In this document: positions 1 through 64,000 of the stretch, one piece after another
Layout of the letters: every line of letters starts with the position of its first letter
Numbering within the stretch: the first letter of the stretch is position 1
Source of the DNA: a virus
Lineage: Duplodnaviria; Caudoviricetes
Direction: 5' to 3' (one strand)
Virus record (IMG/VR): IMGVR_UViG_3300021978_000001
Span: 32,001-96,000 of that record
DNA: 64,000 bases
Notes under the pieces: model-generated
Database searches by the model: none
Told to the model about the DNA's origin: nothing
What the model saw: only the letters and a program-made list of their open reading frames with translations
Made by a program: the position numbers and the translations under genes

Positions 1-7
1 CGGCGCC

Positions 8-3000
8 GTGAGCGGTGTTGCGGTCGCGACCCTCGAAGTGGTCCGCGCCGAAGACCTGGACATCGTGGTGACGGCCCCCACGGGCTTGCGCGTGCGTCGT
101 CGCTCCAATGCGGTCGAGCTTGTCTGGGCACAGAACCAGGAACCCGCCGTGCTCGGGTACCATGTCTACGCTGCAACCGAGGCGGGCGGCGGGGAGGTCG
201 GATACTCCAGGCTCAACCGAGATCTGATCACCGAAGCGGCTTTCTCGGAAGACGCGCTCGTCGATGTCGAGTCCTCGGTGCTCACCTACAACAGCCAGGG
301 TGCATCGTTGCGTGTGCTCTTGACGGATGAAGACTTCGATGATGTCGCGCTCCAGACCGTGGGGAACTTCACGCTGGATACCGCGATTGCCGCGTCTCCT
401 CTCCAGGTCACGACGTCGGTGCAGAGCGTGCGCACCACAACCTATTCCAACTTCATCCATAATCGCCAGGCGACCGAGGCCGAAGGGACCATCAACAATG
501 AACTCTTCGTCGCGACCCCTGATGATGAGCCGCTCTTTTACGTGATCACAGCAGTGGCGTATGATGCCGTGACCAACCAACAGATCGAGAGCATCTACAG
601 CTCGGAGCTTGTGGGGCAACCCCTCGTCATCACCACACAGCTCACCGAGGTTCAACCTCGCACGCGCGAAGAGATCGTGCGTGAGTATCTCGATACCCTT
701 GTCACGAAGCAAAACAACCTGTCTGCCATCCCGGGTGGGGTCACGCGTGATGTGCATATCGACCCTCCTGCCAGTGAAGCAGAGCGGTTGCACTTTATCG
801 CGGACTTCGTGCGCCGGTCACGTTCGTTCGCGACCCTCGTGGCGATTGATGACCTCGATGGTGATGGGGTCACCGATCCTGTCAACTCGTACAAGCTCGC
901 GATGCAAGCTGCGTTCGGTTTCGAGAACCTAAGCGATGTCCAGCTCTTGATCGACGATGCCTTCGATGCCCTCGCGGGGAACGTGGACCGCCCGAGGAAA
1001 GGTCAGACACAGGCGACAGGACAGGCCGTCTTCTATACATCGACCGAGCCTACGACCGATCGCGTGGTCGAAGTGGGTACGGTCATCTCGACGCAAGGGT
1101 CACCCTCGGTGACGTTCGAGACCACAGCGCGCGCGGTGATCCCCTTTGCAGACCGTGCGAGCTATTACAACCTCTCGACCAGGCGTTACGAGATCACGGT
1201 ACCTATTCGTGCCTTGAACGCGGGCGCCAGCGGGAACGTCGCGGCAGGGCAAATCACCACCGTGATCGGGACAGGCACGAGCCTCCAGGTGATCAACCAG
1301 GAAGCGACGCGGTTTGGCGCGGATCAGGAAGACAACATCTCTCTTGCCGAGCGTGGCATCCTCGCGTTCTCCTCGGTCGATGCAGGGACAGGCCCCGGTT
1401 ACCTCTCGACCGCGCTCGAACAGGTGGGTGTGTTCCGCGCGCTCGTGCAGAAAGCGCGCGATCCCTTCATGGTGCGCGATTGGGATGAAGTCCGCATGAA
1501 GCAGATCGGCGGGAAGGTCGATGTCTGGGTCCAGGGGTCGGACTTGCGCCAGGTCACCGAGAGCTTCGCGCTCTCTTTCGACGTAGCAAGGGACATCCAG
1601 TTTGTCCTCGACTCCAACCCTGCGGATCTCATCTTCGTGACCAATGACCCACGCATCACACCGTCTTCCCCGATCACGGAGATCCTCGGGTCTACCGCGC
1701 TCCAGGTCTCTCAAGGCTTTGGTTTCCGCAACGCCACGACAGGGCAGGACTTCGACGTCACGGGCGCCACGATCCTCGGGTTCAACCGCATCCAACTCGA
1801 TAACGGGATCGCACAGCCCGCGCTCGCGGTCAATGACCTGGTACTCGGGGATGTGCGTTATCAGTCTGGCTCGCTCTATGCGCCCTTGCAACAGCCCATC
1901 TTCTCGGTCACATCCCTACGCTCTACCACAGGGAACGTGGCCTTGACCGAAGGTGTACAGTACACACTGGTGCAATCGCAAGATCCCTTGCTCGAAGGGT
2001 ACTCGACGCGTGCGCAAGATAGCGTGCGCATCACCCCCTCGGGCGGCATTCCTGCGGGAGACCAGACCGTGGTCAATGATGAGCGTCAGGTGCTCGTGGG
2101 GCAGACACCGATCCCGCTCGACAACCTCGGGGTCAACGGGCTTACCGTGCGTGTCTTTAACCTTGCGCGCACCGTGGAGTATGCAGGACCATCGAGCGCG
2201 AACCCGGACTTCCTTGTCGTGCAAGGAGATGAGACGACGCCAACCACGGTTCAACGCACCTCGACAGGGAACATCACCAATGGCGAAGAGGTCTCGGTCG
2301 ATTATCTTCATGACGAGAACTTCGAGATCAACTACACGGTCAACAACCTCCCCTCGACCGTCCAGGCTGCGATTGATGTTCAGAGTCACGTGACCGCTGA
2401 CGTCCTGGTCAAACAAGCGATCATGAATGAGATCGACTTCGAGATGACGGTGGTGCTCTCTCCGAGCGTCTCGCGAGCGCAGGTGGACGCGCGCATCCGT
2501 ACAGGGCTCTCTCAGCTCCTCAACTCCAAGGGCATCGGGGAGGGCATCTATCAATCGGATGTGGTCCGTGTGATCGAAAACACCGCAGGCGTGCTGTACG
2601 TGGTCGTACCGTTTGCGAAAATGGCAGTCGCAGATGATGCCCTCATCTTGAGGGAGACCCTGAACCCGGTGACCACGTTCCTCGAAGGGCGCGGCGCGAT
2701 CAAGGCGTATGTATTCTCGGACGCGCTCGACTACGCGACCCAGGATGGTGGTGGCCCTGCCGATACCCCTGTAGGCGTTTTCTTGAACACCCAGGCCATC
2801 ACGCTTGTCTCGACCTACAATGAACTGTTCAACACGTCCCCGAGCGCGCTGATTGTCGGGAGGCTCGGGCGCACGATTCCGGGATACAGCGATGATGTGA
2901 CCTTGACCGCGCAGGGGTTCAACACGAGCGCAGAACGTGAGGCAGAGCGCTTGCGCTTGACCGCCAATCGCGTCTTCGTGGGCTTCCCGGATGGTTCGGT

Positions 3001-3124
3001 GCCTGATGATGAGATGTGGAACGTCACGTACCTGGCGCAGGGGGATGAGGGCAGCAAGTCCGTGGTCCCCAGCCCCGTCACGTATGTTGAACTCGGGCAG
3101 CTCTCGATCACGTATCAGCAATAA
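8..3124 (+). CDS. Baseplate J-like (wedge) protein, long form with N-terminal Fn3-like segment
   Basis: Baseplate-J-type segment (ATGQAVFY...GTVIST...FETT...VPIRALNAGASGNVAAGQIT...GADQEDNISLAER) and C-terminal VVRVIENTAGVLYV; adjacent to a P2 gpI-like gene. The start is at the window edge and may be upstream. Confidence 0.8.
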   Translation: MSGVAVATLEVVRAEDLDIVVTAPTGLRVRRRSNAVELVWAQNQEPAVLGYHVYAATEAGGGEVGYSRLNRDLITEAAFSEDALVDVESSVLTYNSQGASLRVLLTDEDFDDVALQTVGNFTLDTAIAASPLQVTTSVQSVRTTTYSNFIHNRQATEAEGTINNELFVATPDDEPLFYVITAVAYDAVTNQQIESIYSSELVGQPLVITTQLTEVQPRTREEIVREYLDTLVTKQNNLSAIPGGVTRDVHIDPPASEAERLHFIADFVRRSRSFATLVAIDDLDGDGVTDPVNSYKLAMQAAFGFENLSDVQLLIDDAFDALAGNVDRPRKGQTQATGQAVFYTSTEPTTDRVVEVGTVISTQGSPSVTFETTARAVIPFADRASYYNLSTRRYEITVPIRALNAGASGNVAAGQITTVIGTGTSLQVINQEATRFGADQEDNISLAERGILAFSSVDAGTGPGYLSTALEQVGVFRALVQKARDPFMVRDWDEVRMKQIGGKVDVWVQGSDLRQVTESFALSFDVARDIQFVLDSNPADLIFVTNDPRITPSSPITEILGSTALQVSQGFGFRNATTGQDFDVTGATILGFNRIQLDNGIAQPALAVNDLVLGDVRYQSGSLYAPLQQPIFSVTSLRSTTGNVALTEGVQYTLVQSQDPLLEGYSTRAQDSVRITPSGGIPAGDQTVVNDERQVLVGQTPIPLDNLGVNGLTVRVFNLARTVEYAGPSSANPDFLVVQGDETTPTTVQRTSTGNITNGEEVSVDYLHDENFEINYTVNNLPSTVQAAIDVQSHVTADVLVKQAIMNEIDFEMTVVLSPSVSRAQVDARIRTGLSQLLNSKGIGEGIYQSDVVRVIENTAGVLYVVVPFAKMAVADDALILRETLNPVTTFLEGRGAIKAYVFSDALDYATQDGGGPADTPVGVFLNTQAITLVSTYNELFNTSPSALIVGRLGRTIPGYSDDVTLTAQGFNTSAEREAERLRLTANRVFVGFPDGSVPDDEMWNVTYLAQGDEGSKSVVPSPVTYVELGQLSITYQQ

Positions 3125-3147
3125 ACACCAGCACGAAGAGAGAGAAG

Positions 3148-4854
3148 ATGCCCAACAGCTTTCAAGGCGGTCGTCAATTCCCCCTTCCCTTGAACGAGGA
3201 AGGCAAGGGTTACGAGAACCAGCTCGCCGCGCGCGAGCGTGGGATCACGTCTGCCTTGCTCAACCTGTTGCCCTCGAACTATGAATCCACGGTCGTGGGT
3301 CCAAACTACACGTTGTACCTCAAGGCGTTTGCCAAGGAACTCGCGCGCATCACGATGGTCCTCGAACGCGTCGCGGAGGGCATGAGCTTCGAGCGTGTGC
3401 CGAGTGATTTCTTGTGGGAGACGGTGGGCTACCTCGTGTTTGTCAACGGCAAACTCCCCGAGCTGGGTTTCGATGATGAGAGTTTTCGCGAGTTTCTCCT
3501 CACGGTGATCCAGATCTACTTCCAGGGCTCGACGCCGGAAGCCATCGCGCAGGGCATCGCGCTGTTTACGGACACCACGTTCACCGTCCGCGAGCTTTAC
3601 CAGGACGCGAGGCAGCCTGGCTCGGTGTATGACATCTCGGATCAGTTCGGGTTCGCGATCGACTTCGAGCTACAGGGGCAATTCCCCACAAACCCTTTCG
3701 ACCTCGACGCGAACACCAGGCTCTTGCTCGAACTCATCCGACCCGCGCACACGCTCTATCAGCTCAGGTATGTCTTCACCGAGGACATCGGAGAGCTTGT
3801 GGACAACATCACCGATACGGTGAGCTATGATCTGCGCCTCTACCATTATGAAGAGACACGCAAGTATTGCGCGGGGCTAAGAGGCTTCGAGTCCACGACG
3901 GGGTTGATCGAGACCCCGGACCTGAGCTTGATCACAGACACCGACGCGACAAAGCCGATCACGAGCCCCAACCAGGGCGCGCGCTTGACGGTCTTTTCTG
4001 GTGTGAACACGGGTATCTATGAAGTCGTGGGTGCGGTGGGGGATGCGCTCCAGGTCTATCCACCCTTCAAGCAAGCTGAAGAGAACGTCGCGTACAAGGT
4101 CGAGATCGACCGCTACGGTCACAAGAAAGAGGTGTTCGTTACTGGGGAGACCCCGAAGACCTCCATTCAGCTCGACCGCTTTACCGTGGACGCAGGAGGC
4201 CCGTATACCGTCGCAGAGTTCAACAACCTCCTCCTTACTGCTACTGTGTCGGGGGAAGCAGGCGCGGTCACGTACACATGGGACCTTGACGGGGATAACG
4301 TCTTCGGGGATGCCACAGGCAGCGCGCCCACGTTCGCAGCCAAGAATGGTCCCGATGAGCAAACCGTGGTCGTCAAGGCGACAGACAGCCTCGGGCGGGT
4401 CTCCAAAGCGTTCGCATTGATCACGATCGAAGACGATGGCCAGGTGCAAGGTTACGGGACAGGTACAGGGAATGCGAACCCCACGACCTCGGTCTTCGGG
4501 GTGGCGTCTGCGTCCTCCTCGGGATCGGCTACCGTCGTCGCACAGAAGATCAAATTCGCGTCAGCGACCGCGAGCAGCACAGGCAACGGTACCGTTGGTA
4601 GCACCAAGAGTGTGTCCAGCACGGTCACCGGCGCAGGCGCAGGCACAGGCACCTCATCCCCTGCACTCAACGCAGCGGGAAGCGTTGCTTCCACGGGAGC
4701 AGGCTCGGGTAGCGCGACAGGTGTTCGCGTGCGGCCAGGAGCATCCTCGGGGGCAGGAACGGGCTCGGGTAGCGCCGCTCCCAACACCACGGCATCCGGG
4801 GGCGCGAGTGGCTCCGGTAGCGGCTCCGGTAGCGCGAGCGGCACGGGACCATAA
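3148..4854 (+). CDS. Baseplate wedge / P2 gpI-like (DUF2313-like) protein with PKD-like domain and Gly/Ser/Ala/Thr-rich C-terminal tail
   Basis: Follows the J-like gene; ...YFQGSTPEAIAQGIALFT...LLELIRPAHTLY pattern; PKD-like VTYTWDLDGDNVFGDA; low-complexity GSGSG/ASG tail. Confidence 0.65.
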   Translation: MPNSFQGGRQFPLPLNEEGKGYENQLAARERGITSALLNLLPSNYESTVVGPNYTLYLKAFAKELARITMVLERVAEGMSFERVPSDFLWETVGYLVFVNGKLPELGFDDESFREFLLTVIQIYFQGSTPEAIAQGIALFTDTTFTVRELYQDARQPGSVYDISDQFGFAIDFELQGQFPTNPFDLDANTRLLLELIRPAHTLYQLRYVFTEDIGELVDNITDTVSYDLRLYHYEETRKYCAGLRGFESTTGLIETPDLSLITDTDATKPITSPNQGARLTVFSGVNTGIYEVVGAVGDALQVYPPFKQAEENVAYKVEIDRYGHKKEVFVTGETPKTSIQLDRFTVDAGGPYTVAEFNNLLLTATVSGEAGAVTYTWDLDGDNVFGDATGSAPTFAAKNGPDEQTVVVKATDSLGRVSKAFALITIEDDGQVQGYGTGTGNANPTTSVFGVASASSSGSATVVAQKIKFASATASSTGNGTVGSTKSVSSTVTGAGAGTGTSSPALNAAGSVASTGAGSGSATGVRVRPGASSGAGTGSGSAAPNTTASGGASGSGSGSGSASGTGP

Positions 4855-4858
4855 AGTC

Positions 4859-4887
4859 TTTACAGCGCATGCACCTTGTGGTAGCAA
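4859..4887 (+). promoter_or_regulatory. Repeated early-type (sigma70-like) promoter
   Basis: TTTACA-17 nt ending TTGTGG-TAGCAA, followed by GAGG; same pattern as 9 other copies. Confidence 0.7.
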
Positions 4888-4924
4888 GAGGAGAACGTTT
4901 CTCCTAACACCCAAGGGATAAGAC

Positions 4925-5488
4925 ATGACCACGCCACTCCTTAACCGCCTCATGACGTTTCCATCTCCTACACAGATGCTCCAGGTGTATACGGGCACCG
5001 AAAAGCCTGAACCGTACACGATCTGGTTCAAGGCGTCCCCACGTGATGAGCCTTTCGATTCGTTTCTCTTCGCTCTCAGCGACACCTTTGACGGCGCGAA
5101 CAAGCCCGTCCCCGTGCGCGTGAAGATGGATGCGGCGCGTTTTATCAAACGCGCGAGAGCCTACCAGAGCTTCCTCAAGAAAGAAGCGCGAGAAGAGCTT
5201 GATGCGGGCCTCGAAGTGACCACGCTTATGGAAGCCACACGCATTCTCGCGACCTATCACGAGATGGTGACCTTCCCCACCGAGAGCCAGGAGCCCATGC
5301 GATGTGCCTATATCCACCTCGTGCATTATATCATGCCCGAAGGCGTGGAGAACCCCACGCCGTTCGCGCTGCGTGTGGAGGTCGTGCACGGTGATGAGAG
5401 CGCACCCTGTGATTGTTGGGACATCGCCATGTCCGAGAAGGACCTCGACTCCCTCCTGGACGTCATCGCACCGCAAGGTGACGCATGA
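4925..5488 (+). CDS. Hypothetical protein (187 aa)
   Basis: ORF just downstream of the repeated promoter; ATGA overlap with the next ORF. Confidence 0.7.
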   Translation: MTTPLLNRLMTFPSPTQMLQVYTGTEKPEPYTIWFKASPRDEPFDSFLFALSDTFDGANKPVPVRVKMDAARFIKRARAYQSFLKKEAREELDAGLEVTTLMEATRILATYHEMVTFPTESQEPMRCAYIHLVHYIMPEGVENPTPFALRVEVVHGDESAPCDCWDIAMSEKDLDSLLDVIAPQGDA

Positions 5489-5943
5489 GCCTTGAAGGAC
5501 GATTGCTGTGTGTCCTCGAAGGCGTCGAGCACCCAGACGAGCAATATTGGCTTGAGTTGTGGTACCAGCCTCCCAATCGCTTCCATCTCCTGACCAGGGG
5601 CCATGAAGGGTATGAGGTGCTCTGGCGCTTCGATCTCGATCTGCACGTGTTCCTGTCCAACCTGGAGCGGGCACTCCTGACCATGCACGTGGGGTCGAGG
5701 TTCAAGTTTCTCTCAGCCCGAGAGCAGGTCCGTGTGAGCAAAAGAGACGCATGGCAGGTACAACGCGATACGTGTTGTGATGGTATCACCCTCCATGCCC
5801 GACGAGACCCGAGCTTTCCCTATCTCCTCTTCTTTGACTTCTACCAGAAGCGCACACGCGTTGATGTTGGCCTGGAGATGTACGTGAAGCGGGAAGCCTT
5901 GTGGGAGATGATCAACCACATCAATGGATTGGCGGGTACATAA
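5485..5943 (+). CDS. Hypothetical protein (152 aa)
   Basis: ATGA-coupled to the previous ORF; protein-like composition. Confidence 0.65.
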   Translation: MSLEGRLLCVLEGVEHPDEQYWLELWYQPPNRFHLLTRGHEGYEVLWRFDLDLHVFLSNLERALLTMHVGSRFKFLSAREQVRVSKRDAWQVQRDTCCDGITLHARRDPSFPYLLFFDFYQKRTRVDVGLEMYVKREALWEMINHINGLAGT

Positions 5944-5955
5944 TGTTCTTGTAAG
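5941..5955 (+). promoter_or_regulatory. Putative late promoter TAAT-N3-CTTGTAAG
   Basis: TAATGTTCTTGTAAG upstream of a structural gene; exact-pattern copies at 10560 (+) and 53677 (-). Confidence 0.55.
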
Positions 5956-6010
5956 TGGTGGGGGTGGTAGCTTCGAGAGCATCCACCCCTTTACTTCGAG
6001 AGCAAACACC

Positions 6011-6394
6011 ATGAGTGACCTGAGCGATTATCTGGAAGCCGCGCTGCTCGATCACGCGTTCCGCAATACACCTTATAGTGCACCCGCGACGGTGTACCTG
6101 GCGCTCTACACGACAGATCCCGCAGATGATAACTCGGGCACTGAGGTCGCGGGCGCGGGGTATGCACGTCAAGCGGTGACCTTCGATCGTACCCTGAACA
6201 CGATCACGAACAACATCGCCGTGAGCTACACGGCGACGGGGGGCAACTACGGCACCGTGACACACATCGGTGTCCTCGATGCGCTCGCAGCGGGTAACCT
6301 GATGTTCCGCGCGGCCTTGACGACCCCCAAGACCATCGAGGATGGGGATACGTTGACGTTCGCGATCGGAGACATTGACTTCACGCTTGATTGA
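6011..6394 (+). CDS. Small virion structural / tail-fibre-associated protein (mycobacteriophage Gp80-like family)
   Basis: MSDLSDYLEAALLDHAFRNTPYSAPATVYLALYTTDP...GTEVAGAGYARQAVTF...THIGVLDALAAGNLMF...TIEDGDTLTFAIGDIDFTLD is the typical pattern of this family; start reassigned from 5924 to ATG 6011. Confidence 0.8.
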   Translation: MSDLSDYLEAALLDHAFRNTPYSAPATVYLALYTTDPADDNSGTEVAGAGYARQAVTFDRTLNTITNNIAVSYTATGGNYGTVTHIGVLDALAAGNLMFRAALTTPKTIEDGDTLTFAIGDIDFTLD

Positions 6395-6425
6395 GCATCA
6401 AGCCCTGGATACACAAGGAACTGTC

Positions 6426-7514
6426 ATGAATAGAAGAGCACTCGCACAACGTGTCGCGTTTACCTATGGTTGCAACCGAGGGTTTTACGCGCCCATGCAA
6501 ACACGAGAAGCACACCTCATGGTGCTCTCGCGCATGGTGTTTGCCAAGGCCAAAGAACTCAAGGCGCTCGACTACACGATCGGCCTCGTAAGGCGTTACC
6601 CCGACAAGCTCGACAACAAGTATCCTGATATGCGCCCCAAGCTCATCGAGCTGCGTCAGGCTGTCCAGAACGGCTTCTCGATGAAGACCTTGCTCGACAA
6701 CCAGGAGATCTTGAGTCGCCTGGGATCACGCCTCTCGCGTGAGATTGTGGAGACCGATGGTGAGTTCGGGGAGTTCTTCCCCAAGCTCAAGAGCTTCCTT
6801 GGAGACTTCGAGGACAGTACCGAGGCGTACCTCAAGAGCTTGCGTGGTGATTACGAGCAGATGATCGCCAAGGCACTCGGGGTATCGGTTTCTGATCTCT
6901 TGCGTGGTGGGCGTATCCCGATGGATAAGATCGAAGACGCTTATCAAGTGATGTTCGATGACCTGGACGCGCACTTCAAGGACATCATGGCTACCATCAA
7001 GCGCGTGGGCGCAGAAGCAGGAGGGGGCTTCAAGATCAAGGGGCGCCTCAAGGCTCCTGGATCTGTGGCGGGAAAGATCCGCGAGCGCCTCGCACGTGGC
7101 GAGGCGACTGCGCTCGACTTCCTGGACTTCAGTGATCTCGTAGGAACACGCGTGATTGCGAAGGACCTCCAGGGTGTCCTCGCCGCCATGAGTCACATCG
7201 AAAAGACCTTCAAGGGGAAGGTCCTTCGCAAGCGAAACTACTACCTCGTGGCCAACAACCGCAACCCTTACCAGGGTGTCAACTACATCATCGCGCTCGG
7301 GCCATACATGGTCGAGCTTCAGGTGTCTGCGGAGCTGGACCGCATCGCGGCCAACCTCATGCACGATTTGACCTACTCTGATGAGAAGGCTTTCGTGAAG
7401 CTCAATGATGAGCAGAAATCCCTGATCGCGCTGGTGATTGATCTGTTGACGCAGCTCTCTTTCCGAGAATGGCAACAGATCATCTCACCCACGCTTGCCG
7501 AGTTCTCGGTCTAG
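6426..7514 (+). CDS. RelA/SpoT-family small alarmone synthetase (SAS)-like nucleotidyltransferase with long N-terminal helical region
   Basis: Synthetase motifs in order: GRLKAPGSVAGK (RxKxxxSxxxK), DLVGTRVI (DxxGxR), PYQGVNY (GYxSxH position), VELQV (ExQ), LMHDLTY (EHxxxY). RBS AAGGAA before ATG 6426. Confidence 0.75.
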   Translation: MNRRALAQRVAFTYGCNRGFYAPMQTREAHLMVLSRMVFAKAKELKALDYTIGLVRRYPDKLDNKYPDMRPKLIELRQAVQNGFSMKTLLDNQEILSRLGSRLSREIVETDGEFGEFFPKLKSFLGDFEDSTEAYLKSLRGDYEQMIAKALGVSVSDLLRGGRIPMDKIEDAYQVMFDDLDAHFKDIMATIKRVGAEAGGGFKIKGRLKAPGSVAGKIRERLARGEATALDFLDFSDLVGTRVIAKDLQGVLAAMSHIEKTFKGKVLRKRNYYLVANNRNPYQGVNYIIALGPYMVELQVSAELDRIAANLMHDLTYSDEKAFVKLNDEQKSLIALVIDLLTQLSFREWQQIISPTLAEFSV

Positions 7515-7720
7515 TCCTCGACCTCGACCACCATCACACCGCGCCTCGATCGCCCGACCCGGACCTTATCCCCGGGTCGGGTTTTTTCTGGGAACGCCTC
7601 TGCGTTGAAGCGCTCCTCTCCCTCCTCGAAACGCACGACCACGAAGGTCTCCCACTCGGTCTTCTCTTTCTCCACACGCACGACCTCTCCTGGTCGCATC
7701 TTCACTTCTTCGGCAGTCAT
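7511..7720 (-). CDS. Small hypothetical beta-rich (OB/SH3-like) protein, 69 aa
   Basis: Strong RBS AAGGAGG; downstream of the repeated promoter at 7779-7807. Confidence 0.7.
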   Translation of the reverse strand: MTAEEVKMRPGEVVRVEKEKTEWETFVVVRFEEGEERFNAEAFPEKTRPGDKVRVGRSRRGVMVVEVED

Positions 7721-7778
7721 GGCATACCTCCTTGCTTTGCGGTTTCATGACAATGCCCCGCGCTCGCGGGTACATGTA

Positions 7779-7807
7779 CTGGTACCACAAGCCGGGGCAG
7801 GTGTAAA
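7779..7807 (-). promoter_or_regulatory. Repeated early-type promoter
   Basis: Minus strand TTTACA-N17 (ending TTGTGG)-TACCAG. Confidence 0.7.
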
Positions 7808-7824
7808 AGTTATTCGAGCCTTTT

Positions 7825-8253
7825 TCAGTAATCCCATTCGATGGTGTAGCCCATCTTGAAGTACGACAGGAACCGAAACGCGGTCTTGCGCATCTCACCG
7901 CGCTTCATACTAGCGGCGTACTGCTCTGCACTCAAACCAAGCGAGGGACAGCGCCTCGTGATGAGGCGGGCCTGATCCATGGTCTGAGCCATCTCCCTCC
8001 CCTTGCTCCACTGCTGGTCAGCAGCCTCCCAGTAGTCATACGTGAACACCCCGTCATCCCCCCTGTCCAGGTCTTCGATGAGCGCCAGCAAGGCGCTCGC
8101 AGCCTGCTCGGGTTGCTCGCACTTGTCGAGCCTGGGGTAACCCACATCTTCCGTGGCCATCAAGATGTTCCCTCGACACCGAGCGAACGAGGAGATCGGC
8201 TCTGATGCTTCAGGCATCCCCTCTGGTGCGATAACTTCGATTCCAACTCCCAT
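7825..8253 (-). CDS. Hypothetical protein (142 aa)
   Basis: Starts 3 nt after the stop of the DUF4942-like gene, with an AGAGG RBS. Confidence 0.7.
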   Translation of the reverse strand: MGVGIEVIAPEGMPEASEPISSFARCRGNILMATEDVGYPRLDKCEQPEQAASALLALIEDLDRGDDGVFTYDYWEAADQQWSKGREMAQTMDQARLITRRCPSLGLSAEQYAASMKRGEMRKTAFRFLSYFKMGYTIEWDY

Positions 8254-8256
8254 GTC

Positions 8257-9075
8257 TTACCTCTCTTTTTCGGCCACGAGTTCTTTCTCGTGGTGCTTGT
8301 TGAGGATCAGGTTGATGGTATCCACCAGCTCTTGATCCTTGAATGTGATGTGCATGTTTCCGTTCTTGTACCACTTGAACGCGAAGTAGTCTGACTCCCC
8401 CTCACCCTGGCACGAGCCATACCCGCCACGTTCCTTGCGTGCGGTCTTGATGGCTCCGATGAGTCCACCATAGCGTTCAGGCGCGGGCTTACCGTCCACC
8501 ACATGAAAGATGCGGTCGAGGTCGCGCACCTCTTCCTCATGCCAGTAGGAAATGCCCGAGGACTCCATCACTCCCGTGAGGATGATCTTGTTGCCAAACC
8601 CGAACCCTTCATTGGTGCGGTAGTTGCTGGACAACCCCTTGTAGCGGTCATACACGCTTTGCTCGAACATGTCACCTGCGCGCGCAGCGAGGTCGAGCAT
8701 GGTCGCGGTGATGTTTTCGAGGGTGACTTCGGGTGGCTCCCGGTCGATTTGTCGATAGAACGCATCGGAGGTCTTCGCGTTGAACGCATCCCCGAGAGGG
8801 GTCGCGTTGAGCAGGTTCCACCATACGCGCTTGTCCAGCTCTCTCCTGGCGCGGTCCCCGAAGGACGTGTAGAACGACTTGCCTCCCCCGATGTATTGGA
8901 GTGTATTCATCGAGAAGGTGGAGTGCGTCGAGGAGAACGTCGCTTTCTTGCACTCCTCGTTTGCTTTCTGCACGAGTTCGTGCGCCTCTTCGAGGTATTT
9001 GAGCGCGCGATCACGCGCCTCGACCACCTCACGGATCGTACTCTTGGGGACCAGCTCTGTATGTTCGATCTTCAC
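8257..9075 (-). CDS. DUF4942-like domain protein (stand-alone)
   Basis: YRTNEGFGFGNKIIL...VRDLDRIFHVVDGK...ESDYFAFKWYKNGNMHITFKD matches the recalled DUF4942 C-terminal signature. Confidence 0.7.
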   Translation of the reverse strand: MKIEHTELVPKSTIREVVEARDRALKYLEEAHELVQKANEECKKATFSSTHSTFSMNTLQYIGGGKSFYTSFGDRARRELDKRVWWNLLNATPLGDAFNAKTSDAFYRQIDREPPEVTLENITATMLDLAARAGDMFEQSVYDRYKGLSSNYRTNEGFGFGNKIILTGVMESSGISYWHEEEVRDLDRIFHVVDGKPAPERYGGLIGAIKTARKERGGYGSCQGEGESDYFAFKWYKNGNMHITFKDQELVDTINLILNKHHEKELVAEKER

Positions 9076-9120
9076 GGTATCCTCTCTTTTGATCTCCGGG
9101 ACTCTTCCAGGAACAAGAAA

Positions 9121-9149
9121 GGTATACCATAAAGGAAAGGCACCGTAAA
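9121..9149 (-). promoter_or_regulatory. Repeated early-type promoter
   Basis: Minus strand TTTACG-N17 (ending TTATGG)-TATACC. Confidence 0.65.
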
Positions 9150-9153
9150 GGCT

Positions 9154-9807
9154 TTAGTTCCATTCTCCTGGACCCACCAGGAGGTGGTTGACGTGATCAC
9201 TCCAGAGCATGAGCACCGAGCGCTCTTCGGGGAACACGGATACGAGGACCGTCTCGATCTCAGGGTCGAGGCTGGTCATGACGTGCTGTCCCTTGGGCCA
9301 GGGCAACGTTTCAGAAGGGATGAGAGGGATCACCGCGCGGGTGAAAATCTGAGGGTCGGTGAACGTCGAGAGGTCCACCGAGGTGTCCGCGTAGGAAGCG
9401 ACAAGCGCGGCGTCTGTGTGTCGCAAGGTGGGGATGCAATACGTGTCGTACTGCTGCTCCGAGGGTCTCAACACCATCGAGCGCATGCGCAGCCCTGTGA
9501 CCGCAGACCCCAACAGATCGAGCCTCTTGAGGTAAATGAACGCTTGCTGGTAACGGTGAATGTGCTGATCGAAGAGCGCGAGCCATTGTTCTTCGTCTGC
9601 TTCCTGGTAGGCGGGGATCTGCCCGACCGGAATCTTGACCAGCTCTTTGACCTGTTTGCTGTAACTGGCGCGCATGTCCTCATAAATGGCACGCAAACCA
9701 GGGTTGTCATGGATCAGGGACGGGGGGTTTGACATGAGGTTGGCTCTCCATAACAGGGAGTGAAGTGATGCCTCGTGTGACATCTCGTGCCAAACCTCAG
9801 TTACCAA
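9154..9807 (-). CDS. Hypothetical protein (about 217 aa)
   Basis: Long ORF following the metallophosphoesterase on the same strand; exact start uncertain. Confidence 0.65.
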   Translation of the reverse strand: MVTEVWHEMSHEASLHSLLWRANLMSNPPSLIHDNPGLRAIYEDMRASYSKQVKELVKIPVGQIPAYQEADEEQWLALFDQHIHRYQQAFIYLKRLDLLGSAVTGLRMRSMVLRPSEQQYDTYCIPTLRHTDAALVASYADTSVDLSTFTDPQIFTRAVIPLIPSETLPWPKGQHVMTSLDPEIETVLVSVFPEERSVLMLWSDHVNHLLVGPGEWN

Positions 9808-9828
9808 TGCATTATCTGGGAGGAGACT

Positions 9829-10545
9829 TCAAGGCACCGGATAATCCGGGTCATAGTACCCGAACGCCTTGACCTCGTGAATCTCTTGCTCGGGCCAACG
9901 CATCGCCGTCAAGGTGCCTCCTCTACAGCACGAGGTGTCGAGGCAGACGTGCCTGGGGTAGGGCGTCGGGTCATTCATCCAGTAATGTCCGAAGGCCACA
10001 AACACCCCGTCCTCACCGCCTTCCCAGTTCTCCCACCAGGAGAGCCGCTGTCGTTTGGCGTTCCGCAGCCCATAATAACACTCCTCTGGTGTGTCTCCTG
10101 GGTACGCGTGGACACAAACGAGGTTATGCGCGCGAAACTCGATCTTGTGCGGGAGCGTCTCCAGCAGCGCCTTTCCAATGCGCTCGCGTTCGTCGAGGTC
10201 TTTATAGCGCACGCTCATCTGCCGCGCGGTGATGCCGTACCCATGGACATCCACCTGTACCGGGTTGCCTTTCATCCACCGGAACAACTTGTTGTCATGG
10301 TTACCCATGCACCAGTAGAGGTCCCCGCGTTTCCATCGCGTGTAAACCCAATCAAAGACGTCCGCATTGAAGGGGCCACGGTCGCATAGATCCCCCAGGA
10401 ACACGAGCTTGCGTCCGTCCGGGTGTATGCCTTGACGGTCATATCCCAACAGCTCGACCAAAGACATCAATTCGTTGAAGCAGCCGTGAACATCACCGAT
10501 GATGTCCAGGGGTGTGGTCGTTTCTTCTACTTGTACGCGCATCAT
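9829..10545 (-). CDS. Metallophosphoesterase, PrpE/ApaH/Pnkp-phosphatase-like
   Basis: GDVHGC, VFLGDLCDRGP, MGNHD, CVHA, FGHYW and CLDTSCCRGGTLTA: the full PPP-family motif set. Confidence 0.9.
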   Translation of the reverse strand: MMRVQVEETTTPLDIIGDVHGCFNELMSLVELLGYDRQGIHPDGRKLVFLGDLCDRGPFNADVFDWVYTRWKRGDLYWCMGNHDNKLFRWMKGNPVQVDVHGYGITARQMSVRYKDLDERERIGKALLETLPHKIEFRAHNLVCVHAYPGDTPEECYYGLRNAKRQRLSWWENWEGGEDGVFVAFGHYWMNDPTPYPRHVCLDTSCCRGGTLTAMRWPEQEIHEVKAFGYYDPDYPVP

Positions 10546-10559
10546 TCGTCTCTCTTGAT

Positions 10560-10574
10560 TAATGCTCTTGTAAG
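10560..10574 (+). promoter_or_regulatory. Putative late promoter TAAT-N3-CTTGTAAG
   Basis: TAATGCTCTTGTAAG about 45 nt upstream of a lone plus-strand gene. Confidence 0.55.
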
Positions 10575-10618
10575 AGTGGGGTTATGGTCTGTTCATGCCA
10601 CACTTCCAGGATACTGCA

Positions 10619-11023
10619 ATGATGACCCCAGAGAAAGCACAGAAGCTCGCACAAGCCGTCACAGCACGTTATGCTGCCGCACACCCTCCCGCACGTCAGA
10701 AAGCCGCGAGCGTGGACGTGGTGAAGGAAGGAAGGGCAATCGTGCGCAAGCACCAGGAAATGATGACCAAGGACATCGCGCGTTTGCGTGAAAAGGTCAA
10801 GCGCCATATGGAAAAGCTCGGGCTCAACGTGATGGAAATCACGCTGGAGCCCATGGGACGCGGGAATCATATCGAGGGTTCCGTGACGTTCACGCTCGGG
10901 TCTGATCTCTATGGCCTCGACCGCTTCGAGCTTTCGGATATGCTCTACAAGGAGATCGGCGTCTCCGAGCTTGGGAGCAATCCTCGCGGCGAAGGATACA
11001 TCCTGTATCTCGATTCGCTTTGA
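10619..11023 (+). CDS. Hypothetical protein with N-terminal AQKLAQAVTARY motif (possible virion-internal protein)
   Basis: Isolated plus-strand ORF behind the late-type motif; start reassigned to ATGATG at 10619/10622. Confidence 0.7.
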   Translation: MMTPEKAQKLAQAVTARYAAAHPPARQKAASVDVVKEGRAIVRKHQEMMTKDIARLREKVKRHMEKLGLNVMEITLEPMGRGNHIEGSVTFTLGSDLYGLDRFELSDMLYKEIGVSELGSNPRGEGYILYLDSL

Positions 11024-11061
11024 TGTCTTGTCAGGTCCTCGTATCAGGTCCTCGTTAAGAG

Positions 11062-11256
11062 TCAGAGAAGGATGGCGACCTCTTCGCCATCTTTCCCTAC
11101 CAATCGGATGGTCCCGTCCTCGCGCTGATGTTCGAGGAGGATCTTGTAGATCAGGACCGCCTGTGAGACCAGCGCGCTCATCGACCTCCCAGACTGTTTC
11201 TTCTGGTGCGTGAGGAACGCGCTGACCTTTTCGGATATGCTGAAATTCTTGCGCAT
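11062..11256 (-). CDS. Ribbon-helix-helix (CopG/Arc-like) DNA-binding protein
   Basis: MRKNFSIS (beta ribbon), EKVSAFLTHQKKQSG (helix), RSMSALVSQAV (helix); 64 aa. Confidence 0.65.
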   Translation of the reverse strand: MRKNFSISEKVSAFLTHQKKQSGRSMSALVSQAVLIYKILLEHQREDGTIRLVGKDGEEVAILL

Positions 11257-11258
11257 GT

Positions 11259-11879
11259 TCAGTCCTCGTCAGGAAACTCAGGCTCGAAGGTGACCCACAC
11301 GTTATCTCCGCTGTGACGAAACCATCGTTGTGAGATGACTTCACCCTTGGACGGGATCGACCCCGTGCGTCCGAGGAAGCCGTTTGCGCGGATGAGGAAC
11401 TCATCCTCTCCCTTGGCATCATACGCGGTTGCTTGCGTCTTGTGGCGCCCCACGACCTCGTACACGTTGCGCCGGTACTCCGAAGGGTTCTGCTCCCTCA
11501 ACTTCTCCAGGCGCTCTCCCGTGACCTTCGCGAGCCTCAAGTAGCGCGTCACGCGCGGCTTGACCTTGCTGACGTGAATCGTGCCGTTGCACATCGTCAA
11601 GCGGCGGTTATCCTTCGTCAACACCTCACTGTGGTCATGCGACTTGACCTCATGCGGGACCGCGTAGACCGTCTTCCCGTCGAAATTCCAGGTATGCAGC
11701 GAGGGCTTCGCGTCGGGGTAGTCGTCGAGGTCTGCGTCCCAGGGAACCATCTTCCCGAAGATACCGAGGATGTACTTGCTCGTGTCATAGCCGAGCGCCT
11801 CCAACTCCTCATCGGTGAACTCGCTTCGCGCGAAGCGCACATCAATCGTGCTCTTGGGTCCGTCATAACTGCCCATCAT
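11259..11879 (-). CDS. Hypothetical protein (206 aa)
   Basis: Downstream of the repeated promoter at 11929; RBS AAGGA. Confidence 0.75.
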   Translation of the reverse strand: MMGSYDGPKSTIDVRFARSEFTDEELEALGYDTSKYILGIFGKMVPWDADLDDYPDAKPSLHTWNFDGKTVYAVPHEVKSHDHSEVLTKDNRRLTMCNGTIHVSKVKPRVTRYLRLAKVTGERLEKLREQNPSEYRRNVYEVVGRHKTQATAYDAKGEDEFLIRANGFLGRTGSIPSKGEVISQRWFRHSGDNVWVTFEPEFPDED

Positions 11880-11928
11880 CTTTCCTTGTCTGTGTGTTGC
11901 GTTGTCGTCTTTTCGTCCCGTACACCTC

Positions 11929-11957
11929 TTGTTACCGTAAAGGCGAGCAAGCGTAAA
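11929..11957 (-). promoter_or_regulatory. Repeated early-type promoter with conserved leader
   Basis: TTTACG-N17-TAACAA-GAGGTGTACGG...AAGACGACAAC. Confidence 0.75.
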
Positions 11958-11960
11958 GCC

Positions 11961-12308
11961 TTAGTGGTTGTGGACCTCTCCGATGTCACCACCCTGCGTG
12001 TTGACGTTGTACGTGTTCTGCGTGGCAGGGCGGTCTCCTCGCAGTTCAGCGCAGCGGCGCTTCGCACCGTCTCGTGTGCGGAAGGTCTCTTCGACCGTCC
12101 AATAGGACTCCCCTTCGGACCCGAAGTTTAGCTCCTGAATCCTGTAATCCTCTGCGCCGGGCCGCTCTCCCTTGCTCTGGAGGCGATACCCGTGACCGCA
12201 CGTTTCGATGATGTAGCGTCCTGCGAGGTGGTTCTGGTACGTCCGGTATCCCACAAACCCGAGGATGAGGACGACAAGAACGAGTGCTGCGATTTTCTGA
12301 CCTTCCAT
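11961..12308 (-). CDS. Membrane-anchored protein with two conserved Cys (paralogue of 12338-12712)
   Basis: TM segment IAALVLVVLILGFVGY, then CGHGYR...IQE...W...GAKRRCAEL; start reassigned from 12554 to 12308. Confidence 0.7.
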   Translation of the reverse strand: MEGQKIAALVLVVLILGFVGYRTYQNHLAGRYIIETCGHGYRLQSKGERPGAEDYRIQELNFGSEGESYWTVEETFRTRDGAKRRCAELRGDRPATQNTYNVNTQGGDIGEVHNH

Positions 12309-12337
12309 GATGTTCTTCTCTCTTGTGTGCGTGGTTT

Positions 12338-12712
12338 TCAGTTGTCGAGGCGCTCGCACATATCGAGCGCTTCCTTCTCCGTGTTGAGGATGGCGAACTG
12401 GTTCCACGATGTCCCCCCTTCCCCGTATCCGTCGTGTTCGTGGTAGCTCTCCGTCTTCTCCTGAATCAGCCACCCCCTGGCCTTCTCGCCCTCTCCAGGC
12501 GACCAGATGCGGTAGTTCTCGCCACAGTGCGTGACGAACTCTCGCCCCTTCCACTGCTTATCGAGCTGGCAGCAGGCGAAGATCCCTGCAAGAATGATAG
12601 GAACCGCCAGCATGTATACCGGAGAGATCTTCGTGTACCAGGGCATCGCCGCGCGAGCGCGCCTCTGCTCGTATTTGTTGAGGTACTCCAGGGCTTCACG
12701 TTCGTTCATCAC
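12338..12712 (-). CDS. Membrane-anchored protein with two conserved Cys (paralogue of 11961-12308)
   Basis: TM segment VYMLAVPIILAGIFACC, then CGENYR...IQE...W...EALDMCERL; RBS GAGGA. Confidence 0.7.
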   Translation of the reverse strand: MMNEREALEYLNKYEQRRARAAMPWYTKISPVYMLAVPIILAGIFACCQLDKQWKGREFVTHCGENYRIWSPGEGEKARGWLIQEKTESYHEHDGYGEGGTSWNQFAILNTEKEALDMCERLDN

Positions 12713-12729
12713 TTCCTCTTCATGTAAAC

Positions 12730-12752
12730 GAGGGGGGCATACAACCCCCCTC
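12730..12752 (-). terminator. Hairpin, probable terminator
   Basis: GAGGGGGG-7 nt loop-CCCCCCTC just downstream of the 12784 stop; short U tract. Confidence 0.5.
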
Positions 12753-12783
12753 TCGGTGTGAGCCGTCCACGCGGCCCGTAATC

Positions 12784-13404
12784 TCAGGCGACCAGGAACA
12801 TGCCTTGTGGACCGTGACCGAGGCTCCCGGGGTAGGATGCCTTGAGCGCCTCCCAGACCGCTTGCTTGGCCTTGGTGGGCACCGTCCAGACCTTGTTATC
12901 CCCATCCCACTTGCGTCCCTGGATGTTGCGGACAGCCGCCACGAACGCTTCGTTGTAGGGGGTGGTCAGGGCGAGGCGCTTGTCCTCGGTGACCTCGATG
13001 ATGACCTCTGCGAGCTTCTTGCCGATTTTCCCAGCAAGCAGCGTGTATCCCATCAAGGTCAACGCTTCCACCGCAATCATCGCGTCCTCTCGGTTCGTGT
13101 TCTGCTTGCGCCACACCGCCAGGGCGATGTTCAGGGTGCGTGCTGCCATGCGGCTGTCATCCTTGACGACGTATTCCATCGTCTCGTCTGCCACGTTCGT
13201 GGCGCCCATGCCCTGGAGAAGCGTCAGGAGCTTCTGAGAGGTTGCCGTGTCGATGGGGTAGGCATCCTCGTAGTTGTACTTCTTACGGCACACAGGGCCG
13301 ATGCCGAACTCCACCGAGGTGGGGTCTTCGAGAGGACGCGAGCAGCAGGAGCAGTGGGTTGGGTTGAGCTTGTAGCGGATTCCAGTGCGGTTTTGCGTCG
13401 TCAT
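12784..13404 (-). CDS. DUF6011-like Zn-finger plus HARP-like domain protein
   Basis: CSCCSRPLEDPTSVEFGIGPVC (DUF6011-type) and FVAAVRNIQGRKWDGDNKVWTVP (HARP-type); start reassigned to 13404. Confidence 0.7.
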   Translation of the reverse strand: MTTQNRTGIRYKLNPTHCSCCSRPLEDPTSVEFGIGPVCRKKYNYEDAYPIDTATSQKLLTLLQGMGATNVADETMEYVVKDDSRMAARTLNIALAVWRKQNTNREDAMIAVEALTLMGYTLLAGKIGKKLAEVIIEVTEDKRLALTTPYNEAFVAAVRNIQGRKWDGDNKVWTVPTKAKQAVWEALKASYPGSLGHGPQGMFLVA

Positions 13405-13461
13405 GGTAAGTACCTCTTTTATGCGTTCCGTTTCGTTGTCGTCTTTCGTTCCGTACACCTC

Positions 13462-13490
13462 TTGTTACCATAAGGTGCATGGGGCGTAAA
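13462..13490 (-). promoter_or_regulatory. Repeated early-type promoter with conserved leader
   Basis: TTTACG-N17-TAACAA-GAGGTGTACGGAACGAAAGACGACAAC. Confidence 0.75.
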
Positions 13491-13561
13491 ACGAATCTCA
13501 CGAAAAAGTGTGGTTTTTTGTGTATAACCCCGGATGAAGCGCCTACCATGCGGCTTCTAGC

Positions 13562-13924
13562 TTACCCTCCCGAGCGAAAGCTACGCGCGAGGATGCGCTG
13601 TTCTTTCTCCGCACTGGCGGTCCCTCGGATGTACGACAACTCGCCAGTCAAGAAAACCTGGTACCTGGACCACCCCCCGTCGCCGTAGAGCAACGCCACG
13701 ACCTCATCCTTGTATGGAGTCAGGTCTTCCTCTCCCGCCGCTCTGAGGCTCTCCTGGAGCTTCCTGACATGTGCCCGGAGCCCCATCAAGTTCGAGGTTT
13801 GGGGGAGCGCATCTTCAGCAAGCCCCTTGAGGGGGATCTCTGCGCTTTTGCGCCAGGATGACCCCTCGATGGCTTCGAGAACCTCGAAGATGTCCTCATC
13901 AAAAATAGAAATAGAACGGGTCAC
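13562..13924 (-). CDS. Hypothetical protein (120 aa)
   Basis: GTG start overlapping the upstream TGA (GTGA), RBS AGAGGAGG. Confidence 0.65.
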   Translation of the reverse strand: MTRSISIFDEDIFEVLEAIEGSSWRKSAEIPLKGLAEDALPQTSNLMGLRAHVRKLQESLRAAGEEDLTPYKDEVVALLYGDGGWSRYQVFLTGELSYIRGTASAEKEQRILARSFRSGG

Positions 13925-14151
13925 GGGTCCTCCTCTAGCGACTGTTCGTACCCCTTGATCAGCTCCCCGCACCCCTCACAGTGGTCGTGTCGGTGCCAGT
14001 TGATCTGCGGGCGCGGGTTGGTGCCCTCCTCTTCATGCTCTTCGCGTGCGCAATCCGCGCACAGGACCGTGCATTCTTTCCCGAGCACGTAGAGCAGGGG
14101 GTACCCGCCAAAGGGCGAGTACGCGTAGAATCGAGTGTCTGGGGTAGTCAT
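13921..14151 (-). CDS. Small Zn-binding protein (CxxC...CxxC), 76 aa
   Basis: LCADCA and HCEGCG; ATGA overlap with the upstream gene. Confidence 0.65.
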   Translation of the reverse strand: MTTPDTRFYAYSPFGGYPLLYVLGKECTVLCADCAREEHEEEGTNPRPQINWHRHDHCEGCGELIKGYEQSLEEDP

Positions 14152-14510
14152 GGTCTTGCCTTGTATCCTTTTCTGACGGTGGTCCACATGGCCTGGGCCT
14201 TGGCGCGTTCGAGCACGACCGCGCTTCGGATCTGCCCCCTGGCATCGAGCTTGCGAAGCTCCACGAGGTCTCCGCGCGCCTCGAACTCGATGACGGGGAA
14301 CTTGCTGCCTTCGTTCTTGGCGTACACCTTGTAGGTCTCGCCTGCGGGGAGGTCGAGGTAGGCGTTACGCATAAGCTCTTCCTTGCGGATCTCCTCGATC
14401 GCCGCGCGCATCTCTTCGCGGTCCACTCTCCCCATGGGGAAGGAATCTTCCTTGAGTCCTTTCTCGTAGCCATCAAGGATCGCTTTGATTTTCTCGATTG
14501 CCGTTGTCAT
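14148..14510 (-). CDS. Hypothetical protein (120 aa)
   Basis: RBS AGGAG; first gene after the repeated promoter at 14550. Confidence 0.7.
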   Translation of the reverse strand: MTTAIEKIKAILDGYEKGLKEDSFPMGRVDREEMRAAIEEIRKEELMRNAYLDLPAGETYKVYAKNEGSKFPVIEFEARGDLVELRKLDARGQIRSAVVLERAKAQAMWTTVRKGYKARP

Positions 14511-14549
14511 GGTGTCTCCTCGTATCCTGTTGTCGTCATCGTACACCTC

Positions 14550-14579
14550 TTGTTACCACAAGTAACAGGGGGGCGTAAA
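14550..14579 (-). promoter_or_regulatory. Repeated early-type promoter with conserved leader
   Basis: TTTACG-N18-TAACAA-GAGGTGTACG; TTTCT-N3-AGAAA palindrome at 14583-14595. Confidence 0.7.
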
Positions 14580-14601
14580 AACTTTCTCACAGAAAAAGCA
14601 C

Positions 14602-14634
14602 AAAAATAGCCCGGCAACCAGAAAGGCGCCGGGC
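14602..14634 (-). terminator. Rho-independent terminator
   Basis: Minus strand GCCCGGC...GCCGGGC followed by TATTTTT, downstream of the 14657 stop. Confidence 0.65.
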
Positions 14635-14656
14635 CAAAGCCATCATTGTGGTGTGA

Positions 14657-15157
14657 TCAGAAGGGGACGTCGCTCGCGATGCGAATGCTCTTGAGCTTGA
14701 GCAGTTCCTTGGCGGCGTTGTTGAAGACCACGCGGTATCCCTGGCCGGTGCGCCCGCGCACAGGGTCGAGTTTGACTTCGACCTCGTAAGCCAAACTGTG
14801 TTGGCGGTACAGCTCGTCCGTCTCAGCTTCGGTGAGGCCATAGAACTGCCCCTCATCCTCGATGACAAACGAGGTCCCGATGCTCACTGCGAGGCGACGC
14901 TCCCAGTTTTCGCGCGCCTTGGGGTCGAGGGTACCCTTGACAAAGACCTTCCCCTTGCTGCGCATGAGTTTCCATGCTGCGTCTACGAACGGGGCCGAAG
15001 AGGTGTAGCCATACTTCTGCTTGATCGCTTCCACGTCCACGTAGCCCTGTCGCACGCCCTCGTCTATGCGATTGGCCGTGCGGCGTGGCTTGCCCGAGGA
15101 AGGATCTAGTGAAAGGGCTCGCGAGGCCACCTGTCGGGCCAACTTCTGTGCGTCCAT
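14657..15157 (-). CDS. Hypothetical protein with N-terminal AQKLARQVASR motif
   Basis: Start reassigned from 15217 to MDAQKLARQVASR at 15157 (AGGAG RBS). Confidence 0.7.
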   Translation of the reverse strand: MDAQKLARQVASRALSLDPSSGKPRRTANRIDEGVRQGYVDVEAIKQKYGYTSSAPFVDAAWKLMRSKGKVFVKGTLDPKARENWERRLAVSIGTSFVIEDEGQFYGLTEAETDELYRQHSLAYEVEVKLDPVRGRTGQGYRVVFNNAAKELLKLKSIRIASDVPF

Positions 15158-15227
15158 GGGGGTGCTCCTGGGTCTTTCATTGGAAAAGAGATACCTCACA
15201 CATATCTCCCATACCATGAAAGGATTA

Positions 15228-15446
15228 TTACTTCTCCCGGAAGGTGATGCGCCCGCGCGTGAGGTCGTAGGGAGACAGCTCGACGGTCACGGTGTCCCCC
15301 ACGAGGACACGGATGTTGAACTTGCGCATCTTGCCTGAGATGTGAGAAAGCACCTCATGTCCATTCTCCAGGCGTACCTTGAACATCGCGTTTGGCAACG
15401 CGTCGATCACGGTACCATCCATTTCCACTGCTTCTTCTTTCGCCAT
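15228..15446 (-). CDS. infA: Translation initiation factor IF-1
   Basis: [72 protein letters not shown] is a canonical full-length IF-1. Confidence 0.97.
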
Positions 15447-15560
15447 GATCTCTTCCTTGGTCGAGTTGAATCGGTGATTCGATTTTTTTATGTCCGTACT
15501 CAGGGTCTTTTATAGATGCTATCCGCTCTCGCAGCCTTGAATCGGACCCCAGGGGCCGAC

Positions 15561-15590
15561 AACGTAGCACATCGAGAGAAGTAGCGTCAA
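15561..15590 (-). promoter_or_regulatory. Sigma70-like promoter for infA
   Basis: TTGACG-N18 (ending TGTGC)-TACGTT, about 115 nt upstream of the infA start. Confidence 0.5.
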
Positions 15591-15637
15591 GTCACGTGAA
15601 TTATTCTTTTGGTAGCCTGGGTGATTGCCAGTACCGC

Positions 15638-16366
15638 TCAAGGAGTCGGGACCGCGATATACGGGATGTCTGGCAGTGCGTCTTCGAGCTTGTCCAGAGC
15701 CACAGCGGGGAGCATCGTGATCGAGATGAGAAATTCACCGACCACCTGGACCCCGAGCACACCGTATGTTGCAGCCCATGCCTTGACGTCATCCAGCAAA
15801 CGAGCGTCACATTGCAAGAGCACATCACAGTGAGTCACGCCCTCTCGCAACGCAGGGCTCAAGGCACCCATCGTGGGACCTTCGAGCACGTGAGACATGT
15901 CGTGCAGCTCACCCCAGACCAGGGTCGCTTTCCAGTCGGGCCAGTAACGCTCTTTCCAAGCCTCCACAGCTTTCACCACTTCGACCTCATCGAGAAGACG
16001 CGGCCATTGAATGGTCGGGTTCTGGAAGGGATCTCCCAGGTGCTTCATGGGGACCCCGAGGTCGAGCCCCGAAGGCTCGCCAAACTCGAACGCCATCGCG
16101 TCTTGCTCGCGCGCGTACTGTTTCGTGATCAGCGTCATCAGGTACACCTGGCGTCGTCGCTCCGGGGTCACGATCTCGATCTGCACATCACAGTAATGAC
16201 GATCACCTGCCTGGGCGTCCAGCGAAAACACATGCACGACCTGACCCGGTTCCATCATGAACCATTGCTTCATGCCCCTGGCCAACACGCAAGGATCATC
16301 GCTCGCCCACTTCTTCCAGGTATGCATGGATCGGAAGGGTATCGCTACAAGTTCACCGCTCATCAT
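15638..16366 (-). CDS. Hypothetical protein (242 aa)
   Basis: Long ORF divergent from phoH. Confidence 0.65.
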   Translation of the reverse strand: MMSGELVAIPFRSMHTWKKWASDDPCVLARGMKQWFMMEPGQVVHVFSLDAQAGDRHYCDVQIEIVTPERRRQVYLMTLITKQYAREQDAMAFEFGEPSGLDLGVPMKHLGDPFQNPTIQWPRLLDEVEVVKAVEAWKERYWPDWKATLVWGELHDMSHVLEGPTMGALSPALREGVTHCDVLLQCDARLLDDVKAWAATYGVLGVQVVGEFLISITMLPAVALDKLEDALPDIPYIAVPTP

Positions 16367-16490
16367 GTTCTCTCATCAAAGGAGTCTCATCACCTGACCT
16401 CATAGACTACGGCAGTATCAATAACGTATCGACCGAATCCCCTATAAAGCGATCTCTCTTTGTGAGAGGTCCCAATGCACGAGACATGCT

Positions 16491-17396
16491 GTGATTTATA
16501 ATGACGTGACCCCCTATCCTGCCCTTGGAAAGAGCCTGCGCATCCTTGAGGTAGACCCCCGCATGTTGGATCAGATTTATGAAACCCACGAAGTCGAGAT
16601 CCCGGCGCTCCTCCCGGAAGGTCTCGACCTCTGGCCGAACCAGGCTGTCGTTCTACGTTCCCACAAGCGCTCCGCGCTCGGGCTCGTGACGCCAGAAGGG
16701 GATAAGATCACACGCGTCAACGAGGACCTCTCCTTCTTCAAGGTCAAGGGCATCAACAAGGAACAACAGGGCCTCCTCAACCTCCTCCACAACCCTCGCA
16801 CGCGCCTCGTGGTGATCACGGGTCCTGCGGGGACAGGGAAGAGCCTCGTGGTGAGCGCGTGGGCCTTGCACATGCTCCTGGAGGTCAAGCAATGGTCCAA
16901 GCTCATGCTCGCCAAGCCTCTGGAGATCACGACCGGCACGAAGTATTGGGGAACGGTCCCTGGTGATGCAGGCGACAAGTTCGCGCCGTTCCTGCGCTCC
17001 TATGAGATGACCTTCGAGAACCTCGTGGGGCGTCACGGACTCCAGTACCTCCAGGCAGCCAAGGGTCGCGGTGCGATCGAGTTCTTCCCCCTGGAGCTTA
17101 TGCGCGGTGTCTCGATCCGTGATTCGATCGTGTGGTACGATGAGGTCCAGAACCTCAACGCGCACGAGATGCAAACGCTCGGTTCGCGTATCGACGATGT
17201 GGGTGAGACCAAGCTCATCATCTCGGGCGACATCAAGCAACGCGACAAGCGCATCGACATCCAAGAGACCGGCTTGCGCAAACTGGTCATGTCGCCCGCG
17301 TTCCTCAAGTCTCCCTTGACCGCGCACGTGCATCTCACGCGCATCGAACGTGGTGAGGTCGCGCAGCTCTTCCACGACGTCTTCGACGGGGAGTGA
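16491..17396 (+). CDS. phoH: PhoH-family ATPase
   Basis: KGINKEQ, ITGPAGTGKS, FPLELMRGVSI, YDEVQN, KLIISGDIKQRD, RIERGEVA. Confidence 0.92.
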   Translation: MIYNDVTPYPALGKSLRILEVDPRMLDQIYETHEVEIPALLPEGLDLWPNQAVVLRSHKRSALGLVTPEGDKITRVNEDLSFFKVKGINKEQQGLLNLLHNPRTRLVVITGPAGTGKSLVVSAWALHMLLEVKQWSKLMLAKPLEITTGTKYWGTVPGDAGDKFAPFLRSYEMTFENLVGRHGLQYLQAAKGRGAIEFFPLELMRGVSIRDSIVWYDEVQNLNAHEMQTLGSRIDDVGETKLIISGDIKQRDKRIDIQETGLRKLVMSPAFLKSPLTAHVHLTRIERGEVAQLFHDVFDGE

Positions 17397-17415
17397 TCTT
17401 TTCTCGAAGAAAGTT

Positions 17416-17444
17416 TTTACGGTGAGGTAGGCTTGTGGTATCAG
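17416..17444 (+). promoter_or_regulatory. Repeated early-type promoter with conserved leader
   Basis: TTTACG-N17 (ending TTGTGG)-TATCAG-TAAGTGTACGG...AAGACAACAAC; palindrome TTTCT-CGA-AGAAA at 17400-17412. Confidence 0.75.
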
Positions 17445-17496
17445 TAAGTGTACGGCAAAGACAACAACACTTCACTGAACGATAAGGACGGACACC

Positions 17497-17769
17497 ATGA
17501 CCTACCTCACCAAAGAAACGAAAGAAGCCATCTGCGACGCTGTAATGGAGACGGAGATCGCGAAAGAGAAGATGAAGACATACAGCTACCACACCCCCAA
17601 GGATACGCTCCTGGAGGTGACAGACGAGCCCGGGGATAACCCCTTGCTCCAGAAGCTCGAAGGGCTCGACGATGATGCATGGCTCTCGGTCCGAGACCAC
17701 CTTGAGAGCGTGATGTACCACGCCAACGAGTTCAACACCTGGCTCGCTCAGGGTCCAGAAGAGGCTTGA
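17497..17769 (+). CDS. Hypothetical acidic protein (90 aa)
   Basis: Own promoter, AAGGA RBS and terminator: a single-gene cassette. Confidence 0.75.
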   Translation: MTYLTKETKEAICDAVMETEIAKEKMKTYSYHTPKDTLLEVTDEPGDNPLLQKLEGLDDDAWLSVRDHLESVMYHANEFNTWLAQGPEEA

Positions 17770-17790
17770 GCCTCACTCGAAGCTGAACAC

Positions 17791-17827
17791 AAAAAAGCCC
17801 CCGGGGATCATCTCCTCGGGGGCTTTT
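17791..17827. terminator. Bidirectional rho-independent terminator
   Basis: AAAAAAGCCCCCG...CGGGGGCTTTT between convergent genes. Confidence 0.8.
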
Positions 17828-17843
17828 CTCTTGAAGCTGGCGC

Positions 17844-19568
17844 TCAGTTCAGGTCGATGTCATTGAACATCGTGTCGAGCTTGTTCGTGCCCTCGCCCGG
17901 GTCGCTATAACCCATGGCACCAAGCTCGACGATGCGGTCTGAGCTTGCGTACTTGGCACGTACACCTTCCTGGCGTGCGGGGTCGTAACCCACCCACCCA
18001 AGGATGGCGCGAATCTCCTCGTGCATCGTCTGCACGAGCGGGGGCTTGGTGCGCACGACCTCCTGGATAATCTCGGTCGTGAGCGTCTGGTCTTCGGTCA
18101 TGAACGCCTTGCGCATGGCATCCTTGAGCGCCTGTTCGATCTCGCGACCCGTCAGGTTGGCCGCCGTCTCTGCCAAAGCCTTGCAGTCGATGGCGTCCTT
18201 GTCTCCCATGGTCTCGCGGTGATACTTTCCGAGTTGGATGCTGAAGCAGCTCTCGCGCGCTTCCTGGTCAGGCAACCCGACGAAGTATTTCTCCTCGAAG
18301 CGGCTCACAAGCTCGGGCGGCAACGTCTGGATACCGTTCGCCGTGGCGATGACGAAGATGTCCTCGTCATGGTCCTCGAACCAGGAGAGGAACGTTCCGA
18401 TGACGCGCGCCGTGGTCCCGGAGTCGGAGAAGGAAGAGGACTGGATACCGGCCAACCCCTTCTCGATCTCGTCGATGAAGACGACCGCAGGGGCGCATGC
18501 TTCGATCTGACGCAAGGCACGCCTCATGTTCGCCTCACTGTCGCCCACACGGGACGAGAAGAGCGACGATGGGTCAAACTTGATGAACGTCACGCCCATC
18601 TCGTTGGCGAGCGCCTTGGCCGTCAGGGACTTCCCACAACCGGGGACACCGATCATCAGGAGACCTCGCGAGTTGGGCACGCCCCAGGCACGTCCTTCCG
18701 GGGTCCATGCTTGCTTGACCTCGTTAAGGCGCGCCTTGAGCAGGTCGAGCCCCGCGACGTTATCGAAGGTCAGATCCGTCTGCATCAAGTCGAGCAGCTC
18801 GGATTCCTCGATGATGCGGCGGTTCTCCGCGACCATCATCTCGGTGGTGACCTGCATCTTGGACTGCATGACCAGACGATGCAGCGTTTGCTTGAGCTGG
18901 TAGAGCGTCATCGAACGGCACGCGCGGATGAAAGCGTCAGGGATCTCCGCGTCGAGGTCACGTCCCGCAGGGAACGTAAACTTGCCCTCCTTGTCATGCT
19001 CGCGCAAGGTGACTTCCAGGCTTGTCAGGAAGTCACGAATCAAGCTATCCGAAGGATCATCGAAGTCCACCAGCTCGACGTATTCCGCCATGTCCGCAGG
19101 CACCTTACCCGTGCGGGTGAACAGGACGAGCGTGCGGTTCATCTGTGGGTGTTCGTTACTGGAGATCGCGAGGTTCTTGAGGCGGCGCCGGATCATCGGG
19201 TCGCCCAGGTAGTTGTCCGCGTCGAGCATCGCCACATACAGGTTGCGCCCGTGCTCCCCGTTGATGGTGGCGTAGATCTTCGTCAGGTACTTGTGGACGT
19301 TCATCGATTCACGGTCCTGGGGATGCGCGAGCTTCTGCATCTCATCGAGGTAGCTCCCCGAGTCCAGGATACCGAAAGCGGCGTTCCAGACGTGGAGAGA
19401 GTAGCCTGGAGAGGACTTGCTCTTCTTTCCCTTGGCGCGCTCTTCTGCGCGTTGGTTGACACGCGTGAAGGTTTCGTGCAGTTCTTTCAAGACGCGCTCT
19501 TCCTCGCGAGTCTTGAGCATGATAATGGGGTGCAGGCTGCGCACGTGCAGCAACAAATTGTCGTCCAT
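17844..19568 (-). CDS. AAA+ ATPase, Ycf46/SpoVK/Vps4-like
   Basis: GLLMIGVPGCGKSLTAKA, VVFIDEIEKG, FVIATAN, LPPELVSRFEEKYFVGLP, LTGREIEQ; degenerate N-terminal AAA-like domain as in Ycf46. Confidence 0.9.
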   Translation of the reverse strand: MDDNLLLHVRSLHPIIMLKTREEERVLKELHETFTRVNQRAEERAKGKKSKSSPGYSLHVWNAAFGILDSGSYLDEMQKLAHPQDRESMNVHKYLTKIYATINGEHGRNLYVAMLDADNYLGDPMIRRRLKNLAISSNEHPQMNRTLVLFTRTGKVPADMAEYVELVDFDDPSDSLIRDFLTSLEVTLREHDKEGKFTFPAGRDLDAEIPDAFIRACRSMTLYQLKQTLHRLVMQSKMQVTTEMMVAENRRIIEESELLDLMQTDLTFDNVAGLDLLKARLNEVKQAWTPEGRAWGVPNSRGLLMIGVPGCGKSLTAKALANEMGVTFIKFDPSSLFSSRVGDSEANMRRALRQIEACAPAVVFIDEIEKGLAGIQSSSFSDSGTTARVIGTFLSWFEDHDEDIFVIATANGIQTLPPELVSRFEEKYFVGLPDQEARESCFSIQLGKYHRETMGDKDAIDCKALAETAANLTGREIEQALKDAMRKAFMTEDQTLTTEIIQEVVRTKPPLVQTMHEEIRAILGWVGYDPARQEGVRAKYASSDRIVELGAMGYSDPGEGTNKLDTMFNDIDLN

Positions 19569-19631
19569 GTCGTCGTCCTCTTGTTTTAACTTCCAGGTAG
19601 TCGATACGTTCAGGTGCTAAGGTTCAGATGC

Positions 19632-20156
19632 TCAGGAATCCACGTCCGTGCGGTCCCAGTGCTCCATCGAGTTCTCGATGTAGTACACGCGGTTCACAGG
19701 TACAGGGACCTGGACCGTGGTGGAGTCGTCATAGTCTCCCGTCACGAAGCCTCCCTCATGGTCCTGCGCGATTTGATTGAGGGTCTCACACTTGGGGCAC
19801 ACACACTGCCACACGTTCTTGCTGGCGAGCGAGTGCTTGCTCCAGGGCTTGACGAAACCCTCGACCACCTCTCCCTCGTGAGGAGAGAACGCGATCTCCA
19901 GGGGGATACCCGTAGACATCCCGAGGCGCATCGCATATTGCGGGTCGATCAGGTAGAGGATGGGCTCACTACACCCTTCACCCTTGCAAGGGATCTTGTA
20001 GCACGTGTAGGTCGCGTGCGTGTAGCGCTCCTCTTTGATTTTCAACTCCGTGGGTCCCATGCTCGCACCAGCGGTGGTTTGCGTGGTTGCCTGCTGCACC
20101 TCTTCACTGATATTTGCGAAGTCATCCTCTTCAAACAGGCTCTCGAAATCCGGCAT
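19632..20156 (-). CDS. Zn-ribbon protein with acidic N-terminus
   Basis: PCKGEGC and CVCPKCET; sigma70-like promoter at 20231-20260. Confidence 0.7.
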   Translation of the reverse strand: MPDFESLFEEDDFANISEEVQQATTQTTAGASMGPTELKIKEERYTHATYTCYKIPCKGEGCSEPILYLIDPQYAMRLGMSTGIPLEIAFSPHEGEVVEGFVKPWSKHSLASKNVWQCVCPKCETLNQIAQDHEGGFVTGDYDDSTTVQVPVPVNRVYYIENSMEHWDRTDVDS

Positions 20157-20230
20157 ATATCACCTCGGTCATAGGGTGGGTGAGAGGCTCGACCTTGCAA
20201 GACTCTCGGTTGACTTGACTGTCATTTGCG

Positions 20231-20260
20231 AAGGTACCACAAGGCTTGACGGGTCGTCAA
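20231..20260 (-). promoter_or_regulatory. Sigma70-like promoter
   Basis: TTGACG-N18 (ending TTGTGG)-TACCTT. Confidence 0.55.
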
Positions 20261-20326
20261 CTCTTTCCTTTCTCCTTGCGCATCTTTTTTTGCTTCATGG
20301 TCGCGCATTGGTTTTACCCTACACCA

Positions 20327-20380
20327 AAAGAAGAACCCCTGGTAGGGGGTATCCTACCAGGGGTTCTTTTAGCGGGCGGT
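20327..20380. terminator. Rho-independent terminator
   Basis: AAGAACCCCTGGTAGG-loop-CCTACCAGGGGTTCTT, a long perfect stem with A/T tracts, just after the 20389 stop. Confidence 0.85.
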
Positions 20381-20388
20381 GGGCGCTA

Positions 20389-20826
20389 TCAGTAGGTCGC
20401 GCCGCCGTAGAAGGGCTTGACCGAGCGGATCACGATGTCACCGTTCTCCAGGTCACCCGTGAAGCCCTCGACGAAGGGCATGGAATCCGAGATGACCATC
20501 TCTTCGAGGATCTGATCTCCATCGAGTTCCATGTTCTGCTTGAAGAGGCACTTCGAGTACGCCTGACGGAGAGGACCATCCACGAACTGCTTGGCGCGCT
20601 GACAATCCTCATCGAAGGATGCCTTATCGTTGGCGCAGTCGATGGTGACGCCCGTGTAGCGGAAGTTGTAAACCTCCCCTTCGGCGTCGTGATAATCGAC
20701 CTTGCCCGCGCTCACCTTGAAGTAGTTCTCCTTGGTGCGCTCGAAGCGAGCATCGAGTTCCTTGAGAGCCTCTTCCACCGCATCGGCGTTCTTGAGGCTC
20801 ACTGCGATCGTGATTTTGCGAGACAT
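20389..20826 (-). CDS. DUF1257 / Ycf35-like protein
   Basis: MSRKITIAVSLKNADAVEEALKEL at the N-terminus and LRQAYS...DGDQILEE...GDIVIR at the C-terminus fit the recalled Ycf35 pattern; neighbour of a Ycf46-like ATPase. Confidence 0.6.
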   Translation of the reverse strand: MSRKITIAVSLKNADAVEEALKELDARFERTKENYFKVSAGKVDYHDAEGEVYNFRYTGVTIDCANDKASFDEDCQRAKQFVDGPLRQAYSKCLFKQNMELDGDQILEEMVISDSMPFVEGFTGDLENGDIVIRSVKPFYGGATY

Positions 20827-21017
20827 GTTGTGCTCCTGTCTTGACTACCACCCCTGAATCACTGGTCTACAGTCTCAGGTCAGGGAGTGGCATGGTGTCT
20901 GTGTGGTGTAACCTTACACAGTTGTAAGGGATTCCATCCCTTGGCTCTTTACTCTAACATATGCGGGCGCGGACTTAAACGCTAATCTGTGCTTCGTTCA
21001 GCGTTTCGTTCAGCGTA

Positions 21018-21233
21018 TCAGGACGACGTATCCACAAAGGCGGTGTCGTGGACAGGCGGGCAGTCCCCATCAGGGATGTCCTCGTCTGCCGTAATCTCAC
21101 CCATGCGACGCGCGGTCACATAGATCTCCTGGCAGAGATGCTGTCCACGGTTGACCACCTGTTGCTGGATCTCGCCGTTGCGCTTGATAACGGTGATGTA
21201 CTCCATCCCGTTCTGTTGTGCGTCACTCATCAT
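21018..21233 (-). CDS. DUF2997-like small protein
   Basis: ITVIKRNGEIQQQVVNRGQHLCQEI...RRMGEI fits the recalled DUF2997 pattern (IxxDGxV...GxxC...LG); synteny with DUF1257 and the AAA ATPase. Confidence 0.55.
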   Translation of the reverse strand: MMSDAQQNGMEYITVIKRNGEIQQQVVNRGQHLCQEIYVTARRMGEITADEDIPDGDCPPVHDTAFVDTSS

Positions 21234-21327
21234 TGAACTCCTTTGACTGCTCGTGTGACTGATTCGGTCGTTTCACATCGCGACTTCGCGACGACAAGAG
21301 GGAAGTTACCCTAACAAACCTATCGGG

Positions 21328-22170
21328 TCAAGTGTCTTTCCGTTTTTTTGTGCCCCCGAGCTTCACCTTCAAGGTCGAGCGCCCTTTTTCCTTACGCTGT
21401 GCGGCCTCTTCCGGGCTCGTGGGTACTGCCCAGGGATCGTTAGCTACGACTTTCGCGTTGCCTGTTGTCCTGGGCTGTGCGTTCGCTGCGGGAGGGGCAC
21501 CTGGCAACATGATCCCGCCCTCGGGCATCGGCGTGTTGTATGTCATCTGCTTGCGTGCAGGGCGCTCTTGTGGCTCAGGACGTGGCTCAGGACGTGGCTC
21601 AGGTTCGGGCTTGGGCACAGGAGTTACGGTGGCAGGTTCAGCTTTCTGGACGCGCGTCGAATCCTCTACTGCCTGCACAGTCTCCCAGGGGAGATTGTTA
21701 TTATGAATCACCCTGCGTCCCGGAGTGCTTTGGACTGTATTGGACCCGGAATCGTCCTCGGTAGTAGTTCCCGTGCCCGTCGTGTCAGTCTCGGAAGGCT
21801 CTTCGGGGTCTGGTGCGCTCACAAGGTACGAGGGCTGACGCGCACCCTGGAAGCTCTCCCAATTTTGGACCCTGACCTTCTGTTGCGCAAAGCTCTCGAA
21901 CTCCTGCGAGGCGTGCTCACTGTAGCGAGGGTCATCTGTTGGCAGGAAGATAGGGCTTTTCAACCCTTGCTCCTGACGTCGCATACGATGAGCCCAGGTC
22001 AAGCCGTGGTAAGAAGAACGATGACACTCAGGGCGCAAGCATCTCGAACAGAAGGCTTGCATGAACTGCTCGATCGTGGCTTCGACGCCCACATCAGCGC
22101 GGCACTCTTCCACGTAATCAACCAGCCCGCCATTCAAGGCTGCGTCCTGTATGTTCTTCTTTCGGTTCAT
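21328..22170 (-). CDS. Hypothetical protein with Cys cluster and Pro/Glu-rich disordered tail
   Basis: FCSRCLRPECHRS; PKPEPEPRPEPRPEPQ; start may be 22170 or 22191. Confidence 0.7.
   Translation of the reverse strand: MNRKKNIQDAALNGGLVDYVEECRADVGVEATIEQFMQAFCSRCLRPECHRSSYHGLTWAHRMRRQEQGLKSPIFLPTDDPRYSEHASQEFESFAQQKVRVQNWESFQGARQPSYLVSAPDPEEPSETDTTGTGTTTEDDSGSNTVQSTPGRRVIHNNNLPWETVQAVEDSTRVQKAEPATVTPVPKPEPEPRPEPRPEPQERPARKQMTYNTPMPEGGIMLPGAPPAANAQPRTTGNAKVVANDPWAVPTSPEEAAQRKEKGRSTLKVKLGGTKKRKDT
21571..21603. repeat. In-frame 12-bp tandem repeat (about 3 copies)
   Basis: TGGCTCAGGACG x2 plus TGGCTCAGG; encodes PEPR repeats on the minus strand. Confidence 0.85.
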
Positions 22171-22206
22171 CACTCTTCCTGGTAAAGACACGTCTCTAAG
22201 CCCCAG

Positions 22207-22221
22207 TATACAAACACATTA
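22207..22221 (-). promoter_or_regulatory. Late-promoter-like variant
   Basis: Minus strand TAATGTGTTTGTATA (TAAT-N3-TTTGTA). Confidence 0.4.
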
Positions 22222-22234
22222 CATAGATACGCGC

Positions 22235-25200
22235 TCAAGACAGAGTGGTCAGCTCGCCGCGAATCCCGAGGTATGCGGTCAGAATGCGCAAGGCTTCGGG
22301 GTTCACCGACCAGCCCACCTCCTGTGTCAAGAGCGGTTTCCCGTCCCAGGATTCCAGACGCAAGGTGTGGGTCGCGTTATCCTGGTCGAGACAAAAATCA
22401 CAGATCGAACGCATCTGGCGCACCACTTGAAACTCCCCGTCTTCATCGAGAGGAGCGAGCGCGCTCCCCATCAAGCGGAAGGTAGCAATGGGTCCACCCT
22501 TGTACTGGCGTTGGCTTTTCTTGTTCTTGTACGTCATGTAAGCAGCTCCGTAAATCTCGTCTTCAGACAACTCTTCGGGTTCCTCTTCGGGCTCCTCGGT
22601 TACCTCGTCTCCCTGTAGGGGTACAGGCATGACCTCTTCCCCGTTTTCGACATACCACATGCCGGGCTCGAAGTCGATATAACGCCACAACAGTTGAGGT
22701 ACAGGCTCGGGGGCCTTGACCTTGGGGTTGTACGGGTGAAACTCCGACCAGTTGTAGATGACATCGAACGTGGGTCCAAGCTCCACATCACAACGCAAGG
22801 GCACAGGCCACTTGAGCATACGACCCAGCTCGGTCATCTGCTCCACAATCACAGGGACCAGGGTATCGAGCTTGTCCTTGCGAATCTCGAACACAAGCTC
22901 ATCGTGGATGCAGATCATCAGGCGACAGTCATCGAGCATGTCGTTGGCTTTGAGCCAGTCATGCACGCGCCACATGGCAAACTTGGTGAGGTCTCCCGTC
23001 GCAGACCCCTGGATGATCCCGTTGACGGCGTTGCGCTCTGCTTTGGCTTGTGCCCAACTCTCGTGGTTGTCGATGTCAGGCAAGCGCAAGCGACGTCCGA
23101 TCGCCGTGGACACCTGCTTGTTGCGCTTGCACTCTTGGTGGATGCTCTTGATCCAATCGCGTAGCTTTGGGAGCCCGTCGAGCATCTTGTCCTTGATCTG
23201 TGCACCTTCCTCTCGTGTCACCCCGGTCGCACGCGCCACAGCAGACCCCCCACCACCGTACAAGACGGAGAAGTTCGCGCCCTTGGCGTTCTGCCTGTAG
23301 AGCTTGAAGTCGGGCTTCTGGAGCACGTTGTCGCCATACACGATCTGTGTGGTCAACGTGTGCAAATCTCCAATCTTATCGGAGCCACACTGAGGGCACA
23401 ACGCGGGCGGCGCCTTGACAGGCGTACTATGGCGCTCCTCGTTGAACTCATGGTTGCAAGAGGAGCAACGGAAAAACTCGTTGACCCAACGTGGTTCGCC
23501 TGACAGGTTCGCGGCAAGGCGAAGCTCGACCCCCGATTGGTCAATCGCGCTAATGACGAAGCCTTCCCTGGCACGAATCGCGGGACGCACCGAGGATTCC
23601 AGACTCAGGATTTTGGTATTAGCACACGCAGGTTGGCCGGGCTCGGGAATCGTGGGCTCCTGGTCACGTTCGCATTGATGCTCGAACGGGCACCCTTCAC
23701 AGCTCTTCGCGACACAGCGCTCTTCATTTTTGAGCGGGTCGAAGACGAAGTGATTGTCATAAAGACGAATGAGGAAGTCATCCTTCCCCTTGACGCGCTC
23801 GAAGGTCTCGAACAACTCCGCATCCGCGCGGCCAGGACCCTCGGGTCTCGACAGCACGCGCCTCGAAGCAAACTTGCCTCGGTTGTAGCACGCAGGCATC
23901 GACTGCACGTTCAAGCCCGAGTACCCGTGATCTACGTTCCCCTTGGATGCAGCGAAGCGCCCGGTATCCACGCGGAAGGGGCGAAAATCAAAACGCGTGG
24001 TCGAGTCTTGCAAAACATGGGACGGGTTGCGCGGGAGGTGCTCATCCTGAAACCCGTCCGTGTTCTCTTGCAAGGGACGTAGATAGGTTCCTTCGACCTT
24101 CTGCAAGCGTCGGAAGGTACGAATCAGCTTCAAGAAGGGGAAGTGCTCTCCCACCTTATCACACAGGGCTTCGATGACATCATCACTGGTCTGGACCTGA
24201 TTGCTACTTTCGGTACGCTGGAGCGTGACCTTGAGCAGCCCGTGCCGCTGCAAGAAGTCGAGCCCCTTCCCAATTTCGATCGGTTTCCCGACCATGGCGG
24301 GAGTGAAGGGATACCCGAAGCTCGTAAAACCCTCTGCGATCTCTTCCGTGATCTCCTGTGTGTATAGCGCGACTTCGCGGCGCACGCGCGTCAGGTATGG
24401 GAGGTCGATGTAGGGGCGGTTGCGCTCCATCCAACGTGTCGCGGGCACACACGCTTTCTCCAGGTGGTATACACCTGCTTGCTCTTCCAGGACGCTCTTG
24501 GGAGTGCCGGGGCCGCAGGGTTCGAGGTCCACGACACGCTGTTGCATCCCCTGACGGTCAGGGCGACCGAACTCATCGGTGGGCCAGATCAGGCGAGGCA
24601 CCGCATAATGGGATGCGAAAACCCTGAAGAGTTCATACGTGCAGATGCCGTCTGCGCCTGCGTACCACAACGTCGCGGCGTCGCTCGGGTCGAGGATCGA
24701 GAAGTCATAGTCCTTGATCTTCTCATCAAACAGCTCGGAGATCTCGATCATCTCCTTGTCGAGCAGCACCTTCGAGAGATGCTTCAAGCCGTGGCGCTTG
24801 CCCGCCGAATCCTTCATGTAGCTCAGAATAAGGGTGTCCTCGAAGCTCTTTGGCCCTCCCAGCGTGATCCCCTCTCCCTCCAAAAACTCGTGATCGAATT
24901 TCGAGTTGTGATAGATGCAGATGCACTCGGAGACCAGGCGTTGGATATGACGCTTGGCGATCTCTGGGTCGAGGTTATGCGCCGCACCTTGCTTGGTGTG
25001 CCGTACAGGTACATACACGCCTTCTTTGGTGCCGTGGCTCATACAGTAGCCCACAATACGATCGACCGTGGTCCCCTGGGGAGTGCGGCGAGCATCGAGA
25101 CCCGTGGTTTCGAGGTCGAGCGCGCAATGGCCCGCTTCGATCGCACGATCCACGTAAGCGGCGAGCGCTTCTTCTGTGTTGATCATGGTAAACGTGTAGT

Positions 25201-25279
25201 CGTGCATCCACTCTTTCGGGTGGACCTCGATCACTTCACGCAAACCAAAGAACTGGTCCAAGCTGATTTCTTCTGACAT
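22235..25279 (-). CDS. polA: Family A DNA polymerase (3'-5' exonuclease plus polymerase) with Cys-rich insertions
   Basis: ExoI LDLETTG, ExoII HNSKFD, ExoIII YAGAD; motif A IDQSGVELR, motif B RQNAKGANFSVLYG, motif C HDELVFE; start reassigned to 25279. Confidence 0.93.
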   Translation of the reverse strand: MSEEISLDQFFGLREVIEVHPKEWMHDYTFTMINTEEALAAYVDRAIEAGHCALDLETTGLDARRTPQGTTVDRIVGYCMSHGTKEGVYVPVRHTKQGAAHNLDPEIAKRHIQRLVSECICIYHNSKFDHEFLEGEGITLGGPKSFEDTLILSYMKDSAGKRHGLKHLSKVLLDKEMIEISELFDEKIKDYDFSILDPSDAATLWYAGADGICTYELFRVFASHYAVPRLIWPTDEFGRPDRQGMQQRVVDLEPCGPGTPKSVLEEQAGVYHLEKACVPATRWMERNRPYIDLPYLTRVRREVALYTQEITEEIAEGFTSFGYPFTPAMVGKPIEIGKGLDFLQRHGLLKVTLQRTESSNQVQTSDDVIEALCDKVGEHFPFLKLIRTFRRLQKVEGTYLRPLQENTDGFQDEHLPRNPSHVLQDSTTRFDFRPFRVDTGRFAASKGNVDHGYSGLNVQSMPACYNRGKFASRRVLSRPEGPGRADAELFETFERVKGKDDFLIRLYDNHFVFDPLKNEERCVAKSCEGCPFEHQCERDQEPTIPEPGQPACANTKILSLESSVRPAIRAREGFVISAIDQSGVELRLAANLSGEPRWVNEFFRCSSCNHEFNEERHSTPVKAPPALCPQCGSDKIGDLHTLTTQIVYGDNVLQKPDFKLYRQNAKGANFSVLYGGGGSAVARATGVTREEGAQIKDKMLDGLPKLRDWIKSIHQECKRNKQVSTAIGRRLRLPDIDNHESWAQAKAERNAVNGIIQGSATGDLTKFAMWRVHDWLKANDMLDDCRLMICIHDELVFEIRKDKLDTLVPVIVEQMTELGRMLKWPVPLRCDVELGPTFDVIYNWSEFHPYNPKVKAPEPVPQLLWRYIDFEPGMWYVENGEEVMPVPLQGDEVTEEPEEEPEELSEDEIYGAAYMTYKNKKSQRQYKGGPIATFRLMGSALAPLDEDGEFQVVRQMRSICDFCLDQDNATHTLRLESWDGKPLLTQEVGWSVNPEALRILTAYLGIRGELTTLS

Positions 25280-25287
25280 ATCTTCTC

Positions 25288-25836
25288 TCAGGGGTTGTTC
25301 TGAGCTACGTTCTGCGTCAACAGATAACTCTCGGGTTCGATGCGCACGACATAGGAGTCCATGCGCCATAGGTCCAGGATACGGTTTGCCTTGACGAGCG
25401 CCATGGGCTCGGTCTGGATGTTCAGGTCATAACAAGGAGGCTGCTTGCTACTCATGGCCTGGCATCGTCTCGGGTTCCAGCTCGGGCACCTCTCGCGATG
25501 CAAACAGGGACTCAAGCTCGCGTGCAACTTGCGCAAGCACCCCGAGGGGTCGAGCACTTCATGTGAGAGCATGGGTTGCGCATCCCCCTGTCGTAATTGC
25601 TGGCCAACATGCCAGGGGATTACACCGATCAGATCCACGAGCGCGCTCACTCCTCCTACCTCCGCGTGCTCTCGCTTTTTGGCATGTGGCACACGTCGGA
25701 GTGCTTCCTGTTCTGTGAGGTGCGCTTGCCTCAACACCTCCCATTCAGGTTCCCAGGAACCATCAGGCAAGATCACAAAGGTGAAGACCGTGATCTCCCC
25801 CTTGCTCGGATGTTTGGTCACGTACATGCTTGACAT
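25288..25836 (-). CDS. Hypothetical Cys-containing protein (182 aa)
   Basis: In-operon ORF between the primase Zn domain and polA. Confidence 0.6.
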   Translation of the reverse strand: MSSMYVTKHPSKGEITVFTFVILPDGSWEPEWEVLRQAHLTEQEALRRVPHAKKREHAEVGGVSALVDLIGVIPWHVGQQLRQGDAQPMLSHEVLDPSGCLRKLHASLSPCLHRERCPSWNPRRCQAMSSKQPPCYDLNIQTEPMALVKANRILDLWRMDSYVVRIEPESYLLTQNVAQNNP

Positions 25837-25872
25837 GGTAACTCTACGTTGAAGGTGATTACAAGGCGCGGA

Positions 25873-26514
25873 TTACAAGGCGCGCGCCACGGACCAGATC
25901 TTTCCCACGAGCATCTTGGTTTGTTCCGGGGTAAGCTCTCCCTCTTTCCACCCGAACACCGCCGTATCCAGCGTGTAGAAGAGCTTGAGCACCTGTGCCA
26001 TATCCAGCTCCTCATGGCGCGCTGCGATGGTCCGCCGCAGGGACGCCTCGACCGCTTCGATTGCACCCTTGAGCTGTTCCTCCTTGAGCTGTTCCGTGGC
26101 AGGAGAAGGCTTATCCAGGCTCGGGGGAGGTTCTGCCTTGTCTGGATCGTAGGAGAAGTGTGCTTTGGGGACGTTGGAGACATGGAACGTGCGTTCAATA
26201 TAGGAGAGCGCCTTCCCGAATGAGAGCGCCTCCTTGTCCTGTACCCAACGAATGCAATCCCTGGACTTGTGGCAGGCGAAGCAATACGTGCCCCCAGACC
26301 CATTGTCATTATCCGGGTACATGCGCGCTGAATACGAGTTATCCTGCCCGTCTCCATGCAATGGACAGGGATACTGAAACTCCCTGTCTACCGTCCTGAC
26401 ATCAATGCCATAATGCGAGAGCACGTCGGCTACCGTGACCTGTGTCTTGATGTTGGCGACGCGGCGGTCCAGGTATTCCTTGACTGCTGGATTCATCTCT
26501 CCCTGGATGGCCAT
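25873..26514 (-). CDS. Stand-alone DnaG-type CHC2 zinc-binding domain protein
   Basis: YPCPLHGDGQDNSYS...TYCFACHKSRDCIRWVQDKEALSFGKALSYI; no Toprim domain in the ORF. Confidence 0.85.
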   Translation of the reverse strand: MAIQGEMNPAVKEYLDRRVANIKTQVTVADVLSHYGIDVRTVDREFQYPCPLHGDGQDNSYSARMYPDNDNGSGGTYCFACHKSRDCIRWVQDKEALSFGKALSYIERTFHVSNVPKAHFSYDPDKAEPPPSLDKPSPATEQLKEEQLKGAIEAVEASLRRTIAARHEELDMAQVLKLFYTLDTAVFGWKEGELTPEQTKMLVGKIWSVARAL

Positions 26515-29510
26515 TACACTTCACCCCCCTGCTCTTCCCACAGAGGGCGGTCACCTGCGTCCTCGTCGTCCTCGTCAAGGCCCGCCAGCACTTCTTCCAT
26601 GGTCGAGGCCGCGTTCAAGGTCGCGCGCGTCTCTCGGGCTTGCTGGAGGCGTTCCTCGCGCGCCTGCTCACGTTCTTCTTGCTGCTGGACCCGGAAGTCC
26701 GTGTCTGCTTGCATCAGCGCTGCGACTTCCTCATCACTGGCGTTCAAGAGCTGCGCGTGGTTCCCGAAATCGACCTCGTTTGCGATGTACTTCGTGTCCC
26801 AATCAATCACCGCGTTGAAAGGCAAGAAGTGCGGGTTGTCCCGGTTCTTGAGGCAGCCGAACTTGGTCCGCGCGCGGGCACGCAGGTCCGTGTCCAGGAA
26901 CGTGGTCGTGATGACATCGCTCGAACGCTCGGCTTCGTTGGCATCTGCGAGCGCCTGCATTTTGTACACACCATCGTTCTTCTCTGCGTCGAGCTTTCCC
27001 TGACGGTTGATCTGCAAGAGACCGAGCAAGGCCAGGCGCTCACCCTGGTTAAAGCTCAAAGCGAGCCGCTTCGCGTCACGCAAGATCGAGTTCAGGTCCG
27101 TGTAATAGTTCCCCGAATACTGCGCAGGCTTCATCAAGGCAAAGTGGTCGATCACGCACATATGCACGGGCACCTGCGCGTGACGAAGCTCCAACGCTTG
27201 TTTGAGCTTCGGGACCGTCATGTCTTCGTCCGGGGAATGCACATACAGCGAACCGTAACCGCGACCACGGTTCTGCTCGATGTCGTCGATGATGTGGTAG
27301 TAAAATTCGAGCTGGTGTTCGGAGATGGGGTTCCCCTCCTCGTCCTCCCCGTCACGCACGAGGCGGTAGGTGAGCTTTGGCCAGCCTTGCCCCTGGAACT
27401 TCGGGTGGTTGCTGTGCATCACGTACATGATGCGTTGGAGCTGATCGACGGGCATCTCCAACGAGAGGTAGTACACGTTCCACTGCAACAGGAACGCCGC
27501 GCGATACACCCAGTTCAATGCGAAGGTGGTGTTATGGGTGATCACATCATTGACCACAAAGCTATGGTGCTCGGGCACGCTCAGGTCATACGTCATCTCC
27601 TGGCCCTTGAGCGTGATGCTTTCGATCTGATCCCACGCCACATCACCCTCCAGGTGCCGCTCAAGCTCCGGGTCGAGCTGCGCGAAAAGCCGCAAGCCGT
27701 CCCCAGTGATGCTCTCGCGTTTTTGTGCTTGGCCCGCGTAACGCCAGGAGCCGGTATGTGAAGTCACGCGCTGCATAGGGTCGAGGTGCGCTATCAAGTC
27801 TGTCGGGAAGATACGATCATCCACCGCGCGCAAGCGAGACTGGAGCACATCGAAGCGCTCTTGCTTACCTGGAACGCGAATACGCTCACAGAAAGCACGC
27901 TTACCCGGGTTTGTGGTGACGCGAACGGTGTAGAAGAGATAGGGTTCTCCCTTGTAGGTAGTCTCCACTTCACGCACCGTCGAGGGGATAGCCAGGCGCA
28001 GCAGCAAACCTTGAACGCCCTGAGCCAGCTCCTTGCTGACCGAGGCATAGGTGATGTCGTTCCGCTTGCTCAAGGAGACACGATCCTCGCGTGCATGATC
28101 TCCTGCGTGACACGACCCATCGGTTGCCCACAGCGCACCCAAGAGCAGTTCGATCTGGGCTTCAGGCAATCCGAACAACTCACCAGGGATGAACTTCGAG
28201 TGGGAATTGGTATCCCACAGCCCCAGCCGCGTGAGAAGGCTCCTCAAAGGAGCTTGAGGACGTGCCGTACATCCTACCCATTTACAGTGCGGTCGTGTAG
28301 AAGAGGTATACTCACGGTACCAATTCTCGATACCGTCTTCGCCGGTAGCATAGCCCTCAGAGTGTCCGAGCGCCTGCAAACACCGAATGTAATTTTGACG
28401 TACCTCAACATTAGCAGCGGCCAACACACAGGTATAATCAGTGATTTGACCATCTCCCAGGAGAAATCCGATCGCTTCGACTTCTGCATCGGTGAAGTCC
28501 TCACGCGGCTCGGGCACGCGCATCACCGAAGGCACTCCGACCCAATCGCCAGCGGACAGCTCTTTAAGCTCGACCCAGGTGCCACCTTGTTTCGAGGACC
28601 ACAGCGGGTGGTTATCCGTAATCTCCAACTCACGGCCACTCTTGAGCTTGACCGTGTAGACATCCCGGACACCATTCTCGACCAAGTGCGAGGCTTGAGC
28701 CTGCACCAGCAGTGGCTCGGCGCCCTCTTGCTTGAGCGCGGTGATCACGGGCTGCGCACCTCCCGCCTGCACGCGATCGTAGAGGTTTTTGGCCGTCTCC
28801 AACTTTTTCGTCGAATGGTCGAAGATTTGGCACGAGCCTTGAAAACACTTCAGCTCTCCTGTGAACGCGGCGTGAGTCCACAGCTCGCCGGGCTTCAAGC
28901 CACGACATACGAGGTCAATGTCTTCGAGGCCGCACAAGCAACCCCATGTCAGCTTATCTGCGGTCAGGACGCGTTGGATCTCGTCACGCGCGGCGTCCGT
29001 GTCTTCGATGATGTCAGCCTTGGTGCGTGCTCCCGATTCGTGATTGATCAAGCCATCGGCTTGCTTCATCAGGTAGAGCATCGCGTCTCGGTACCCCTTG
29101 TAGTGTACCGTCTCACGCCCCTCCTTGATCGCGACCCCATCGAAGAGGATGTCATTGGCCATCTTGAGCGCGAGGTGCATGTCCCCCTGGCGCTGGCTCT
29201 CGACCTCGATGTGAATCAACCGTTGATAATCCGCGCCCGTGTAGGTCACGGGGACCGCCTGAATCTCCTTGAGGCGTTCAGCGGTCGTGAGATCACCCTC
29301 GCGGTCGAGGAAGTCGAGCACCGAGCGGCTCGTGGGAAGCTGACCATATTGGGAAGCAAAGCCCTGGACATAATCATAGATCTGACGGTCCTCCTCGTTC
29401 ATGAACCTCAAGTCCATGGTCGAGACCGTCAGGTAGTTATCTTTGAGTTCTTTCTGGGTGAGCTTGCCATCGACATCGAGCAGGCTTCGCAGGATCTTGG
29501 GGAGGGACAT
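26514..29510 (-). CDS. dnaB: DnaB-like replicative helicase precursor containing one intein
   Basis: GLKPGELWTHAAFTGELK/TTFALN (Walker A split by intein), YLSLEM, CVIDHFALM, LLQINRQG, EAERSSDVI, CLKNRD. Confidence 0.88.
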   Translation of the reverse strand: MSLPKILRSLLDVDGKLTQKELKDNYLTVSTMDLRFMNEEDRQIYDYVQGFASQYGQLPTSRSVLDFLDREGDLTTAERLKEIQAVPVTYTGADYQRLIHIEVESQRQGDMHLALKMANDILFDGVAIKEGRETVHYKGYRDAMLYLMKQADGLINHESGARTKADIIEDTDAARDEIQRVLTADKLTWGCLCGLEDIDLVCRGLKPGELWTHAAFTGELKCFQGSCQIFDHSTKKLETAKNLYDRVQAGGAQPVITALKQEGAEPLLVQAQASHLVENGVRDVYTVKLKSGRELEITDNHPLWSSKQGGTWVELKELSAGDWVGVPSVMRVPEPREDFTDAEVEAIGFLLGDGQITDYTCVLAAANVEVRQNYIRCLQALGHSEGYATGEDGIENWYREYTSSTRPHCKWVGCTARPQAPLRSLLTRLGLWDTNSHSKFIPGELFGLPEAQIELLLGALWATDGSCHAGDHAREDRVSLSKRNDITYASVSKELAQGVQGLLLRLAIPSTVREVETTYKGEPYLFYTVRVTTNPGKRAFCERIRVPGKQERFDVLQSRLRAVDDRIFPTDLIAHLDPMQRVTSHTGSWRYAGQAQKRESITGDGLRLFAQLDPELERHLEGDVAWDQIESITLKGQEMTYDLSVPEHHSFVVNDVITHNTTFALNWVYRAAFLLQWNVYYLSLEMPVDQLQRIMYVMHSNHPKFQGQGWPKLTYRLVRDGEDEEGNPISEHQLEFYYHIIDDIEQNRGRGYGSLYVHSPDEDMTVPKLKQALELRHAQVPVHMCVIDHFALMKPAQYSGNYYTDLNSILRDAKRLALSFNQGERLALLGLLQINRQGKLDAEKNDGVYKMQALADANEAERSSDVITTTFLDTDLRARARTKFGCLKNRDNPHFLPFNAVIDWDTKYIANEVDFGNHAQLLNASDEEVAALMQADTDFRVQQQEEREQAREERLQQARETRATLNAASTMEEVLAGLDEDDEDAGDRPLWEEQGGEV
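27531..28847 (-). mobile_element. Intein (439 aa) with LAGLIDADG homing endonuclease in DnaB P-loop
   Basis: Starts CFQGSCQI after K, ends FVVNDVITHN before T; endonuclease blocks AIGFLLGDG and LGALWATDG. Confidence 0.93.
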
Positions 29511-29587
29511 TCGACTTCTCTACGCGGTAAATGTTCGTGTGGTGGACTTCGTGTTCGTGGCGCGGGTTCGTGGCGCGCGTGCTCAGG

Positions 29588-30382
29588 TCACTTGAAAATG
29601 TCACGCGTCGCGTGCTTGAGGTGACGGCTCTTCTTGACCTCCGGGTCGCCCTGTCCCGAATCCTGGTCTTCATCATCCATTGACATGACCCCTTCATACA
29701 GGGACTTGCCGGGCTTGCTTGGCTTGATCGTGCACAGCTCGAAGTTCTCCACCAGGTATTCCTCGCCTTCAGGAGAGTAGGCGAGGTGACCCTGAACAAA
29801 AGGCTTCTGGTGACTCGCGATCACCCAGGTGGGCTTACCCGCAAACTCTCGGATACGCAAGGCTTCGAGTAACACACCAGGCAACGCGCGGTTGCTGTAG
29901 CTCATGACCCCCAAAAACAGGATCATCAACGTGGGGTCTTCCACCAGGTCGCGCAAGCTCGTATACGTCACCGAGGTCGAACCGTCTTCCTTGGAGGACT
30001 CTTTGTCCTTGGCGAGCCAGGCATCCATCAATGCGCTGTCGTTGGTGATCCGGTGGAAAAACTTGGTGCCCTGGCAAATCAGGGCGTGCCTGATATGAGG
30101 CAGGATGTCGCGCCTGTTGGCTTTGATGAAGAGTGAGCTGCGCACCTTATTGGTGTACGGGCTTTCTTCCAGAGGTTGGGCGTTGTAGATCTCTCGACCC
30201 AACGAGGCTTCATAGATGCGGCGCAAGGTGCATACGCAAGGACGCCTGTATTCGTTGTTGTTGCCCATCGGAAGGTATTGCCGTCCCTGACAGATCGGAC
30301 ATTCGTGCTTTTCCTTGGGCTTGTCCTCGTCCTTGATCCACTTGTGCTTGTCTTTCGGGGGCTTCAGGGTCTTGCTCGTCAT
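29588..30382 (-). CDS. DnaC/IstB-like helicase-loader homologue with degenerate ATPase motifs
   Basis: N-terminal CPICQG...PCVC, LVEDPTLMILFLG at the Walker B position, LLEALRIREFAGKPTWVIAS; directly upstream of dnaB; no GxxGxGKT. Confidence 0.6.
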   Translation of the reverse strand: MTSKTLKPPKDKHKWIKDEDKPKEKHECPICQGRQYLPMGNNNEYRRPCVCTLRRIYEASLGREIYNAQPLEESPYTNKVRSSLFIKANRRDILPHIRHALICQGTKFFHRITNDSALMDAWLAKDKESSKEDGSTSVTYTSLRDLVEDPTLMILFLGVMSYSNRALPGVLLEALRIREFAGKPTWVIASHQKPFVQGHLAYSPEGEEYLVENFELCTIKPSKPGKSLYEGVMSMDDEDQDSGQGDPEVKKSRHLKHATRDIFK

Positions 30383-30483
30383 ATTCGGTCTCGTCTTTTA
30401 TGTCTTATCTTGCTCTTATCTTGCTCGAAGCGCCTCGAAGTGCCATGCAGCGCCTCTGGGTCTAGCCTCGTTGTTGGCCGTGA

Positions 30484-33400
30484 TCAGGTGGAGTCCTGAG
30501 ACTCACGCACGGATTGCAACATCGCATCATAGAGCGCGCGAGTCGGAGAGGACTCTCCAAATATGAAATCCTCTTCCTGACCTTCCTGATTGCCCAGCAA
30601 GCGCTGCCCGAGCGCGCCCTCGATGTATCCCATCTTGCGATCCAGGGTCTTGGCGACGTGGCGATCAATCGTCGCCTCACCGAAGGGACCTTCCGAGATC
30701 ATGTGAATAGCATACACGGATTGGTGCGGTGAGCCAATACGAATCATTCGACCAACGAGCTGAAGATAATCCCCTGCGGACCATGGGAGGTCAAAGAAGA
30801 CCATCACGCGTGCTTCCTGGAGGTTCAAGGCTTCTGCGCCCGCCATGGTCAAGAAGATGAGGTTTGTGCCTTCCGTACCAACAAACGCCTGCCTCCCCGC
30901 TTCACGCTCCTCGCTCGACTCCGCACCTGTGACACGTACCAAGCCTTGCTTGCACTCTGTGCGCGGTTGCCATTCTCCTGTGTGATCTTGAGCGATGCCG
31001 AGTTCGTAACCCTTGTCTGCCAGTAGCTCCTGGAGACGGTCCACCATCTTACGAAAGCGCGTGAAGACAATCACCTTCTCCCCTGCAAGCTCGCCTTCGA
31101 GCATATCCATCAACATCTCGACCTTGTGCGAGATGCCTTCATTGCCGATCAGGTAGAGGTCATTGACGATCTCCTGGCAATAAATGAGCTGCGTGAGGTG
31201 ACTGGTCTCCACCGCAGCATCATCTGCATCAGGGTCAATCAAGCTCGCCTCTGCGACCATCTCGTGAGCCTCGTTCACCGTCAAGAGACCCTCTACCGCG
31301 TCCTGGTAGTGCTTCCACTGGGACCGAGACATCGGCACCACGACTTCCTTCGTGGTGAGCGTCGGGAGTTCCTTGGCGACCGTGTGCTTGGCTCGTCCAA
31401 GGTAGTAGGGGTCGATGCGCTCTCGGAAAAGCTGGACGTGATCTCGGGAGTGTCCTACAATCACGGGCACCTTGCGCCCCCTCCCGATGGGCTGCATCTT
31501 GGTGACACAGAAGTTGCGCATGAAGCCCTTCTCCGAGCTGAAGAGCCCAGGCACGACCACCGAGTAGATGCCAAACCCTTCGAGGAGGTTGTTCTTGATA
31601 AGGGTTGCCGTGATGCCATAGGCGCGCCACGCGTGCTCTGCGAGTCTCTTGGCGGCGGTATGTGTCGCAGATGAGGGAGACTTCACCGCAGCACAGTTAG
31701 AGACCAGGGTGCCTCCTGCGAAGTAATTATGATTCCCCTCTACCTCCAAATCATACACATATTTTTCAGGACGTGCAGGTTCCCATGCCTCTACAGAAAC
31801 CACATGATCAATCACCGTAGCATCAAGAGAAGGCATATCAGGAGACACATAGGGATCATGGTCGGGAAACTTGTACTCAACACCAGGCAAGGCGCCAGGG
31901 AGGAGGTCCAAGAAGGCGCGCGCTGCTTCATCCGGGAGATAAATCACATAGAAGTCTCCTGTGCGTCCCTTACGCGTCTTGACTTGAGCATCTACGCCCC
32001 ACTTCCAACGCAACCATCCAGCCAAAAGCTCATTTTCTTCTCGCGTAAAACCATGCGTACTCAACTCGATCTGGTAAACGCGACGACCCTTTTTACGCTC
32101 TCTCACGGACAGCGAACCATCGTCGGCATACCAAACAGCCAACCCCAATGGCTCGATCTTATCCAACCACGCGGTAGTGATCTGCTTTCGATTTTTATAA
32201 AACCCGGCTGTCTTGATCGTAGCGGTGATATGCGCATTCGCATGAGTATTGAAACACAAGGTCGAGGAACCTCCTTCGTAGCCAGAAGGCTCTTCACGTA
32301 GAGAAGAGGTACCCAGGGTACCCAAAACCTTCTGTTTCCACTCCATATAGTCGGACTGAGCTATGCCTTGCCTGAAAGCAACGGAAGGACACGCACGTTG
32401 AGGGTTGGAGAGAGAGGCATCTCCCAGTAATCCCCCATAAATGATCTGCTGTTGCTCTGTTGTTGGAGGCTTGCTGTTGAAATGGAGAACTTGGTCACCA
32501 GGCTTGAGCTTGCTGGCTCGAACCTTTGTGCCATCAGGACGATAAATCTTGTGCGTAGACGTACAGCGCACGCTGTTACCATGCGCAAAGGTGATTTTAA
32601 GCATTTTGTGCTTTTTGGTCACTTTGTTGCGCCACCAATTCACCACACGTCTAGGCTCTGTTTTACCTGTCTCAAAATTATAACTCATCACTTCTACATC
32701 TAACTTTTGGCACACAATCTTGCCGATCAGTTCCGTTGTACCATCCGCGAGCAGCACAGGAGTGTGATAATCAAAGCATTCATCCATCCACAAGGCGTAC
32801 TGGCGCCCGTCAAGGTGCTTCTTGAGCGTGCGGTAGTCGATGCGCATGCGCGGGTAGTTCAAGATCAGGACGCTGGGGTTCTCGGGGGACCACTCCTCGA
32901 AGAACTCATCATAGATCTTCTTGCGCTTGTCCGGGCCGCCATCGACCACCACGGTATCCACCCCGTTCGTGAACTTGTGAAACTCACCTGCCCATTGACG
33001 CATGGCGCTGGTGGTTGTGATCACGATCGGGATCAGGTTGGGTTCCCTGGTCCACATGTAGCACTGTGAGGAGATACACTCGGCGGTGTTATGACTGACC
33101 ACACCGTTGGCGACGAACCAGTGGCGGGGATCATCAACCTCGATGTCGAAAACCTCTGCTTCTCCCTCGGTGAGAGATACCACGGGATCGTAGAAGTAGC
33201 ACGACTCTTGGAGCGCGTTCAGATTTTGCCACGCAGACGTCCCCGTAAGCCCATGCTGCGCGCACACATCGAGGTAGTGCTCTAAAAATGCGTAGGAAGG
33301 GTTACGACCCCGGTTTCGGATGTTATTGAGCGTGTTGACGAAAGAGCAACCGAATTGCTTGAGGCCACTGCCCTTTCTATTCCCATTCCCCCCCGAACGC

Positions 33401-34662
33401 GACGTGACCGCTTTGAGGCGCGCTCGCAAGGGTTCGATCAAGGACTTGCAGCAGGGTATAACATCGTGATTCGGGTTCATCGAACGGTCGAGAGCGCTCT
33501 CCAAGGCGTCTCTCTTCCTGGAGGACACGAAGCCAATCTTGTCACGAAAGGCACGAGCATCTTGGCCGAAGATCGTCAGGCGCCAGTACGTGTTGTGTTC
33601 ATAATTCTTGACCACTTTCTCGCTACGGTTACTGACAATACCAAAGCGCGTGAGCATGATTTGGACCACGCGCCCAAGCTCTTCGGATGCAGTTGAAAAT
33701 TCAATACCACCACAGGGAAGCACGTGACCTTCACCTTCAAACAGCCCTCTCAGGAACTCGACGTTGCTTTCTCGGGTAGAACAGAGGATGAAATTTGGGA
33801 CTTGTTTATCCGCTGCTAGACCTTTATTCAAGCCGTTTTGCTTGAGGAAGTCGATAATTTGCACACTAGATACTAACTTATCTTTTACATCTGAAAGATC
33901 ATATCCAAATAAAGTAGAGGTAAGATGTCGAATATCTTCGTGGATCTCATGATTACGCTCTGGACATTGGGATATACTCAGGGTGTAATCGTTATTGAAC
34001 CAACCTTCCCCTACCACGTAACCGATCCAACGCGCAAAATCACCTGTTACCTTCGTAGGTAATTTATGAGATTTTGCCCAAGGCGATAAAGCTATATCGG
34101 TATCCAGAGTCGGTTCTTCAAGGGGAAAATCCATCTCACGTCTCTCGACGCAGATGTAATCCCCTTCTCGGAGATCTCGCATTTCTACCCATTGATGTTT
34201 GCAATCCCTCCACACGAGAAGCGGGTGGACTCTCGAACCCTCCACCTCGAAGTTGTAACGTGTACGCATCTTGATGGTCGGCTTTACCCCACCGTAATAA
34301 AAATTCTTGACAGGCAGTTTCTCTTCGTTCACGAGAACATGCCAATCCTGATCAACGGGCGCGAACGTGTCGGGTTCCATTCCCGACCAGTCATGCATAT
34401 CACCGATCTTGGTAAGGCCGTAAGTAGTTGTTACTAAAGAGTTTTTGGTCAGGCACTTGCCGAGCCCCGTATCGTCACCAACCACGAAGCGCTTGCGCAT
34501 CAGGAGGTGCATGACCATCTGTTTCTGGTAGTGACGCAAGGCAAACTCGACCTGCTCGCCGTTGGATTTGGTGATGTGCGTGACCAGGCGATCACAGGGG
34601 GGTAGGTCGATGGTCTCTGCTGCGCGGATGCGCTTGAGCTTCTCGTAGGTCTTATCTGACAT
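30484..34662 (-). CDS. SNF2-family helicase/ATPase precursor containing two inteins
   Basis: LRHYQ, GDDTGLGK/T, MDE/CA, GITATLIKNNL, KVIVFTRF, AGAEALNLQEA, DLPWSAGDYLQLVGRMIRIG. Confidence 0.92.
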   Translation of the reverse strand: MSDKTYEKLKRIRAAETIDLPPCDRLVTHITKSNGEQVEFALRHYQKQMVMHLLMRKRFVVGDDTGLGKCLTKNSLVTTTYGLTKIGDMHDWSGMEPDTFAPVDQDWHVLVNEEKLPVKNFYYGGVKPTIKMRTRYNFEVEGSRVHPLLVWRDCKHQWVEMRDLREGDYICVERREMDFPLEEPTLDTDIALSPWAKSHKLPTKVTGDFARWIGYVVGEGWFNNDYTLSISQCPERNHEIHEDIRHLTSTLFGYDLSDVKDKLVSSVQIIDFLKQNGLNKGLAADKQVPNFILCSTRESNVEFLRGLFEGEGHVLPCGGIEFSTASEELGRVVQIMLTRFGIVSNRSEKVVKNYEHNTYWRLTIFGQDARAFRDKIGFVSSRKRDALESALDRSMNPNHDVIPCCKSLIEPLRARLKAVTSRSGGNGNRKGSGLKQFGCSFVNTLNNIRNRGRNPSYAFLEHYLDVCAQHGLTGTSAWQNLNALQESCYFYDPVVSLTEGEAEVFDIEVDDPRHWFVANGVVSHNTAECISSQCYMWTREPNLIPIVITTTSAMRQWAGEFHKFTNGVDTVVVDGGPDKRKKIYDEFFEEWSPENPSVLILNYPRMRIDYRTLKKHLDGRQYALWMDECFDYHTPVLLADGTTELIGKIVCQKLDVEVMSYNFETGKTEPRRVVNWWRNKVTKKHKMLKITFAHGNSVRCTSTHKIYRPDGTKVRASKLKPGDQVLHFNSKPPTTEQQQIIYGGLLGDASLSNPQRACPSVAFRQGIAQSDYMEWKQKVLGTLGTSSLREEPSGYEGGSSTLCFNTHANAHITATIKTAGFYKNRKQITTAWLDKIEPLGLAVWYADDGSLSVRERKKGRRVYQIELSTHGFTREENELLAGWLRWKWGVDAQVKTRKGRTGDFYVIYLPDEAARAFLDLLPGALPGVEYKFPDHDPYVSPDMPSLDATVIDHVVSVEAWEPARPEKYVYDLEVEGNHNYFAGGTLVSNCAAVKSPSSATHTAAKRLAEHAWRAYGITATLIKNNLLEGFGIYSVVVPGLFSSEKGFMRNFCVTKMQPIGRGRKVPVIVGHSRDHVQLFRERIDPYYLGRAKHTVAKELPTLTTKEVVVPMSRSQWKHYQDAVEGLLTVNEAHEMVAEASLIDPDADDAAVETSHLTQLIYCQEIVNDLYLIGNEGISHKVEMLMDMLEGELAGEKVIVFTRFRKMVDRLQELLADKGYELGIAQDHTGEWQPRTECKQGLVRVTGAESSEEREAGRQAFVGTEGTNLIFLTMAGAEALNLQEARVMVFFDLPWSAGDYLQLVGRMIRIGSPHQSVYAIHMISEGPFGEATIDRHVAKTLDRKMGYIEGALGQRLLGNQEGQEEDFIFGESSPTRALYDAMLQSVRESQDST
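31696..32778 (-). mobile_element. Intein (361 aa) with LAGLIDADG endonuclease at SNF2 Walker B
   Basis: Starts CFDYHTPVLLADG after DE, ends YDLEVEGNHNYFAGGTLVSN before C; GGLLGDAS and AVWYADDGS blocks. Confidence 0.92.
33088..34455 (-). mobile_element. Intein (456 aa) with LAGLIDADG endonuclease at SNF2 Walker A
   Basis: Starts CLTKNSLV after GK, ends FDIEVDDPRHWFVANGVVSHN before T; GYVVGEG and FLRGLFEGEG blocks. Confidence 0.93.
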
Positions 34663-34709
34663 GACTTCCTCTTCTGGGGGGCGAATAAACGGAGCGCGGG
34701 CAGGGACAT

Positions 34710-35009
34710 TCAGCCCATCAACAGCTCGTACACATACATCATCAACTGGCGGCGATGTTCGCTCGCGGGAGGGTTGTTGATCAGCGCGAGCATCTCGCCT
34801 TCGGTGACGCCATGTGCGCGTGCTACCTCGCGGAGCTTCCGGTCACACAGGCGCGTGATCGCAGGCTCCATCTCCTTGATGAGCCATTCCCGGTACTCCT
34901 CGAAGGCGTCGCGCTTGGGGCCAGTATGGGGTCGTCTGTTACGCATGATTGCCTCGACCGCTTTCTGCGCTGCTTCGAGGGGCATCTCTTTATGATTTGG
35001 ATTGCTCAT
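34710..35009 (-). CDS. Hypothetical protein (99 aa)
   Basis: Starts 8 nt after the upstream stop; helical, charged. Confidence 0.65.
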   Translation of the reverse strand: MSNPNHKEMPLEAAQKAVEAIMRNRRPHTGPKRDAFEEYREWLIKEMEPAITRLCDRKLREVARAHGVTEGEMLALINNPPASEHRRQLMMYVYELLMG

Positions 35010-35017
35010 GTGTGATC

Positions 35018-35665
35018 TCAGTTGAAAGAAAGGCTCAAGCCAAAGATGGGCATCAACTCCCAGGTACCGTACTCGATAGCAGCACCACCGAAGAAATCGA
35101 GGTTCTTGGTGATGTCTGCCCCGAGGCTGATTCCACCATGTTGGAACCCGGTCTGCGCCTGGACATGTAGCATACGCCAGAAGAACGGCTCGAACACGAG
35201 CGCAGGGTCAAACATCGAGGGGAGGTCTTCGCCAAGGTTTGCGGGCAACCAGGTAACCCCCACCTTGACCCGCAAGCGCAAGCCCCATTCCGGTTCCACG
35301 GGAGGTTTGGGTTTTGTGATCGCGACGTTGTTTTCAGTCTCGAAACCGAGCTTGAACTCACACCACTCGATCTTGCCCGTGAGCTTATCATCCGTGAAGA
35401 CCTGACCGTCCTGGGTGATGACGATCTTTTGCTCGTCAAAGGTCAGCCGCATGCGCCCCTGTTGAGCTTCGCGCACCAGGCAGTTGTGGTGCTGGAGGAT
35501 GCGCGCGATCTCTGCGGCATCGGCTTCCTTGAGGCACTTGTATCCGGGAGGACACTCTGCCTCGCGCTCCAGACGCGCGAGGCGGCGCTCTTCGGGCTGG
35601 CTGTGCGTGATCTGAGGCATCAGGAGCACAAACGCGAGGCTCAAGAAGGCGATGATTCTGGACAT
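35018..35665 (-). CDS. Secreted / outer-membrane beta-rich protein
   Basis: Signal peptide MSRIIAFLSLAFVLLMPQITHS; alternating beta-strand C-terminus ending IFGLSLSFN; RBS AAGGAG. Confidence 0.6.
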   Translation of the reverse strand: MSRIIAFLSLAFVLLMPQITHSQPEERRLARLEREAECPPGYKCLKEADAAEIARILQHHNCLVREAQQGRMRLTFDEQKIVITQDGQVFTDDKLTGKIEWCEFKLGFETENNVAITKPKPPVEPEWGLRLRVKVGVTWLPANLGEDLPSMFDPALVFEPFFWRMLHVQAQTGFQHGGISLGADITKNLDFFGGAAIEYGTWELMPIFGLSLSFN

Positions 35666-35687
35666 GTTCGGCTCCTTTTTATGCGAA

Positions 35688-36227
35688 TCAAGAGAGCTTA
35701 TCAATGAGATCCTGTGAGACCTCTTTGGGGGCTTCGATGACGTGAATCTCGACCTTGCCAGGTTGCGTCAGGATCACGCGCTCGACGTCAGTATCCTTTA
35801 CACCCGTAGGAAGTCGGAGCTTCTTTGTCTCACCTTCTACCGTCGAGACTTCGAGGACGTTGCGATCACGGAAGGGATTTTTCTTACGATCCACGACCGT
35901 GATCTCACGCTGGGTAAACCCATGCTCATCAGGCTCACCCACTTCGATAAGCTCTCCCTGGGTATCCTTTCGCTTCGGTGGGATCTTGTTGACCTTTACC
36001 TCAAGCTCTGGATCTTTGTCAGCTTCATCATGACCAAAGAGCCACCCGAGGATACCTCCCACATTGAAAGCATCCCCGAACCCGAGCAAGAGCAGCACGA
36101 CCGCAACCACGATCACGAGGGTCGCGATCACGAGAGCCAAAGGATAGCGCAAGGTCCAGTTCCATGCAACCATGGCGCCGGACTTGATGCGCTCCCAAAG
36201 AGAGGGAGGTGTGTGTTCCTGAGTCAT
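35688..36227 (-). CDS. Inner-membrane-anchored protein (N-terminal TM plus soluble domain)
   Basis: Hydrophobic LALVIATLVIVVAVVLLLLGF; ATGA-coupled to the upstream gene. Confidence 0.7.
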   Translation of the reverse strand: MTQEHTPPSLWERIKSGAMVAWNWTLRYPLALVIATLVIVVAVVLLLLGFGDAFNVGGILGWLFGHDEADKDPELEVKVNKIPPKRKDTQGELIEVGEPDEHGFTQREITVVDRKKNPFRDRNVLEVSTVEGETKKLRLPTGVKDTDVERVILTQPGKVEIHVIEAPKEVSQDLIDKLS

Positions 36228-36673
36228 GTCAAACGCTCCTCGCCTTCGCGGGTGAAGGGGTCGTCGATTTCCGTGATACGTGATTCTCGTGTCGCGTCAA
36301 GGCGTCGCTTGAGCGCCTCTTTCAATGCATCTGCATCAGGGCTGCTGTCGGGCGCTGTTTGAGGCGCTGGAGCCGCTGGAGGCGTCGGAGTTGTTTGAGG
36401 CGGCGCGGGAAGAGCAACAGGGAGACCCGCTTTCCCGGTGAGCCGCTGACGCAAAATGTCCGACAACGGTCCGGTGAACTTCTTGCCGAAGTTATACGCG
36501 AACAGGACAAGCAAGATTTCGTACATGGTGTTGGGGACTTGCTTGGCCACGCACCAAAACCAGATATGTGTTCCAAACACAATCCAGCACATGACACGGC
36601 CCATGCTCAGTTCCCCCTGTTCGATGATCACCGAACCCCAGCGAACATTGGCAATTTTTTCTCGGATGGTCAT
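36224..36673 (-). CDS. Holin-like two-TM membrane protein with Pro/Ala-rich and charged C-tail
   Basis: TM1 VMCWIVFGTHIWFWCV, TM2 YEILLVLFAYNFGKK; ATGA overlap with the kinase stop. Confidence 0.5.
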   Translation of the reverse strand: MTIREKIANVRWGSVIIEQGELSMGRVMCWIVFGTHIWFWCVAKQVPNTMYEILLVLFAYNFGKKFTGPLSDILRQRLTGKAGLPVALPAPPQTTPTPPAAPAPQTAPDSSPDADALKEALKRRLDATRESRITEIDDPFTREGEERLT

Positions 36674-37839
36674 GGCTCTTCCTTCGAGTCAGGGTTTGTG
36701 CGATAAGGGAGATGCAAATGCATGGTTGTTCCGATATTCAAAGCGCTCTCGACTTCGATCGAACCACCCGCCTCTCTAATGAACTGGTACACAAAGTAAC
36801 TACCAAGGCCGGAGCCTGCTTCGGGTCCTCGCGTCGTGAAATACGGAGCAAAGACCTGTCGCAAGGTCGCATCATCCATACCACAGCCGTTGTCCGCGAA
36901 AGAGAGCACGATGCAGTTGGCGTGGTGGATCTTATCACATTCGTGCGTGTGGATCGTGATGCACGCACCCTCTTCCTTGTGCTTGGTCGCACGGATCGAG
37001 TTGTCGAAGAGGTTGGTCAAGATCTGATACAGGCGTGGTTGAGATACATTCACGTATTTCCCTTGAGCAGCCTCGTTCAAGACCTCGTAGCGCCCTACAT
37101 AACGCTTGGTAGGCTCCACAAAACGCATGCTCTTGGTGTAGCTGTCGATCGCATGCCCGAGGTCGATGCGCGCCCCCGCTTCTTGGGACAGCTCTTTCAT
37201 CGGCGCCGTCATGTCGTTCAAGATCAGTGAAATCTTGGTGAGGGCCTCTTGTGCACCTTCGAGATGCTCTTCGAGTTCACCCGTCATCGTAATCAGGTCG
37301 ATGTATCCGCGCGCGGTCGCCAGGGGCGTCTTGAGTTCGTGGTTCAATCCAAAGAGCATGACCTGGAGCCTCTCTGCCCACTTGCGCTCTTCCTGTGCCT
37401 GAATCATGGTGTTGTCAAGGGCTTCCTGGATGAACATGAACATCGTCGTACCAAGTGCCTCGTGCCGGTAGTACCGAATCAGGTAGGGCTCATCATGCCC
37501 CTTGAGATAAATATCCCCGAACACCTTGGGCTGGGTAAACTCGCGCAAAGAAAAAAGTGCGTCGAGGATGCCATGGCTATCCTCGCGCACCAGGTCGTAC
37601 AGGTTCATCGAGAGAAGATCAGACTGGACGCAATTCAAGGTATCGAGCGCCTTGGTGTTCCCATGCAGAAGGTTACCCTCGAAATCCGTCTGGTACACAA
37701 TCGCTGCGTTATCTCTGTAACTCGCGAGGCGCCCGAGCGTATTTGCATGGTCAAGAAGCCGACGCCGCTCATGCTGCGTTTTGAATATGCTCACCCACTT
37801 GCGCCAGAAAGCCTGGAGCCGTGAAATCATCCTTCTCAT
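36670..37839 (-). CDS. PAS-domain sensor histidine kinase (cytoplasmic)
   Basis: PAS (VYQTDFEGNLLHGNTKA...), H-box LNHELKTPL, N-box ILTNLFDNS, G1 FADNGCGM, F-box FAPYFTT, G2 GSGLGS; GGAGG RBS at 37839. Confidence 0.93.
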   Translation of the reverse strand: MRRMISRLQAFWRKWVSIFKTQHERRRLLDHANTLGRLASYRDNAAIVYQTDFEGNLLHGNTKALDTLNCVQSDLLSMNLYDLVREDSHGILDALFSLREFTQPKVFGDIYLKGHDEPYLIRYYRHEALGTTMFMFIQEALDNTMIQAQEERKWAERLQVMLFGLNHELKTPLATARGYIDLITMTGELEEHLEGAQEALTKISLILNDMTAPMKELSQEAGARIDLGHAIDSYTKSMRFVEPTKRYVGRYEVLNEAAQGKYVNVSQPRLYQILTNLFDNSIRATKHKEEGACITIHTHECDKIHHANCIVLSFADNGCGMDDATLRQVFAPYFTTRGPEAGSGLGSYFVYQFIREAGGSIEVESALNIGTTMHLHLPYRTNPDSKEEP

Positions 37840-38152
37840 ACACTACCTCCCCCGTCCCGATCGCGGCGCGGTATTCGGGGCTTTGCGTGTGGCAGCCTGT
37901 AAGAAAGATGACCGGACACTCGAAGCCTTCCTCGCGCATCCACTCATAAAACTCGACTCCCCCTGTTCCGTTGATAATCAGGTCAATCACCACAAGGTCA
38001 GGGAGCGCCTCATCACTGAGGAGATGTTCCTTGGCCAGACGCACCGCGTGTGCTTTTTTTGTGCATACCACGACCTGATAAGTCGAACGCAGCGAAAGCA
38101 TGAGCATCCGTGCCATGGCCTCATCATCTTCGACAATCAAGACCCTTCTCAT
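37769..38152 (-). CDS. Single-domain response regulator (REC only)
   Basis: VLIVEDD, PDLVVIDL (phospho-Asp), VIFLTG, YEK; no output domain; TGATG coupling with the upstream gene. Confidence 0.9.
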   Translation of the reverse strand: MRRVLIVEDDEAMARMLMLSLRSTYQVVVCTKKAHAVRLAKEHLLSDEALPDLVVIDLIINGTGGVEFYEWMREEGFECPVIFLTGCHTQSPEYRAAIGTGEVVYEKDDFTAPGFLAQVGEHIQNAA

Positions 38153-38625
38153 CACTTGTGCTCCTCGCCTTTGACCTTGACCTCGCCCTGGGAGGAGGGA
38201 AGATCTTTCTTGTACTGCTTCTCTACTGCTTCTCCCGCCTTCTTGTCAGCGGTCAAGTATACATTATTCACGAAGACCGTCACCAACGTCGAGAGGATCA
38301 TCAAGAGCACCGGCCACAGCCACTTCAACGTGCGGATGGAACCATCCATGCGTTGAAGAATTGCCGTGTTCTCCTTGACCGCTTCCTGGACTTGCTTCAA
38401 GTCATCATCATTGCTGTCCAACGCCTCTTCCACCTTGTGGAGCTTCCCCGTCATCGCGATCTGGGCATCAGACACTTCATCGAGCCCGCGCGAAAACGAA
38501 TCCAGTCGCTTGAAGATTTGATCATCACGCGTCTTACGGATAGAGCGCTCCACGGTGTTTTGCTCACGGTCAGCCCGCTGGCGCTCTTCCAGGCGCACGA
38601 TACGTTCACGCAGATCGTCTGCCAT
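38152..38625 (-). CDS. Coiled-coil protein with C-terminal TM (XhlA/holin-accessory-like)
   Basis: LRERIVRLEERQ...coiled coil...LKWLWPVLLMILSTLVTVFV: the architecture typical of phage XhlA-like proteins. Confidence 0.55.
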   Translation of the reverse strand: MADDLRERIVRLEERQRADREQNTVERSIRKTRDDQIFKRLDSFSRGLDEVSDAQIAMTGKLHKVEEALDSNDDDLKQVQEAVKENTAILQRMDGSIRTLKWLWPVLLMILSTLVTVFVNNVYLTADKKAGEAVEKQYKKDLPSSQGEVKVKGEEHK

Positions 38626-38789
38626 CAGCCCCCTCCCTCACGCCGCAACAGCGCGCGAACTTGCTGGATCTCAGCCTGGAGCATGTCGGTCATTCCTTCA
38701 TGCGATGCTTTCACCTGGAGGTGCTTGAGACGCCCTTTGGCCCAACGCACGGCCTTCGCGCCTTTAAGCTGTTCTGCCTTGATTATCAT
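38625..38789 (-). CDS. Small basic protein (54 aa), absent from the ORF track
   Basis: MIIKAEQLKGAKAVRWAKGRLKHLQVKASHEGMTDMLQAEIQQVRALLRREGGG; GGAGG RBS and TGATG overlap with the next gene. Confidence 0.7.
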   Translation of the reverse strand: MIIKAEQLKGAKAVRWAKGRLKHLQVKASHEGMTDMLQAEIQQVRALLRREGGG

Positions 38790-38814
38790 CTCTTACTCCT
38801 CCAGGTGCGTCCGT

Positions 38815-41800
38815 TCAGGGGCATACACAAGGGTCAACACCAGGCAACGAGGGGTCCCTCGCGGGGAATACGTCCACCTGATCAGGTGTGATCAAACGAC
38901 GCGCGCCTTTCACCAGGGGCCTTCCTTCAACACGGTAACGGTCTACCGCATTGCGTCCTTCACCCAGACCAGTGGGGTGCGTCTGTAGTACGAGGTCTAC
39001 AAACTCTTTACTGAGCGCGCCCGTGGAAACATCAAGATCCTTGCCAAGTTGCAGCCCTGTCGCGACCACGATCTGAAGCTCTTCACCATACGTGGCCTCA
39101 CGGTCACTGGTCGTGACAAGCTCCTTTTGTGTGCGCACGAGAAGCGCGACTCCGAGCATCACACCCCCATGCATCGAGAGGTCTTGCGTGCGAGGGCTCG
39201 TGACATAAGACAGATCCTTACTCACGCGTGGTCCTGTCAAGGCGAAGGCGCCTCCTGGGTTGCGTCCCGACGCCACGGCTGCCGTGCCTCCACGGTAGGT
39301 GCGGTACAGGTTAAAGCTCGGGTCGTAGCCCGTGAGCGCTGCCGACCCTGCGGCGGTACCATCCGAGACCAGAAGCGCGCCCTCCATGAAGGATTTGGAC
39401 AGGGGATAATCCTGACGGTAGTCTCCAGGGACATCCATCGAGAGCGAAGGCACCCAGAAGCGCTCATACGCCTCCCCAAGACCTTCCGCGAGGAATTGCG
39501 CGTCTGAGGTCAAAAGACCCATGGGGAGCCTCTCTGTGGCTCCCAGCAGCGTCTCTCCGACCACCCTCGCAATAGGTGTGGTCCCTGCGGGTGCAGGGTG
39601 AGCACGCACGCGCGCCGGGCGCGGAGCATCCGTCAAGTCCGTAAACGGGTAGTCCGCCAACGTGAGGTAGCCGACATCTGTATACGAGCCGGGGACCACG
39701 GGTCCAGCGATGGCGCCTGTACCGAGCGTGGTCGCGAAAGGCATCGCCGCCAGGATCTCGACGACGGCGCCATTTTCGACGCGTGCATCTGCGGGGTCCG
39801 TAAACGGCGTGGCCAGTTGCAGGACCTCGGTAGGCGTCTCTGCGGTACGCTTTGGCACGTAGTCTACAAACTCCACCGAAGCGGTGTCTGTCGTCGAGAT
39901 GGGCATCGTCCCATAAATCGCGCCCTGATAAGGCACGCGTGTCGAGACCACCGAGAGCTGATCACCTGCTTCGCTCGGACCAGGCACGAACACCTGATAA
40001 CTTTGACCTGCGACACCTGCGGCGGCGAGGCGGTGAATACGCGTGTACTCTGCCTGCCAATCATCAAAGAAGAACGCCGCGAACTCGAACACCAGCGGGG
40101 TGTTCTCCAGGTTTACCGTCAAGTAGCTCTGGTCGAGGACATCTTCTGGGATCACAAACGTGTTGTCTGCGGTGATGATCAAGCTGCGACGCTCACCATC
40201 CTCCCGCAAGAGATTATCCCGTCCAATACCTGCATCAGTACGATAAGGTGCAGTGACGGTCGGGGCAAAGTTCGAGACACCAGGCGAGATGTTGTAGAAG
40301 TCGTCCTGGTGGTAGATCGCAAAGAGACGCGCGATACCATAGTTAGCGGGGATCTCGATGCCGCGCACACCCCCTTGGTTGTAGTAGCGACACACGAGCG
40401 CGTTCGTGCCTCCAGGTCCTCCGCCGACCGCCGAAAGGTCAGGGTAGGTTCCGAAGTCCGAGCTGGTCAAGTTGACCGGATCGTATACCGCGACCAGACG
40501 TTGCTGGACAAACGGCGCGTTGACGTTCTGTGATCCCGAGAGCAAGAGATGGTTGATCCCGTAAGCAGGCGCGGTAGAGTTCGCGCTCCCTGCGGCCATG
40601 CTGGTCACGAAGGGCACATCATGGCGACCGAGACCACCACGAATCTCACGAGGGATCAACAAGGAGTCCGAAGCAACTCCGAGGTTGAACAGGCTCGTCA
40701 CATCCGTGTAGCTCCGCGCAGAGGGAACCGGCTGGGGATCGAGACGCATCGAGATGTTGCGCATCGGCTGGTAAATCAGCGTCTTGCTGCCAGGGTCCAC
40801 ATAAGCCTCGCCCCAGACTGTCTCGGTGTTGAACAGCGTCTCACCATCGCGCGGCACGAACTCATCATGACGCTTGTGAGGGAACGCCGATGCAGGCAGC
40901 GCAGGTGAGCGCTTGACTGTAGCAGCAGGCGAAGAGACCACGTTCTCGAAGTCATCCTCACGCAAGTAGTTGGAAGGGGTCGCAGCATCCAGATCCACAT
41001 ACAATCCACGCTCGGGAGCGCGCGCCAAACCGGAGAGCGGATGGTACAACAAATCGTAAGACAGGTAAAGCGCCGTGTCTGTTCCCACTGCTGCGGTCGA
41101 TGCAAGAGCGATGAAGACCTGATCATCCTGCTCCGAGCAGGCTTCGAGGTACAAGCCCCATGTACGGTTGGTCGTCGTGGCGGTGTCGAACACCGGCTCG
41201 GTTCCATCTGGGTTCGTGACCACGAGGTAACCATTGGCATCCACACCCACCACCTTGAACGCCCCATGGTTCTCGGGTTGCGTCGCGGTAGGATCATCTC
41301 CAGGCGTGAGCAAGAGGTAAGCGCCCGCGTCCACGATGGTCGCGGCATCGGCGGTGAAGTCCAGACCCACGTTTACCGAGGAACCACTCGCGGCTCCAGG
41401 CACCACAGCGAGCGTGGTGTTCGTGAATGCGACATCTGCCTGACCCGAACTCGCGACCGCGAGGTCTGTCAAGGGTGTCCCCAATACCACAAAGTGTGGG
41501 TCCGCATCCCCTTGTGCGATGGTCAACGCTTCTTGCTTGGCGGGGTCTGCGCTCTCGGGGTCCGTGTCGCCAAACCACAGCTTGAAAGTCGCGTGATCGG
41601 TGTCATCATACTCGAAGGGGTGTACGAAACGCACCTTCTCATCGTTTGCCGAAGAAAAGGTGTTGCGGTACTGGTCGAGCGCGATCGAGATCACATCCCC
41701 GGTGTTCCAATCTTCCGCATTGGCGGCGTCCTGGCGAAAAATATCCACGGCAGGGTTAAAGGGGAGATCTGTCGCATCTTGTGTCGCGCCGTTGGTCCCG

Positions 41801-43251
41801 AGCACCACGAGGTTTTCAGGCTGCAAGGCACACGCGTCCGAGAAGATCTTGCGAAACCCATCAGGCGCGTCCCCCTTGATCTGGAAGTCTGGCGCGACCG
41901 CCGCAGCGCCGATGTAGTCTACCTGGAAATGACGCGTGCCCTTGACACCCGCCGAAGATTTCTTCCAGGCGGTAGACAGTTCCCCCTTGACCAACTTGTT
42001 GAAGTTGTGCGCGAGCAAGCTGTTGAAGTCCACCGGACCGAGGCTCACCATGTGGCGAAGGTCATAGATGTCATCAGGCGTGATCTGGTCCGCGAACAAC
42101 CCGAGCGGGTGCCCCGTCACGAACTCCACGGTTGCACCTGTATCATGGTTGCTCTCTGCGGTGTTCTTGGAGCCACGCTCGCTCAAGGTGATGGTGTTTC
42201 CGACATACGAGCTGTATGTCATGATCTCACCATCGACCCGCAAGAGTCCGCCTGCGGGGTCGAACGTGGTCGCGCTCTGCGCTGTATCCACCGCGAGCGT
42301 CGTGGCGTCTGTGTCCACATCAGCCGTGAGCGTGATGGTAGGCAACACGGTCGCCTGGCTGCGGTCCGTCATATCAGGGAAGCGGTTGAATGCTCCTGCT
42401 TGCTGGAGCGCTGACCACGACTGCGTGGAGCGGCGAAAGACAAAGCACACGGGGATCGCGTACACGTACCCATCCACGGTCCCGAGGAGCCCGTTGGCAC
42501 CATCACCATCACCCGCACGCCACAAGCCGGGGTCACCGAGATTCTCACCCTGGTTGGTGAAGGTGTAGAGCGGGTTTACCGATGTCGTGGGTGTTGCGAG
42601 GGTACCCTGTGCCTTGACCTGAGCGTTGAAGCCAAAAGGATTGAGCGCGGGGTTCACCGCAGATACCACGCGCAAGCGATACTGGATCTGTACCCGTTCT
42701 GTCGTCTCGATACCGATAGCAGGGTCGATGAAATCCATGGTGGGGTTGGTCCCACCATACTCCACGTTCCCGTAAGCCCATACGGTGTCTTGCGAAGGCT
42801 TGTTGGCCGTGCCATCAGGAGAGAGCTGCGCTTTCCATACTTCCAGGAAAACAAAGTTGACATCGGCGTCTGTCGTGGTTGCCTGGGGAGGTGGCAACGT
42901 GATTGCGTTACGCGAGTCCGTCGAGTTGGTCCCGAGCAACGGAATCAACCATCCGTTGACGTTTGCCCAAACCACATCACCCTCGGTATCCGAGAGGTTC
43001 TTGCCGAGCCAAAAGAGGTTGGAGGCTTGACGCGCGGTCTGGTAGTCATCGCGCGCACGAACCGCATCCCCCACAAACCCCGAAGGGATGTTGGCAGAGA
43101 GCAACGCCTGACGCGCGCTCTCGGACACCTGAGAGATCAGGTTAAGCTCCGAGTCGAGCGGGGGCCTGTTCTGTTGGAACACCGTCGTCACAAAGTTTCG
43201 TGCGGCGGGGGTCAGCGTCCGGGAAACGCCATCTCCGAGGTGGTCACTCAT
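38815..43251 (-). CDS. Large virion structural / tail protein (1478 aa; N-terminus paralogous to 50341-52926)
   Basis: VFQQNRPPLDSELNL (DUF4815/DUF6519-like N-terminus); acidic, Thr/Gly-rich beta composition; in the structural operon. Confidence 0.7.
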   Translation of the reverse strand: MSDHLGDGVSRTLTPAARNFVTTVFQQNRPPLDSELNLISQVSESARQALLSANIPSGFVGDAVRARDDYQTARQASNLFWLGKNLSDTEGDVVWANVNGWLIPLLGTNSTDSRNAITLPPPQATTTDADVNFVFLEVWKAQLSPDGTANKPSQDTVWAYGNVEYGGTNPTMDFIDPAIGIETTERVQIQYRLRVVSAVNPALNPFGFNAQVKAQGTLATPTTSVNPLYTFTNQGENLGDPGLWRAGDGDGANGLLGTVDGYVYAIPVCFVFRRSTQSWSALQQAGAFNRFPDMTDRSQATVLPTITLTADVDTDATTLAVDTAQSATTFDPAGGLLRVDGEIMTYSSYVGNTITLSERGSKNTAESNHDTGATVEFVTGHPLGLFADQITPDDIYDLRHMVSLGPVDFNSLLAHNFNKLVKGELSTAWKKSSAGVKGTRHFQVDYIGAAAVAPDFQIKGDAPDGFRKIFSDACALQPENLVVLGTNGATQDATDLPFNPAVDIFRQDAANAEDWNTGDVISIALDQYRNTFSSANDEKVRFVHPFEYDDTDHATFKLWFGDTDPESADPAKQEALTIAQGDADPHFVVLGTPLTDLAVASSGQADVAFTNTTLAVVPGAASGSSVNVGLDFTADAATIVDAGAYLLLTPGDDPTATQPENHGAFKVVGVDANGYLVVTNPDGTEPVFDTATTTNRTWGLYLEACSEQDDQVFIALASTAAVGTDTALYLSYDLLYHPLSGLARAPERGLYVDLDAATPSNYLREDDFENVVSSPAATVKRSPALPASAFPHKRHDEFVPRDGETLFNTETVWGEAYVDPGSKTLIYQPMRNISMRLDPQPVPSARSYTDVTSLFNLGVASDSLLIPREIRGGLGRHDVPFVTSMAAGSANSTAPAYGINHLLLSGSQNVNAPFVQQRLVAVYDPVNLTSSDFGTYPDLSAVGGGPGGTNALVCRYYNQGGVRGIEIPANYGIARLFAIYHQDDFYNISPGVSNFAPTVTAPYRTDAGIGRDNLLREDGERRSLIITADNTFVIPEDVLDQSYLTVNLENTPLVFEFAAFFFDDWQAEYTRIHRLAAAGVAGQSYQVFVPGPSEAGDQLSVVSTRVPYQGAIYGTMPISTTDTASVEFVDYVPKRTAETPTEVLQLATPFTDPADARVENGAVVEILAAMPFATTLGTGAIAGPVVPGSYTDVGYLTLADYPFTDLTDAPRPARVRAHPAPAGTTPIARVVGETLLGATERLPMGLLTSDAQFLAEGLGEAYERFWVPSLSMDVPGDYRQDYPLSKSFMEGALLVSDGTAAGSAALTGYDPSFNLYRTYRGGTAAVASGRNPGGAFALTGPRVSKDLSYVTSPRTQDLSMHGGVMLGVALLVRTQKELVTTSDREATYGEELQIVVATGLQLGKDLDVSTGALSKEFVDLVLQTHPTGLGEGRNAVDRYRVEGRPLVKGARRLITPDQVDVFPARDPSLPGVDPCVCP

Positions 43252-43295
43252 GTCTATCTCTCAAGTGGTAAGGATTCTATATCTCAAGCGGTCAT

Positions 43296-43922
43296 TCAGT
43301 ACAACACTGCGACCGATCCGAGGTAGTAGCGCTGGCTCAAGCTGGTGTTCTCGAAGCGTACACGCAACTGGTTCCCGAGACCGGCAAGGGTCGAGGGAAT
43401 CAGGTGGGACACTTGAGTGTAGGTGGCACCATCATCATTGGAAATAAAAGCATCAACAAGATCCGGGTCCACGCGCTCGTAGACCACTTGTGTGGTGCGC
43501 GTTCCTGTCCTCGTGATACGATAGAGATCCCAATACACCGCGAAGTCATCGAAGACGCCGCCTGCCGAGACATCAATCGTGTCTGTCTGGAGACGCCCCG
43601 GGACCGCGAGGTCTCCGTTGTAGTTTTCAACATAGGCGGTATACGCGCCCACGCCCGCACGAATATCAGGGTCCGTCAGGTCCCAGACACTCTCCGATGC
43701 AAGATCATCGAACCATACGTTCGAGTACCTCGGTGCGGACGCCAGCAGGGCAGCGAACTTCTGGTCCCGCAGATTCACGGCGCCAAAGCCATCCACTCCT
43801 TCATCAATCGCCAGGTTCTCCGGTACATCGATGACACGGAATCCCTGCGTCGCGACGCTACTCAAGCGAGCATAGCTGGCCTTGATTTGATTGGATACCC
43901 TGTCGATCAGGTAAAAAGGCAT
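43296..43922 (-). CDS. Putative structural protein (208 aa)
   Basis: In-operon, beta-rich C-terminal domain. Confidence 0.6.
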   Translation of the reverse strand: MPFYLIDRVSNQIKASYARLSSVATQGFRVIDVPENLAIDEGVDGFGAVNLRDQKFAALLASAPRYSNVWFDDLASESVWDLTDPDIRAGVGAYTAYVENYNGDLAVPGRLQTDTIDVSAGGVFDDFAVYWDLYRITRTGTRTTQVVYERVDPDLVDAFISNDDGATYTQVSHLIPSTLAGLGNQLRVRFENTSLSQRYYLGSVAVLY

Positions 43923-43931
43923 GTCACTTCC

Positions 43932-46900
43932 TTATGCGAAGTTGTTGTAGGTGTCCTGATCTACCGCCAAGGGCAAGAGATCGGTGACGCCTGCGCCGAT
44001 GGTAAAGTTGGTCGAACCACCCGAGTTGATCGCCGTGTTGCTAAAGAGCGTCGCGACTGCGTTGTTATCCCCCACGACAATCGCGCCCGAGTCTGTCCCG
44101 CTGACATAGTAGTTGCGGAACAAGCTGCCCGTGACGACAAGACGCCGTGGCGTAGCTCCCACCTCATCTTCAGTATAAATGCCATAGTCGCCTTCATACA
44201 ACGTCCCGGCAGCGATCCCAGTGGAGTGAGCGAAGCGACACCCTGTGACGATCACGCTCTCGGTCTCTCCCGTGATGCGGATCGCAGCGTTGGTGTTGTG
44301 GGTGAAATCACAATTCGAGAGTGTCACCTTGGGCTCGGTGTTCAAGCCAACGCCCCCCTCCTCGAACAGCATGATCTCACGCGTCAAGACATTGAGCGCG
44401 GTGCCATCGTTTCCAGGACGCAAGGCCGTGAAGTTGATCGTTGATTCCCCCATCACCAGGCTACCGCCCGTGATCTGAATCAATCGATCCGCGAACGCTA
44501 CCGTAGGTGAGTAGAGCATGGTCACGCCATGCATGGTCGTGGTGCATGTCGTCAGCAACAAACGCCCGGCAAACTCCGAGCCTGTCATCGTGATGGTCCC
44601 CGAGGTCATCTGCAACTCGGGATGGATCGAGGTTCCTCCTCCCGTGAGACCTTCACTCACAAAGCGCGAGTTGGAGATGTTCACTTGAGAGCCGTTTCCT
44701 CCCGAGAGCACCAGGACGTTCTCTGCGTAGGTGTTCTCGAACGAGAGCACCGCTTCCAATCCAGGGAGGAAGTTGAACGAAGAGGTATCCTGGCGCACAT
44801 CAAAGATCTGGCAATCCGAGAAGCTCACCTCTGCGTACTGGAGCGCCGTGCCCGCGAAGTCGTCGATGATGAGCTGGTCATTGCGGTAGCTAAAGCGCGT
44901 CCCCTCTGCCGAGAAGAACAGCTTCGCGCTCGCGCCGGTGCGTGCCACAAACCCGGAATCCTCGGAAAGTACGATGTCACACTGCGTGAAGCGCAACGCA
45001 GGGCCTACCGTGGAGGCATCCACACAGGATACGAGCGGCTGCTCGCCCTCCACCGCAATGAACGAATTGCGCGCTTGCACACTTGACCCTGCACCGTAAA
45101 GTACGATAGCAGGTTCGCGCCCCACGGTCTGATTCCTGGCGAAGAGCACGGAATCCTCGACAATGAGTTTGCTACCTGCGGCGGAGAACTCCACGAGGCG
45201 CTTGATGTCCGGGCTCGTCATCCTCACGCGCCGAAACTCCACGAGCGTCAACGCACTGACAAACGTTTCGATGTCATCGGTAGACTGAATCGTGAGGTCC
45301 TCGAACAAGATCTTGTCAGACGCCGTGGCACCGAGGTTGCGGAACATGTCCGGCGCGGTACCACCTGCCTGTGTACCGAAGTTATCGGTCGAGAGCGTTC
45401 CATTACGAATCGTGACATTGAACGCGCTCGTCGCGCTCCCTGCTGCCAGGCCATCTGACTGACCGAAAGCGAAAGGTCCTGTGCCCGCGCCTCCCGTGTA
45501 CTGTTCTACAGCGAGCGTATGCCCCCCGAGATCGAGGACGGTGTTGGAGGGGATGTACACGACATCGCCCGCAGGCTCGGTCAAGGTGAAGTTTTCGAGG
45601 AGCTTGACGACGAACGCCCCGTCCGGGTTGGTGATCGTCGTGTTCCTGAGCGCGACATAAGCCATCGCGCCCTTGAGCGTTCGGAACATCCCGTTGGCGC
45701 CCACCGTGATGACGTTGGCTTCGAGCTGCTTGTTGGCGTAGCGTCGAATGTCATACAAGTCCTCTGTTGTGATCGAAACGCCATCCCAATCCACTTGCAC
45801 CAGGGGAACGCCCGCGCCCGCGCCCGTCTCGAAGAGAGGATCGAAGGCACCGTCTGTAGAGTCGATCACCGCGAGCGCATACGTCTCGTAACTGAAGTAG
45901 ATGTAGTACGTGCCCACCGGATCACCCGAGAACTCGAACTGAGCCGCTGGCGCCGTACTGATCACCGTACCGCGAAGGTCCGTGAAGTTCGGGTGCTTGA
46001 CCACTGCCTGGGTCACATCGACCCGTGTCGCGGTCCCGAGGCTCGCCACCCCGCCCGAGATAACAAACTTCGGGTAGGTCTCGTTGGTCACCTGCGAGGC
46101 CCCACGCAAGCTCGCATCATAGGGTACACTGCGGCCAGAGGTGCCGCCCGAGAGCCGTACATCCTCGACATCCGATTCGATCTCTTGCGAGGCTGTATCA
46201 TAGCCCCACTCGCGCTCGATGCTCCCATCAAACGCGACTTCCTGGATGATGTTGTACGGCGTGGTTTCGGTGTCCACAGGGATACCGAACCCTGCATGCG
46301 CGTTGCCCGAGCCAAAGAACAGGTCTCCTGTAGCTTCAAAACGCAAGCGCGTTCCTGTCGCGTCGGTCACCGCGTCCACATTGAACGTCTGAGCGCTCAA
46401 GCCGAGCGCTCCCTCTGCGGCGGTGTATGCAGCTTCGAGGGAGGCCGCAAGCGTCGCGGCAGCAGGAGCAGGACCGGCTGCTTGCGTGTAGCCGAAAGGT
46501 ACACCGTTAGCAGTAATCTCGAAGACATCGTTGGCGCCGCCCACGACCACGGGCCAGGTGGACTCGTATGCCGAGAACGCGCGCTTGCGTCCCTCGGTCA
46601 CGCGCCATTCATACTGGCTGTCCGTATCCTGGGAAGGGTCGAGCTTTGGACGCAGGGTGATTCCCAGCGTCCGTGCGCTCTGGCTGTTGTAGAGACCCAT
46701 GGTCAACGCGGTGCGTCCGAGACGACGTGAATCGACCCCGAGGCTGCGCGCTTCGAGCGTGGCGCCCTGGCTGTTGGCGACTGTCGATCCCGACTCGATC
46801 TGGAGCTGCTCGTTGCTCGACTGACCGTGATAAATCGAATCGCCTTCGGTGCTCGGGAGCTGGACCGTCAATCCCTGCTCCCCTACATCGAGGCTGACCT

Positions 46901-48338
46901 TACGTTGTCCCTTGAACGCGGGATTCGGTCCAAGATCCGAGGCATATACCTCGACCCCTTGCGACACCTCTGGCAAGCTGCGTCCATTATGCGCAGCAAA
47001 CACGGCAAACAGGCGAGGGCGTCCGTTGGCGTCCGTGTAATTGTTCGGGTTCAAGTCCCCACCCGCCGCTGGGATTGGCGTCGAGAGGCGAATGAGCCCC
47101 TCGGTATAGTCCACGAACACTTGCTGGGGTCCGGTGACCGAGGGGTCGATCGTGATGTTTTCCAGATCCGTGATCGGGTTATCAAGGTCAGGCACACCAC
47201 CAGCGGTCGCAGGGTACAACGTCATGCCATACCCAGGGACAGGCTCGGTGTTCCCCGCGAGGCTCACATCGAGCGCGAGAGACGCCGCGACACGCGCGCG
47301 CTCCTTGACTTGCGAAGGCGCGATCAGGTTCCTGACACGGATCGTGTCGAGGAGCACGCCATCGTCTGCCTCGAAGATCGAGTTTCCGAGGAACTCATCC
47401 CGCACCGCGAACGGATCATTGGCAAGCTCTCCTACCGTATACACGACCTCGACCGTGGTCGGGAGGTCATCGAGATCGGTCGGAAGCTCGGTTCCATAAA
47501 AGGGATCGAGCACGAGCGTTTCGATGTTTGGCGCGCCTGGGGTGAATGTGACATCCTGCACGTAGTAGAATGACCCCCCGAGCGAAGCCCAGTCCCCCGT
47601 ATTGAAGGTCTGAGGATCATTGTGCGAGGCGACGAGTTGCAGGCGACCTTCCGAGGTCAAGCTCGCGACCACCGAAGAGCTATCCATGGAGACAGCGCTC
47701 GCGCGCGCAGGCCATTCATCCGGCAAGCGCGTCATGTACACCAGAGATTGCGTATCATCATCTCCAGGCCACGCGAGCAAACGCACCGGCTGTGGCAAGA
47801 CCACCTGGTAGTACACGTTCGAGATGCTCCCGAGCGCGCTCGTGTACGCGCGGTCGAGTGTCAGGTTCGCACCCGCAACCGCGTCGATGCCATACGTGTC
47901 CGTATACAGGTTGGCCAGCGACTCGTTGACCCCTGCGGCGTTGGTGATCACCAGGCGGAGATCACTCAGGGTGAAATCCGAGGCGAGGTAGCTCATGTCC
48001 GCGACGCCCGAGGTGAACGTGGTCGAGCTGTTGTTCAGAACACCCGTGGTGCCTTCTGCAACAACGCGCGCACCATAAACATGTGTCTGTTGCACGAGGC
48101 GACGATACCGATAAGGCGTGGTCGCGGGGACCGACTGCGCGAACAAGGCGTAATCATCCACATCACCGAAGAACCGGACATCACCTTGCGAACCGAGCAA
48201 GGGTCCGAACAGGTGCTTTGACGGCGAAGGCACCACACCCGAAGGCAGAGTCTCCTCTTGCGCCGTGAGGTTGTCGTCCGTGCTGGTCTTACCGTCTAGC
48301 GCCTTGCGGACAATATCTTGGTCGAGGCTATCAGCCAT
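43932..48338 (-). CDS. Large tail fibre/spike protein with C-terminal right-handed beta-helix (pectin-lyase-like) region
   Basis: ITVGANGMFRTLKGA followed by repeated NxTIxNG/FSDCQI/ISNSRF/VTGCRF strands; start reassigned to 48338. Confidence 0.65.
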   Translation of the reverse strand: MADSLDQDIVRKALDGKTSTDDNLTAQEETLPSGVVPSPSKHLFGPLLGSQGDVRFFGDVDDYALFAQSVPATTPYRYRRLVQQTHVYGARVVAEGTTGVLNNSSTTFTSGVADMSYLASDFTLSDLRLVITNAAGVNESLANLYTDTYGIDAVAGANLTLDRAYTSALGSISNVYYQVVLPQPVRLLAWPGDDDTQSLVYMTRLPDEWPARASAVSMDSSSVVASLTSEGRLQLVASHNDPQTFNTGDWASLGGSFYYVQDVTFTPGAPNIETLVLDPFYGTELPTDLDDLPTTVEVVYTVGELANDPFAVRDEFLGNSIFEADDGVLLDTIRVRNLIAPSQVKERARVAASLALDVSLAGNTEPVPGYGMTLYPATAGGVPDLDNPITDLENITIDPSVTGPQQVFVDYTEGLIRLSTPIPAAGGDLNPNNYTDANGRPRLFAVFAAHNGRSLPEVSQGVEVYASDLGPNPAFKGQRKVSLDVGEQGLTVQLPSTEGDSIYHGQSSNEQLQIESGSTVANSQGATLEARSLGVDSRRLGRTALTMGLYNSQSARTLGITLRPKLDPSQDTDSQYEWRVTEGRKRAFSAYESTWPVVVGGANDVFEITANGVPFGYTQAAGPAPAAATLAASLEAAYTAAEGALGLSAQTFNVDAVTDATGTRLRFEATGDLFFGSGNAHAGFGIPVDTETTPYNIIQEVAFDGSIEREWGYDTASQEIESDVEDVRLSGGTSGRSVPYDASLRGASQVTNETYPKFVISGGVASLGTATRVDVTQAVVKHPNFTDLRGTVISTAPAAQFEFSGDPVGTYYIYFSYETYALAVIDSTDGAFDPLFETGAGAGVPLVQVDWDGVSITTEDLYDIRRYANKQLEANVITVGANGMFRTLKGAMAYVALRNTTITNPDGAFVVKLLENFTLTEPAGDVVYIPSNTVLDLGGHTLAVEQYTGGAGTGPFAFGQSDGLAAGSATSAFNVTIRNGTLSTDNFGTQAGGTAPDMFRNLGATASDKILFEDLTIQSTDDIETFVSALTLVEFRRVRMTSPDIKRLVEFSAAGSKLIVEDSVLFARNQTVGREPAIVLYGAGSSVQARNSFIAVEGEQPLVSCVDASTVGPALRFTQCDIVLSEDSGFVARTGASAKLFFSAEGTRFSYRNDQLIIDDFAGTALQYAEVSFSDCQIFDVRQDTSSFNFLPGLEAVLSFENTYAENVLVLSGGNGSQVNISNSRFVSEGLTGGGTSIHPELQMTSGTITMTGSEFAGRLLLTTCTTTMHGVTMLYSPTVAFADRLIQITGGSLVMGESTINFTALRPGNDGTALNVLTREIMLFEEGGVGLNTEPKVTLSNCDFTHNTNAAIRITGETESVIVTGCRFAHSTGIAAGTLYEGDYGIYTEDEVGATPRRLVVTGSLFRNYYVSGTDSGAIVVGDNNAVATLFSNTAINSGGSTNFTIGAGVTDLLPLAVDQDTYNNFA

Positions 48339-48342
48339 GAGT

Positions 48343-50331
48343 TCATCCCTCAATCAGTTCGATCTTGTAGATGGCGAAGTCACCACCTGTTGCTGCCGTG
48401 GAGCCGTCCTGGATGCTCACCGCGAAGTAATAGGCGTAGTATCCACTTGCAGAGTTATACAAGGGGAATGTGGCCATGCGAAGCGTGAACAGCACGCTTT
48501 GTGTGCTCTCGACCTCATACGCGAGCATCGCACCCCCAAGCTCCGTGGAAAGTCCCACGGTGAGGGTGGAGAGTCCGTTGAAGAACGCGAGCGCGACACC
48601 CGAAGAAGACACCCCTGTACGACCCACGGCCAGGAGATCTTCACTCAAATCTGCGGCACCTGCGGTGGGATTGCCAATCACGCGGAGTTGGAAATCACGC
48701 GTAGGCTTGGTCAGCCCGAACGCACGGAGATAACTGCGTGTTCCGGTCAAGCCCGAATAGTTCGGCTGTGCGACGCCTCCAGGGAGATTTGGGACGTGGT
48801 TGACCGAGTAGTTTGTATCAGGATATGCAAGCTCCCCCCCGAGGCCCGAGACCCCCGCAGGGATCGTATGTCCCGAAACAATCCCGCGCACCTGAAGATC
48901 GGAAGCTCCGAAGACCTCGGGGTCAAACGTCGAGTTCACGCCGCGAGGATCAGGTTGAACCGTCGCGAGGTCCGCCCCTGCATAACGCGTGACCTCATCA
49001 ATGAAGTTCTCCGTCTGGATGCGGCTCACGGGAGGAATATCACCCGGGAACTGGAAGGTCACCGCCGCGTTCCCCAGGATATTGCGTGCATCCGAGTTGA
49101 CCTCGATGTCCTGGCGATTGAACGGGTCCGTTCCGAGAAGCTCGGGCGACCCGATCAGGGCAAGCTCTCCGTCATCGGGCTCGAACTGCAAGGTCAAGGC
49201 CGCCGCTGTGGCGGTCGATCCCGTCAGGATTGGGTTGGGCGAATAGTCCGTATACAGGGGGGACTGAGCGCCCTCGTTGCTGCCATTGTTGTAGCGCAAG
49301 CGCAACGCATCTTCCAGGAAGGTGTCCGCGTACAACCCATCCACATCAGTGGTCAACTCGAAATCATCAGCGGGACCATAGTAGGTCACACCGCTCATCA
49401 CGCGTGGCGTCGCTTCGGCGGTATCCGCATCATCGACGGGCGTGAAGGTATAACTGTTGATCGTGACCCCCGTCGCGACATCCGCGTCACGATAAAGGGG
49501 CTCCGCGAAGAGCTGGAAGTCCGCGAACGCTTCGTAAGGCTGCGCTGCCTTGTCCGCGAAGTAGTCTTCTGCGGTCTTGTAGTGCACGAGTTCGATGATC
49601 CCGCGCAACCCCGAAGTCAACCCGAGGTCAACCGTGATCACGAAGCGCGCGAGCTGGTATCCCGCGTAGTCCACCGCAAACGCGTCATAGACAGGATCAG
49701 GTCCAGCTCCCAGGAACGGGAAGTTGGCGCGCGTGTAGTCTGTGAGTTGAGGCAAGCGATCCGAGAGCGTGATGTCTACTGGCAAACCATCAATCGCGGC
49801 GCTCGCAGGCGCGACAGGCACATCCGCCTGACCGATGATGCGTGCAGGCGAGGCACTCGCTTCCGGGTCACCCTCGGTGAAGAGGTTGCGTAGGATAATC
49901 GCTTGCACCACGGTCCCATCTAGCTTGACCGCGAGCACGCCACGGTCAGCCGGATACAGAATACCCGAGATCTCCAGGTCTTGTACATTCACCAAACGCG
50001 CCACGGCGCCCGTCGCGGTCCCATCAGGGTAACGACCGAGCGCAGGTGTCGGGTTGTATGCCAGCCCGGGAAGATTGAGCGGGTTTTGTGTCTCGTCGAG
50101 GCGGTTAGGGCGAGGCAAGGGCGCGAGGTCATTGATGACGTTCAGGTTCACCTGGACGTTCTCACCTCCGAGCAACGGTGGCTCGACGCTTTCGACATCT
50201 TCTGCGAGGACGTCCGGCTGGAGCGCGGCGCCTCCCCCTGGTGTGAACGTCAAGGACGAGGAATCCACCGAGCCTTGACCGGCGCGGCCCGCCCCCACGG
50301 TGATTTGACTTGGGTCTGTATTGCGTGGCAT
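48343..50331 (-). CDS. Putative virion structural protein (662 aa)
   Basis: Tightly packed in the structural operon; composition like its neighbours. Confidence 0.6.
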   Translation of the reverse strand: MPRNTDPSQITVGAGRAGQGSVDSSSLTFTPGGGAALQPDVLAEDVESVEPPLLGGENVQVNLNVINDLAPLPRPNRLDETQNPLNLPGLAYNPTPALGRYPDGTATGAVARLVNVQDLEISGILYPADRGVLAVKLDGTVVQAIILRNLFTEGDPEASASPARIIGQADVPVAPASAAIDGLPVDITLSDRLPQLTDYTRANFPFLGAGPDPVYDAFAVDYAGYQLARFVITVDLGLTSGLRGIIELVHYKTAEDYFADKAAQPYEAFADFQLFAEPLYRDADVATGVTINSYTFTPVDDADTAEATPRVMSGVTYYGPADDFELTTDVDGLYADTFLEDALRLRYNNGSNEGAQSPLYTDYSPNPILTGSTATAAALTLQFEPDDGELALIGSPELLGTDPFNRQDIEVNSDARNILGNAAVTFQFPGDIPPVSRIQTENFIDEVTRYAGADLATVQPDPRGVNSTFDPEVFGASDLQVRGIVSGHTIPAGVSGLGGELAYPDTNYSVNHVPNLPGGVAQPNYSGLTGTRSYLRAFGLTKPTRDFQLRVIGNPTAGAADLSEDLLAVGRTGVSSSGVALAFFNGLSTLTVGLSTELGGAMLAYEVESTQSVLFTLRMATFPLYNSASGYYAYYFAVSIQDGSTAATGGDFAIYKIELIEG

Positions 50332-50340
50332 GGAAGCTCC

Positions 50341-52926
50341 TTACTTGACGAGAAGATTGCCCTTGAGTTTATAAACAGCAGCACAAGTCAGGTTGCCCGT
50401 ATCCGCGAACCCGATACGGTTCTCAGAGCTGGCTTCCAAGTAGTTGGCCACGACCACGAGGACAAGCTCACCCTGCCGCCCGAAGTCCGTGTCCTGCTCC
50501 AACCTCCCGATGAAAGAGACGAACACCTTGTGTTCTGCGAGCGCGCTCAAGGACTGCGCGATGGCAGAAGGACGGTACGCCGTCAAATCGACCGAGGTAA
50601 AGTGATCCAGAAACTCCGCGTTCTGTGTCGTGACATTGAGCGGGTCCTGGAACGTGAACGACTCTACAGGCACCATGGGGAGCAACAGCGGAAGCTCGGC
50701 AAAGCCCGTGGTCGCGTCATAATCATCAATCGAGATAGGACCAGGCGCCGAAAGCTCGGCTTCCGAGTCATAAGGCGCGTCACGGTGTACCGGAATCTGT
50801 CCCATCGGCGCCTCGTAAGGGAAGCTCGTCAAGGGAGAGCCCGAACCTGTGGTACCGACACGCATCTTGGGAGAGATGGCGAGCGGCTTGATCACCAGGT
50901 CGTTGTTCGGCGTCGCGTTTTGCAGGTACTCGAACTGAATCGCCTGAATCCCAGGCGTCATGTAGTAAAACGTGATCGGCGTCCCATTGGTCGGCAACGC
51001 GCGCGCCGGGAAGAAGGTCACATCCACAGAAGTGTCATCAGCGGGGAGAGGCCCTCCTGCGTCGATGCCTACCTGACGCCCTGACGTGCGGGAAGGATCG
51101 ACCGTGTAGAGCGGCCCTCCACCTGTGCCCTGGACCGAGACCACACCGTTGATCGTGCCTCCTGCACCTTCGTAAAGGTACTCGGGAAGCAGCACCGTGG
51201 TCGTGTCCTGCGCGAAGACGGTAAGCGTGACCGCGCTATCGGTCGTGTATGTCGCGGAGACCTCACGGTGCGGGCCATCTTCATAAGAGACCTGGAGGTA
51301 GTCACGAATCGCCTCACGCCCTGCGGCGTCATTGGTAAACACCACACCGATGTCTGCGTTGAACGCGGTGGGGTCATGCACATTGGTCGTGAACCCCGCC
51401 GCCGCGCCATCGACATGGGCGTTCAAGCCCGCGCCCACGGGGTAGAGCACCTCATAAGTCACCCAAAGGTCAGCAGACGATCCGGGCGTGGGAGGGTCAT
51501 CGAGTGTGATCACGACCGTCTGACCACCGAGACCACTGATCGCGCTGTAGTTGTACGTTTGCACGCCGGAACCCGCGCCACCTGCGCTCTCGTTCAAGGA
51601 GACTTCGAGCACATCGTTGATCACGGTTCCTGTAGGTTGCTCGTCCGAGAGTGGCCCTCCGAGTCCCGTGATCGCCGTAAGGTCGAGAGTTACAGTATCA
51701 CCCGCGTTCCAGGTGCCCCCGGGAGGAGCAAAGACCACGATGTGTTGTTGCGCGGTGGGACGATCCGAGAAGACGGTACGAATCCCATCAGCGCCGCCAA
51801 ACGTGTTCCCCGATGCAGGGTCCGAGGGTACCGCATTCGAGGGAACGAGATCATCTGCTTTCAAGATACGCGAGCCTGCAAGCTCCGAGCCTCCCACATA
51901 GAAGCCCGTGTAGGCCGTGTTGGTTGCCCAGGTACGCAGGTTCAAATCCATCAGGAGCGAGGTCGAGCGTTCGACCTCGTGTGTCAAATCGAACCCAGTG
52001 AAAGAAACGTGACGGCGCATGTCCTGGAGGTCGTCAAAGACCACCGAATCCGAGTAGTAGCCGTCAGGACGATCCGAAGAGCCCGATGCGAGCAAGGCTC
52101 CTCCGTTTCCATTCCCGAGGAAATCGAACGCCTGAGAGTTGCGGCGATACACCAGGCACACAGGGATCGAGTAAACGTAACCATCCGTCGTCCCCAGGGA
52201 GTTATTGGGGTCTCCGTCTCCCGCGCGCCACAAACCGGGATCACCCTCTACCTCATCGAACGTGAAGACGCTCAGAGCAGCCTGTGGTCCTTGGGCGAAG
52301 ACATTGGCGTCGGTGTAGCCCTTCTTGTTGGCCGTGTTGGTCAAGCGTTGGGACTTGAGCCTCCATTGGATCTGCACGCGACGTGTGGACTCAGCAGCGA
52401 GCACCGGGTCGATCATGTCTTCCGTGATCCATGTGGCCGCAGGAGAGAGCACGTTTCCGTTGTACCAGATCTGAGTAGCGCTCGGTTTGTTATCCGTCGA
52501 AGGGTCCGGCGCCACGAGCGCCTTCCATACTTCGAGATACACGAAATCCAACGCGATTGACCCCGCAGAAGCAGGAGGAGACGCGAGCGTGATCCGGTTT
52601 TCTTCGGCGGTCGTCGTGTTGGTGAACTCCAGAGGAATCACCCAACCGTTGACGTGCACCACAGGACGGTCGATCAGGTAGAACGCGTTGGCTTCCGCGC
52701 GGAAGTCAAACGAACTGTTGCTGTCCTCATCGAAATCCCCGGTCAAGAACCCCGAGGGCGCTTGCTGGCGCAGCACTTCCTGTGCCTTGAAGAACTGGAT
52801 GTCCTGGTTCAGGTTCAGCTCGGCATCGAGGACAAACTTGCCATCCTGATACACCACATTCTCGAACCCGGTGTTTTCGGGATCGAGGTAGCGACTTACC
52901 CCTGCGCCGTAATCGTTTTCAGCCAT
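50341..52926 (-). CDS. Virion structural / tail protein (861 aa; paralogue of the 38815-43251 N-terminus)
   Basis: Shared blocks such as VNGWxIPL, FVxLEVWKA, DPGLWRAGDGD...GTxDGYVYxIPVC. Confidence 0.7.
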   Translation of the reverse strand: MAENDYGAGVSRYLDPENTGFENVVYQDGKFVLDAELNLNQDIQFFKAQEVLRQQAPSGFLTGDFDEDSNSSFDFRAEANAFYLIDRPVVHVNGWVIPLEFTNTTTAEENRITLASPPASAGSIALDFVYLEVWKALVAPDPSTDNKPSATQIWYNGNVLSPAATWITEDMIDPVLAAESTRRVQIQWRLKSQRLTNTANKKGYTDANVFAQGPQAALSVFTFDEVEGDPGLWRAGDGDPNNSLGTTDGYVYSIPVCLVYRRNSQAFDFLGNGNGGALLASGSSDRPDGYYSDSVVFDDLQDMRRHVSFTGFDLTHEVERSTSLLMDLNLRTWATNTAYTGFYVGGSELAGSRILKADDLVPSNAVPSDPASGNTFGGADGIRTVFSDRPTAQQHIVVFAPPGGTWNAGDTVTLDLTAITGLGGPLSDEQPTGTVINDVLEVSLNESAGGAGSGVQTYNYSAISGLGGQTVVITLDDPPTPGSSADLWVTYEVLYPVGAGLNAHVDGAAAGFTTNVHDPTAFNADIGVVFTNDAAGREAIRDYLQVSYEDGPHREVSATYTTDSAVTLTVFAQDTTTVLLPEYLYEGAGGTINGVVSVQGTGGGPLYTVDPSRTSGRQVGIDAGGPLPADDTSVDVTFFPARALPTNGTPITFYYMTPGIQAIQFEYLQNATPNNDLVIKPLAISPKMRVGTTGSGSPLTSFPYEAPMGQIPVHRDAPYDSEAELSAPGPISIDDYDATTGFAELPLLLPMVPVESFTFQDPLNVTTQNAEFLDHFTSVDLTAYRPSAIAQSLSALAEHKVFVSFIGRLEQDTDFGRQGELVLVVVANYLEASSENRIGFADTGNLTCAAVYKLKGNLLVK

Positions 52927-52971
52927 GTCTCACGCTCATCGCAACAGATTGGAGGGAACACAAAGGATACA

Positions 52972-53631
52972 TCAAAACGTTAGCCGCCACGTAATTTGCA
53001 ACCGAGCCGTCGCGGGCTTGTTGATCACGGGGAACGTCAGATAGTTGCACAAGGTATCCTTGTTGCGCAAGTCTTCTGTGTCATCATACGGCCCGTTGGC
53101 GGGAGACACGGGGTTGGTCACCCCGAGGTCTTCCGAAATGTCTCCTCCCAACAATCCCATCTCGACCAGGGGACCCACCGCTTCCGACTGCGCGAAGGTG
53201 GTGGTAAGGTCGATGATGTTCGTGGGGTAAGACACCGGCGAGCCTCCCGAGTCCACGAAGGTCGTGGTCGAGAAGGTCTTTCTCGACAGCTCGGAGTAGA
53301 GCGCGCGTTGGGTGTTGGTCTCTGCGGGAGGGTTTTGCAAATCCCAACCCACATCTCCTGTCCCGATGGCCAGGGCATAGATGCCGTGGCGAGGCCCCAG
53401 AGGGTCGAGGCACAGGCGCGCGAGCAAGATGCTCATGTCCAGAGTCACGATGTTATGCGTCGCGACCTCTTCGACCCTGCCATCATCATGCAAGAGCGTG
53501 AAGAACACGTCCCCTTGAATGTGCTGACGACGACGGCCCTGGTAGCGATCACGATAAAGGGCGCCCATGGCCTGGCTTACTTCCGAGGCCATGCGGTGGA
53601 GTTTCCGGTAGAAATCGTTAAACAATGGCAT
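52972..53631 (-). CDS. Tail-collar / baseplate fibre-attachment-like protein
   Basis: NIVT...YALAIGTGD...PPAETNTQRALYSELSRK...TTTFAQSEAVGPLVEMGLLG...TFPVINKP...ITWRLTF pattern. Confidence 0.65.
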   Translation of the reverse strand: MPLFNDFYRKLHRMASEVSQAMGALYRDRYQGRRRQHIQGDVFFTLLHDDGRVEEVATHNIVTLDMSILLARLCLDPLGPRHGIYALAIGTGDVGWDLQNPPAETNTQRALYSELSRKTFSTTTFVDSGGSPVSYPTNIIDLTTTFAQSEAVGPLVEMGLLGGDISEDLGVTNPVSPANGPYDDTEDLRNKDTLCNYLTFPVINKPATARLQITWRLTF

Positions 53632-53676
53632 GATGTCCTTACCTCACTTGATACAGCAGACTCACACTGTGTGTGC

Positions 53677-53691
53677 CTTACAAGTGAATTA
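53677..53691 (-). promoter_or_regulatory. Putative late promoter TAAT-N3-CTTGTAAG
   Basis: Minus strand TAATTCACTTGTAAG ahead of the 15-kb structural gene run. Confidence 0.6.
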
Positions 53692-53714
53692 ATGTCATAC
53701 CCGGCCCGAAGCGC

Positions 53715-54032
53715 TCATGAAGCGAAAAAGGCTTCCACACGTGCCTCGTCCTTCTCCCCCTTCGCGAGATCGCGCATGACCCCCTCGAAAGCGACTTCGA
53801 GGTCACGGTCTGTACATTCCTTCGGCAACTCCAGCCCCGCACAAGCAAACGCCTCGCGAACCGCGTCGCCCACGTTCTCTTGCTCGACGTAAGCCTCCTT
53901 GATCTTCTCCTCTTCGAGCATGTAGAAGAGCGCCTCTCGATCGCGGTTCGCTCCGCACGCAGTATAGTGGTTGAAGAAAATAAACCGGGCAGCTTCTCGG
54001 GGATTCTGATACAGGGTAGCGCCATAACGCAT
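53715..54032 (-). CDS. Hypothetical protein (105 aa) in a promoter-bearing cassette inserted into the structural operon
   Basis: Own early-type promoter at 54083; start reassigned to 54032. Confidence 0.65.
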   Translation of the reverse strand: MRYGATLYQNPREAARFIFFNHYTACGANRDREALFYMLEEEKIKEAYVEQENVGDAVREAFACAGLELPKECTDRDLEVAFEGVMRDLAKGEKDEARVEAFFAS

Positions 54033-54082
54033 GATGAACCTCTCTGGTGTTTGATGGGTGTGTCGTTCGTGTTGTACACCCC

Positions 54083-54111
54083 CTGATACCACAAGAGATA
54101 TTTACCGTAAA
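54083..54111 (-). promoter_or_regulatory. Repeated early-type promoter
   Basis: TTTACG-N17 (ending TTGTGG)-TATCAG-GGGGTGTAC. Confidence 0.7.
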
Positions 54112-54118
54112 GCCCACA

Positions 54119-57100
54119 TCAAGGGAAGTTCACTGTCGTCACAAAGTCGAGCACCTGGTCGCTGGTGGTCTGCGTGTTCAGGGTGAATACCACTGAATCC
54201 TCGTGCACCACGTCACCAGGGGTATTCACGACCGAGTTCAGCGTCGCCTTGGGGTTGTTGAGGAGCCCGGACCCGTAGAAGTCAGTCAAGACGCTCTCAC
54301 CTCCTGTCAAGGCTTCGTCGGTGACGGCGCCTACCTCATCGGTGTACGTGATCTCACACACGAGCGTGACCGCGCTCGCGAGGTTCGCGAGGTTTCCTTC
54401 CGGGCTGTTGAGGACCGTATTGGGGTTGTTCAACTGGAGGAGACGTCCCCGTGTACGTGGATTCTCATCTCCTTGGTCAGGAAACGTGTAGGTATCCTCA
54501 TACGGATCTTCGAGCGTGATGGCCACGAACTTGTCGCACGCGGCAGAGACCAAGCCCTGCTCCCCATATTGTACAACCGAACACAAATCCAGGCTCGCGA
54601 GGAACGAATCCTCCTTGCGTCGAAACACCACCGAGGTGCCCGCGTCATTGAGGATAAAATCATCGTCGCTGTTCAACAAATCGTTCTGATCGTTGAGCTG
54701 CGAGTTGAACTCGACGCTCGCCGTGACCTGTGCCTGGTGCGTCAAAGCAAACGGTGGCGTCCCTTCCCCAAGGCGAATCACGGGGCGATTGTTCTTGAGG
54801 TACCCTTTCCCGAAGGGGCGGCGGTGGTACAACGTCACTCGCAAGGGGCTGGTCAAGTCCGTAAGCGGTGTATCGAGCGTGATCTCGTTCGATACCCGGT
54901 CGTAGGTGTATGTGTACGCAGTGAGTCCATCCTGACTCGTCACAGACAACACACGATCTGCGAACATACCCACTTGCCCGGGACGCAAGATAGTGGCCGT
55001 GTACGGGGTGATCAACACTTGCTCGGGGTCACGATCCTCGACGGGCTCTGGTGAGGTCAGCGTGTTCGAGTAGTTGAGCACCGCGTTAGGCAATGTGCGC
55101 TGATCCTCGCGACGGTTCAGCAAGATGTAGTTGACACGATCCCACTGTGCGTCGGTGTAGGCCGCAGGGTCGAGTGTTCCGAAGAGGACATAGCCCAGGT
55201 TCGTGTCCACGTTCGTGAGGTCTTCACGCAAGGGGAGCTGGTTGTAGGGCAGCGTCAGAGAAGGCGTGCTCGACCCTCCCAGGAAAATCTCCACAATGGA
55301 GGTCTTGTTGATGCGCACACGGACATCGAGGAAAGCCCCAAAGAACTCCGCTGGCGCGCTCGTGTATTGGTTGGCGTCCAGAATATCACCTGAGCCCGTG
55401 TAAAGCCCGATGCGGCGATTCCCATGGGCTGCCTGGTGCGCGTAGAAGTAATCGACCTCGAAGGTGCCCTGACCGTCCAGGACACCAAAACGTGCCTGCA
55501 CATCGGTAGCCGTCGAGACCGGCGCGAGCAAAACATCAATCAAGCCGACATACACGCCATCCGCGAACACCGAGAGGTTATCCCCATAGCGCACCAGCTT
55601 GAAGTGCGTCAGCTCGGTGCTCGCGGTCCAATCATAGTTGACTCCAACAGGGTTGCCCCCATCGAGCACCAGCGTGCCCGTGTCGTCCACGAGCACGAGC
55701 ATGGGCGTCCCGTCATCGTAGGGCGCCAGGTAGACGACATACTCCCCATCATCGACCCCAAAGAAGAACGGCGCGAGGTCATCAGAGGTCAAGGTGTAAT
55801 CCTTGATCGCGAGCCTCGTGGCGCATACCCACTCGGTGATCGAACCTCGCCCTACTTCGACCGCAGAAGCCGTCGCTGCCGCGCCGTCGTGCGTGATCAC
55901 GAGGCGATGGTCATAGTAGGACAACTCATCGGCGTCGAGCGTGGACGTGAAGCCCGCGTCGGTAGGAGACGTTACCCCACCATACGCGTAGAGGAAGGCG
56001 CCAGGCAAGGGCGCGTTGTAGCCATCGAGGTGTCCTTGTGTAGACAGTGAGATGCCGTTGATGAACTGCCAGAAGCCCGTCGCGGATTTGGCGAGCGCGC
56101 CTTGTCCCTGGTACTGCGCTGGCGCGTTCTCGTCAAAGAGCGAGAGCGTCATCTGGCGCTTCTCATCCGCGAGAATCACCGTCGAAGCCATACCCTGTGC
56201 CCAACTGGTCACGCGCACCTTGAACGTGATCTCTCGCAAGGAAGCCTGGTCGATAAAGGGCTCGACGCGCGACCACGCGTACCCTTCACCCACCACAGGT
56301 TGTCCTGCTGACTGTTGCAGCACCAGGTCACCCGGCAACGTGCGAGCATAACCCTGGTTTTGCGCGAGGTACCATGGAGGTGTGTTATCCTCGGGGAGCG
56401 TCACCATGTCCGTGACCACGCTCACGACCTGCGCGGATTCCGTCCCCTGATCCGGCGTGACCGCGAAGCGCACGAAGTCCCACCCCACCTCGCTCACCGC
56501 ACGACGCGAGGCAGACCCGAAGAAGAGCGAGTTGTTTCGCAAGAGCGCGAAGATCTCGGGAGCAATCGCGGCATCGTCCTGGCTCACCGATGCGATAGGT
56601 GTCTCGAACCCTGCGAGAAACAGCGCAAACTCTCCAGAAGAGGTCTTCGCCGCGCGATACGAGCGCAACACCGTGAAGTCTACTTCGAGGAAAAGCTCGA
56701 CTGGACCCGTGGCAGGGAACGCGACATCGACCGTCACCGTGAAGCCATCGACCCCTTGGTCGTCGATGTCCAGGACAGTGTAGACTACACCATCGCTCCA
56801 GAGACGCTCTCCCAGGGTAAAGGGTGGCTCGGTCGTAAAGCGAAGCTGTGTATTCGGCCCATTCGGGTTTTCGACCACCGAGGTAAGCCCGCTCCAGGAG
56901 TCAATGAGGGTCTCGTCTCCTGTGTCCGAGAGAATCCCTGCGGTCAGAAAGCCCCCGGAGAGTTCGAGGAAGCCGACAAGGTACGCGCGCTCATCATCCG
57001 ACCAACCCGCTGTGATGCCCGTAAACACCCCATCAGGCGTGTAGGAGAGCGCGCGAAGGCGCCAGTTCAGCGAGCTGCTGGCTTCATAGCTCAGGTCCAA

Positions 57101-57985
57101 TGTCTGGCGAAAGAGGCTCGCGAGCCCCTGTGCGTTGTCGGTCCCTGTGGAGGCATCCTCGACGATGTAGAGGTTATCGGTGGTAAACGTCGCGGCACCG
57201 AGGGTGGGTCCCGTATAGGTAAAGCCCACAGGGTTATCATCCCCCTCGAAGAATACCGAGGTCACCTTCAAATCACGCTTGAACGGTGGCAGGGAAGCAT
57301 ACTGCGAGGGTTCATTCAAGACAAGAGAGGTCGGGTCGTTCAAGACCGCACTGTATTCGTAATCGAACGCGGTCCACTGGTGCCCCACAACCTCGGGCGG
57401 CGTCAAAACAGCGCGCTCACCGACATCAGGGCCGCTGCCGGGTCCCAACACGGTATTGAACGCGAAGGGATGAGCATAAGCGTTCGTGCCAAATTGGTTG
57501 AGGAGGTAGTTCGAGTTGTTGAGCGCCGCGAACGGGAGCGTGGGGCGATCGACATAAGAGTAGTCGATCAGGACCGTATCCCCGGGTTCGAGGATCTCCC
57601 CCATGATCAGGATGCCCGCCACAGGGTCGATCGCTACAGGCGGCGTAGGCGTGCCGTTGACGAGGACGGTAACATCATCCACGGTCGCGAGCTTCCCATC
57701 CCCCTGTCCGTTGGTCAGGGGACCGTACTCGGTGAAGATGAGCGTGTTCTCGGGGCGGTCGATAAGCCCGAGCGTGGCGAGTTGTCCCGAGGTCGCGACC
57801 GAGGTGAGATCCACATTAGCCCAGACCCCCATGGTCGCCACAGAGGAACCCAACGAACCTGCGTTGAAGGTCTCGGTGATCGCCAACCCCCCAAGGCCCG
57901 AGGCGGTGGCGGAGATTTTGATACCGGCGCCGTTCGGGTCAGGGATGCGATGAACTGTGGGGAAACTGAGCCGGATATTACTCAT
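54119..57985 (-). CDS. Large virion structural protein (1288 aa)
   Basis: Beta-rich acidic protein, ATGA-coupled to the upstream fibre gene; internal NYLLN/SLVLN/DFILN/TVLN...N motifs. Confidence 0.65.
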   Translation of the reverse strand: MSNIRLSFPTVHRIPDPNGAGIKISATASGLGGLAITETFNAGSLGSSVATMGVWANVDLTSVATSGQLATLGLIDRPENTLIFTEYGPLTNGQGDGKLATVDDVTVLVNGTPTPPVAIDPVAGILIMGEILEPGDTVLIDYSYVDRPTLPFAALNNSNYLLNQFGTNAYAHPFAFNTVLGPGSGPDVGERAVLTPPEVVGHQWTAFDYEYSAVLNDPTSLVLNEPSQYASLPPFKRDLKVTSVFFEGDDNPVGFTYTGPTLGAATFTTDNLYIVEDASTGTDNAQGLASLFRQTLDLSYEASSSLNWRLRALSYTPDGVFTGITAGWSDDERAYLVGFLELSGGFLTAGILSDTGDETLIDSWSGLTSVVENPNGPNTQLRFTTEPPFTLGERLWSDGVVYTVLDIDDQGVDGFTVTVDVAFPATGPVELFLEVDFTVLRSYRAAKTSSGEFALFLAGFETPIASVSQDDAAIAPEIFALLRNNSLFFGSASRRAVSEVGWDFVRFAVTPDQGTESAQVVSVVTDMVTLPEDNTPPWYLAQNQGYARTLPGDLVLQQSAGQPVVGEGYAWSRVEPFIDQASLREITFKVRVTSWAQGMASTVILADEKRQMTLSLFDENAPAQYQGQGALAKSATGFWQFINGISLSTQGHLDGYNAPLPGAFLYAYGGVTSPTDAGFTSTLDADELSYYDHRLVITHDGAAATASAVEVGRGSITEWVCATRLAIKDYTLTSDDLAPFFFGVDDGEYVVYLAPYDDGTPMLVLVDDTGTLVLDGGNPVGVNYDWTASTELTHFKLVRYGDNLSVFADGVYVGLIDVLLAPVSTATDVQARFGVLDGQGTFEVDYFYAHQAAHGNRRIGLYTGSGDILDANQYTSAPAEFFGAFLDVRVRINKTSIVEIFLGGSSTPSLTLPYNQLPLREDLTNVDTNLGYVLFGTLDPAAYTDAQWDRVNYILLNRREDQRTLPNAVLNYSNTLTSPEPVEDRDPEQVLITPYTATILRPGQVGMFADRVLSVTSQDGLTAYTYTYDRVSNEITLDTPLTDLTSPLRVTLYHRRPFGKGYLKNNRPVIRLGEGTPPFALTHQAQVTASVEFNSQLNDQNDLLNSDDDFILNDAGTSVVFRRKEDSFLASLDLCSVVQYGEQGLVSAACDKFVAITLEDPYEDTYTFPDQGDENPRTRGRLLQLNNPNTVLNSPEGNLANLASAVTLVCEITYTDEVGAVTDEALTGGESVLTDFYGSGLLNNPKATLNSVVNTPGDVVHEDSVVFTLNTQTTSDQVLDFVTTVNFP

Positions 57986-58779
57986 GGATCAAGCACCTGG
58001 GTGTATGAAATCAACTGGCTTTGGGCGTTGTACGTCGCGGTGATCGTGTACGATGCGATTTCGTTCGTGTCTGCGATCACGTCACCATTGCTCGGGTAGA
58101 TCTTTGCCGTGGCGCTGGTCAGGTTGTTGTTGCCATCGTACACCTGGTCAATCAACGCGAAGTTTTCATGGTTCAATCCGAGAATACGCGTGATCTGTTC
58201 CGCGAGCGCTGGGAGCGTCGTCGTACCATCTCCCAGGACATCCCACAACCCCACTCCCGCTGGGGCCACTTGTGTCCCTCCGGCGCCCGCGAGCTGGTCA
58301 GCGGTGGCGACCGGACCCGTGATGTTCGTGTCGATCGTATCGCTCAGGATCTTCAAGGAGTCCGTGCCCGAGTTAAAGCCCGCACCTTGAATGTCTGCGA
58401 TCCCTGTGTTGATGCCCGAGATGTTCGCGTTGACCGCTTGCACTTGTGAACTGATCGAGTCGAACAGGTTCTCGTACACCTGCGCGCGAACATTGTACTG
58501 ATCGAACGTTCCGGCTGCCAGGGGATCTTTAAAGACAATGATCAACTCCCCCAGAGTATCGGTCTCGCTCGCGCTCAGGTCAATGGTGTAAAGCCCTGGC
58601 ATGTTCGCGGCATCCAACTCGGTGAAGTTCGTGGGGGACAGTGTGAACGCCGCCACAGCGCCACCATTCTTCGAGAGGAAGGCTTCTACATCCGTATCCG
58701 CGAGGCCCGTCACTCCTGTGCCTCCTGCTGCGAGGATGATCGTGACCTTGGCCACGCTGGATTGTTCGAGTAGCAACAT
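57982..58779 (-). CDS. Short fibre/decoration protein (265 aa), paralogue of 58792-62298
   Basis: Shares the N-terminal Ig-like domain, the IQGAGFNxxTDSL stalk motif and the C-terminal RILGL..EN domain with the neighbour. Confidence 0.7.
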   Translation of the reverse strand: MLLLEQSSVAKVTIILAAGGTGVTGLADTDVEAFLSKNGGAVAAFTLSPTNFTELDAANMPGLYTIDLSASETDTLGELIIVFKDPLAAGTFDQYNVRAQVYENLFDSISSQVQAVNANISGINTGIADIQGAGFNSGTDSLKILSDTIDTNITGPVATADQLAGAGGTQVAPAGVGLWDVLGDGTTTLPALAEQITRILGLNHENFALIDQVYDGNNNLTSATAKIYPSNGDVIADTNEIASYTITATYNAQSQLISYTQVLDP

Positions 58780-58791
58780 GGTAGCTCCCTA

Positions 58792-61700
58792 TCAGGCGCG
58801 TCGGAATTGATAATCAATCAAGCGACCACTCACGTCATACGAAGCCACCAGGGCATAGGCCGCGATCACGTTGGTCTCATCCACGACATCCTGCGCCGTG
58901 GGGTAGATGCGAATGGTCGCTGCCGTCAGGTTCCCCGAGGCATCATAGGTGTGGCCTGAGATGCGCAAGTTCTCCTGGCTCAACCCGAGGATGCGCGCGA
59001 GCGTCGTGGTGATGTCATCCAGGTCTGTCTGGAGTTGTGTGATCTGCGCCGTTTGCGCGGTCACTTCCCCTTCGATCGCCGTGATGTCTGCGGACTGCCC
59101 ATCAATCGCATCACGCAAGGCTTCGAGCGAGTCCGTCCCGCTGCTAAACGTCGCGCCCTGGATGTCCGCGAGCGTCGCGCTCTGGACCGAGAGGCTGTCG
59201 GTTCCCGTATCGAATCCAGCACCCTGAATCGCGGTCAAGGTCGTGGTCTGTGTCGTGTTGTTCGTGTCGATGGTATCACGCAAAACTTCGAGCGAGTCGG
59301 TTGCCGTATTGAAACCTGCACCTTGAATGTCCGCGAGGCTCGACGTGATTGGCGCCAGGTCCACGGGTGTATCGACATTGAAGCGCAACGACACCGGGTC
59401 GAGGTTCGCAGACGCCGCCTGGATTTGGAAGATCAGAACATCACTATCGGCCTGCCCCGTAAACCAGAGCGTCCCTTCTGCTTCATCACCGCTGTTGAAC
59501 ACGGGTGTTCCGGTCACTCCTGCGAGCGCGGTTTGCACCGTCGAATCGGTCTGCCATGTGTCCCCGCCATCATCCGTGTAGAGGATAGTGTTATCCCCTG
59601 CAACCCACGCGACATCTGTGGAGACCGCGACCACCGAGAAGAGATCCGCGACCACGCCCGAGGTTTGCGCTGTGAATGACTGCCCGCCATCCGAAGTGTA
59701 GAAAATGATGCCACCGTTTCCTACAGTCCAACCTACCTGCGTCCCATCCACGAAGTCGATGTCTCGCAAGGTGCCCGGTGTCCCCGGGAGCGTGATCAAG
59801 GCCCAACTCGCGCCCCCGTCATCCGTGCGGATGATGAAGTCCTGAGACGCGCCATCCTCACCCACCGCGACCGCGACATCTGTCGTTACCGCAGATACTC
59901 CGTAGAACAGCTCACCGCCGCCCCCGACATCACCAGGGCTGTAAGGGATCGCGAGGTTTGTGGGGTTATCATCACGGTCGAGCTTGAGCACATAGCCCGC
60001 TGCGACCACGTACACGATGCGATCCGACGCCGCGTCCAGGTCCTCGACGCGGTTGAACACCGTGAAGGAGCCTTCTGTGGCTTGCGTGTAGGAAGCGCCA
60101 TCGTTATCGGAGTATGCAACCACAGGCGCGCCAGAATCCGCGCCGCCCACGATCACGAAGTCTGTCCCCTCGATCCCCGAAACAGCGGTATCCTCGAAGG
60201 TGACGCCACCTGTATCGACCCAGGTATCCCCGCCATCACTCGTAGTGATCACCGAAGCACCTGTGGCGCCATTGAGCCGCGCGATAAACGCACGCAAGCT
60301 CGACTGCGCATAGACCGAAGCCCCAGCATCCGCAGAGCCACCCGGGTCCGCCTGCTCACCCGCAAAGGTCACAGCCAGGCCCCCGCCGCGAAGATCGACC
60401 ACAAGATCACCGAGCGTGTCTGTGTCACTCGCGCTCAAGGTGAGGCTATACCAACCAGGCAACACCACATCATTGAGTTCGGTCAGGGTCGTGTTGATCG
60501 TATTCGCCGTGCTCGTGCCTGCCTTGAACAGCAAGCTCGTGACCGCGCCACCTGCAATCCCTGTGTTTGCTTGCCCCTGGTTCGAGAGGTACACCGCGAT
60601 GGTGTGTGCGGTGGATTGCGGAATCCCATAAGCGGGCCGTTGCCTCGACAACTCGGCATCCAGGGTTGCTTGCAAGGTCGCGAGGAGCGCGGGAGCGGTA
60701 TCGGTCGCAGAGATCTGAAAACGAAAGCGCGTCTCATCAATCTGAGCGAAGGTCTTGCCCTCCTCATACACGACGCCTTCACCGTCAGCTTGAGAGAACA
60801 AGGCTTGGTCCGCGTAGTACGTCGAGTGCAGGTTCAACGCCGTGAACCCGACAAGAGGTGTGGGCGCGCTCCAGCTTGTACCCGCATCATCTGTATAGAT
60901 CACGGTACCGTTGTCGCCTACCACATAAGCGGTGTTCGCATCGAGCGTGTAGACCGCGTAGAGATCCTCGACCGTCCCGGTGACGCCTGTTTGATCGACC
61001 CAGTTATCGCCACCATCGGTGGTGTAGAGTACCGTCCCCGAGAGGCCACACGCGAACCCTGCGAGGCCCCCGCGCTCCATATCGACTCCGCGCAGCTCTG
61101 CGACTGCCGGGAGCGTCGTGGGGCTATTGAACGTGTTTCCATCTGTGGTGAAGCGAATCTCTCCGGCGCCTGCGGTCTGTCCTACCACGACGACGCGGTT
61201 GAACTGGAAGCTGCTGACATCGTAAAGCGTCGTGTTCGCGAGCGTCGCGACCGTCGAAAACGTGCCCCCAAAGAACGAACCCTTGAAGACATACGCCGTG
61301 GTGGTCGCTTGCGCCAACAGGAAGTATGAGGAGTCCCCGTTGGCCACCGAGATCTTGCGTACCGTATCGACCGTTTGTGGGCCACCGTGGAACGTCTCGG
61401 TGAACGTATCCCCGCCATCTGTGGTGTAATACACAGCAGCTTGCGTGCCTGCGGGCTCATATCCACAGATCACAAATTTATCTGCGTCCGTCTCATCGCC
61501 ATCCACGCCCGTCGAAGTCACGGTCGCGCCGCCGTTCTGGTTGAACGTCAGTTGCTCGTAAGTCCCCGAGCGGTCACGGGAGATGTACACGTTATCGACA
61601 GCGGTGAAGATGTTGTTATCCGTCACGATGACGATGACATCACCCCCGGCAGGCTTGACCGCGTAAATATCGGTCGCGTCCGTTCCGGGGTATCCCGAGA

Positions 61701-62298
61701 GTGACGCACCCTCTGCAATATCATCAGGCTTCCTGACGACCGTCACCAGCTCCCCGGGGGTCGCGGTAAGGGTCGAAGGTAGGGTGAGCGTGTAGAGGCC
61801 CCTGGAGAGTTCTGTGAGGCTCGTGGTGAGTGTGTTCGCTACCGTAGCACCATTGAGGTAGGTATCGACAGCGATGTCTTCGAGCGTGGCGCCCGTAACT
61901 GGAATCCCATCACGCTCAAGCTCGACGAGGAAGGCGCGTTCGCTGTTCTGCGCGATGTCCAACCCGTATACTTCGCTCTCGGGTGGAACAGGCTCACCCA
62001 CCTGGAAGGTGTCCGTGTACTGCGCGACACCCGAGCCCCCGACCTCGGTGATGACGAAGACAAACTCACCTCGCTCATCCAACTCATCGGCGGTAAAGTC
62101 CACCTCGTAGATGCCCGGCATGTTGGTAGCATCGACTTCTCGAAAGTTTGTACCGTCGAGGGTCTTTTGTGTCGCAGGGCCACCGTCCTTGCGGTAGTAC
62201 AGCGCGACATCAGCAGCAACAAGCGCCGTCAATGGCGCTCCGGCTGCATCGACGAGCAGCACAGTCACGGTATCAGGTTGAGCGAGCACGCGCAGCAT
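58792..62298 (-). CDS. Long fibre protein with YCF48/BNR (Asp-box) beta-propeller repeats and trimeric-stalk-like repeats
   Basis: About nine T/S-x-DGG-x-T/S-W/F boxes; IQGAxFxxxTDSL x3; start reassigned to ATG 62298 (GGAG RBS). Confidence 0.75.
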   Translation of the reverse strand: MLRVLAQPDTVTVLLVDAAGAPLTALVAADVALYYRKDGGPATQKTLDGTNFREVDATNMPGIYEVDFTADELDERGEFVFVITEVGGSGVAQYTDTFQVGEPVPPESEVYGLDIAQNSERAFLVELERDGIPVTGATLEDIAVDTYLNGATVANTLTTSLTELSRGLYTLTLPSTLTATPGELVTVVRKPDDIAEGASLSGYPGTDATDIYAVKPAGGDVIVIVTDNNIFTAVDNVYISRDRSGTYEQLTFNQNGGATVTSTGVDGDETDADKFVICGYEPAGTQAAVYYTTDGGDTFTETFHGGPQTVDTVRKISVANGDSSYFLLAQATTTAYVFKGSFFGGTFSTVATLANTTLYDVSSFQFNRVVVVGQTAGAGEIRFTTDGNTFNSPTTLPAVAELRGVDMERGGLAGFACGLSGTVLYTTDGGDNWVDQTGVTGTVEDLYAVYTLDANTAYVVGDNGTVIYTDDAGTSWSAPTPLVGFTALNLHSTYYADQALFSQADGEGVVYEEGKTFAQIDETRFRFQISATDTAPALLATLQATLDAELSRQRPAYGIPQSTAHTIAVYLSNQGQANTGIAGGAVTSLLFKAGTSTANTINTTLTELNDVVLPGWYSLTLSASDTDTLGDLVVDLRGGGLAVTFAGEQADPGGSADAGASVYAQSSLRAFIARLNGATGASVITTSDGGDTWVDTGGVTFEDTAVSGIEGTDFVIVGGADSGAPVVAYSDNDGASYTQATEGSFTVFNRVEDLDAASDRIVYVVAAGYVLKLDRDDNPTNLAIPYSPGDVGGGGELFYGVSAVTTDVAVAVGEDGASQDFIIRTDDGGASWALITLPGTPGTLRDIDFVDGTQVGWTVGNGGIIFYTSDGGQSFTAQTSGVVADLFSVVAVSTDVAWVAGDNTILYTDDGGDTWQTDSTVQTALAGVTGTPVFNSGDEAEGTLWFTGQADSDVLIFQIQAASANLDPVSLRFNVDTPVDLAPITSSLADIQGAGFNTATDSLEVLRDTIDTNNTTQTTTLTAIQGAGFDTGTDSLSVQSATLADIQGATFSSGTDSLEALRDAIDGQSADITAIEGEVTAQTAQITQLQTDLDDITTTLARILGLSQENLRISGHTYDASGNLTAATIRIYPTAQDVVDETNVIAAYALVASYDVSGRLIDYQFRRA

Positions 62299-62346
62299 TG
62301 ATGTCTCCACAAGTAAACCAAAGAAAGCCTTTACCGGCTCCCCTGG

Positions 62347-62361
62347 TTTATAAGTGGATTC
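62347..62361 (-). promoter_or_regulatory. Late-promoter-like variant
   Basis: Minus strand GAATCCACTTATAAA upstream of the first fibre gene. Confidence 0.4.
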
Positions 62362-62394
62362 TTATCGCGTCTGACGCCCCGCCAGCCGAGCCAA

Positions 62395-62940
62395 TCAGCC
62401 CAGGCGCACGTCGAGCGCGTAGTGGAAACGGAAGGTGTATTCAGTGGGCAGGACGTCCACCGTCGAAGGGCGGCTGTATTGGTTCAGAATAGTGACCACC
62501 ATGCTTTGAAACTCGCGCGCTTCCTTGGTGAGCTTGCCTGGAGACGTTGCGAGGGCCACTGGAGCCGCCTTGATGGTGACACCGTAGTTGGGCGTCCCAC
62601 GCTGGCCTGTGCGATCCACCACGGCGATCTTGGTACCTTTGGGGAGGCGGCCATCCTTGACGGCGCGCTTGAACTCCGCGTTCATCTCCGCCGCCAGCTC
62701 GAAAGAAGAGAGCATCGCGGTTTCAGCATACTTGGTCCCGTACAGATCACGGAACGCTTGCCCTTCCTGGCCAAAGCTCTGGCGCTCTTGCCCCGAAGCG
62801 ATCTTGCGGTCAATCTCTGCTGCTGCGGCACCTGCCGAGCGTCCTCGAAAGGTGAGGTCGCCTGTGATGCACCAGGGGCGCTCGGAGTCATCGGTGCAGT
62901 AAAAGGTGTGTTGGCGGTAGAGGTGCTTTTGCGTCGTCAT
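62395..62940 (-). CDS. LPD29-like domain protein (divergent, with N-terminal extension)
   Basis: YGTKYAET...ELAAEMNAEFKRAVKDGRLPK... aligns with the 63433-63834 product. Confidence 0.6.
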   Translation of the reverse strand: MTTQKHLYRQHTFYCTDDSERPWCITGDLTFRGRSAGAAAAEIDRKIASGQERQSFGQEGQAFRDLYGTKYAETAMLSSFELAAEMNAEFKRAVKDGRLPKGTKIAVVDRTGQRGTPNYGVTIKAAPVALATSPGKLTKEAREFQSMVVTILNQYSRPSTVDVLPTEYTFRFHYALDVRLG

Positions 62941-62983
62941 GATGTCCTTCCTTTTCTTCCAGGGTTCGTGTTCCGTGTGTCGC

Positions 62984-63262
62984 TCAGGCATCGAGTTGAG
63001 CGTCGATGTATGCCTTCATTCGCTTGAGGCTCGAATGGTTCGAGTAAGGTTCTCCAGCGATGTTCCAGGGGCTTGGGCTGTGCTCCTGCTTGTAGATCCT
63101 CTTTCCACGGTAGTGCCAGAAGCTCTCGCCCGTCCAATCCGTCACCTTGACCGTTCCTGCGCTCATGCGAACCGTTCCGCCTTGTTCGATGTCCTCGATC
63201 ACGCTGTCGAGAATTGCTGGGGTGATGTGCTGGAGGTACTTGTCTGCGATTTGGTTCGTCAT
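62984..63262 (-). CDS. Hypothetical protein (92 aa)
   Basis: RBS AGAGAGG; first gene after the repeated promoter at 63321. Confidence 0.7.
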   Translation of the reverse strand: MTNQIADKYLQHITPAILDSVIEDIEQGGTVRMSAGTVKVTDWTGESFWHYRGKRIYKQEHSPSPWNIAGEPYSNHSSLKRMKAYIDAQLDA

Positions 63263-63320
63263 GGGATGCCTCTCTATCGTATCGTGCCGTGTTGTTGTCG
63301 TCTTCTGTTCCGTACACTTA

Positions 63321-63349
63321 CTGATACCATAAGGGTTAGGGGGCGTAAA
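63321..63349 (-). promoter_or_regulatory. Repeated early-type promoter with conserved leader
   Basis: TTTACG-N17-TATCAG-TAAGTGTACGG...AAGACGACAAC; palindrome at 63353-63365. Confidence 0.75.
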
Positions 63350-63370
63350 AACTTTCTCACAGAAAAAACG

Positions 63371-63405
63371 AAGAAAGCCCGCAATGCCTTGTAGCATGCG
63401 GGCTT
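63371..63405 (-). terminator. Rho-independent terminator
   Basis: AAGCCCGCA...GCGGGCTT stem followed on the minus strand by TCTT/TTTTTT. Confidence 0.7.
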
Positions 63406-63432
63406 CGGGAGGTTTCTTTTTTCGAGCTGGTG

Positions 63433-63834
63433 TCAGCAGCGGTGCGAAACATGGGAGTAGAAGCGGACGTGAAAGTAGTCTGTTTGGATGTCGCTACCAT
63501 CGAAGTTGTACGCCTTGACGATGGCTTCGAGGATGTCCTCGACCCTGGAGGCTTCTTTCGTGTAGCGCTTCCAGTCTTCACCAAAGGAAAGCTCTTCCTC
63601 GGTGGGGTCACGCATGACCTCGTAAGGTGCTTCCTTGACCGTGACATCGAGGCTCTGGCCACCGGAGTAGCGCGAGATCTTCGCGCTGACCTTGATCTTG
63701 GGGAGGTCACCCTTCTTGATCGCGGCGCGGATGTCCTTGCGGACGAGCTTGGCGATCTCTGCGATGTCGAGGTCCTTGGTTTCTGCGTACTTGTTGCCGT
63801 AAGCGACGGTGTAATCTGGAGCTGCGATCGTCAT
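63433..63834 (-). CDS. LPD29 (large polyvalent protein-associated domain 29)-like protein
   Basis: YGNKY...AEIAKLVRKDIRAAIKKGDLP...SRYSGGQSLDV...YNFDGSDIQTDYFHVRFY is the recalled LPD29 signature. Confidence 0.75.
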   Translation of the reverse strand: MTIAAPDYTVAYGNKYAETKDLDIAEIAKLVRKDIRAAIKKGDLPKIKVSAKISRYSGGQSLDVTVKEAPYEVMRDPTEEELSFGEDWKRYTKEASRVEDILEAIVKAYNFDGSDIQTDYFHVRFYSHVSHRC

Positions 63835-63887
63835 GATGTCCTTCCTTATCTCTTGTCCGTGGTGTTGTCGTCTTGTCCGTACACCTC

Positions 63888-63916
63888 TTGTTACCACAAG
63901 GTATAGAGGGCGTAAA
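63888..63916 (-). promoter_or_regulatory. Repeated early-type promoter with conserved leader
   Basis: TTTACG-N17 (ending TTGTGG)-TAACAA-GAGGTGTACGGACAAGACGACAAC. Confidence 0.75.
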
Positions 63917-64000
63917 AGTTATTTGCCCAGATTCAGAAAAAAAGCATCGGTGCGCCGCCGAACCGCATTCGCGGCGATGACCTGACGCTCCCACTCACGC

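Follow-up and report, generated by a model that had tools for sequence, protein, structure and literature searches.

Toxic RelA/SpoT-type enzymes have mainly been described in bacteria, which turn them against phages or bacterial competitors, and temperate phages carry virion-delivered (p)ppApp synthetase toxins of the MuF/Apk2 type. To our knowledge, the control of toxic RelA/SpoT-type enzymes by small antitoxins has been solved in only few cases. FaRel2 of Coprobacillus sp. D7, a toxSAS that pyrophosphorylates tRNA, is paired with the small protein antitoxin ATfaRel2 (PDB 8PU1/8PU3), and their solved complex shows a sheet extension at beta1 and an aromatic residue stacked on R64/R95 of the enzyme (PMC11782079). 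Blocking of the donor site goes together with tRNA-targeting toxSAS, and for the (pp)pApp synthetases known so far it is the acceptor site that is blocked (PMC11782079). FaRel of Cellulomonas marina is paired with a small-alarmone-hydrolase (SAH) antitoxin, ATfaRel (PMC7229694), and CapRel (PDB 7ZTB; PMC9712102) and PhRel/Gp29 of Phrann are carried by phages or prophages and serve in phage-phage conflicts.

Here we describe an RSH gene of a 437-kb marine phage with terminal repeats, which was analysed within a window of 64,000 nt of that genome. The DNA data sets listed as containing this stretch are marine or vent metagenomes, with no RNA data set among them. We consider its product, with a probability of roughly 55%, to be a pyrophosphokinase of toxSAS-like character that is under regulation, probably uses an acceptor other than GDP/GTP and would be paired tail to tail with the gene of a neutraliser. 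This reading draws on sequence comparisons and structure models, from which we infer enzyme activity, toxicity, acceptor and biological role.

RSH gene, fold and active site

The RSH gene (6426-7514, plus strand) begins with ATG, is preceded by AAGGA 7-11 nt upstream of the start and encodes a protein of 362 aa. The Pfam family RelA_SpoT (PF04607) matches residues 206-320 (E 9e-10, 39.2 bits against a gathering cut-off of 27). In the AF2 model (pLDDT 79), residues 1-198 are all-helical and beta1 begins at residue 203, so that the N-terminal helical region of about 200 aa described in an earlier, sequence-only reading of this DNA is borne out. The closest structure matches of the model are RelQ (Z 12.8, rmsd 3.6, 176 residues aligned), RelP (Z 12.4), CapRel (Z 11.3) and Rel (Z 10.8), followed by the weaker matches Tas1 (Z 8.8) and FaRel2 (Z 6.8); unrelated nucleotidyltransferases reach Z 6-7, well below RelQ, RelP, CapRel and Rel. 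Foldseek and VIA together gave these six proteins as matches. Structurally, no toxSAS comes closer to the protein than the housekeeping enzymes RelQ and RelP do.

Searches with the single RSH protein gave little: phmmer against PDB sequences yielded no significant match, tblastn against 50,697 phage records no match, a related-locus search in viral contigs found none, and a word-index protein search found solely a 96% identical copy. Among more specific models, the RelQ equivalog NF053588 (GTPPhKinYjbM, NCBIfam) scored 12.4 bits against a cut-off of 320 and the PADLOC model PDC-S33, which bears on the comparison with CapRel, matched weakly (E 3.6e-4, 18 bits).

The SYNTH (pyrophosphokinase) domain comprises residues 199-362 and the stop codon (7020-7514, plus strand), supported by PF04607, Foldseek and motifs, and ends in a single helix after the SYNTH core; a C-terminal pZFD is absent. 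The donor/catalytic set is complete (R207, K209, S213, K217, D237, G240, R242, E297, Q299 and H313), and the FaRel2 counterparts of the donor site are R64, K66, S70, K74, D90, G93, R95, E145 and Q147 (PMC11782079). Profile alignments to RelQ and RelP identify NPYQGVNY (Y282...N286) as the counterpart of GYxSxH and E297-L-Q299-V-S301-A302 as that of ExQIRT, in agreement with the earlier view that the RelA/SpoT motifs occur in order with altered acceptor positions. Two basic residues on the acceptor side are thereby changed, with N286 in place of the canonical His and S301 where ExQI[RK]T has Arg/Lys; the G-loop aromatic Y282 is retained. One sister phage carries Y282F, and a substitution equivalent to this impairs FaRel2. 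Taken together, these data support the assignment of the gene product to the RSH synthetase fold, as a divergent representative in which the donor/catalytic site is complete. Judged from its codon changes relative to the sister phage L008 (56 synonymous, 13 non-synonymous), the RSH gene is under strong purifying selection.

D49, which does not vary in the family, lies in the N-terminal helical region (6426-7019, plus strand), which also carries a conserved R-[VI]-A peptide near its N-terminus. The region has no Pfam match in any of the 29 family members and no structural match, and an Atlas search likewise gave nothing usable. Because its standalone model is too poor (pLDDT 67, pTM 0.36) and the Atlas search returned nothing usable, we make no claim of a new fold. 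A degenerate HD domain in this region was considered and rejected, with an HD match in 0 of 29 members.

Family of relatives

The RSH family comprises approximately 30 full-length relatives, and every sampled locus lies on a phage-like contig. Among 76 family matches, 28 full-length relatives entered the RSH alignment, with 24-36% identity and E values down to 1e-33 outside the 96%-identical own clade. PF04607 was matched in 28/29 relatives at E up to 1, and K209, K217, D237, E297, Q299 and H313 are invariant across the 29 relatives, R207 nearly so. The protein carries the marks of this family, namely N-terminal helices followed by SYNTH, the invariant D49, K269, N271 and Y-N-A-[IV]-[NH]-Y. 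The position aligned to 286 is occupied by N in 17 of 29 relatives and by H in 12, and N286 is therefore a family trait; the position aligned to 301 is K/R in 26 of 29 relatives and S in this clade. The second adenine-stacking Arg is replaced by Met in five of the 29. An N-terminal LAxxVA peptide, which is conserved throughout the family, also occurs in two other proteins of the window; wider homology with these two proteins was rejected by profile comparison. The subfamily, so far found only on phage-like contigs, combines a new N-terminal region with a fixed tail-to-tail layout.

The deviating acceptor-side motifs, the Y282F variant and the Met replacements would fit a catalytically dead RSH-fold protein serving as a scaffold or nucleotide sensor. 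However, all donor-site and metal-binding residues are present, K209, K217, D237, E297 and Q299 do not vary in the family, purifying selection is strong, and an inert protein would have no need of partners of the neutraliser type, which together make this explanation most improbable.

Transcription unit and the question of virion carriage

A sigma70-like promoter (4853-4890, plus strand; PWM score 37.5) with TTTACA, a 17-nt spacer and an extended -10 inside CTTGTGGTAGCA heads a unit of four genes, orf187, orf152, a gp80-like gene and the RSH gene. k-mer enrichment and a PWM scan identified 67 sites of this promoter class genome-wide, compared with 0 in shuffled sequence, and none in the 200-280 kb stretch of the genome. 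The first two genes, orf187 (4925-5488, plus strand) and orf152 (5485-5943, plus strand), overlap, are conserved in L008 and have no Pfam, PHROG or PADLOC match. They are followed by a strong RNA hairpin (5944-6004, plus strand; minimum free energy -33.7 kcal/mol, z -5.6, 0/200 shuffles as stable), a candidate attenuator or 5'-UTR structure, and by a Gp80 fibre-I-like gene (6011-6394, plus strand; PF23140, E 1.2e-42; phrog_240, E 2e-28) that ends 32 nt upstream of the RSH gene, which confirms the earlier placement of the latter behind a virion structural gene. The unit ends at an intrinsic terminator (7552-7588, plus strand) located inside orf69, with an 11-bp GC-rich stem followed by T6, which is identical in L008.

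The motif TAAT-N3-CTTGTAAG (5941-5955, plus strand) had been put forward as a late-type promoter. Three exact copies occur in the window (5941, 10560 and, on the minus strand, 53677; 0.05 expected), each 28-63 nt before a start codon, and these are the only ones in the 437-kb genome. For a general late promoter, no convincing motif was found among upstream regions in the 200-285 kb stretch.

These surroundings bear on a further explanation, in which the RSH protein would be an unguarded late effector that is packed into the virion (tail or head) for the next host or autoinhibited by its N-terminal region. Its gene is preceded by the Gp80 fibre-like gene, with a Baseplate_J gene nearby, and TAAT-N3-CTTGTAAG also stands upstream of a tail-fibre-like gene cluster at 53631 and below. 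In one family member, encoded between a sheath-like gene and the terminase gene, a C39-like peptidase is fused to the RSH protein, and fusions of RSH domains to a portal protein exist (P0067). Conversely, most relatives are surrounded by small early-type, replication or nucleotide-metabolism genes, and the unit also possesses a sigma70-like promoter whose class does not occur at 200-280 kb. Furthermore, a profile of the candidate capsid-loading tag (helix-Pro-helix), rebuilt from 11 proteins of this genome, finds no match in the RSH protein or its relatives, the former scoring 2.6 bits compared with 58-75 bits for the 11 source proteins. With a dedicated partner gene predicted in addition, we regard this explanation as decidedly unlikely; the virion carriage suggested earlier finds no support, as a capsid tag is missing and the structural-gene neighbourhood is not conserved among relatives.

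The convergent gene orf69

Immediately downstream, orf69 (7511-7720, minus strand) encodes an acidic 69-aa small beta-barrel protein and converges with the RSH gene, the two stop codons overlapping in CTAG. It has a Shine-Dalgarno sequence (AAGGAGG, 7727-7733) and its own sigma70-like promoter of the same class as 4853-4890 (7776-7813, minus strand; PWM score 36.2), which is conserved in L008. Codons 1-57 differ from those of L008 by seven synonymous and no non-synonymous changes, a pattern indicating that orf69 is a real gene under purifying selection. Homologues outside the own phage clade/cluster were not found, and small beta-barrel look-alikes were identified in the Atlas.

Complex prediction for RSH and orf69 gave ipSAE values of 0.82, 0.81 and 0.82, compared with 0.00 for the best control, a score that expresses the model's own confidence, with orf69 folded without an alignment and without relatives for covariation. 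The partner pLDDT was at least 85, and the runs were in 100% agreement. Of 80 solved complexes, 58 attain the ipSAE mark, as do 2 of 110 mismatched pairs. The predicted interface on RSH comprises residues 203, 205-211, 213, 242 and 59-75, as well as 181 and 184. W23 of orf69 is predicted to contact R207 and R242, and the expected error for the pairs 207:23 and 242:23 is among the lowest. On this model, orf69 is predicted to bind RSH over the ATP-donor site. As the pose copies the blocking seen in the solved FaRel2:ATfaRel2 complex, the high score may reflect model memory.

With a gene under selection adjoining it as a predicted donor-site binder, and with SAH-like partners in relatives, the enzyme probably does not lack an adjacent antitoxin, contrary to the earlier reading of the sequence. 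The adjoining predicted inhibitor thus makes the locus look like a toxin-plus-antidote pair and not like a lone unguarded toxin. The RSH gene and orf69 are convergent, each with its own sigma70-like promoter, and do not form one operon as in toxSAS modules. Relative to classical toxSAS, orf69 is a beta-barrel rather than a pZFD, and it is convergent rather than co-transcribed.

Partner genes in relatives

In eight of 10 lineages, a convergent gene lies within 31 nt of, or overlaps, the RSH 3' end, and in six of these eight the partner is SAH-like. HD catalytic residues are lost in three of the six SAH-like partner genes, and SAH-like partners that keep HD/ED/D also occur. The L002 partner matches Rel hydrolase domains, a SAH and a (p)ppApp hydrolase (E 5e-6 to 3e-4) as well as the SAH of the phage described here (E 2e-5), and the L009 partner is an unrelated hydrophobic protein. 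At the RSH 3' end of this phage, no SAH-like gene was found; the convergent gene there, orf69, shows no relationship to the SAH-like partners. The phage's own SAH (genome position 151927-152478; HD_4, E 4e-14) is the sole HD_4 gene of the genome and is located approximately 113 kb from the RSH gene. The gene orf142 (7825-8253, minus strand) was considered as a remnant SAH partner and rejected, as it shows no similarity.

A synthetase of (p)ppGpp and/or (p)ppApp that, together with a separate SAH, sets the stringent-response/purine state of the host, with orf69 as a mere neighbour, would be in line with the bona fide SAH in this genome and with SAH-like enzymes retaining catalytic HD/ED/D beside relatives. 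It would also agree with the housekeeping RelQ and RelP as nearest structures and with a family consensus that keeps K in ExQI[RK]T, the H of GYxSxH being found in 12/29. However, neither basic residue is left in this clade, S301 standing at the K/R position and N286 at the H position, and the inhibitor is predicted at the donor site, contrary to the blocking of known (pp)pApp synthetases (PMC11782079). Moreover, SAH enzymes also reverse tRNA pyrophosphorylation (10.1101/2021.04.30.441581), and a SAH partner is therefore no proof of an alarmone product. On balance, we consider such an alarmone synthetase possible but doubtful.

Proposed mechanism, acceptor and significance

In the favoured reading as a neutralised toxSAS-like pyrophosphokinase, the RSH enzyme would move pyrophosphate from ATP to a 3'-OH, and the approximately 200 N-terminal helical residues of the subfamily would pack onto the synthetase core. 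The subfamily would form a tail-to-tail pair with a neutraliser, mostly SAH-like and either active or degenerate, and represented by orf69 in this clade. orf69 would extend the beta-sheet of RSH at beta1. Its W23, which forms a W23-x-x-F26 pair with F26, would enter between the two arginines that sandwich the donor adenine, R207 and R242; wedged in this position, W23 would shut out ATP until the inhibitor is removed. With N286 and S301, the clade is without the two basic residues that hold the acceptor 5'-phosphates in (p)ppGpp synthetases. The role of the enzyme might be in phage-phage competition or in the control of host translation.

Since two basic acceptor-side residues are lost and S301 is lineage-specific, an acceptor other than a guanosine nucleotide is plausible on sequence grounds. 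The earlier proposal of a non-guanosine pyrophosphokinase thus gains plausibility from these residues, with the limit that sequence alone cannot tell the acceptor: tRNA use has no sequence signature (Kurata et al., bioRxiv 10.1101/2021.04.30.441581), and SaEAS illustrates that (p)ppApp-synthetase look-alikes can prefer guanylates (PMC12691689). A more specific version, which we consider rather unlikely, is a tRNA 3'-CCA pyrophosphokinase that is freed from orf69 at a set time and disables host tRNAs, while phage tRNAs and the SAH sustain phage translation; convergent promoters and overlapping 3' ends would then constitute an enzyme/inhibitor switch. If true, a tRNA-rich giant phage would take over translation by means of components otherwise familiar from the toxins that bacteria direct against phages.

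The neutraliser would appear to have been exchanged during evolution: some lineages have a hydrolase that is active, others one that is dead, and this phage has a beta-barrel of 69 residues unrelated to either. Should the predicted plugging of the ATP pocket by Trp prove real, this way of inhibition would have arisen independently on a different fold, and the rule tying donor-site blocking to tRNA-targeting enzymes would be supported. The RSH and orf69 pair is small and self-contained.

Comparison with known systems

Like MuF/Apk2-type toxins, the gene encodes a phage-borne RSH domain, here near structural genes; unlike in them, the domain is not fused to MuF, portal or any other virion protein, and both a Tis1-like immunity gene and a capsid tag are missing. 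The SYNTH fold and, on the predicted complex, donor-site control are shared with CapRel and with PhRel/Gp29 of Phrann. CapRel is a fused toxSAS-antitoxin with a C-terminal pZFD, whereas in this phage the putative neutraliser is separate and the additional region is N-terminal and helical. RelQ and RelP (PDB 5DEC, 6EWZ) are the best structure and profile matches (E 3e-8 to 5e-8) and have the C-terminal post-SYNTH helix in common with this protein. In contrast to both, N286 stands for the His of GYxSxH and S301 for the Arg of ExQIRT; furthermore, neither of them has the N-terminal helical region, and the family described here is encoded on phage-like DNA with a partner gene.

As in FaRel/ATfaRel, six related lineages pair RSH with a SAH-like gene; SAHs of phages are known to have neutralised all toxSAS examined, and this genome has a stand-alone SAH. 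Unlike in that system, the SAH of this phage is distant from the RSH gene, the partners in relatives are convergent instead of co-directional, half of the six partner genes are without the HD catalytic residues, and (pp)pApp synthesis in the RSH family is putative.

FaRel2 is a weak match to this protein (structure Z 6.8, profile E 0.05) and lacks its approximately 200 extra N-terminal helical residues, which form part of the predicted interface. In addition, orf69 is a beta-barrel with W-x-x-F and ATfaRel2 a pZFD with Y-x-x-Y, and the pair on the 437-kb phage is convergent with overlapping stop codons, whereas FaRel2:ATfaRel2 is an operon on a bacterial chromosome. Both enzymes share the SYNTH fold, the donor-site residues, a neutraliser of approximately 70 aa, in this phage a predicted one, and a reduced acceptor-side basic patch, and the predicted pose resembles the solved FaRel2:ATfaRel2 complex in its sheet extension at beta1, in an Ar-x-x-Ar aromatic between the adenine-binding arginines and in the exclusion of ATP.

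Fold and active site of the enzyme

The RSH gene (6426-7514(+), 362 aa) is the sole RelA_SpoT-type gene of the whole genome. Its product matches Pfam RelA_SpoT on residues 206-320 (39.2 bits, cut-off 27), and the ATG start at 6426 agrees with the aligned N-termini of its relatives. An AlphaFold2 model built from 29 sequences (pLDDT 79, pTM 0.76) contains helices to residue 197 and a first strand at 203, and Foldseek together with an exhaustive VIA search assigned the RSH synthetase fold to residues ~165-358. Structural similarity to RelQ (Z 12.8, rmsd 3.6, 176 aligned), RelP (12.4), an exported SAS (11.7), CapRel (11.3), Rel (10.8), Tas1 (8.8) and FaRel2 (6.8), compared with a ceiling of Z 6-7 for unrelated nucleotidyltransferases in the same search, upholds this assignment.

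Profile alignment to RelQ and RelP confirmed the RSH motifs quoted in the sequence-only reading, placing GY-x-S-x-H at Y282-Q-G-V-N286 and E-x-Q-I-R-T at E297-L-Q299-V-S301-A302. In solved FaRel2 and Rel, the ATP donor site comprises R-x-K on beta1, the S/K of the next helix, D-x-x-G-x-R and E-x-Q; two of its arginines sandwich the donor adenine, and the G-loop Tyr is the stacking partner of the acceptor base (PMC11782079; bioRxiv 10.1101/670703). The enzyme retains the complete donor-site set and the G-loop Tyr (R207, K209, S213, K217, D237, G240, R242, E297, Q299 and Y282), with K209, K217, D237, E297, Q299 and H313 invariant across 29 relatives and R207 kept in 28 of them. The sister phage's enzyme (P0079; L008:8001-9089) carries Y282F, a Phe also present in two distant relatives, and the equivalent substitution impairs FaRel2 (PMC11782079).

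The description of the acceptor-binding positions as altered holds for two basic residues that flank the acceptor in canonical enzymes, a His (here N286) and an Arg (here S301), but not for E297 and Q299 of ELQVSA, which belong to the donor site and leave this part of the motif intact. At position 286, 17 relatives have N and 12 have H, whereas K (25/29) or R (1/29) occupies position 301 in nearly all relatives, so the loss at S301 is clade-specific. Alarmone synthetases possess a large basic patch for the acceptor 5'-phosphates; FaRel2, which targets tRNA, has a far smaller one (PMC11782079). By this analogy, the loss of basic residues makes it fair to infer an acceptor other than a guanosine nucleotide, and the proposal of a divergent, probably non-guanosine RSH enzyme is retained. 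Acceptor choice is nevertheless not readable from sequence alone, as no signature marking tRNA use emerged from the work of Kurata et al. (10.1101/2021.04.30.441581) and SaEAS prefers guanylates despite its resemblance to a (p)ppApp synthetase (PMC12691689).

Enzyme family and convergent partner genes

Searched exhaustively, 1.84 billion representatives yielded 76 hits, and 28 that extend over the helical region as well as the synthetase (SYNTH) domain were aligned. Identity to the query is 24-36% for the aligned relatives and 96% inside its own clade. Invariants specific to the family are D49 (helical region), K269 and N271; a Y-N-A-[IV]-[NH]-Y motif is also typical, as is conservation of a short peptide, R-[VI]-A, at the N-terminus. 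Pfam matched nothing in the N-terminal region of any member. Modelled alone, this region scores poorly (pLDDT 67, pTM 0.36) compared with the same residues in the full-length model (pLDDT 75-90), which suggests packing of its helices against the SYNTH core and not a separate domain. All fetched loci resemble phage DNA, and 56 synonymous versus 13 non-synonymous codon changes relative to the sister phage indicate purifying selection on the enzyme gene. Architectures among distant SYNTH-only hits combine RelA_SpoT with cNMP-binding and HD_4 domains (P0031, P0042, P0048), with annexin repeats (P0054, P0070) or, C-terminally, with a Phage_portal_3 phage portal (P0067).

The peptide [KRQ]-x-L-A-x-x-V-[AT], conserved N-terminally throughout the RSH family, opens three otherwise unrelated proteins of the window (6426(+), 10619(+) and 15157(-)). 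It occurs six times in ~135,000 residues of a gene set that left out the 10619 ORF, and profile comparison detected no wider homology among the three proteins beyond it.

In eight of the ten lineages surveyed, an opposite-strand gene abuts or overlaps the enzyme 3' end (31-nt overlap to 31-nt gap). Six of these eight partners are mutually homologous (BLASTP E 1e-56 to 1e-11 among five; the L005 partner is weakly similar) and have the RSH hydrolase fold. The L002 partner matches Rel hydrolase domains, a (p)ppApp hydrolase and a small alarmone hydrolase (SAH) at E 5e-6 to 3e-4, and the studied phage's own SAH at E 2e-5. The HP...HD...ED...D metal site is kept in the SAH-like partners L002:7921-8556(-), L013:2208-2756(-) and L014:1730-2272(-) and lost in L004:4576-5049(-), L012:3510-3989(-) and L005:6570-7037(-), which may be pseudo-hydrolases acting by binding. 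One further lineage has a hydrophobic partner unrelated to these, and one family member has a C-terminal extension and lacks a convergent gene. The presence of a partner in most lineages indicates that members of the family are as a rule guarded.

Known phage SAHs neutralised all toxSAS enzymes tested (PMC7229694), and SAHs can undo tRNA pyrophosphorylation as well (10.1101/2021.04.30.441581). The studied genome encodes a canonical SAH outside the window (C1:151927-152478(-), equivalent to L007:1327-1878; HD_4 E 4e-14) with intact HP, HD, ED and D motifs, located ~113 kb from the RSH gene among apparent tRNA genes. This hydrolase would suit the main alternative, a less likely reading in which the enzyme is an alarmone synthetase that tunes host physiology together with the phage's SAH.

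A putative inhibitor encoded by orf69

The earlier conclusion that no antitoxin gene lies adjacent is probably wrong. The enzyme gene faces the convergent gene orf69 (7511-7720(-), 69 aa), and their stop codons overlap in CTAG. In addition to a strong Shine-Dalgarno sequence (AAGGAGG), orf69 has its own promoter (7776-7813(-)), and its codons 1-57 differ from those of the sister phage by seven synonymous and no non-synonymous changes, which identifies it as a real, selected gene. No orf69 relatives were found outside its own phage clade. The protein resembles a small beta-barrel and is acidic (pI 5.1), whereas the enzyme is basic (pI 9.1).

Binding of orf69 to the enzyme is predicted by complex modelling, with ipSAE values of 0.82, 0.81 and 0.82 compared with 0.00 in all three controls, a partner pLDDT of 85-86 and 100% agreement of contacts between runs; in calibration, the ipSAE mark was reached by 58/80 solved complexes and 2/110 mismatched pairs. 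The predicted interface involves enzyme residues 203, 205-211, 213 and 242 (beta1 with R207 and K209, plus S213 and R242), residues 59-75, 181 and 184 of the helical region, and orf69 residues 20-24, 26, 36-42 and 58-63. The residue pairs for which the model's expected error is lowest include R207:W23 and R242:W23.

Genomic setting, transcription and virion association

The 437,490-bp virus record has direct terminal repeats and an estimated completeness of 100%, and marine and hydrothermal-vent metagenomes contain near-identical DNA. The window opens with a plus-strand block whose products are a Baseplate_J protein (8-3124), a 568-aa protein, two small proteins without assigned function (4925-5488 and 5485-5943), a Gp80 fibre-I-like protein (6011-6394; PF23140, E 1e-42) and the enzyme. 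From 7511 on, gene direction switches to the minus strand, where orf69, a 142-aa ORF and genes for a DUF4942 protein and a metallophosphatase are among those encoded. A 1392-aa helicase-like ORF (30484-34662(-)) probably contains an intein, residues 734-935 being a LAGLIDADG homing-endonuclease segment. An IF1-like protein (Pfam eIF-1a) is encoded a few kb from the sister phage's enzyme (L008:16751-16969(-)) and, by synteny, probably also in the studied phage, which fits a heavy phage investment in translation.

K-mer enrichment and a PWM scan identified a promoter class in which a 17-nt spacer separates TTTAC[GA] from an extended -10 inside CTTGTGGTA[TAC]CA, with 36 exact copies and 67 PWM sites genome-wide versus none in shuffled sequence. 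This is the dominant, sigma70-like class, represented by TTTACG placed 17 nt from an extended -10 within CTTGTGGTAtCA, and many copies carry the conserved leader GTAAGTGTACGGACAAGACGACAACA. Sites in the window are located at 4853 and 17410 on the plus strand and at 7776, 9118, 11926, 13459, 14547, 20228, 54080, 63318 and 63885 on the minus strand, while the PWM detected none in the 200-280 kb stretch of the genome. The site at 4853-4890 heads a four-gene unit ending with the enzyme gene, and the one at 7776 is the orf69 promoter. The class is not evidently a late one, and the late control suggested earlier lacks support. The motif noted in the sequence-only reading, TAAT-N3-CTTGTAAG, occurs three times (0.05 expected; no others in 437 kb), at 5941-5955(+), 10560-10574(+) and 53677-53691(-). 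Each copy lies 28-63 nt upstream of a start codon, and the downstream genes are the gp80-like gene, orf142 and a gene for a 219-aa protein weakly matching a baseplate-wedge fibre-network family. One copy precedes a gene cluster with weak matches of tail-fibre kind, one to this fibre-network family and the other to a beta-helix, on the large ORF 43932-48353, and the motif may represent a minor promoter or operator class. A strong hairpin (5944-6004) follows the motif, and a textbook terminator inside orf69 (7552-7588) closes the plus-strand unit. No minus-strand terminator-like site was found until ~1 kb below the orf69 stop, so the orf69 transcript may run antisense into the enzyme gene.

Carriage in the virion likewise found no support. 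A candidate capsid-loading tag profile (helix-Pro-helix), rebuilt from 11 proteins of the genome, matched neither the enzyme nor any relative (2.6 bits versus 58-75 bits for the source proteins), and among the lineages surveyed a structural-gene neighbourhood is seen only in the studied phage and one fused relative. The latter, an 801-aa protein with an N-terminal Peptidase_C39_2-like domain (L011:8001-10406(+)), is flanked by a 1720-aa sheath-like protein and by terminase and portal genes and could be a form of the enzyme that associates with the virion.

Proposed function and comparison with known systems

We propose, with a probability of roughly 0.55, that the enzyme is a regulated toxSAS-like pyrophosphokinase restrained by a small donor-site plug, and in that case tend to favour tRNA 3'-CCA or adenosine nucleotides as its acceptor. 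A strand of orf69 would pair with beta1 of the enzyme, and W23 would meet R207 and R242 at the ATP donor site. In the solved ATfaRel2:FaRel2 complex, an antiparallel strand lines up with beta1, and the Y-x-x-Y tyrosines of ATfaRel2 stack on FaRel2 R64 and R95, shutting out the ATP adenine (PMC11782079). The predicted pose of orf69 is alike, with W23-x-x-F26 in place of Y-x-x-Y; this likeness supplies a precise mechanism, yet the model may reproduce a complex already seen. New here are the apparent replacement of the hydrolase partner by an unrelated 69-residue predicted inhibitor, the loss of the acceptor-side lysine specifically in this lineage and the placement of the enzyme gene in a fibre-gene unit.

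Follow-up and report, generated by a model that had tools for sequence, protein, structure and literature searches.

Why should a phage encode a sensor kinase and a response regulator of its own among genes for membrane and secreted proteins, and on what would such a pair act? We addressed this question in a marine phage whose source record (IMG/VR IMGVR_UViG_3300021978_000001) is a complete virus genome of 437,490 bp with direct terminal repeats. The window, i.e. the whole stretch of DNA that was analysed, covers 64,000 nucleotides of this record (positions 32,001 to 96,000), and the locus is numbered accordingly. An original prediction had placed the pair within a lysis/envelope cassette and proposed that it tunes lysis timing or lysis inhibition, or rewires host signalling.

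Eight tightly packed genes (A, B, RR, HK, E, F, G and H) lie on the minus strand between a 1478-aa tail-like gene and an intein-bearing SNF2 helicase, both on the same strand. The upstream neighbour (38815..43251), a tail-fibre-like structural protein, had been called the last tail gene, a label backed by weak PHROG tail-fibre and baseplate matches (E about 1e-5); a 1413-1474-aa orthologue keeps the equivalent place in all related loci. The downstream SNF2 helicase (30484..34662), with two inteins (PHROG helicase and LAGLIDADG matches), starts the replication module and follows H in all related loci. Every coordinate of the predicted gene chain and of its junctions was reproduced exactly. A and B are joined by TGATG (A stop at 38625-38627, B ATG at 38623-38625), as are B and RR (RR ATG at 38150-38152, extended in the ORF listing to a GTG at 38155). 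RR and HK overlap by 71 nt (RR stop at 37769, HK ATG at 37839), with GGGGGAGG lying 6 nt ahead of the HK ATG, and ATGA joins HK to E (36670-36673) and E to F (36224-36227). The ATG of G (35665), preceded by AAGGAG, lies 22 nt past the F stop, and H starts 8 nt after G, a junction that had not been listed before. No terminator is evident between the tail genes and the cassette, and the candidate promoter motif TAAT-N3-CTTGTAAG has no copy inside the cassette, the nearest on the same strand being at 53677-53691. The GC and GC3 contents of the kinase and regulator genes are in line with those of their neighbours.

HK (36670..37839) is a soluble histidine kinase of 389 aa that has no TM segment; a PAS-like N-terminus precedes its HisKA (H167) and HATPase_c domains. 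It scores 33.0 bits against HisKA (cut-off 26.9) and 74.0 against HATPase_c (cut-off 26.4). The H box (H167), N box (N276/N280), G1 (D316/G318/G320), F box (F330-P332-Y333) and G2 (G342/G344/G346) are invariant or nearly so among 18 aligned kinases. The kinase had been described as PAS-sensing; its own N-terminus stays below the Pfam PAS cut-off (E=0.031, 14.7 bits against 22.6), whereas 8 of 13 orthologous N-termini match PF00989 (best 5.9e-6), five match PAS_9, and the language-model neighbours of this region are all PAS clusters (0.95-0.96). The PAS label thus appears to hold at the family level only. Homologues form a tight clade of 17 (41-95% identity, 267-853 bits), all on long phage contigs (up to 373 kb), after which the scores fall to at most 82 bits and the matches are bacterial kinases. 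A C-x3-HH-x2-C cluster (C301, H305, H306, C309; 36913..36939), located in the ATP-binding domain between the N box and G1, is invariant in the clade (17/17 kinases) and found in none of 103 bacterial matches. No NCBIfam equivalog model is reached by the kinase clade at its cut-off, the PhoR model giving 53.4 bits for HK (cut-off 334).

RR (37769..38152) is a single-domain, REC-only response regulator of 127 aa with D57 as predicted phospho-acceptor, and is the sole REC protein of the whole genome. It scores 47.6 bits against Response_reg (cut-off 30.2) and 43.6 bits against the PhoB model (cut-off 296). E8-D9-D10, D57, T85 and K107 are invariant among seven aligned regulators, and neither Pfam nor the alignment places an output domain, or anything outside REC, in its 127 aa. 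Both signalling proteins therefore retain all their catalytic motifs, as had been noticed, within Pfam domains above cut-off. Judged from these sequences, the phage encodes a complete and apparently functional pair of kinase and REC-only regulator, and we consider it very probable that this two-component pair is real and working.

The closest likeness in design is to class I (HisKA-type) PAS kinases with single-domain regulators of the CheY, Spo0F, DivK or CpdR type, with which the pair shares the PAS-DHp(H box)-CA order, a REC-only partner carrying D/D/D/T/K, and adjacent, translationally coupled genes. It differs from the bacterial pairs in belonging to a lytic-type huge phage and in forming a separate clade, remote from any bacterial family. 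The C-x3-HH-x2-C insert sets HK apart from its bacterial matches, and RR departs from the usual REC in having K-D instead of K-P after beta5, as well as conserved Cys30 and Cys87-His88.

At least eight relatives of the 437-kb phage carry a sensor kinase and a single-domain regulator of their own. The order tail-(A)-B-RR-HK-(E)-F-G-H-SNF2 is common to 9 distinct contigs from different samples and studies, with 41-56% kinase identity, so that the synteny search proposed with the original prediction did place the RR-HK pair beside these membrane genes in other large phage contigs. Conserved adjacency alone is no proof of coupling, because these phages share one gene order all the way from the tail genes to the DNA polymerase. 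In two more distant relatives, L014 and L018, the frame from tail gene to helicase is intact and holds E, F-G and H, but HMM searches of both contigs detected no B, RR or HK. For this reason B-RR-HK behaves as one unit, which appears to have been gained or lost together in a sub-clade of huge marine phages, directly upstream of an E-F-G-H module that would be older and more widespread, as it exists without the kinase in these two relatives. The kinase-less state is represented by two contigs, both of the sub-group with fused F-G, and the direction, gain or loss, is unrooted.

B (38152..38625) is a tail-anchored protein of 157 aa, assigned to the inner membrane, in which a conserved N-terminal motif is followed by a coiled coil and, at the C-terminus, by a TM segment with a short charged tail. 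Residues R8, R11, E13, E14, A18, E26, S28, R30, T32, D35, Q36, G95 and P105 are invariant in two alignments, and K101, W102 and W104 nearly so. It is found in 9/9 HK-bearing contigs and is missing alongside RR and HK from the two kinase-less ones; TGATG couples it to RR, and in most loci the RR and HK genes share 20-74 nt. Whether B also belongs functionally with the pair we judge to be about evenly balanced. Gene A (38625..38789), an ORF preceded by GGAGGAG, encodes a basic protein of 54 aa that is variably present (orthologues in L004, L006, L013 and L017, missing from L007, L008 and L009) and has no Pfam or PHROG match.

The other half of the cassette is made up of E, F, G and H. E (36224..36673; 149 aa) has two hydrophobic segments, the second followed by KK and a Pro-rich, charged C-terminal tail; it is holin-like in form, a general form that is common and unspecific, and its six orthologues have no Pfam or PHROG match, holin families included. 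E is dispensable in some relatives, being kept in the kinase-less L014 and L018 and missing from L007 and L008; both of the latter keep the kinase, an observation that counts against an envelope-directed output of the pair. F (35688..36227; 179 aa) consists of a basic N-terminal tail, a TM segment and a beta-rich domain of ~115 aa, and a profile search gathered 127 representatives. Its conserved motifs are a glycine-zipper helix (FNVGGxLGxLFG) and, in the beta-rich domain, NPFRD and LPxGVxDTD. The AlphaFold model is of low confidence (pLDDT 58.7), with a soluble part predicted to be beta-rich and no predicted coiled coil, and charge counts are ambiguous as to the membrane side.

G (35018..35665; 215 aa) is a predicted secreted protein with a Sec signal peptide, an AxA-type cleavage site, an N-terminal domain with four conserved Cys and a C-terminal beta-meander or barrel. 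In its AlphaFold model (pLDDT 85.8) the signal peptide is followed by a domain with Cys bonds and then by a beta-barrel like that of an OMP. The barrel part (residues 124-215) is similar to small barrels of the OMP type. Its strands are strictly amphipathic, and the chain closes with the invariant SLSFN, which is like a beta-signal except for its final N. Fold searches matched designed and natural small barrels (Z 4.5-9.9), and OMP-named AFDB/Atlas clusters at TM <0.45; the barrel may thus be of the OMP type, or could be a soluble one. F and G form one functional unit; they are fused in about ten lineages (clusters at 50% identity), and the fusions retain a signal-peptide-like segment in mid-chain. 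H (34710..35009), a soluble helical protein of 99 aa, always lies between G and the SNF2 helicase, with orthologues in all loci including the two kinase-less ones, and has no Pfam, PHROG or NCBIfam match. Searches of E, F and G against Pfam, PHROGs, NCBIfam and PADLOC returned no holin, spanin or other family.

We tentatively propose that B-RR-HK is a signalling module specific to this phage lineage, standing beside an older envelope module and having an envelope-directed output, a statement that we hold, taken whole, with somewhat less than even confidence. HK would sense an intracellular cue via its PAS domain, and possibly also via the clade-specific Cys2His2 cluster of its ATP-binding domain, would autophosphorylate on H167 and would then pass the phosphate to D57 of RR. 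Because RR has no output domain it would have to act through protein contact, its most economical target being the co-inherited B and/or the adjacent E-F-G proteins. The condition of the infected cell would in this way set the time of an envelope event, which could be lysis or a delay of lysis, the exclusion of superinfecting phages or a remodelling of the envelope. An output on the envelope module next to the pair is conceivable, if doubtful; lysis timing or inhibition is one of several possible outputs, envelope-linked or host-directed.

The pair could instead hijack host signalling, HK cross-phosphorylating host regulators or the REC-only RR draining phosphate from a host phosphorelay, which would reprogramme the infected cell, with the membrane genes as unrelated neighbours. 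REC-only regulators commonly serve as phosphate sinks or relay elements, HK has no TM segment and needs no membrane partner, and the tail-to-polymerase collinearity in all relatives is consistent with chance neighbourhood. Two-component auxiliary regulatory genes have been described on phage genomes, namely phoR/phoB, and also nifL and narL; these genes cluster with bacterial reference proteins and were read as host-directed mimics of host regulons (PMC10987575). The present pair, by contrast, is an orphan lineage far below the PhoR and PhoB cut-offs and conserved together with a phage membrane protein. HK and RR are so far from bacterial families (at most 82 bits, below every NCBIfam cut-off) that a private cognate pair fits better than mimicry of a host partner, and B comes and goes with RR-HK. 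We consider host hijack rather unlikely on balance.

In the lysis cassette of the original prediction, E would be the holin, B an XhlA-like protein and F/G a spanin-like pair, and the phosphorelay would tune lysis timing or inhibition. With its small size, its pair of hydrophobic segments and its charged C-terminal tail, E does look like a class II holin, and that part of its holin-like description stands, unlike family membership and adjacency to an endolysin gene. The cassette follows the tail genes with no evident terminator, no canonical holin-endolysin-spanin cassette was found elsewhere in the genome, and the only endolysin-like gene, a 235-aa SLT candidate, has no membrane-protein neighbour. 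This gene is about 220 kb away, however, the cassette and its surroundings contain no muralytic gene, and PF00959 and PF01510 were not found in the genome. Holin, XhlA and spanin families gave no match to B, E, F or G. B has no match to XhlA (PF10779) at E up to 0.1 and shares only the outline of an N-terminal coiled coil and a C-terminal TM segment; a six-frame search of the whole genome, which detected the B. subtilis control, gave one 11.8-bit XhlA match, elsewhere.

F, anchored in the inner membrane, and the adjacent, outer-membrane-directed G, sometimes fused in one chain, recall the two-component and unimolecular spanins (lambda Rz/Rz1, T1 gp11). F has a TM segment, as an i-spanin would; its soluble part, in the low-confidence model, is beta-rich instead of a coiled coil, and its membrane side is ambiguous. 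None of 15 G sequences has the lipobox Cys of an o-spanin, all 15 carrying an AxA-type (signal-peptidase-I) site with no Cys at +1; the only lipobox ORF of the genome is at 292754-293257, and G would have to anchor by its beta-barrel. The mid-chain signal-peptide-like segment of the F-G fusions also misfits a simple periplasm-spanning chain. E is missing from two kinase-bearing relatives, and any lysis function would not need the relay, since E-F-G-H occurs kinase-less in two others. The lysis label is therefore not borne out by homology, although what it was attached to, a complete phage pair packed with membrane and secreted genes, conserved and non-chimeric, has stood. A lysis cassette is unlikely in our view, and an output specifically on lysis timing equally so.

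Two known systems bear on this point. T4 lysis inhibition relies on holin T and antiholins RI and RIII, with direct protein sensing and no phosphotransfer. The likeness is that phage membrane and periplasmic proteins would set the time of lysis by a signal, with F having a T-like outline (one TM segment, large C-terminal domain) and G as secreted partner; there is no sequence or fold relation, and a lysis role is hypothetical here. Staphylococcal LytSR controls the holin-like and antiholin-like cid/lrg genes and thus ties a two-component system functionally to small holin-like membrane proteins, but there the kinase, LytS, is a polytopic membrane protein and the regulator, LytR, acts on transcription by binding DNA, whereas HK is soluble and RR lacks a DNA-binding domain.

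E-F-G might also be a module for superinfection exclusion or envelope remodelling, like T4 Imm/Sp in form with an outer-membrane protein added, which B-RR-HK would switch by cell state. T4 Imm has two TM segments and T4 Sp is a TM-anchored periplasmic protein, topologies that E and F may resemble; several phage proteins of exclusion or conversion are exported and OMP-like, as is predicted for G. Exclusion would be of advantage to huge phages during their long infection cycles. Neither sequence nor fold searches gave a match to any exclusion protein, however, and we rate this reading as very unlikely.

A chimeric assembly, or the recent capture of a bacterial operon by this one phage, both named in the original prediction as possible objections, is hardly credible even for a record of metagenomic origin, given that the drop beyond the 17 phage homologues leaves no close bacterial homologue, that base composition is homogeneous, that 9 independent contigs from different studies share the gene order, and that near-identical proteins (95-97%) are encoded on another contig.

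The cassette is located within a co-directional array on the minus strand, extending from ~63 kb down to 17 kb of the window, in a record representing a complete virus genome of 437,490 bp with direct terminal repeats. The window covers bases 32001-96000 of this record. The array starts with genes for large virion proteins that weakly match tail fibres, tail spikes and baseplates; beyond the cassette it encodes two intein-bearing helicases, SNF2 (with two inteins) and DnaB (with one), then a primase and a family A polymerase. The cassette itself comprises, all on the minus strand, A (54 aa, 38625-38789), B (157 aa, 38152-38625), the response regulator RR (127 aa, 37769-38152), the histidine kinase HK (389 aa, 36670-37839), E (149 aa, 36224-36673), F (179 aa, 35688-36227), G (215 aa counted from the ATG at 35665, 35018-35665) and H (99 aa, 34710-35009), which lies 8 nt past G and was absent from the original prediction. 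The A/B and B/RR junctions are TGATG and the HK/E and E/F junctions ATGA, RR and HK overlap by 71 nt with a strong Shine-Dalgarno sequence ahead of the HK start, and the 22-nt gap between F and G contains AAGGAG. The gene chain, coordinates and junctions first described were reproduced exactly; this observation is confirmed, and its interpretation, a phage two-component system tuning lysis timing or rewiring host signalling, is partly supported.

A scan for sigma-70 promoters and terminators gave matches at chance level. A search of sequencing runs listed no RNA data set with the sequence, and the one metatranscriptome of the source sample contained next to none of the sequence words. Three copies of the motif TAAT-N3-CTTGTAAG lie in the window, with 0.05 expected (5941-5955 and 10560-10574 on the plus strand, 53677-53691 on the minus strand). 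No copy lies within or adjoining the cassette, the closest one on the same strand being 15 kb upstream, ahead of the gene at 52972-53631.

Judged by its sequence, the kinase-regulator pair is real and conserved. Pfam scores for Response_reg, HisKA and HATPase_c all exceed the curated cut-offs, and both signalling proteins keep their catalytic motifs, as had been claimed: across 18 aligned kinases, the H box histidine (H167) and the N, G1, F and G2 boxes vary little or not at all, and in seven regulators E8-D9-D10, D57, T85 and K107 are fully invariant. HK has no hydrophobic segment. Its designation as a PAS kinase holds for the family, with 8 of 13 orthologous N-termini matching Pfam PAS (best 5.9e-6) and language-model neighbours that are uniformly PAS clusters; the window's own sequence is PAS-like at a sub-threshold E=0.031. 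An hhalign comparison of the kinase N-termini with bacterial pre-H-box segments (probability 5.7, heterogeneous template alignment) was uninformative. RR is the sole REC domain in the genome and has no output domain. A second HATPase_c match was found elsewhere in the genome (181381-181806 in full-genome coordinates, 66.6 bits) within a 655-aa frame, which more likely encodes a GHKL-type protein (topoisomerase, MutL or Hsp90) than a kinase.

The kinase also bears its own signature. HK residues 301-309 (window 36913-36939, minus strand), located in the ATP-binding domain in the hairpin linking the N and G1 boxes, form an invariant C-x3-HH-x2-C cluster, found in 17/17 clade kinases and in 0/103 bacterial matches, which suggests an added metal or redox input. 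RR likewise contains an invariant Cys30 and an invariant Cys87-His88, the latter adjoining the switch Thr85.

We found 17 HK homologues with 41-95% identity and 305-386 aa, several of them on contigs of 47-373 kb. Beyond these, only bacterial kinases were retrieved, at 82 bits or less and aligned over the catalytic half alone, and neither HK nor RR came near any NCBIfam equivalog cut-off. The sample source is a hydrothermal-vent metagenome, with partial matches in seawater and marine metagenomes. Gene contexts were compared for eight homologues and two IMG/VR loci, one of which duplicated an earlier locus, giving nine distinct contigs from different samples. The order tail-(A)-B-RR-HK-(E)-F-G-H-SNF2-x-DnaB-primase-x-PolA is common to all nine; in contig L009 the regulator gene had remained uncalled because of its 74-nt overlap with the kinase gene. 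The GC and GC3 contents of the cassette genes resemble those of their neighbours. With the pair conserved in nine contigs and of local composition, two objections raised with the original prediction fall away: a recent isolated bacterial capture is excluded by the 17-member phage clade, the low scores of bacterial kinases and the kept order, and a chimeric contig by the recurrence of that order in different samples. The pair is an old resident of a clade of huge marine phages.

Two-component genes of phages are mostly read as recently borrowed host regulators, whereas this pair has a long history in a phage clade, carries its own signature and comes and goes with B. In the literature, phage-borne phoR, phoB, nifL and narL are reported to be auxiliary genes clustering with bacterial references (PMC10987575), and among 224 jumbo phages surveyed the only REC domain discussed is a divergent one that never occurs in histidine-kinase systems (PMC7824862). 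Our literature search found no description of this module, or of a kinase-regulator pair specific to a phage lineage and kept together with a membrane partner. The domains themselves are ordinary; the novelty lies in their lineage, the insert that marks the kinase, the co-inheritance of B and the location next to the F-G module. Searches of GenBank phages by blastn and tblastn yielded no relative of the region, of F or of G, and kinase matches there had <30% identity and came from unannotated and mostly bacterial-looking records. In IMG/VR, the search for related loci gave none with the kinase as query, only two with F and none with three distant F members.

The cassette consists of two modules with different distributions. 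Searching 1.84 billion representatives with an F profile gave 127 clusters, none of them annotated and far outnumbering the kinase clade; a match to a 4114-aa calpain-like protein was rejected as a repeat artefact. Contigs L014 (38 kb) and L018 (113 kb) each carry one F-family cluster within the same tail-to-polymerase frame, in which HMMs built here detected E, F, G and H and none of B, RR and HK. A third F-G pair lies in a different context, with no kinase annotated there. The wide F family and these two contigs lacking B, RR and HK therefore mark E-F-G-H as the older, wider module. The genes B, RR and HK, placed between the last tail gene and E, behave as one inserted unit that a relative either has in full or lacks, as read from two kinase-less contigs in an unrooted comparison, and this joint presence or absence is the strongest indication available that B functions with the kinase pair. 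E is absent from L007 and L008 and hence dispensable, and A is only loosely associated with the cassette.

The E-F-G-H junctions appear to be insertion hot spots, being interrupted at different sites in different relatives by lineage-specific small genes: a 193-aa gene (L004:10857-11438) and a 118-aa gene (L013:5067-5423) between G and H, a 148-aa ORF between E and F on the opposite strand (L009:9397-9843, minus) and a 91-aa gene between E and the fused F-G (L018:6605-6880). Intein content also differs among close relatives in the SNF2 and DnaB helicases (window 30484-34662 and 26514-29510). SNF2 has 558-571 aa and no intein in most of the contigs compared (L004, L006, L007, L008, L009, L013, L014, L018), 932-1018 aa and one intein in L007 and L013, and 1392 aa and two in the window; the DnaB intein is present in L004, L006 and L008 and absent from L007, L014 and L018, and an intein match also occurs in PolA of L018.

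F and G are fused in about ten F-family clusters (50% identity) of 350-410 aa (P0130, P0143, P0153, P0164, P0171, P0193, P0199, P0200, P0211 and P0255), and fused ORFs were located at L013:3976-5052, L014:7001-8062 and L018:7001-8086. F and G are one unit. The junctions in L013 and L018 contain no stop codon and no plausible internal start, and that in L014 has an internal ATG behind GGGAG that could also yield a separate G. The fusions retain in mid-chain a hydrophobic stretch resembling a signal peptide, with an AxA site, which poses a topology problem. In one solution, F's soluble domain lies in the cytoplasm and G is exported by the internal segment; in the other, the short hydrophobic stretch crosses the translocon and the chain bridges both membranes. 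Positive-inside counts in 55 F homologues (K+R about 2.9 on both flanks) favour neither.

The window's A, B, E, F, G and H, like their orthologues, matched no model in Pfam, PHROGs, NCBIfam or PADLOC. PADLOC yielded only marginal matches, of REC and HATPase type. In B, a conserved motif at the N-terminus is followed by a variable coiled coil, a second conserved motif (G-S-I-K-T-x-K-W-x-W-P) and a C-terminal transmembrane (TM) segment; B has in common with XhlA, to which it had been likened, the outline alone, and is not matched by PF10779. E contains two hydrophobic segments, the second followed by KK, and a variable tail that is Pro-rich and charged. F combines a basic N-tail and a TM segment with an invariant glycine-zipper helix and a domain of ~115 aa with NPFRD and LPxGVxDTD motifs; its model (pLDDT 58.7) was too poor for a fold search, and an Atlas search gave no usable neighbours.

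G starts with a Sec signal peptide whose AxA-type site is conserved, keeps four cysteines and ends in an invariant SLSFN. Its model (pLDDT 85.8) shows a helical/beta N-domain and, at residues 124-215, a beta-meander that most resembles designed small barrels (Z 9.9 and 5.9) and natural outer-membrane barrels, among them OmpW, OmpA, KdgM, NspA and TamA (Z about 4.4-5.3). Clusters named as OMPs recur among weak AFDB, BFVD and Atlas matches, and Foldseek against the PDB gave no match under E=0.008. G is read as an exported protein, probably of the outer membrane. Its strands are strictly amphipathic, with a face composition that suits a membrane barrel or a soluble periplasmic one.

In the most likely mechanism, HK would act as a soluble PAS kinase sensing a cytoplasmic cue, to which the Cys2His2 cluster may contribute, and phosphate would move from H167 of HK to D57 of RR. 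Since RR has no output domain, it would have to act by contact. The most economical partner would be B, a co-inherited and translationally coupled membrane protein, and the most economical target the adjacent envelope module. The chief alternative is that the pair acts on the host, draining phosphate as a sink or by cross-phosphorylation, and that its neighbours are incidental. A complex prediction of HK, RR and B (residues 1-105), with B as partner, scored 0.01 and, run without controls, carries no weight either way. Should the relay control an envelope event, large lytic phages would decide by their own phosphotransfer signalling, and this would offer a handle on the function of the F-G family; even with a host-directed output, the pair would allow a clean study of what a virus senses in the cell it infects.

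That the phosphorelay tunes lysis is possible, if rather unlikely, and not the default reading once the points on both sides are weighed. The holin-shaped E, the pairing of an inner-membrane F with an outer-membrane-directed G, the late-looking genes preceding the cassette and the lack of a canonical lysis cassette seen elsewhere in the genome fit the predicted lysis/envelope cassette, yet none of these proteins belongs to a described family, XhlA included, G has no lipobox and F no predicted coiled coil. Nor does a muralytic enzyme lie near the cassette: PF00959 and PF01510 were unmatched in the genome (a search with PF00182 was uninformative, with no match in any control genome), and of two SLT matches, one is a 1254-aa virion-type protein and the other a 235-aa protein (290376-291083 in the full genome) ~220 kb distant and with no membrane-protein neighbour. 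Moreover, the kinase-less relatives imply that the function of E-F-G does not require the relay. A more specific version, which we consider quite improbable, has the B-RR-HK phosphorelay gating an E-F-G envelope device in which F-G would be a spanin-like apparatus of a new kind, spanning the envelope with a small outer-membrane beta-barrel as anchor instead of a lipid, and in which the kinase, by its PAS domain and Cys2His2 cluster, would read the infected cell's redox, metal or energy state and decide when the envelope is breached; if true, this 'lysis clock' would be the first of the two-component kind in any virus.

Outside the window, a minus-strand cluster at 289359-293257 of the full genome (L019:1360-5258) could be a second envelope or lysis-related locus. 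It contains the genome's sole lipobox protein (MKHLLLITLLLSLSAC..., Pro- and Cys-rich past the lipid Cys), which overlaps a 160-aa ECF-sigma-like gene; the 235-aa SLT protein lies ~1.2 kb past the latter, and a 330-aa sigma-like gene follows 24 nt after SLT.
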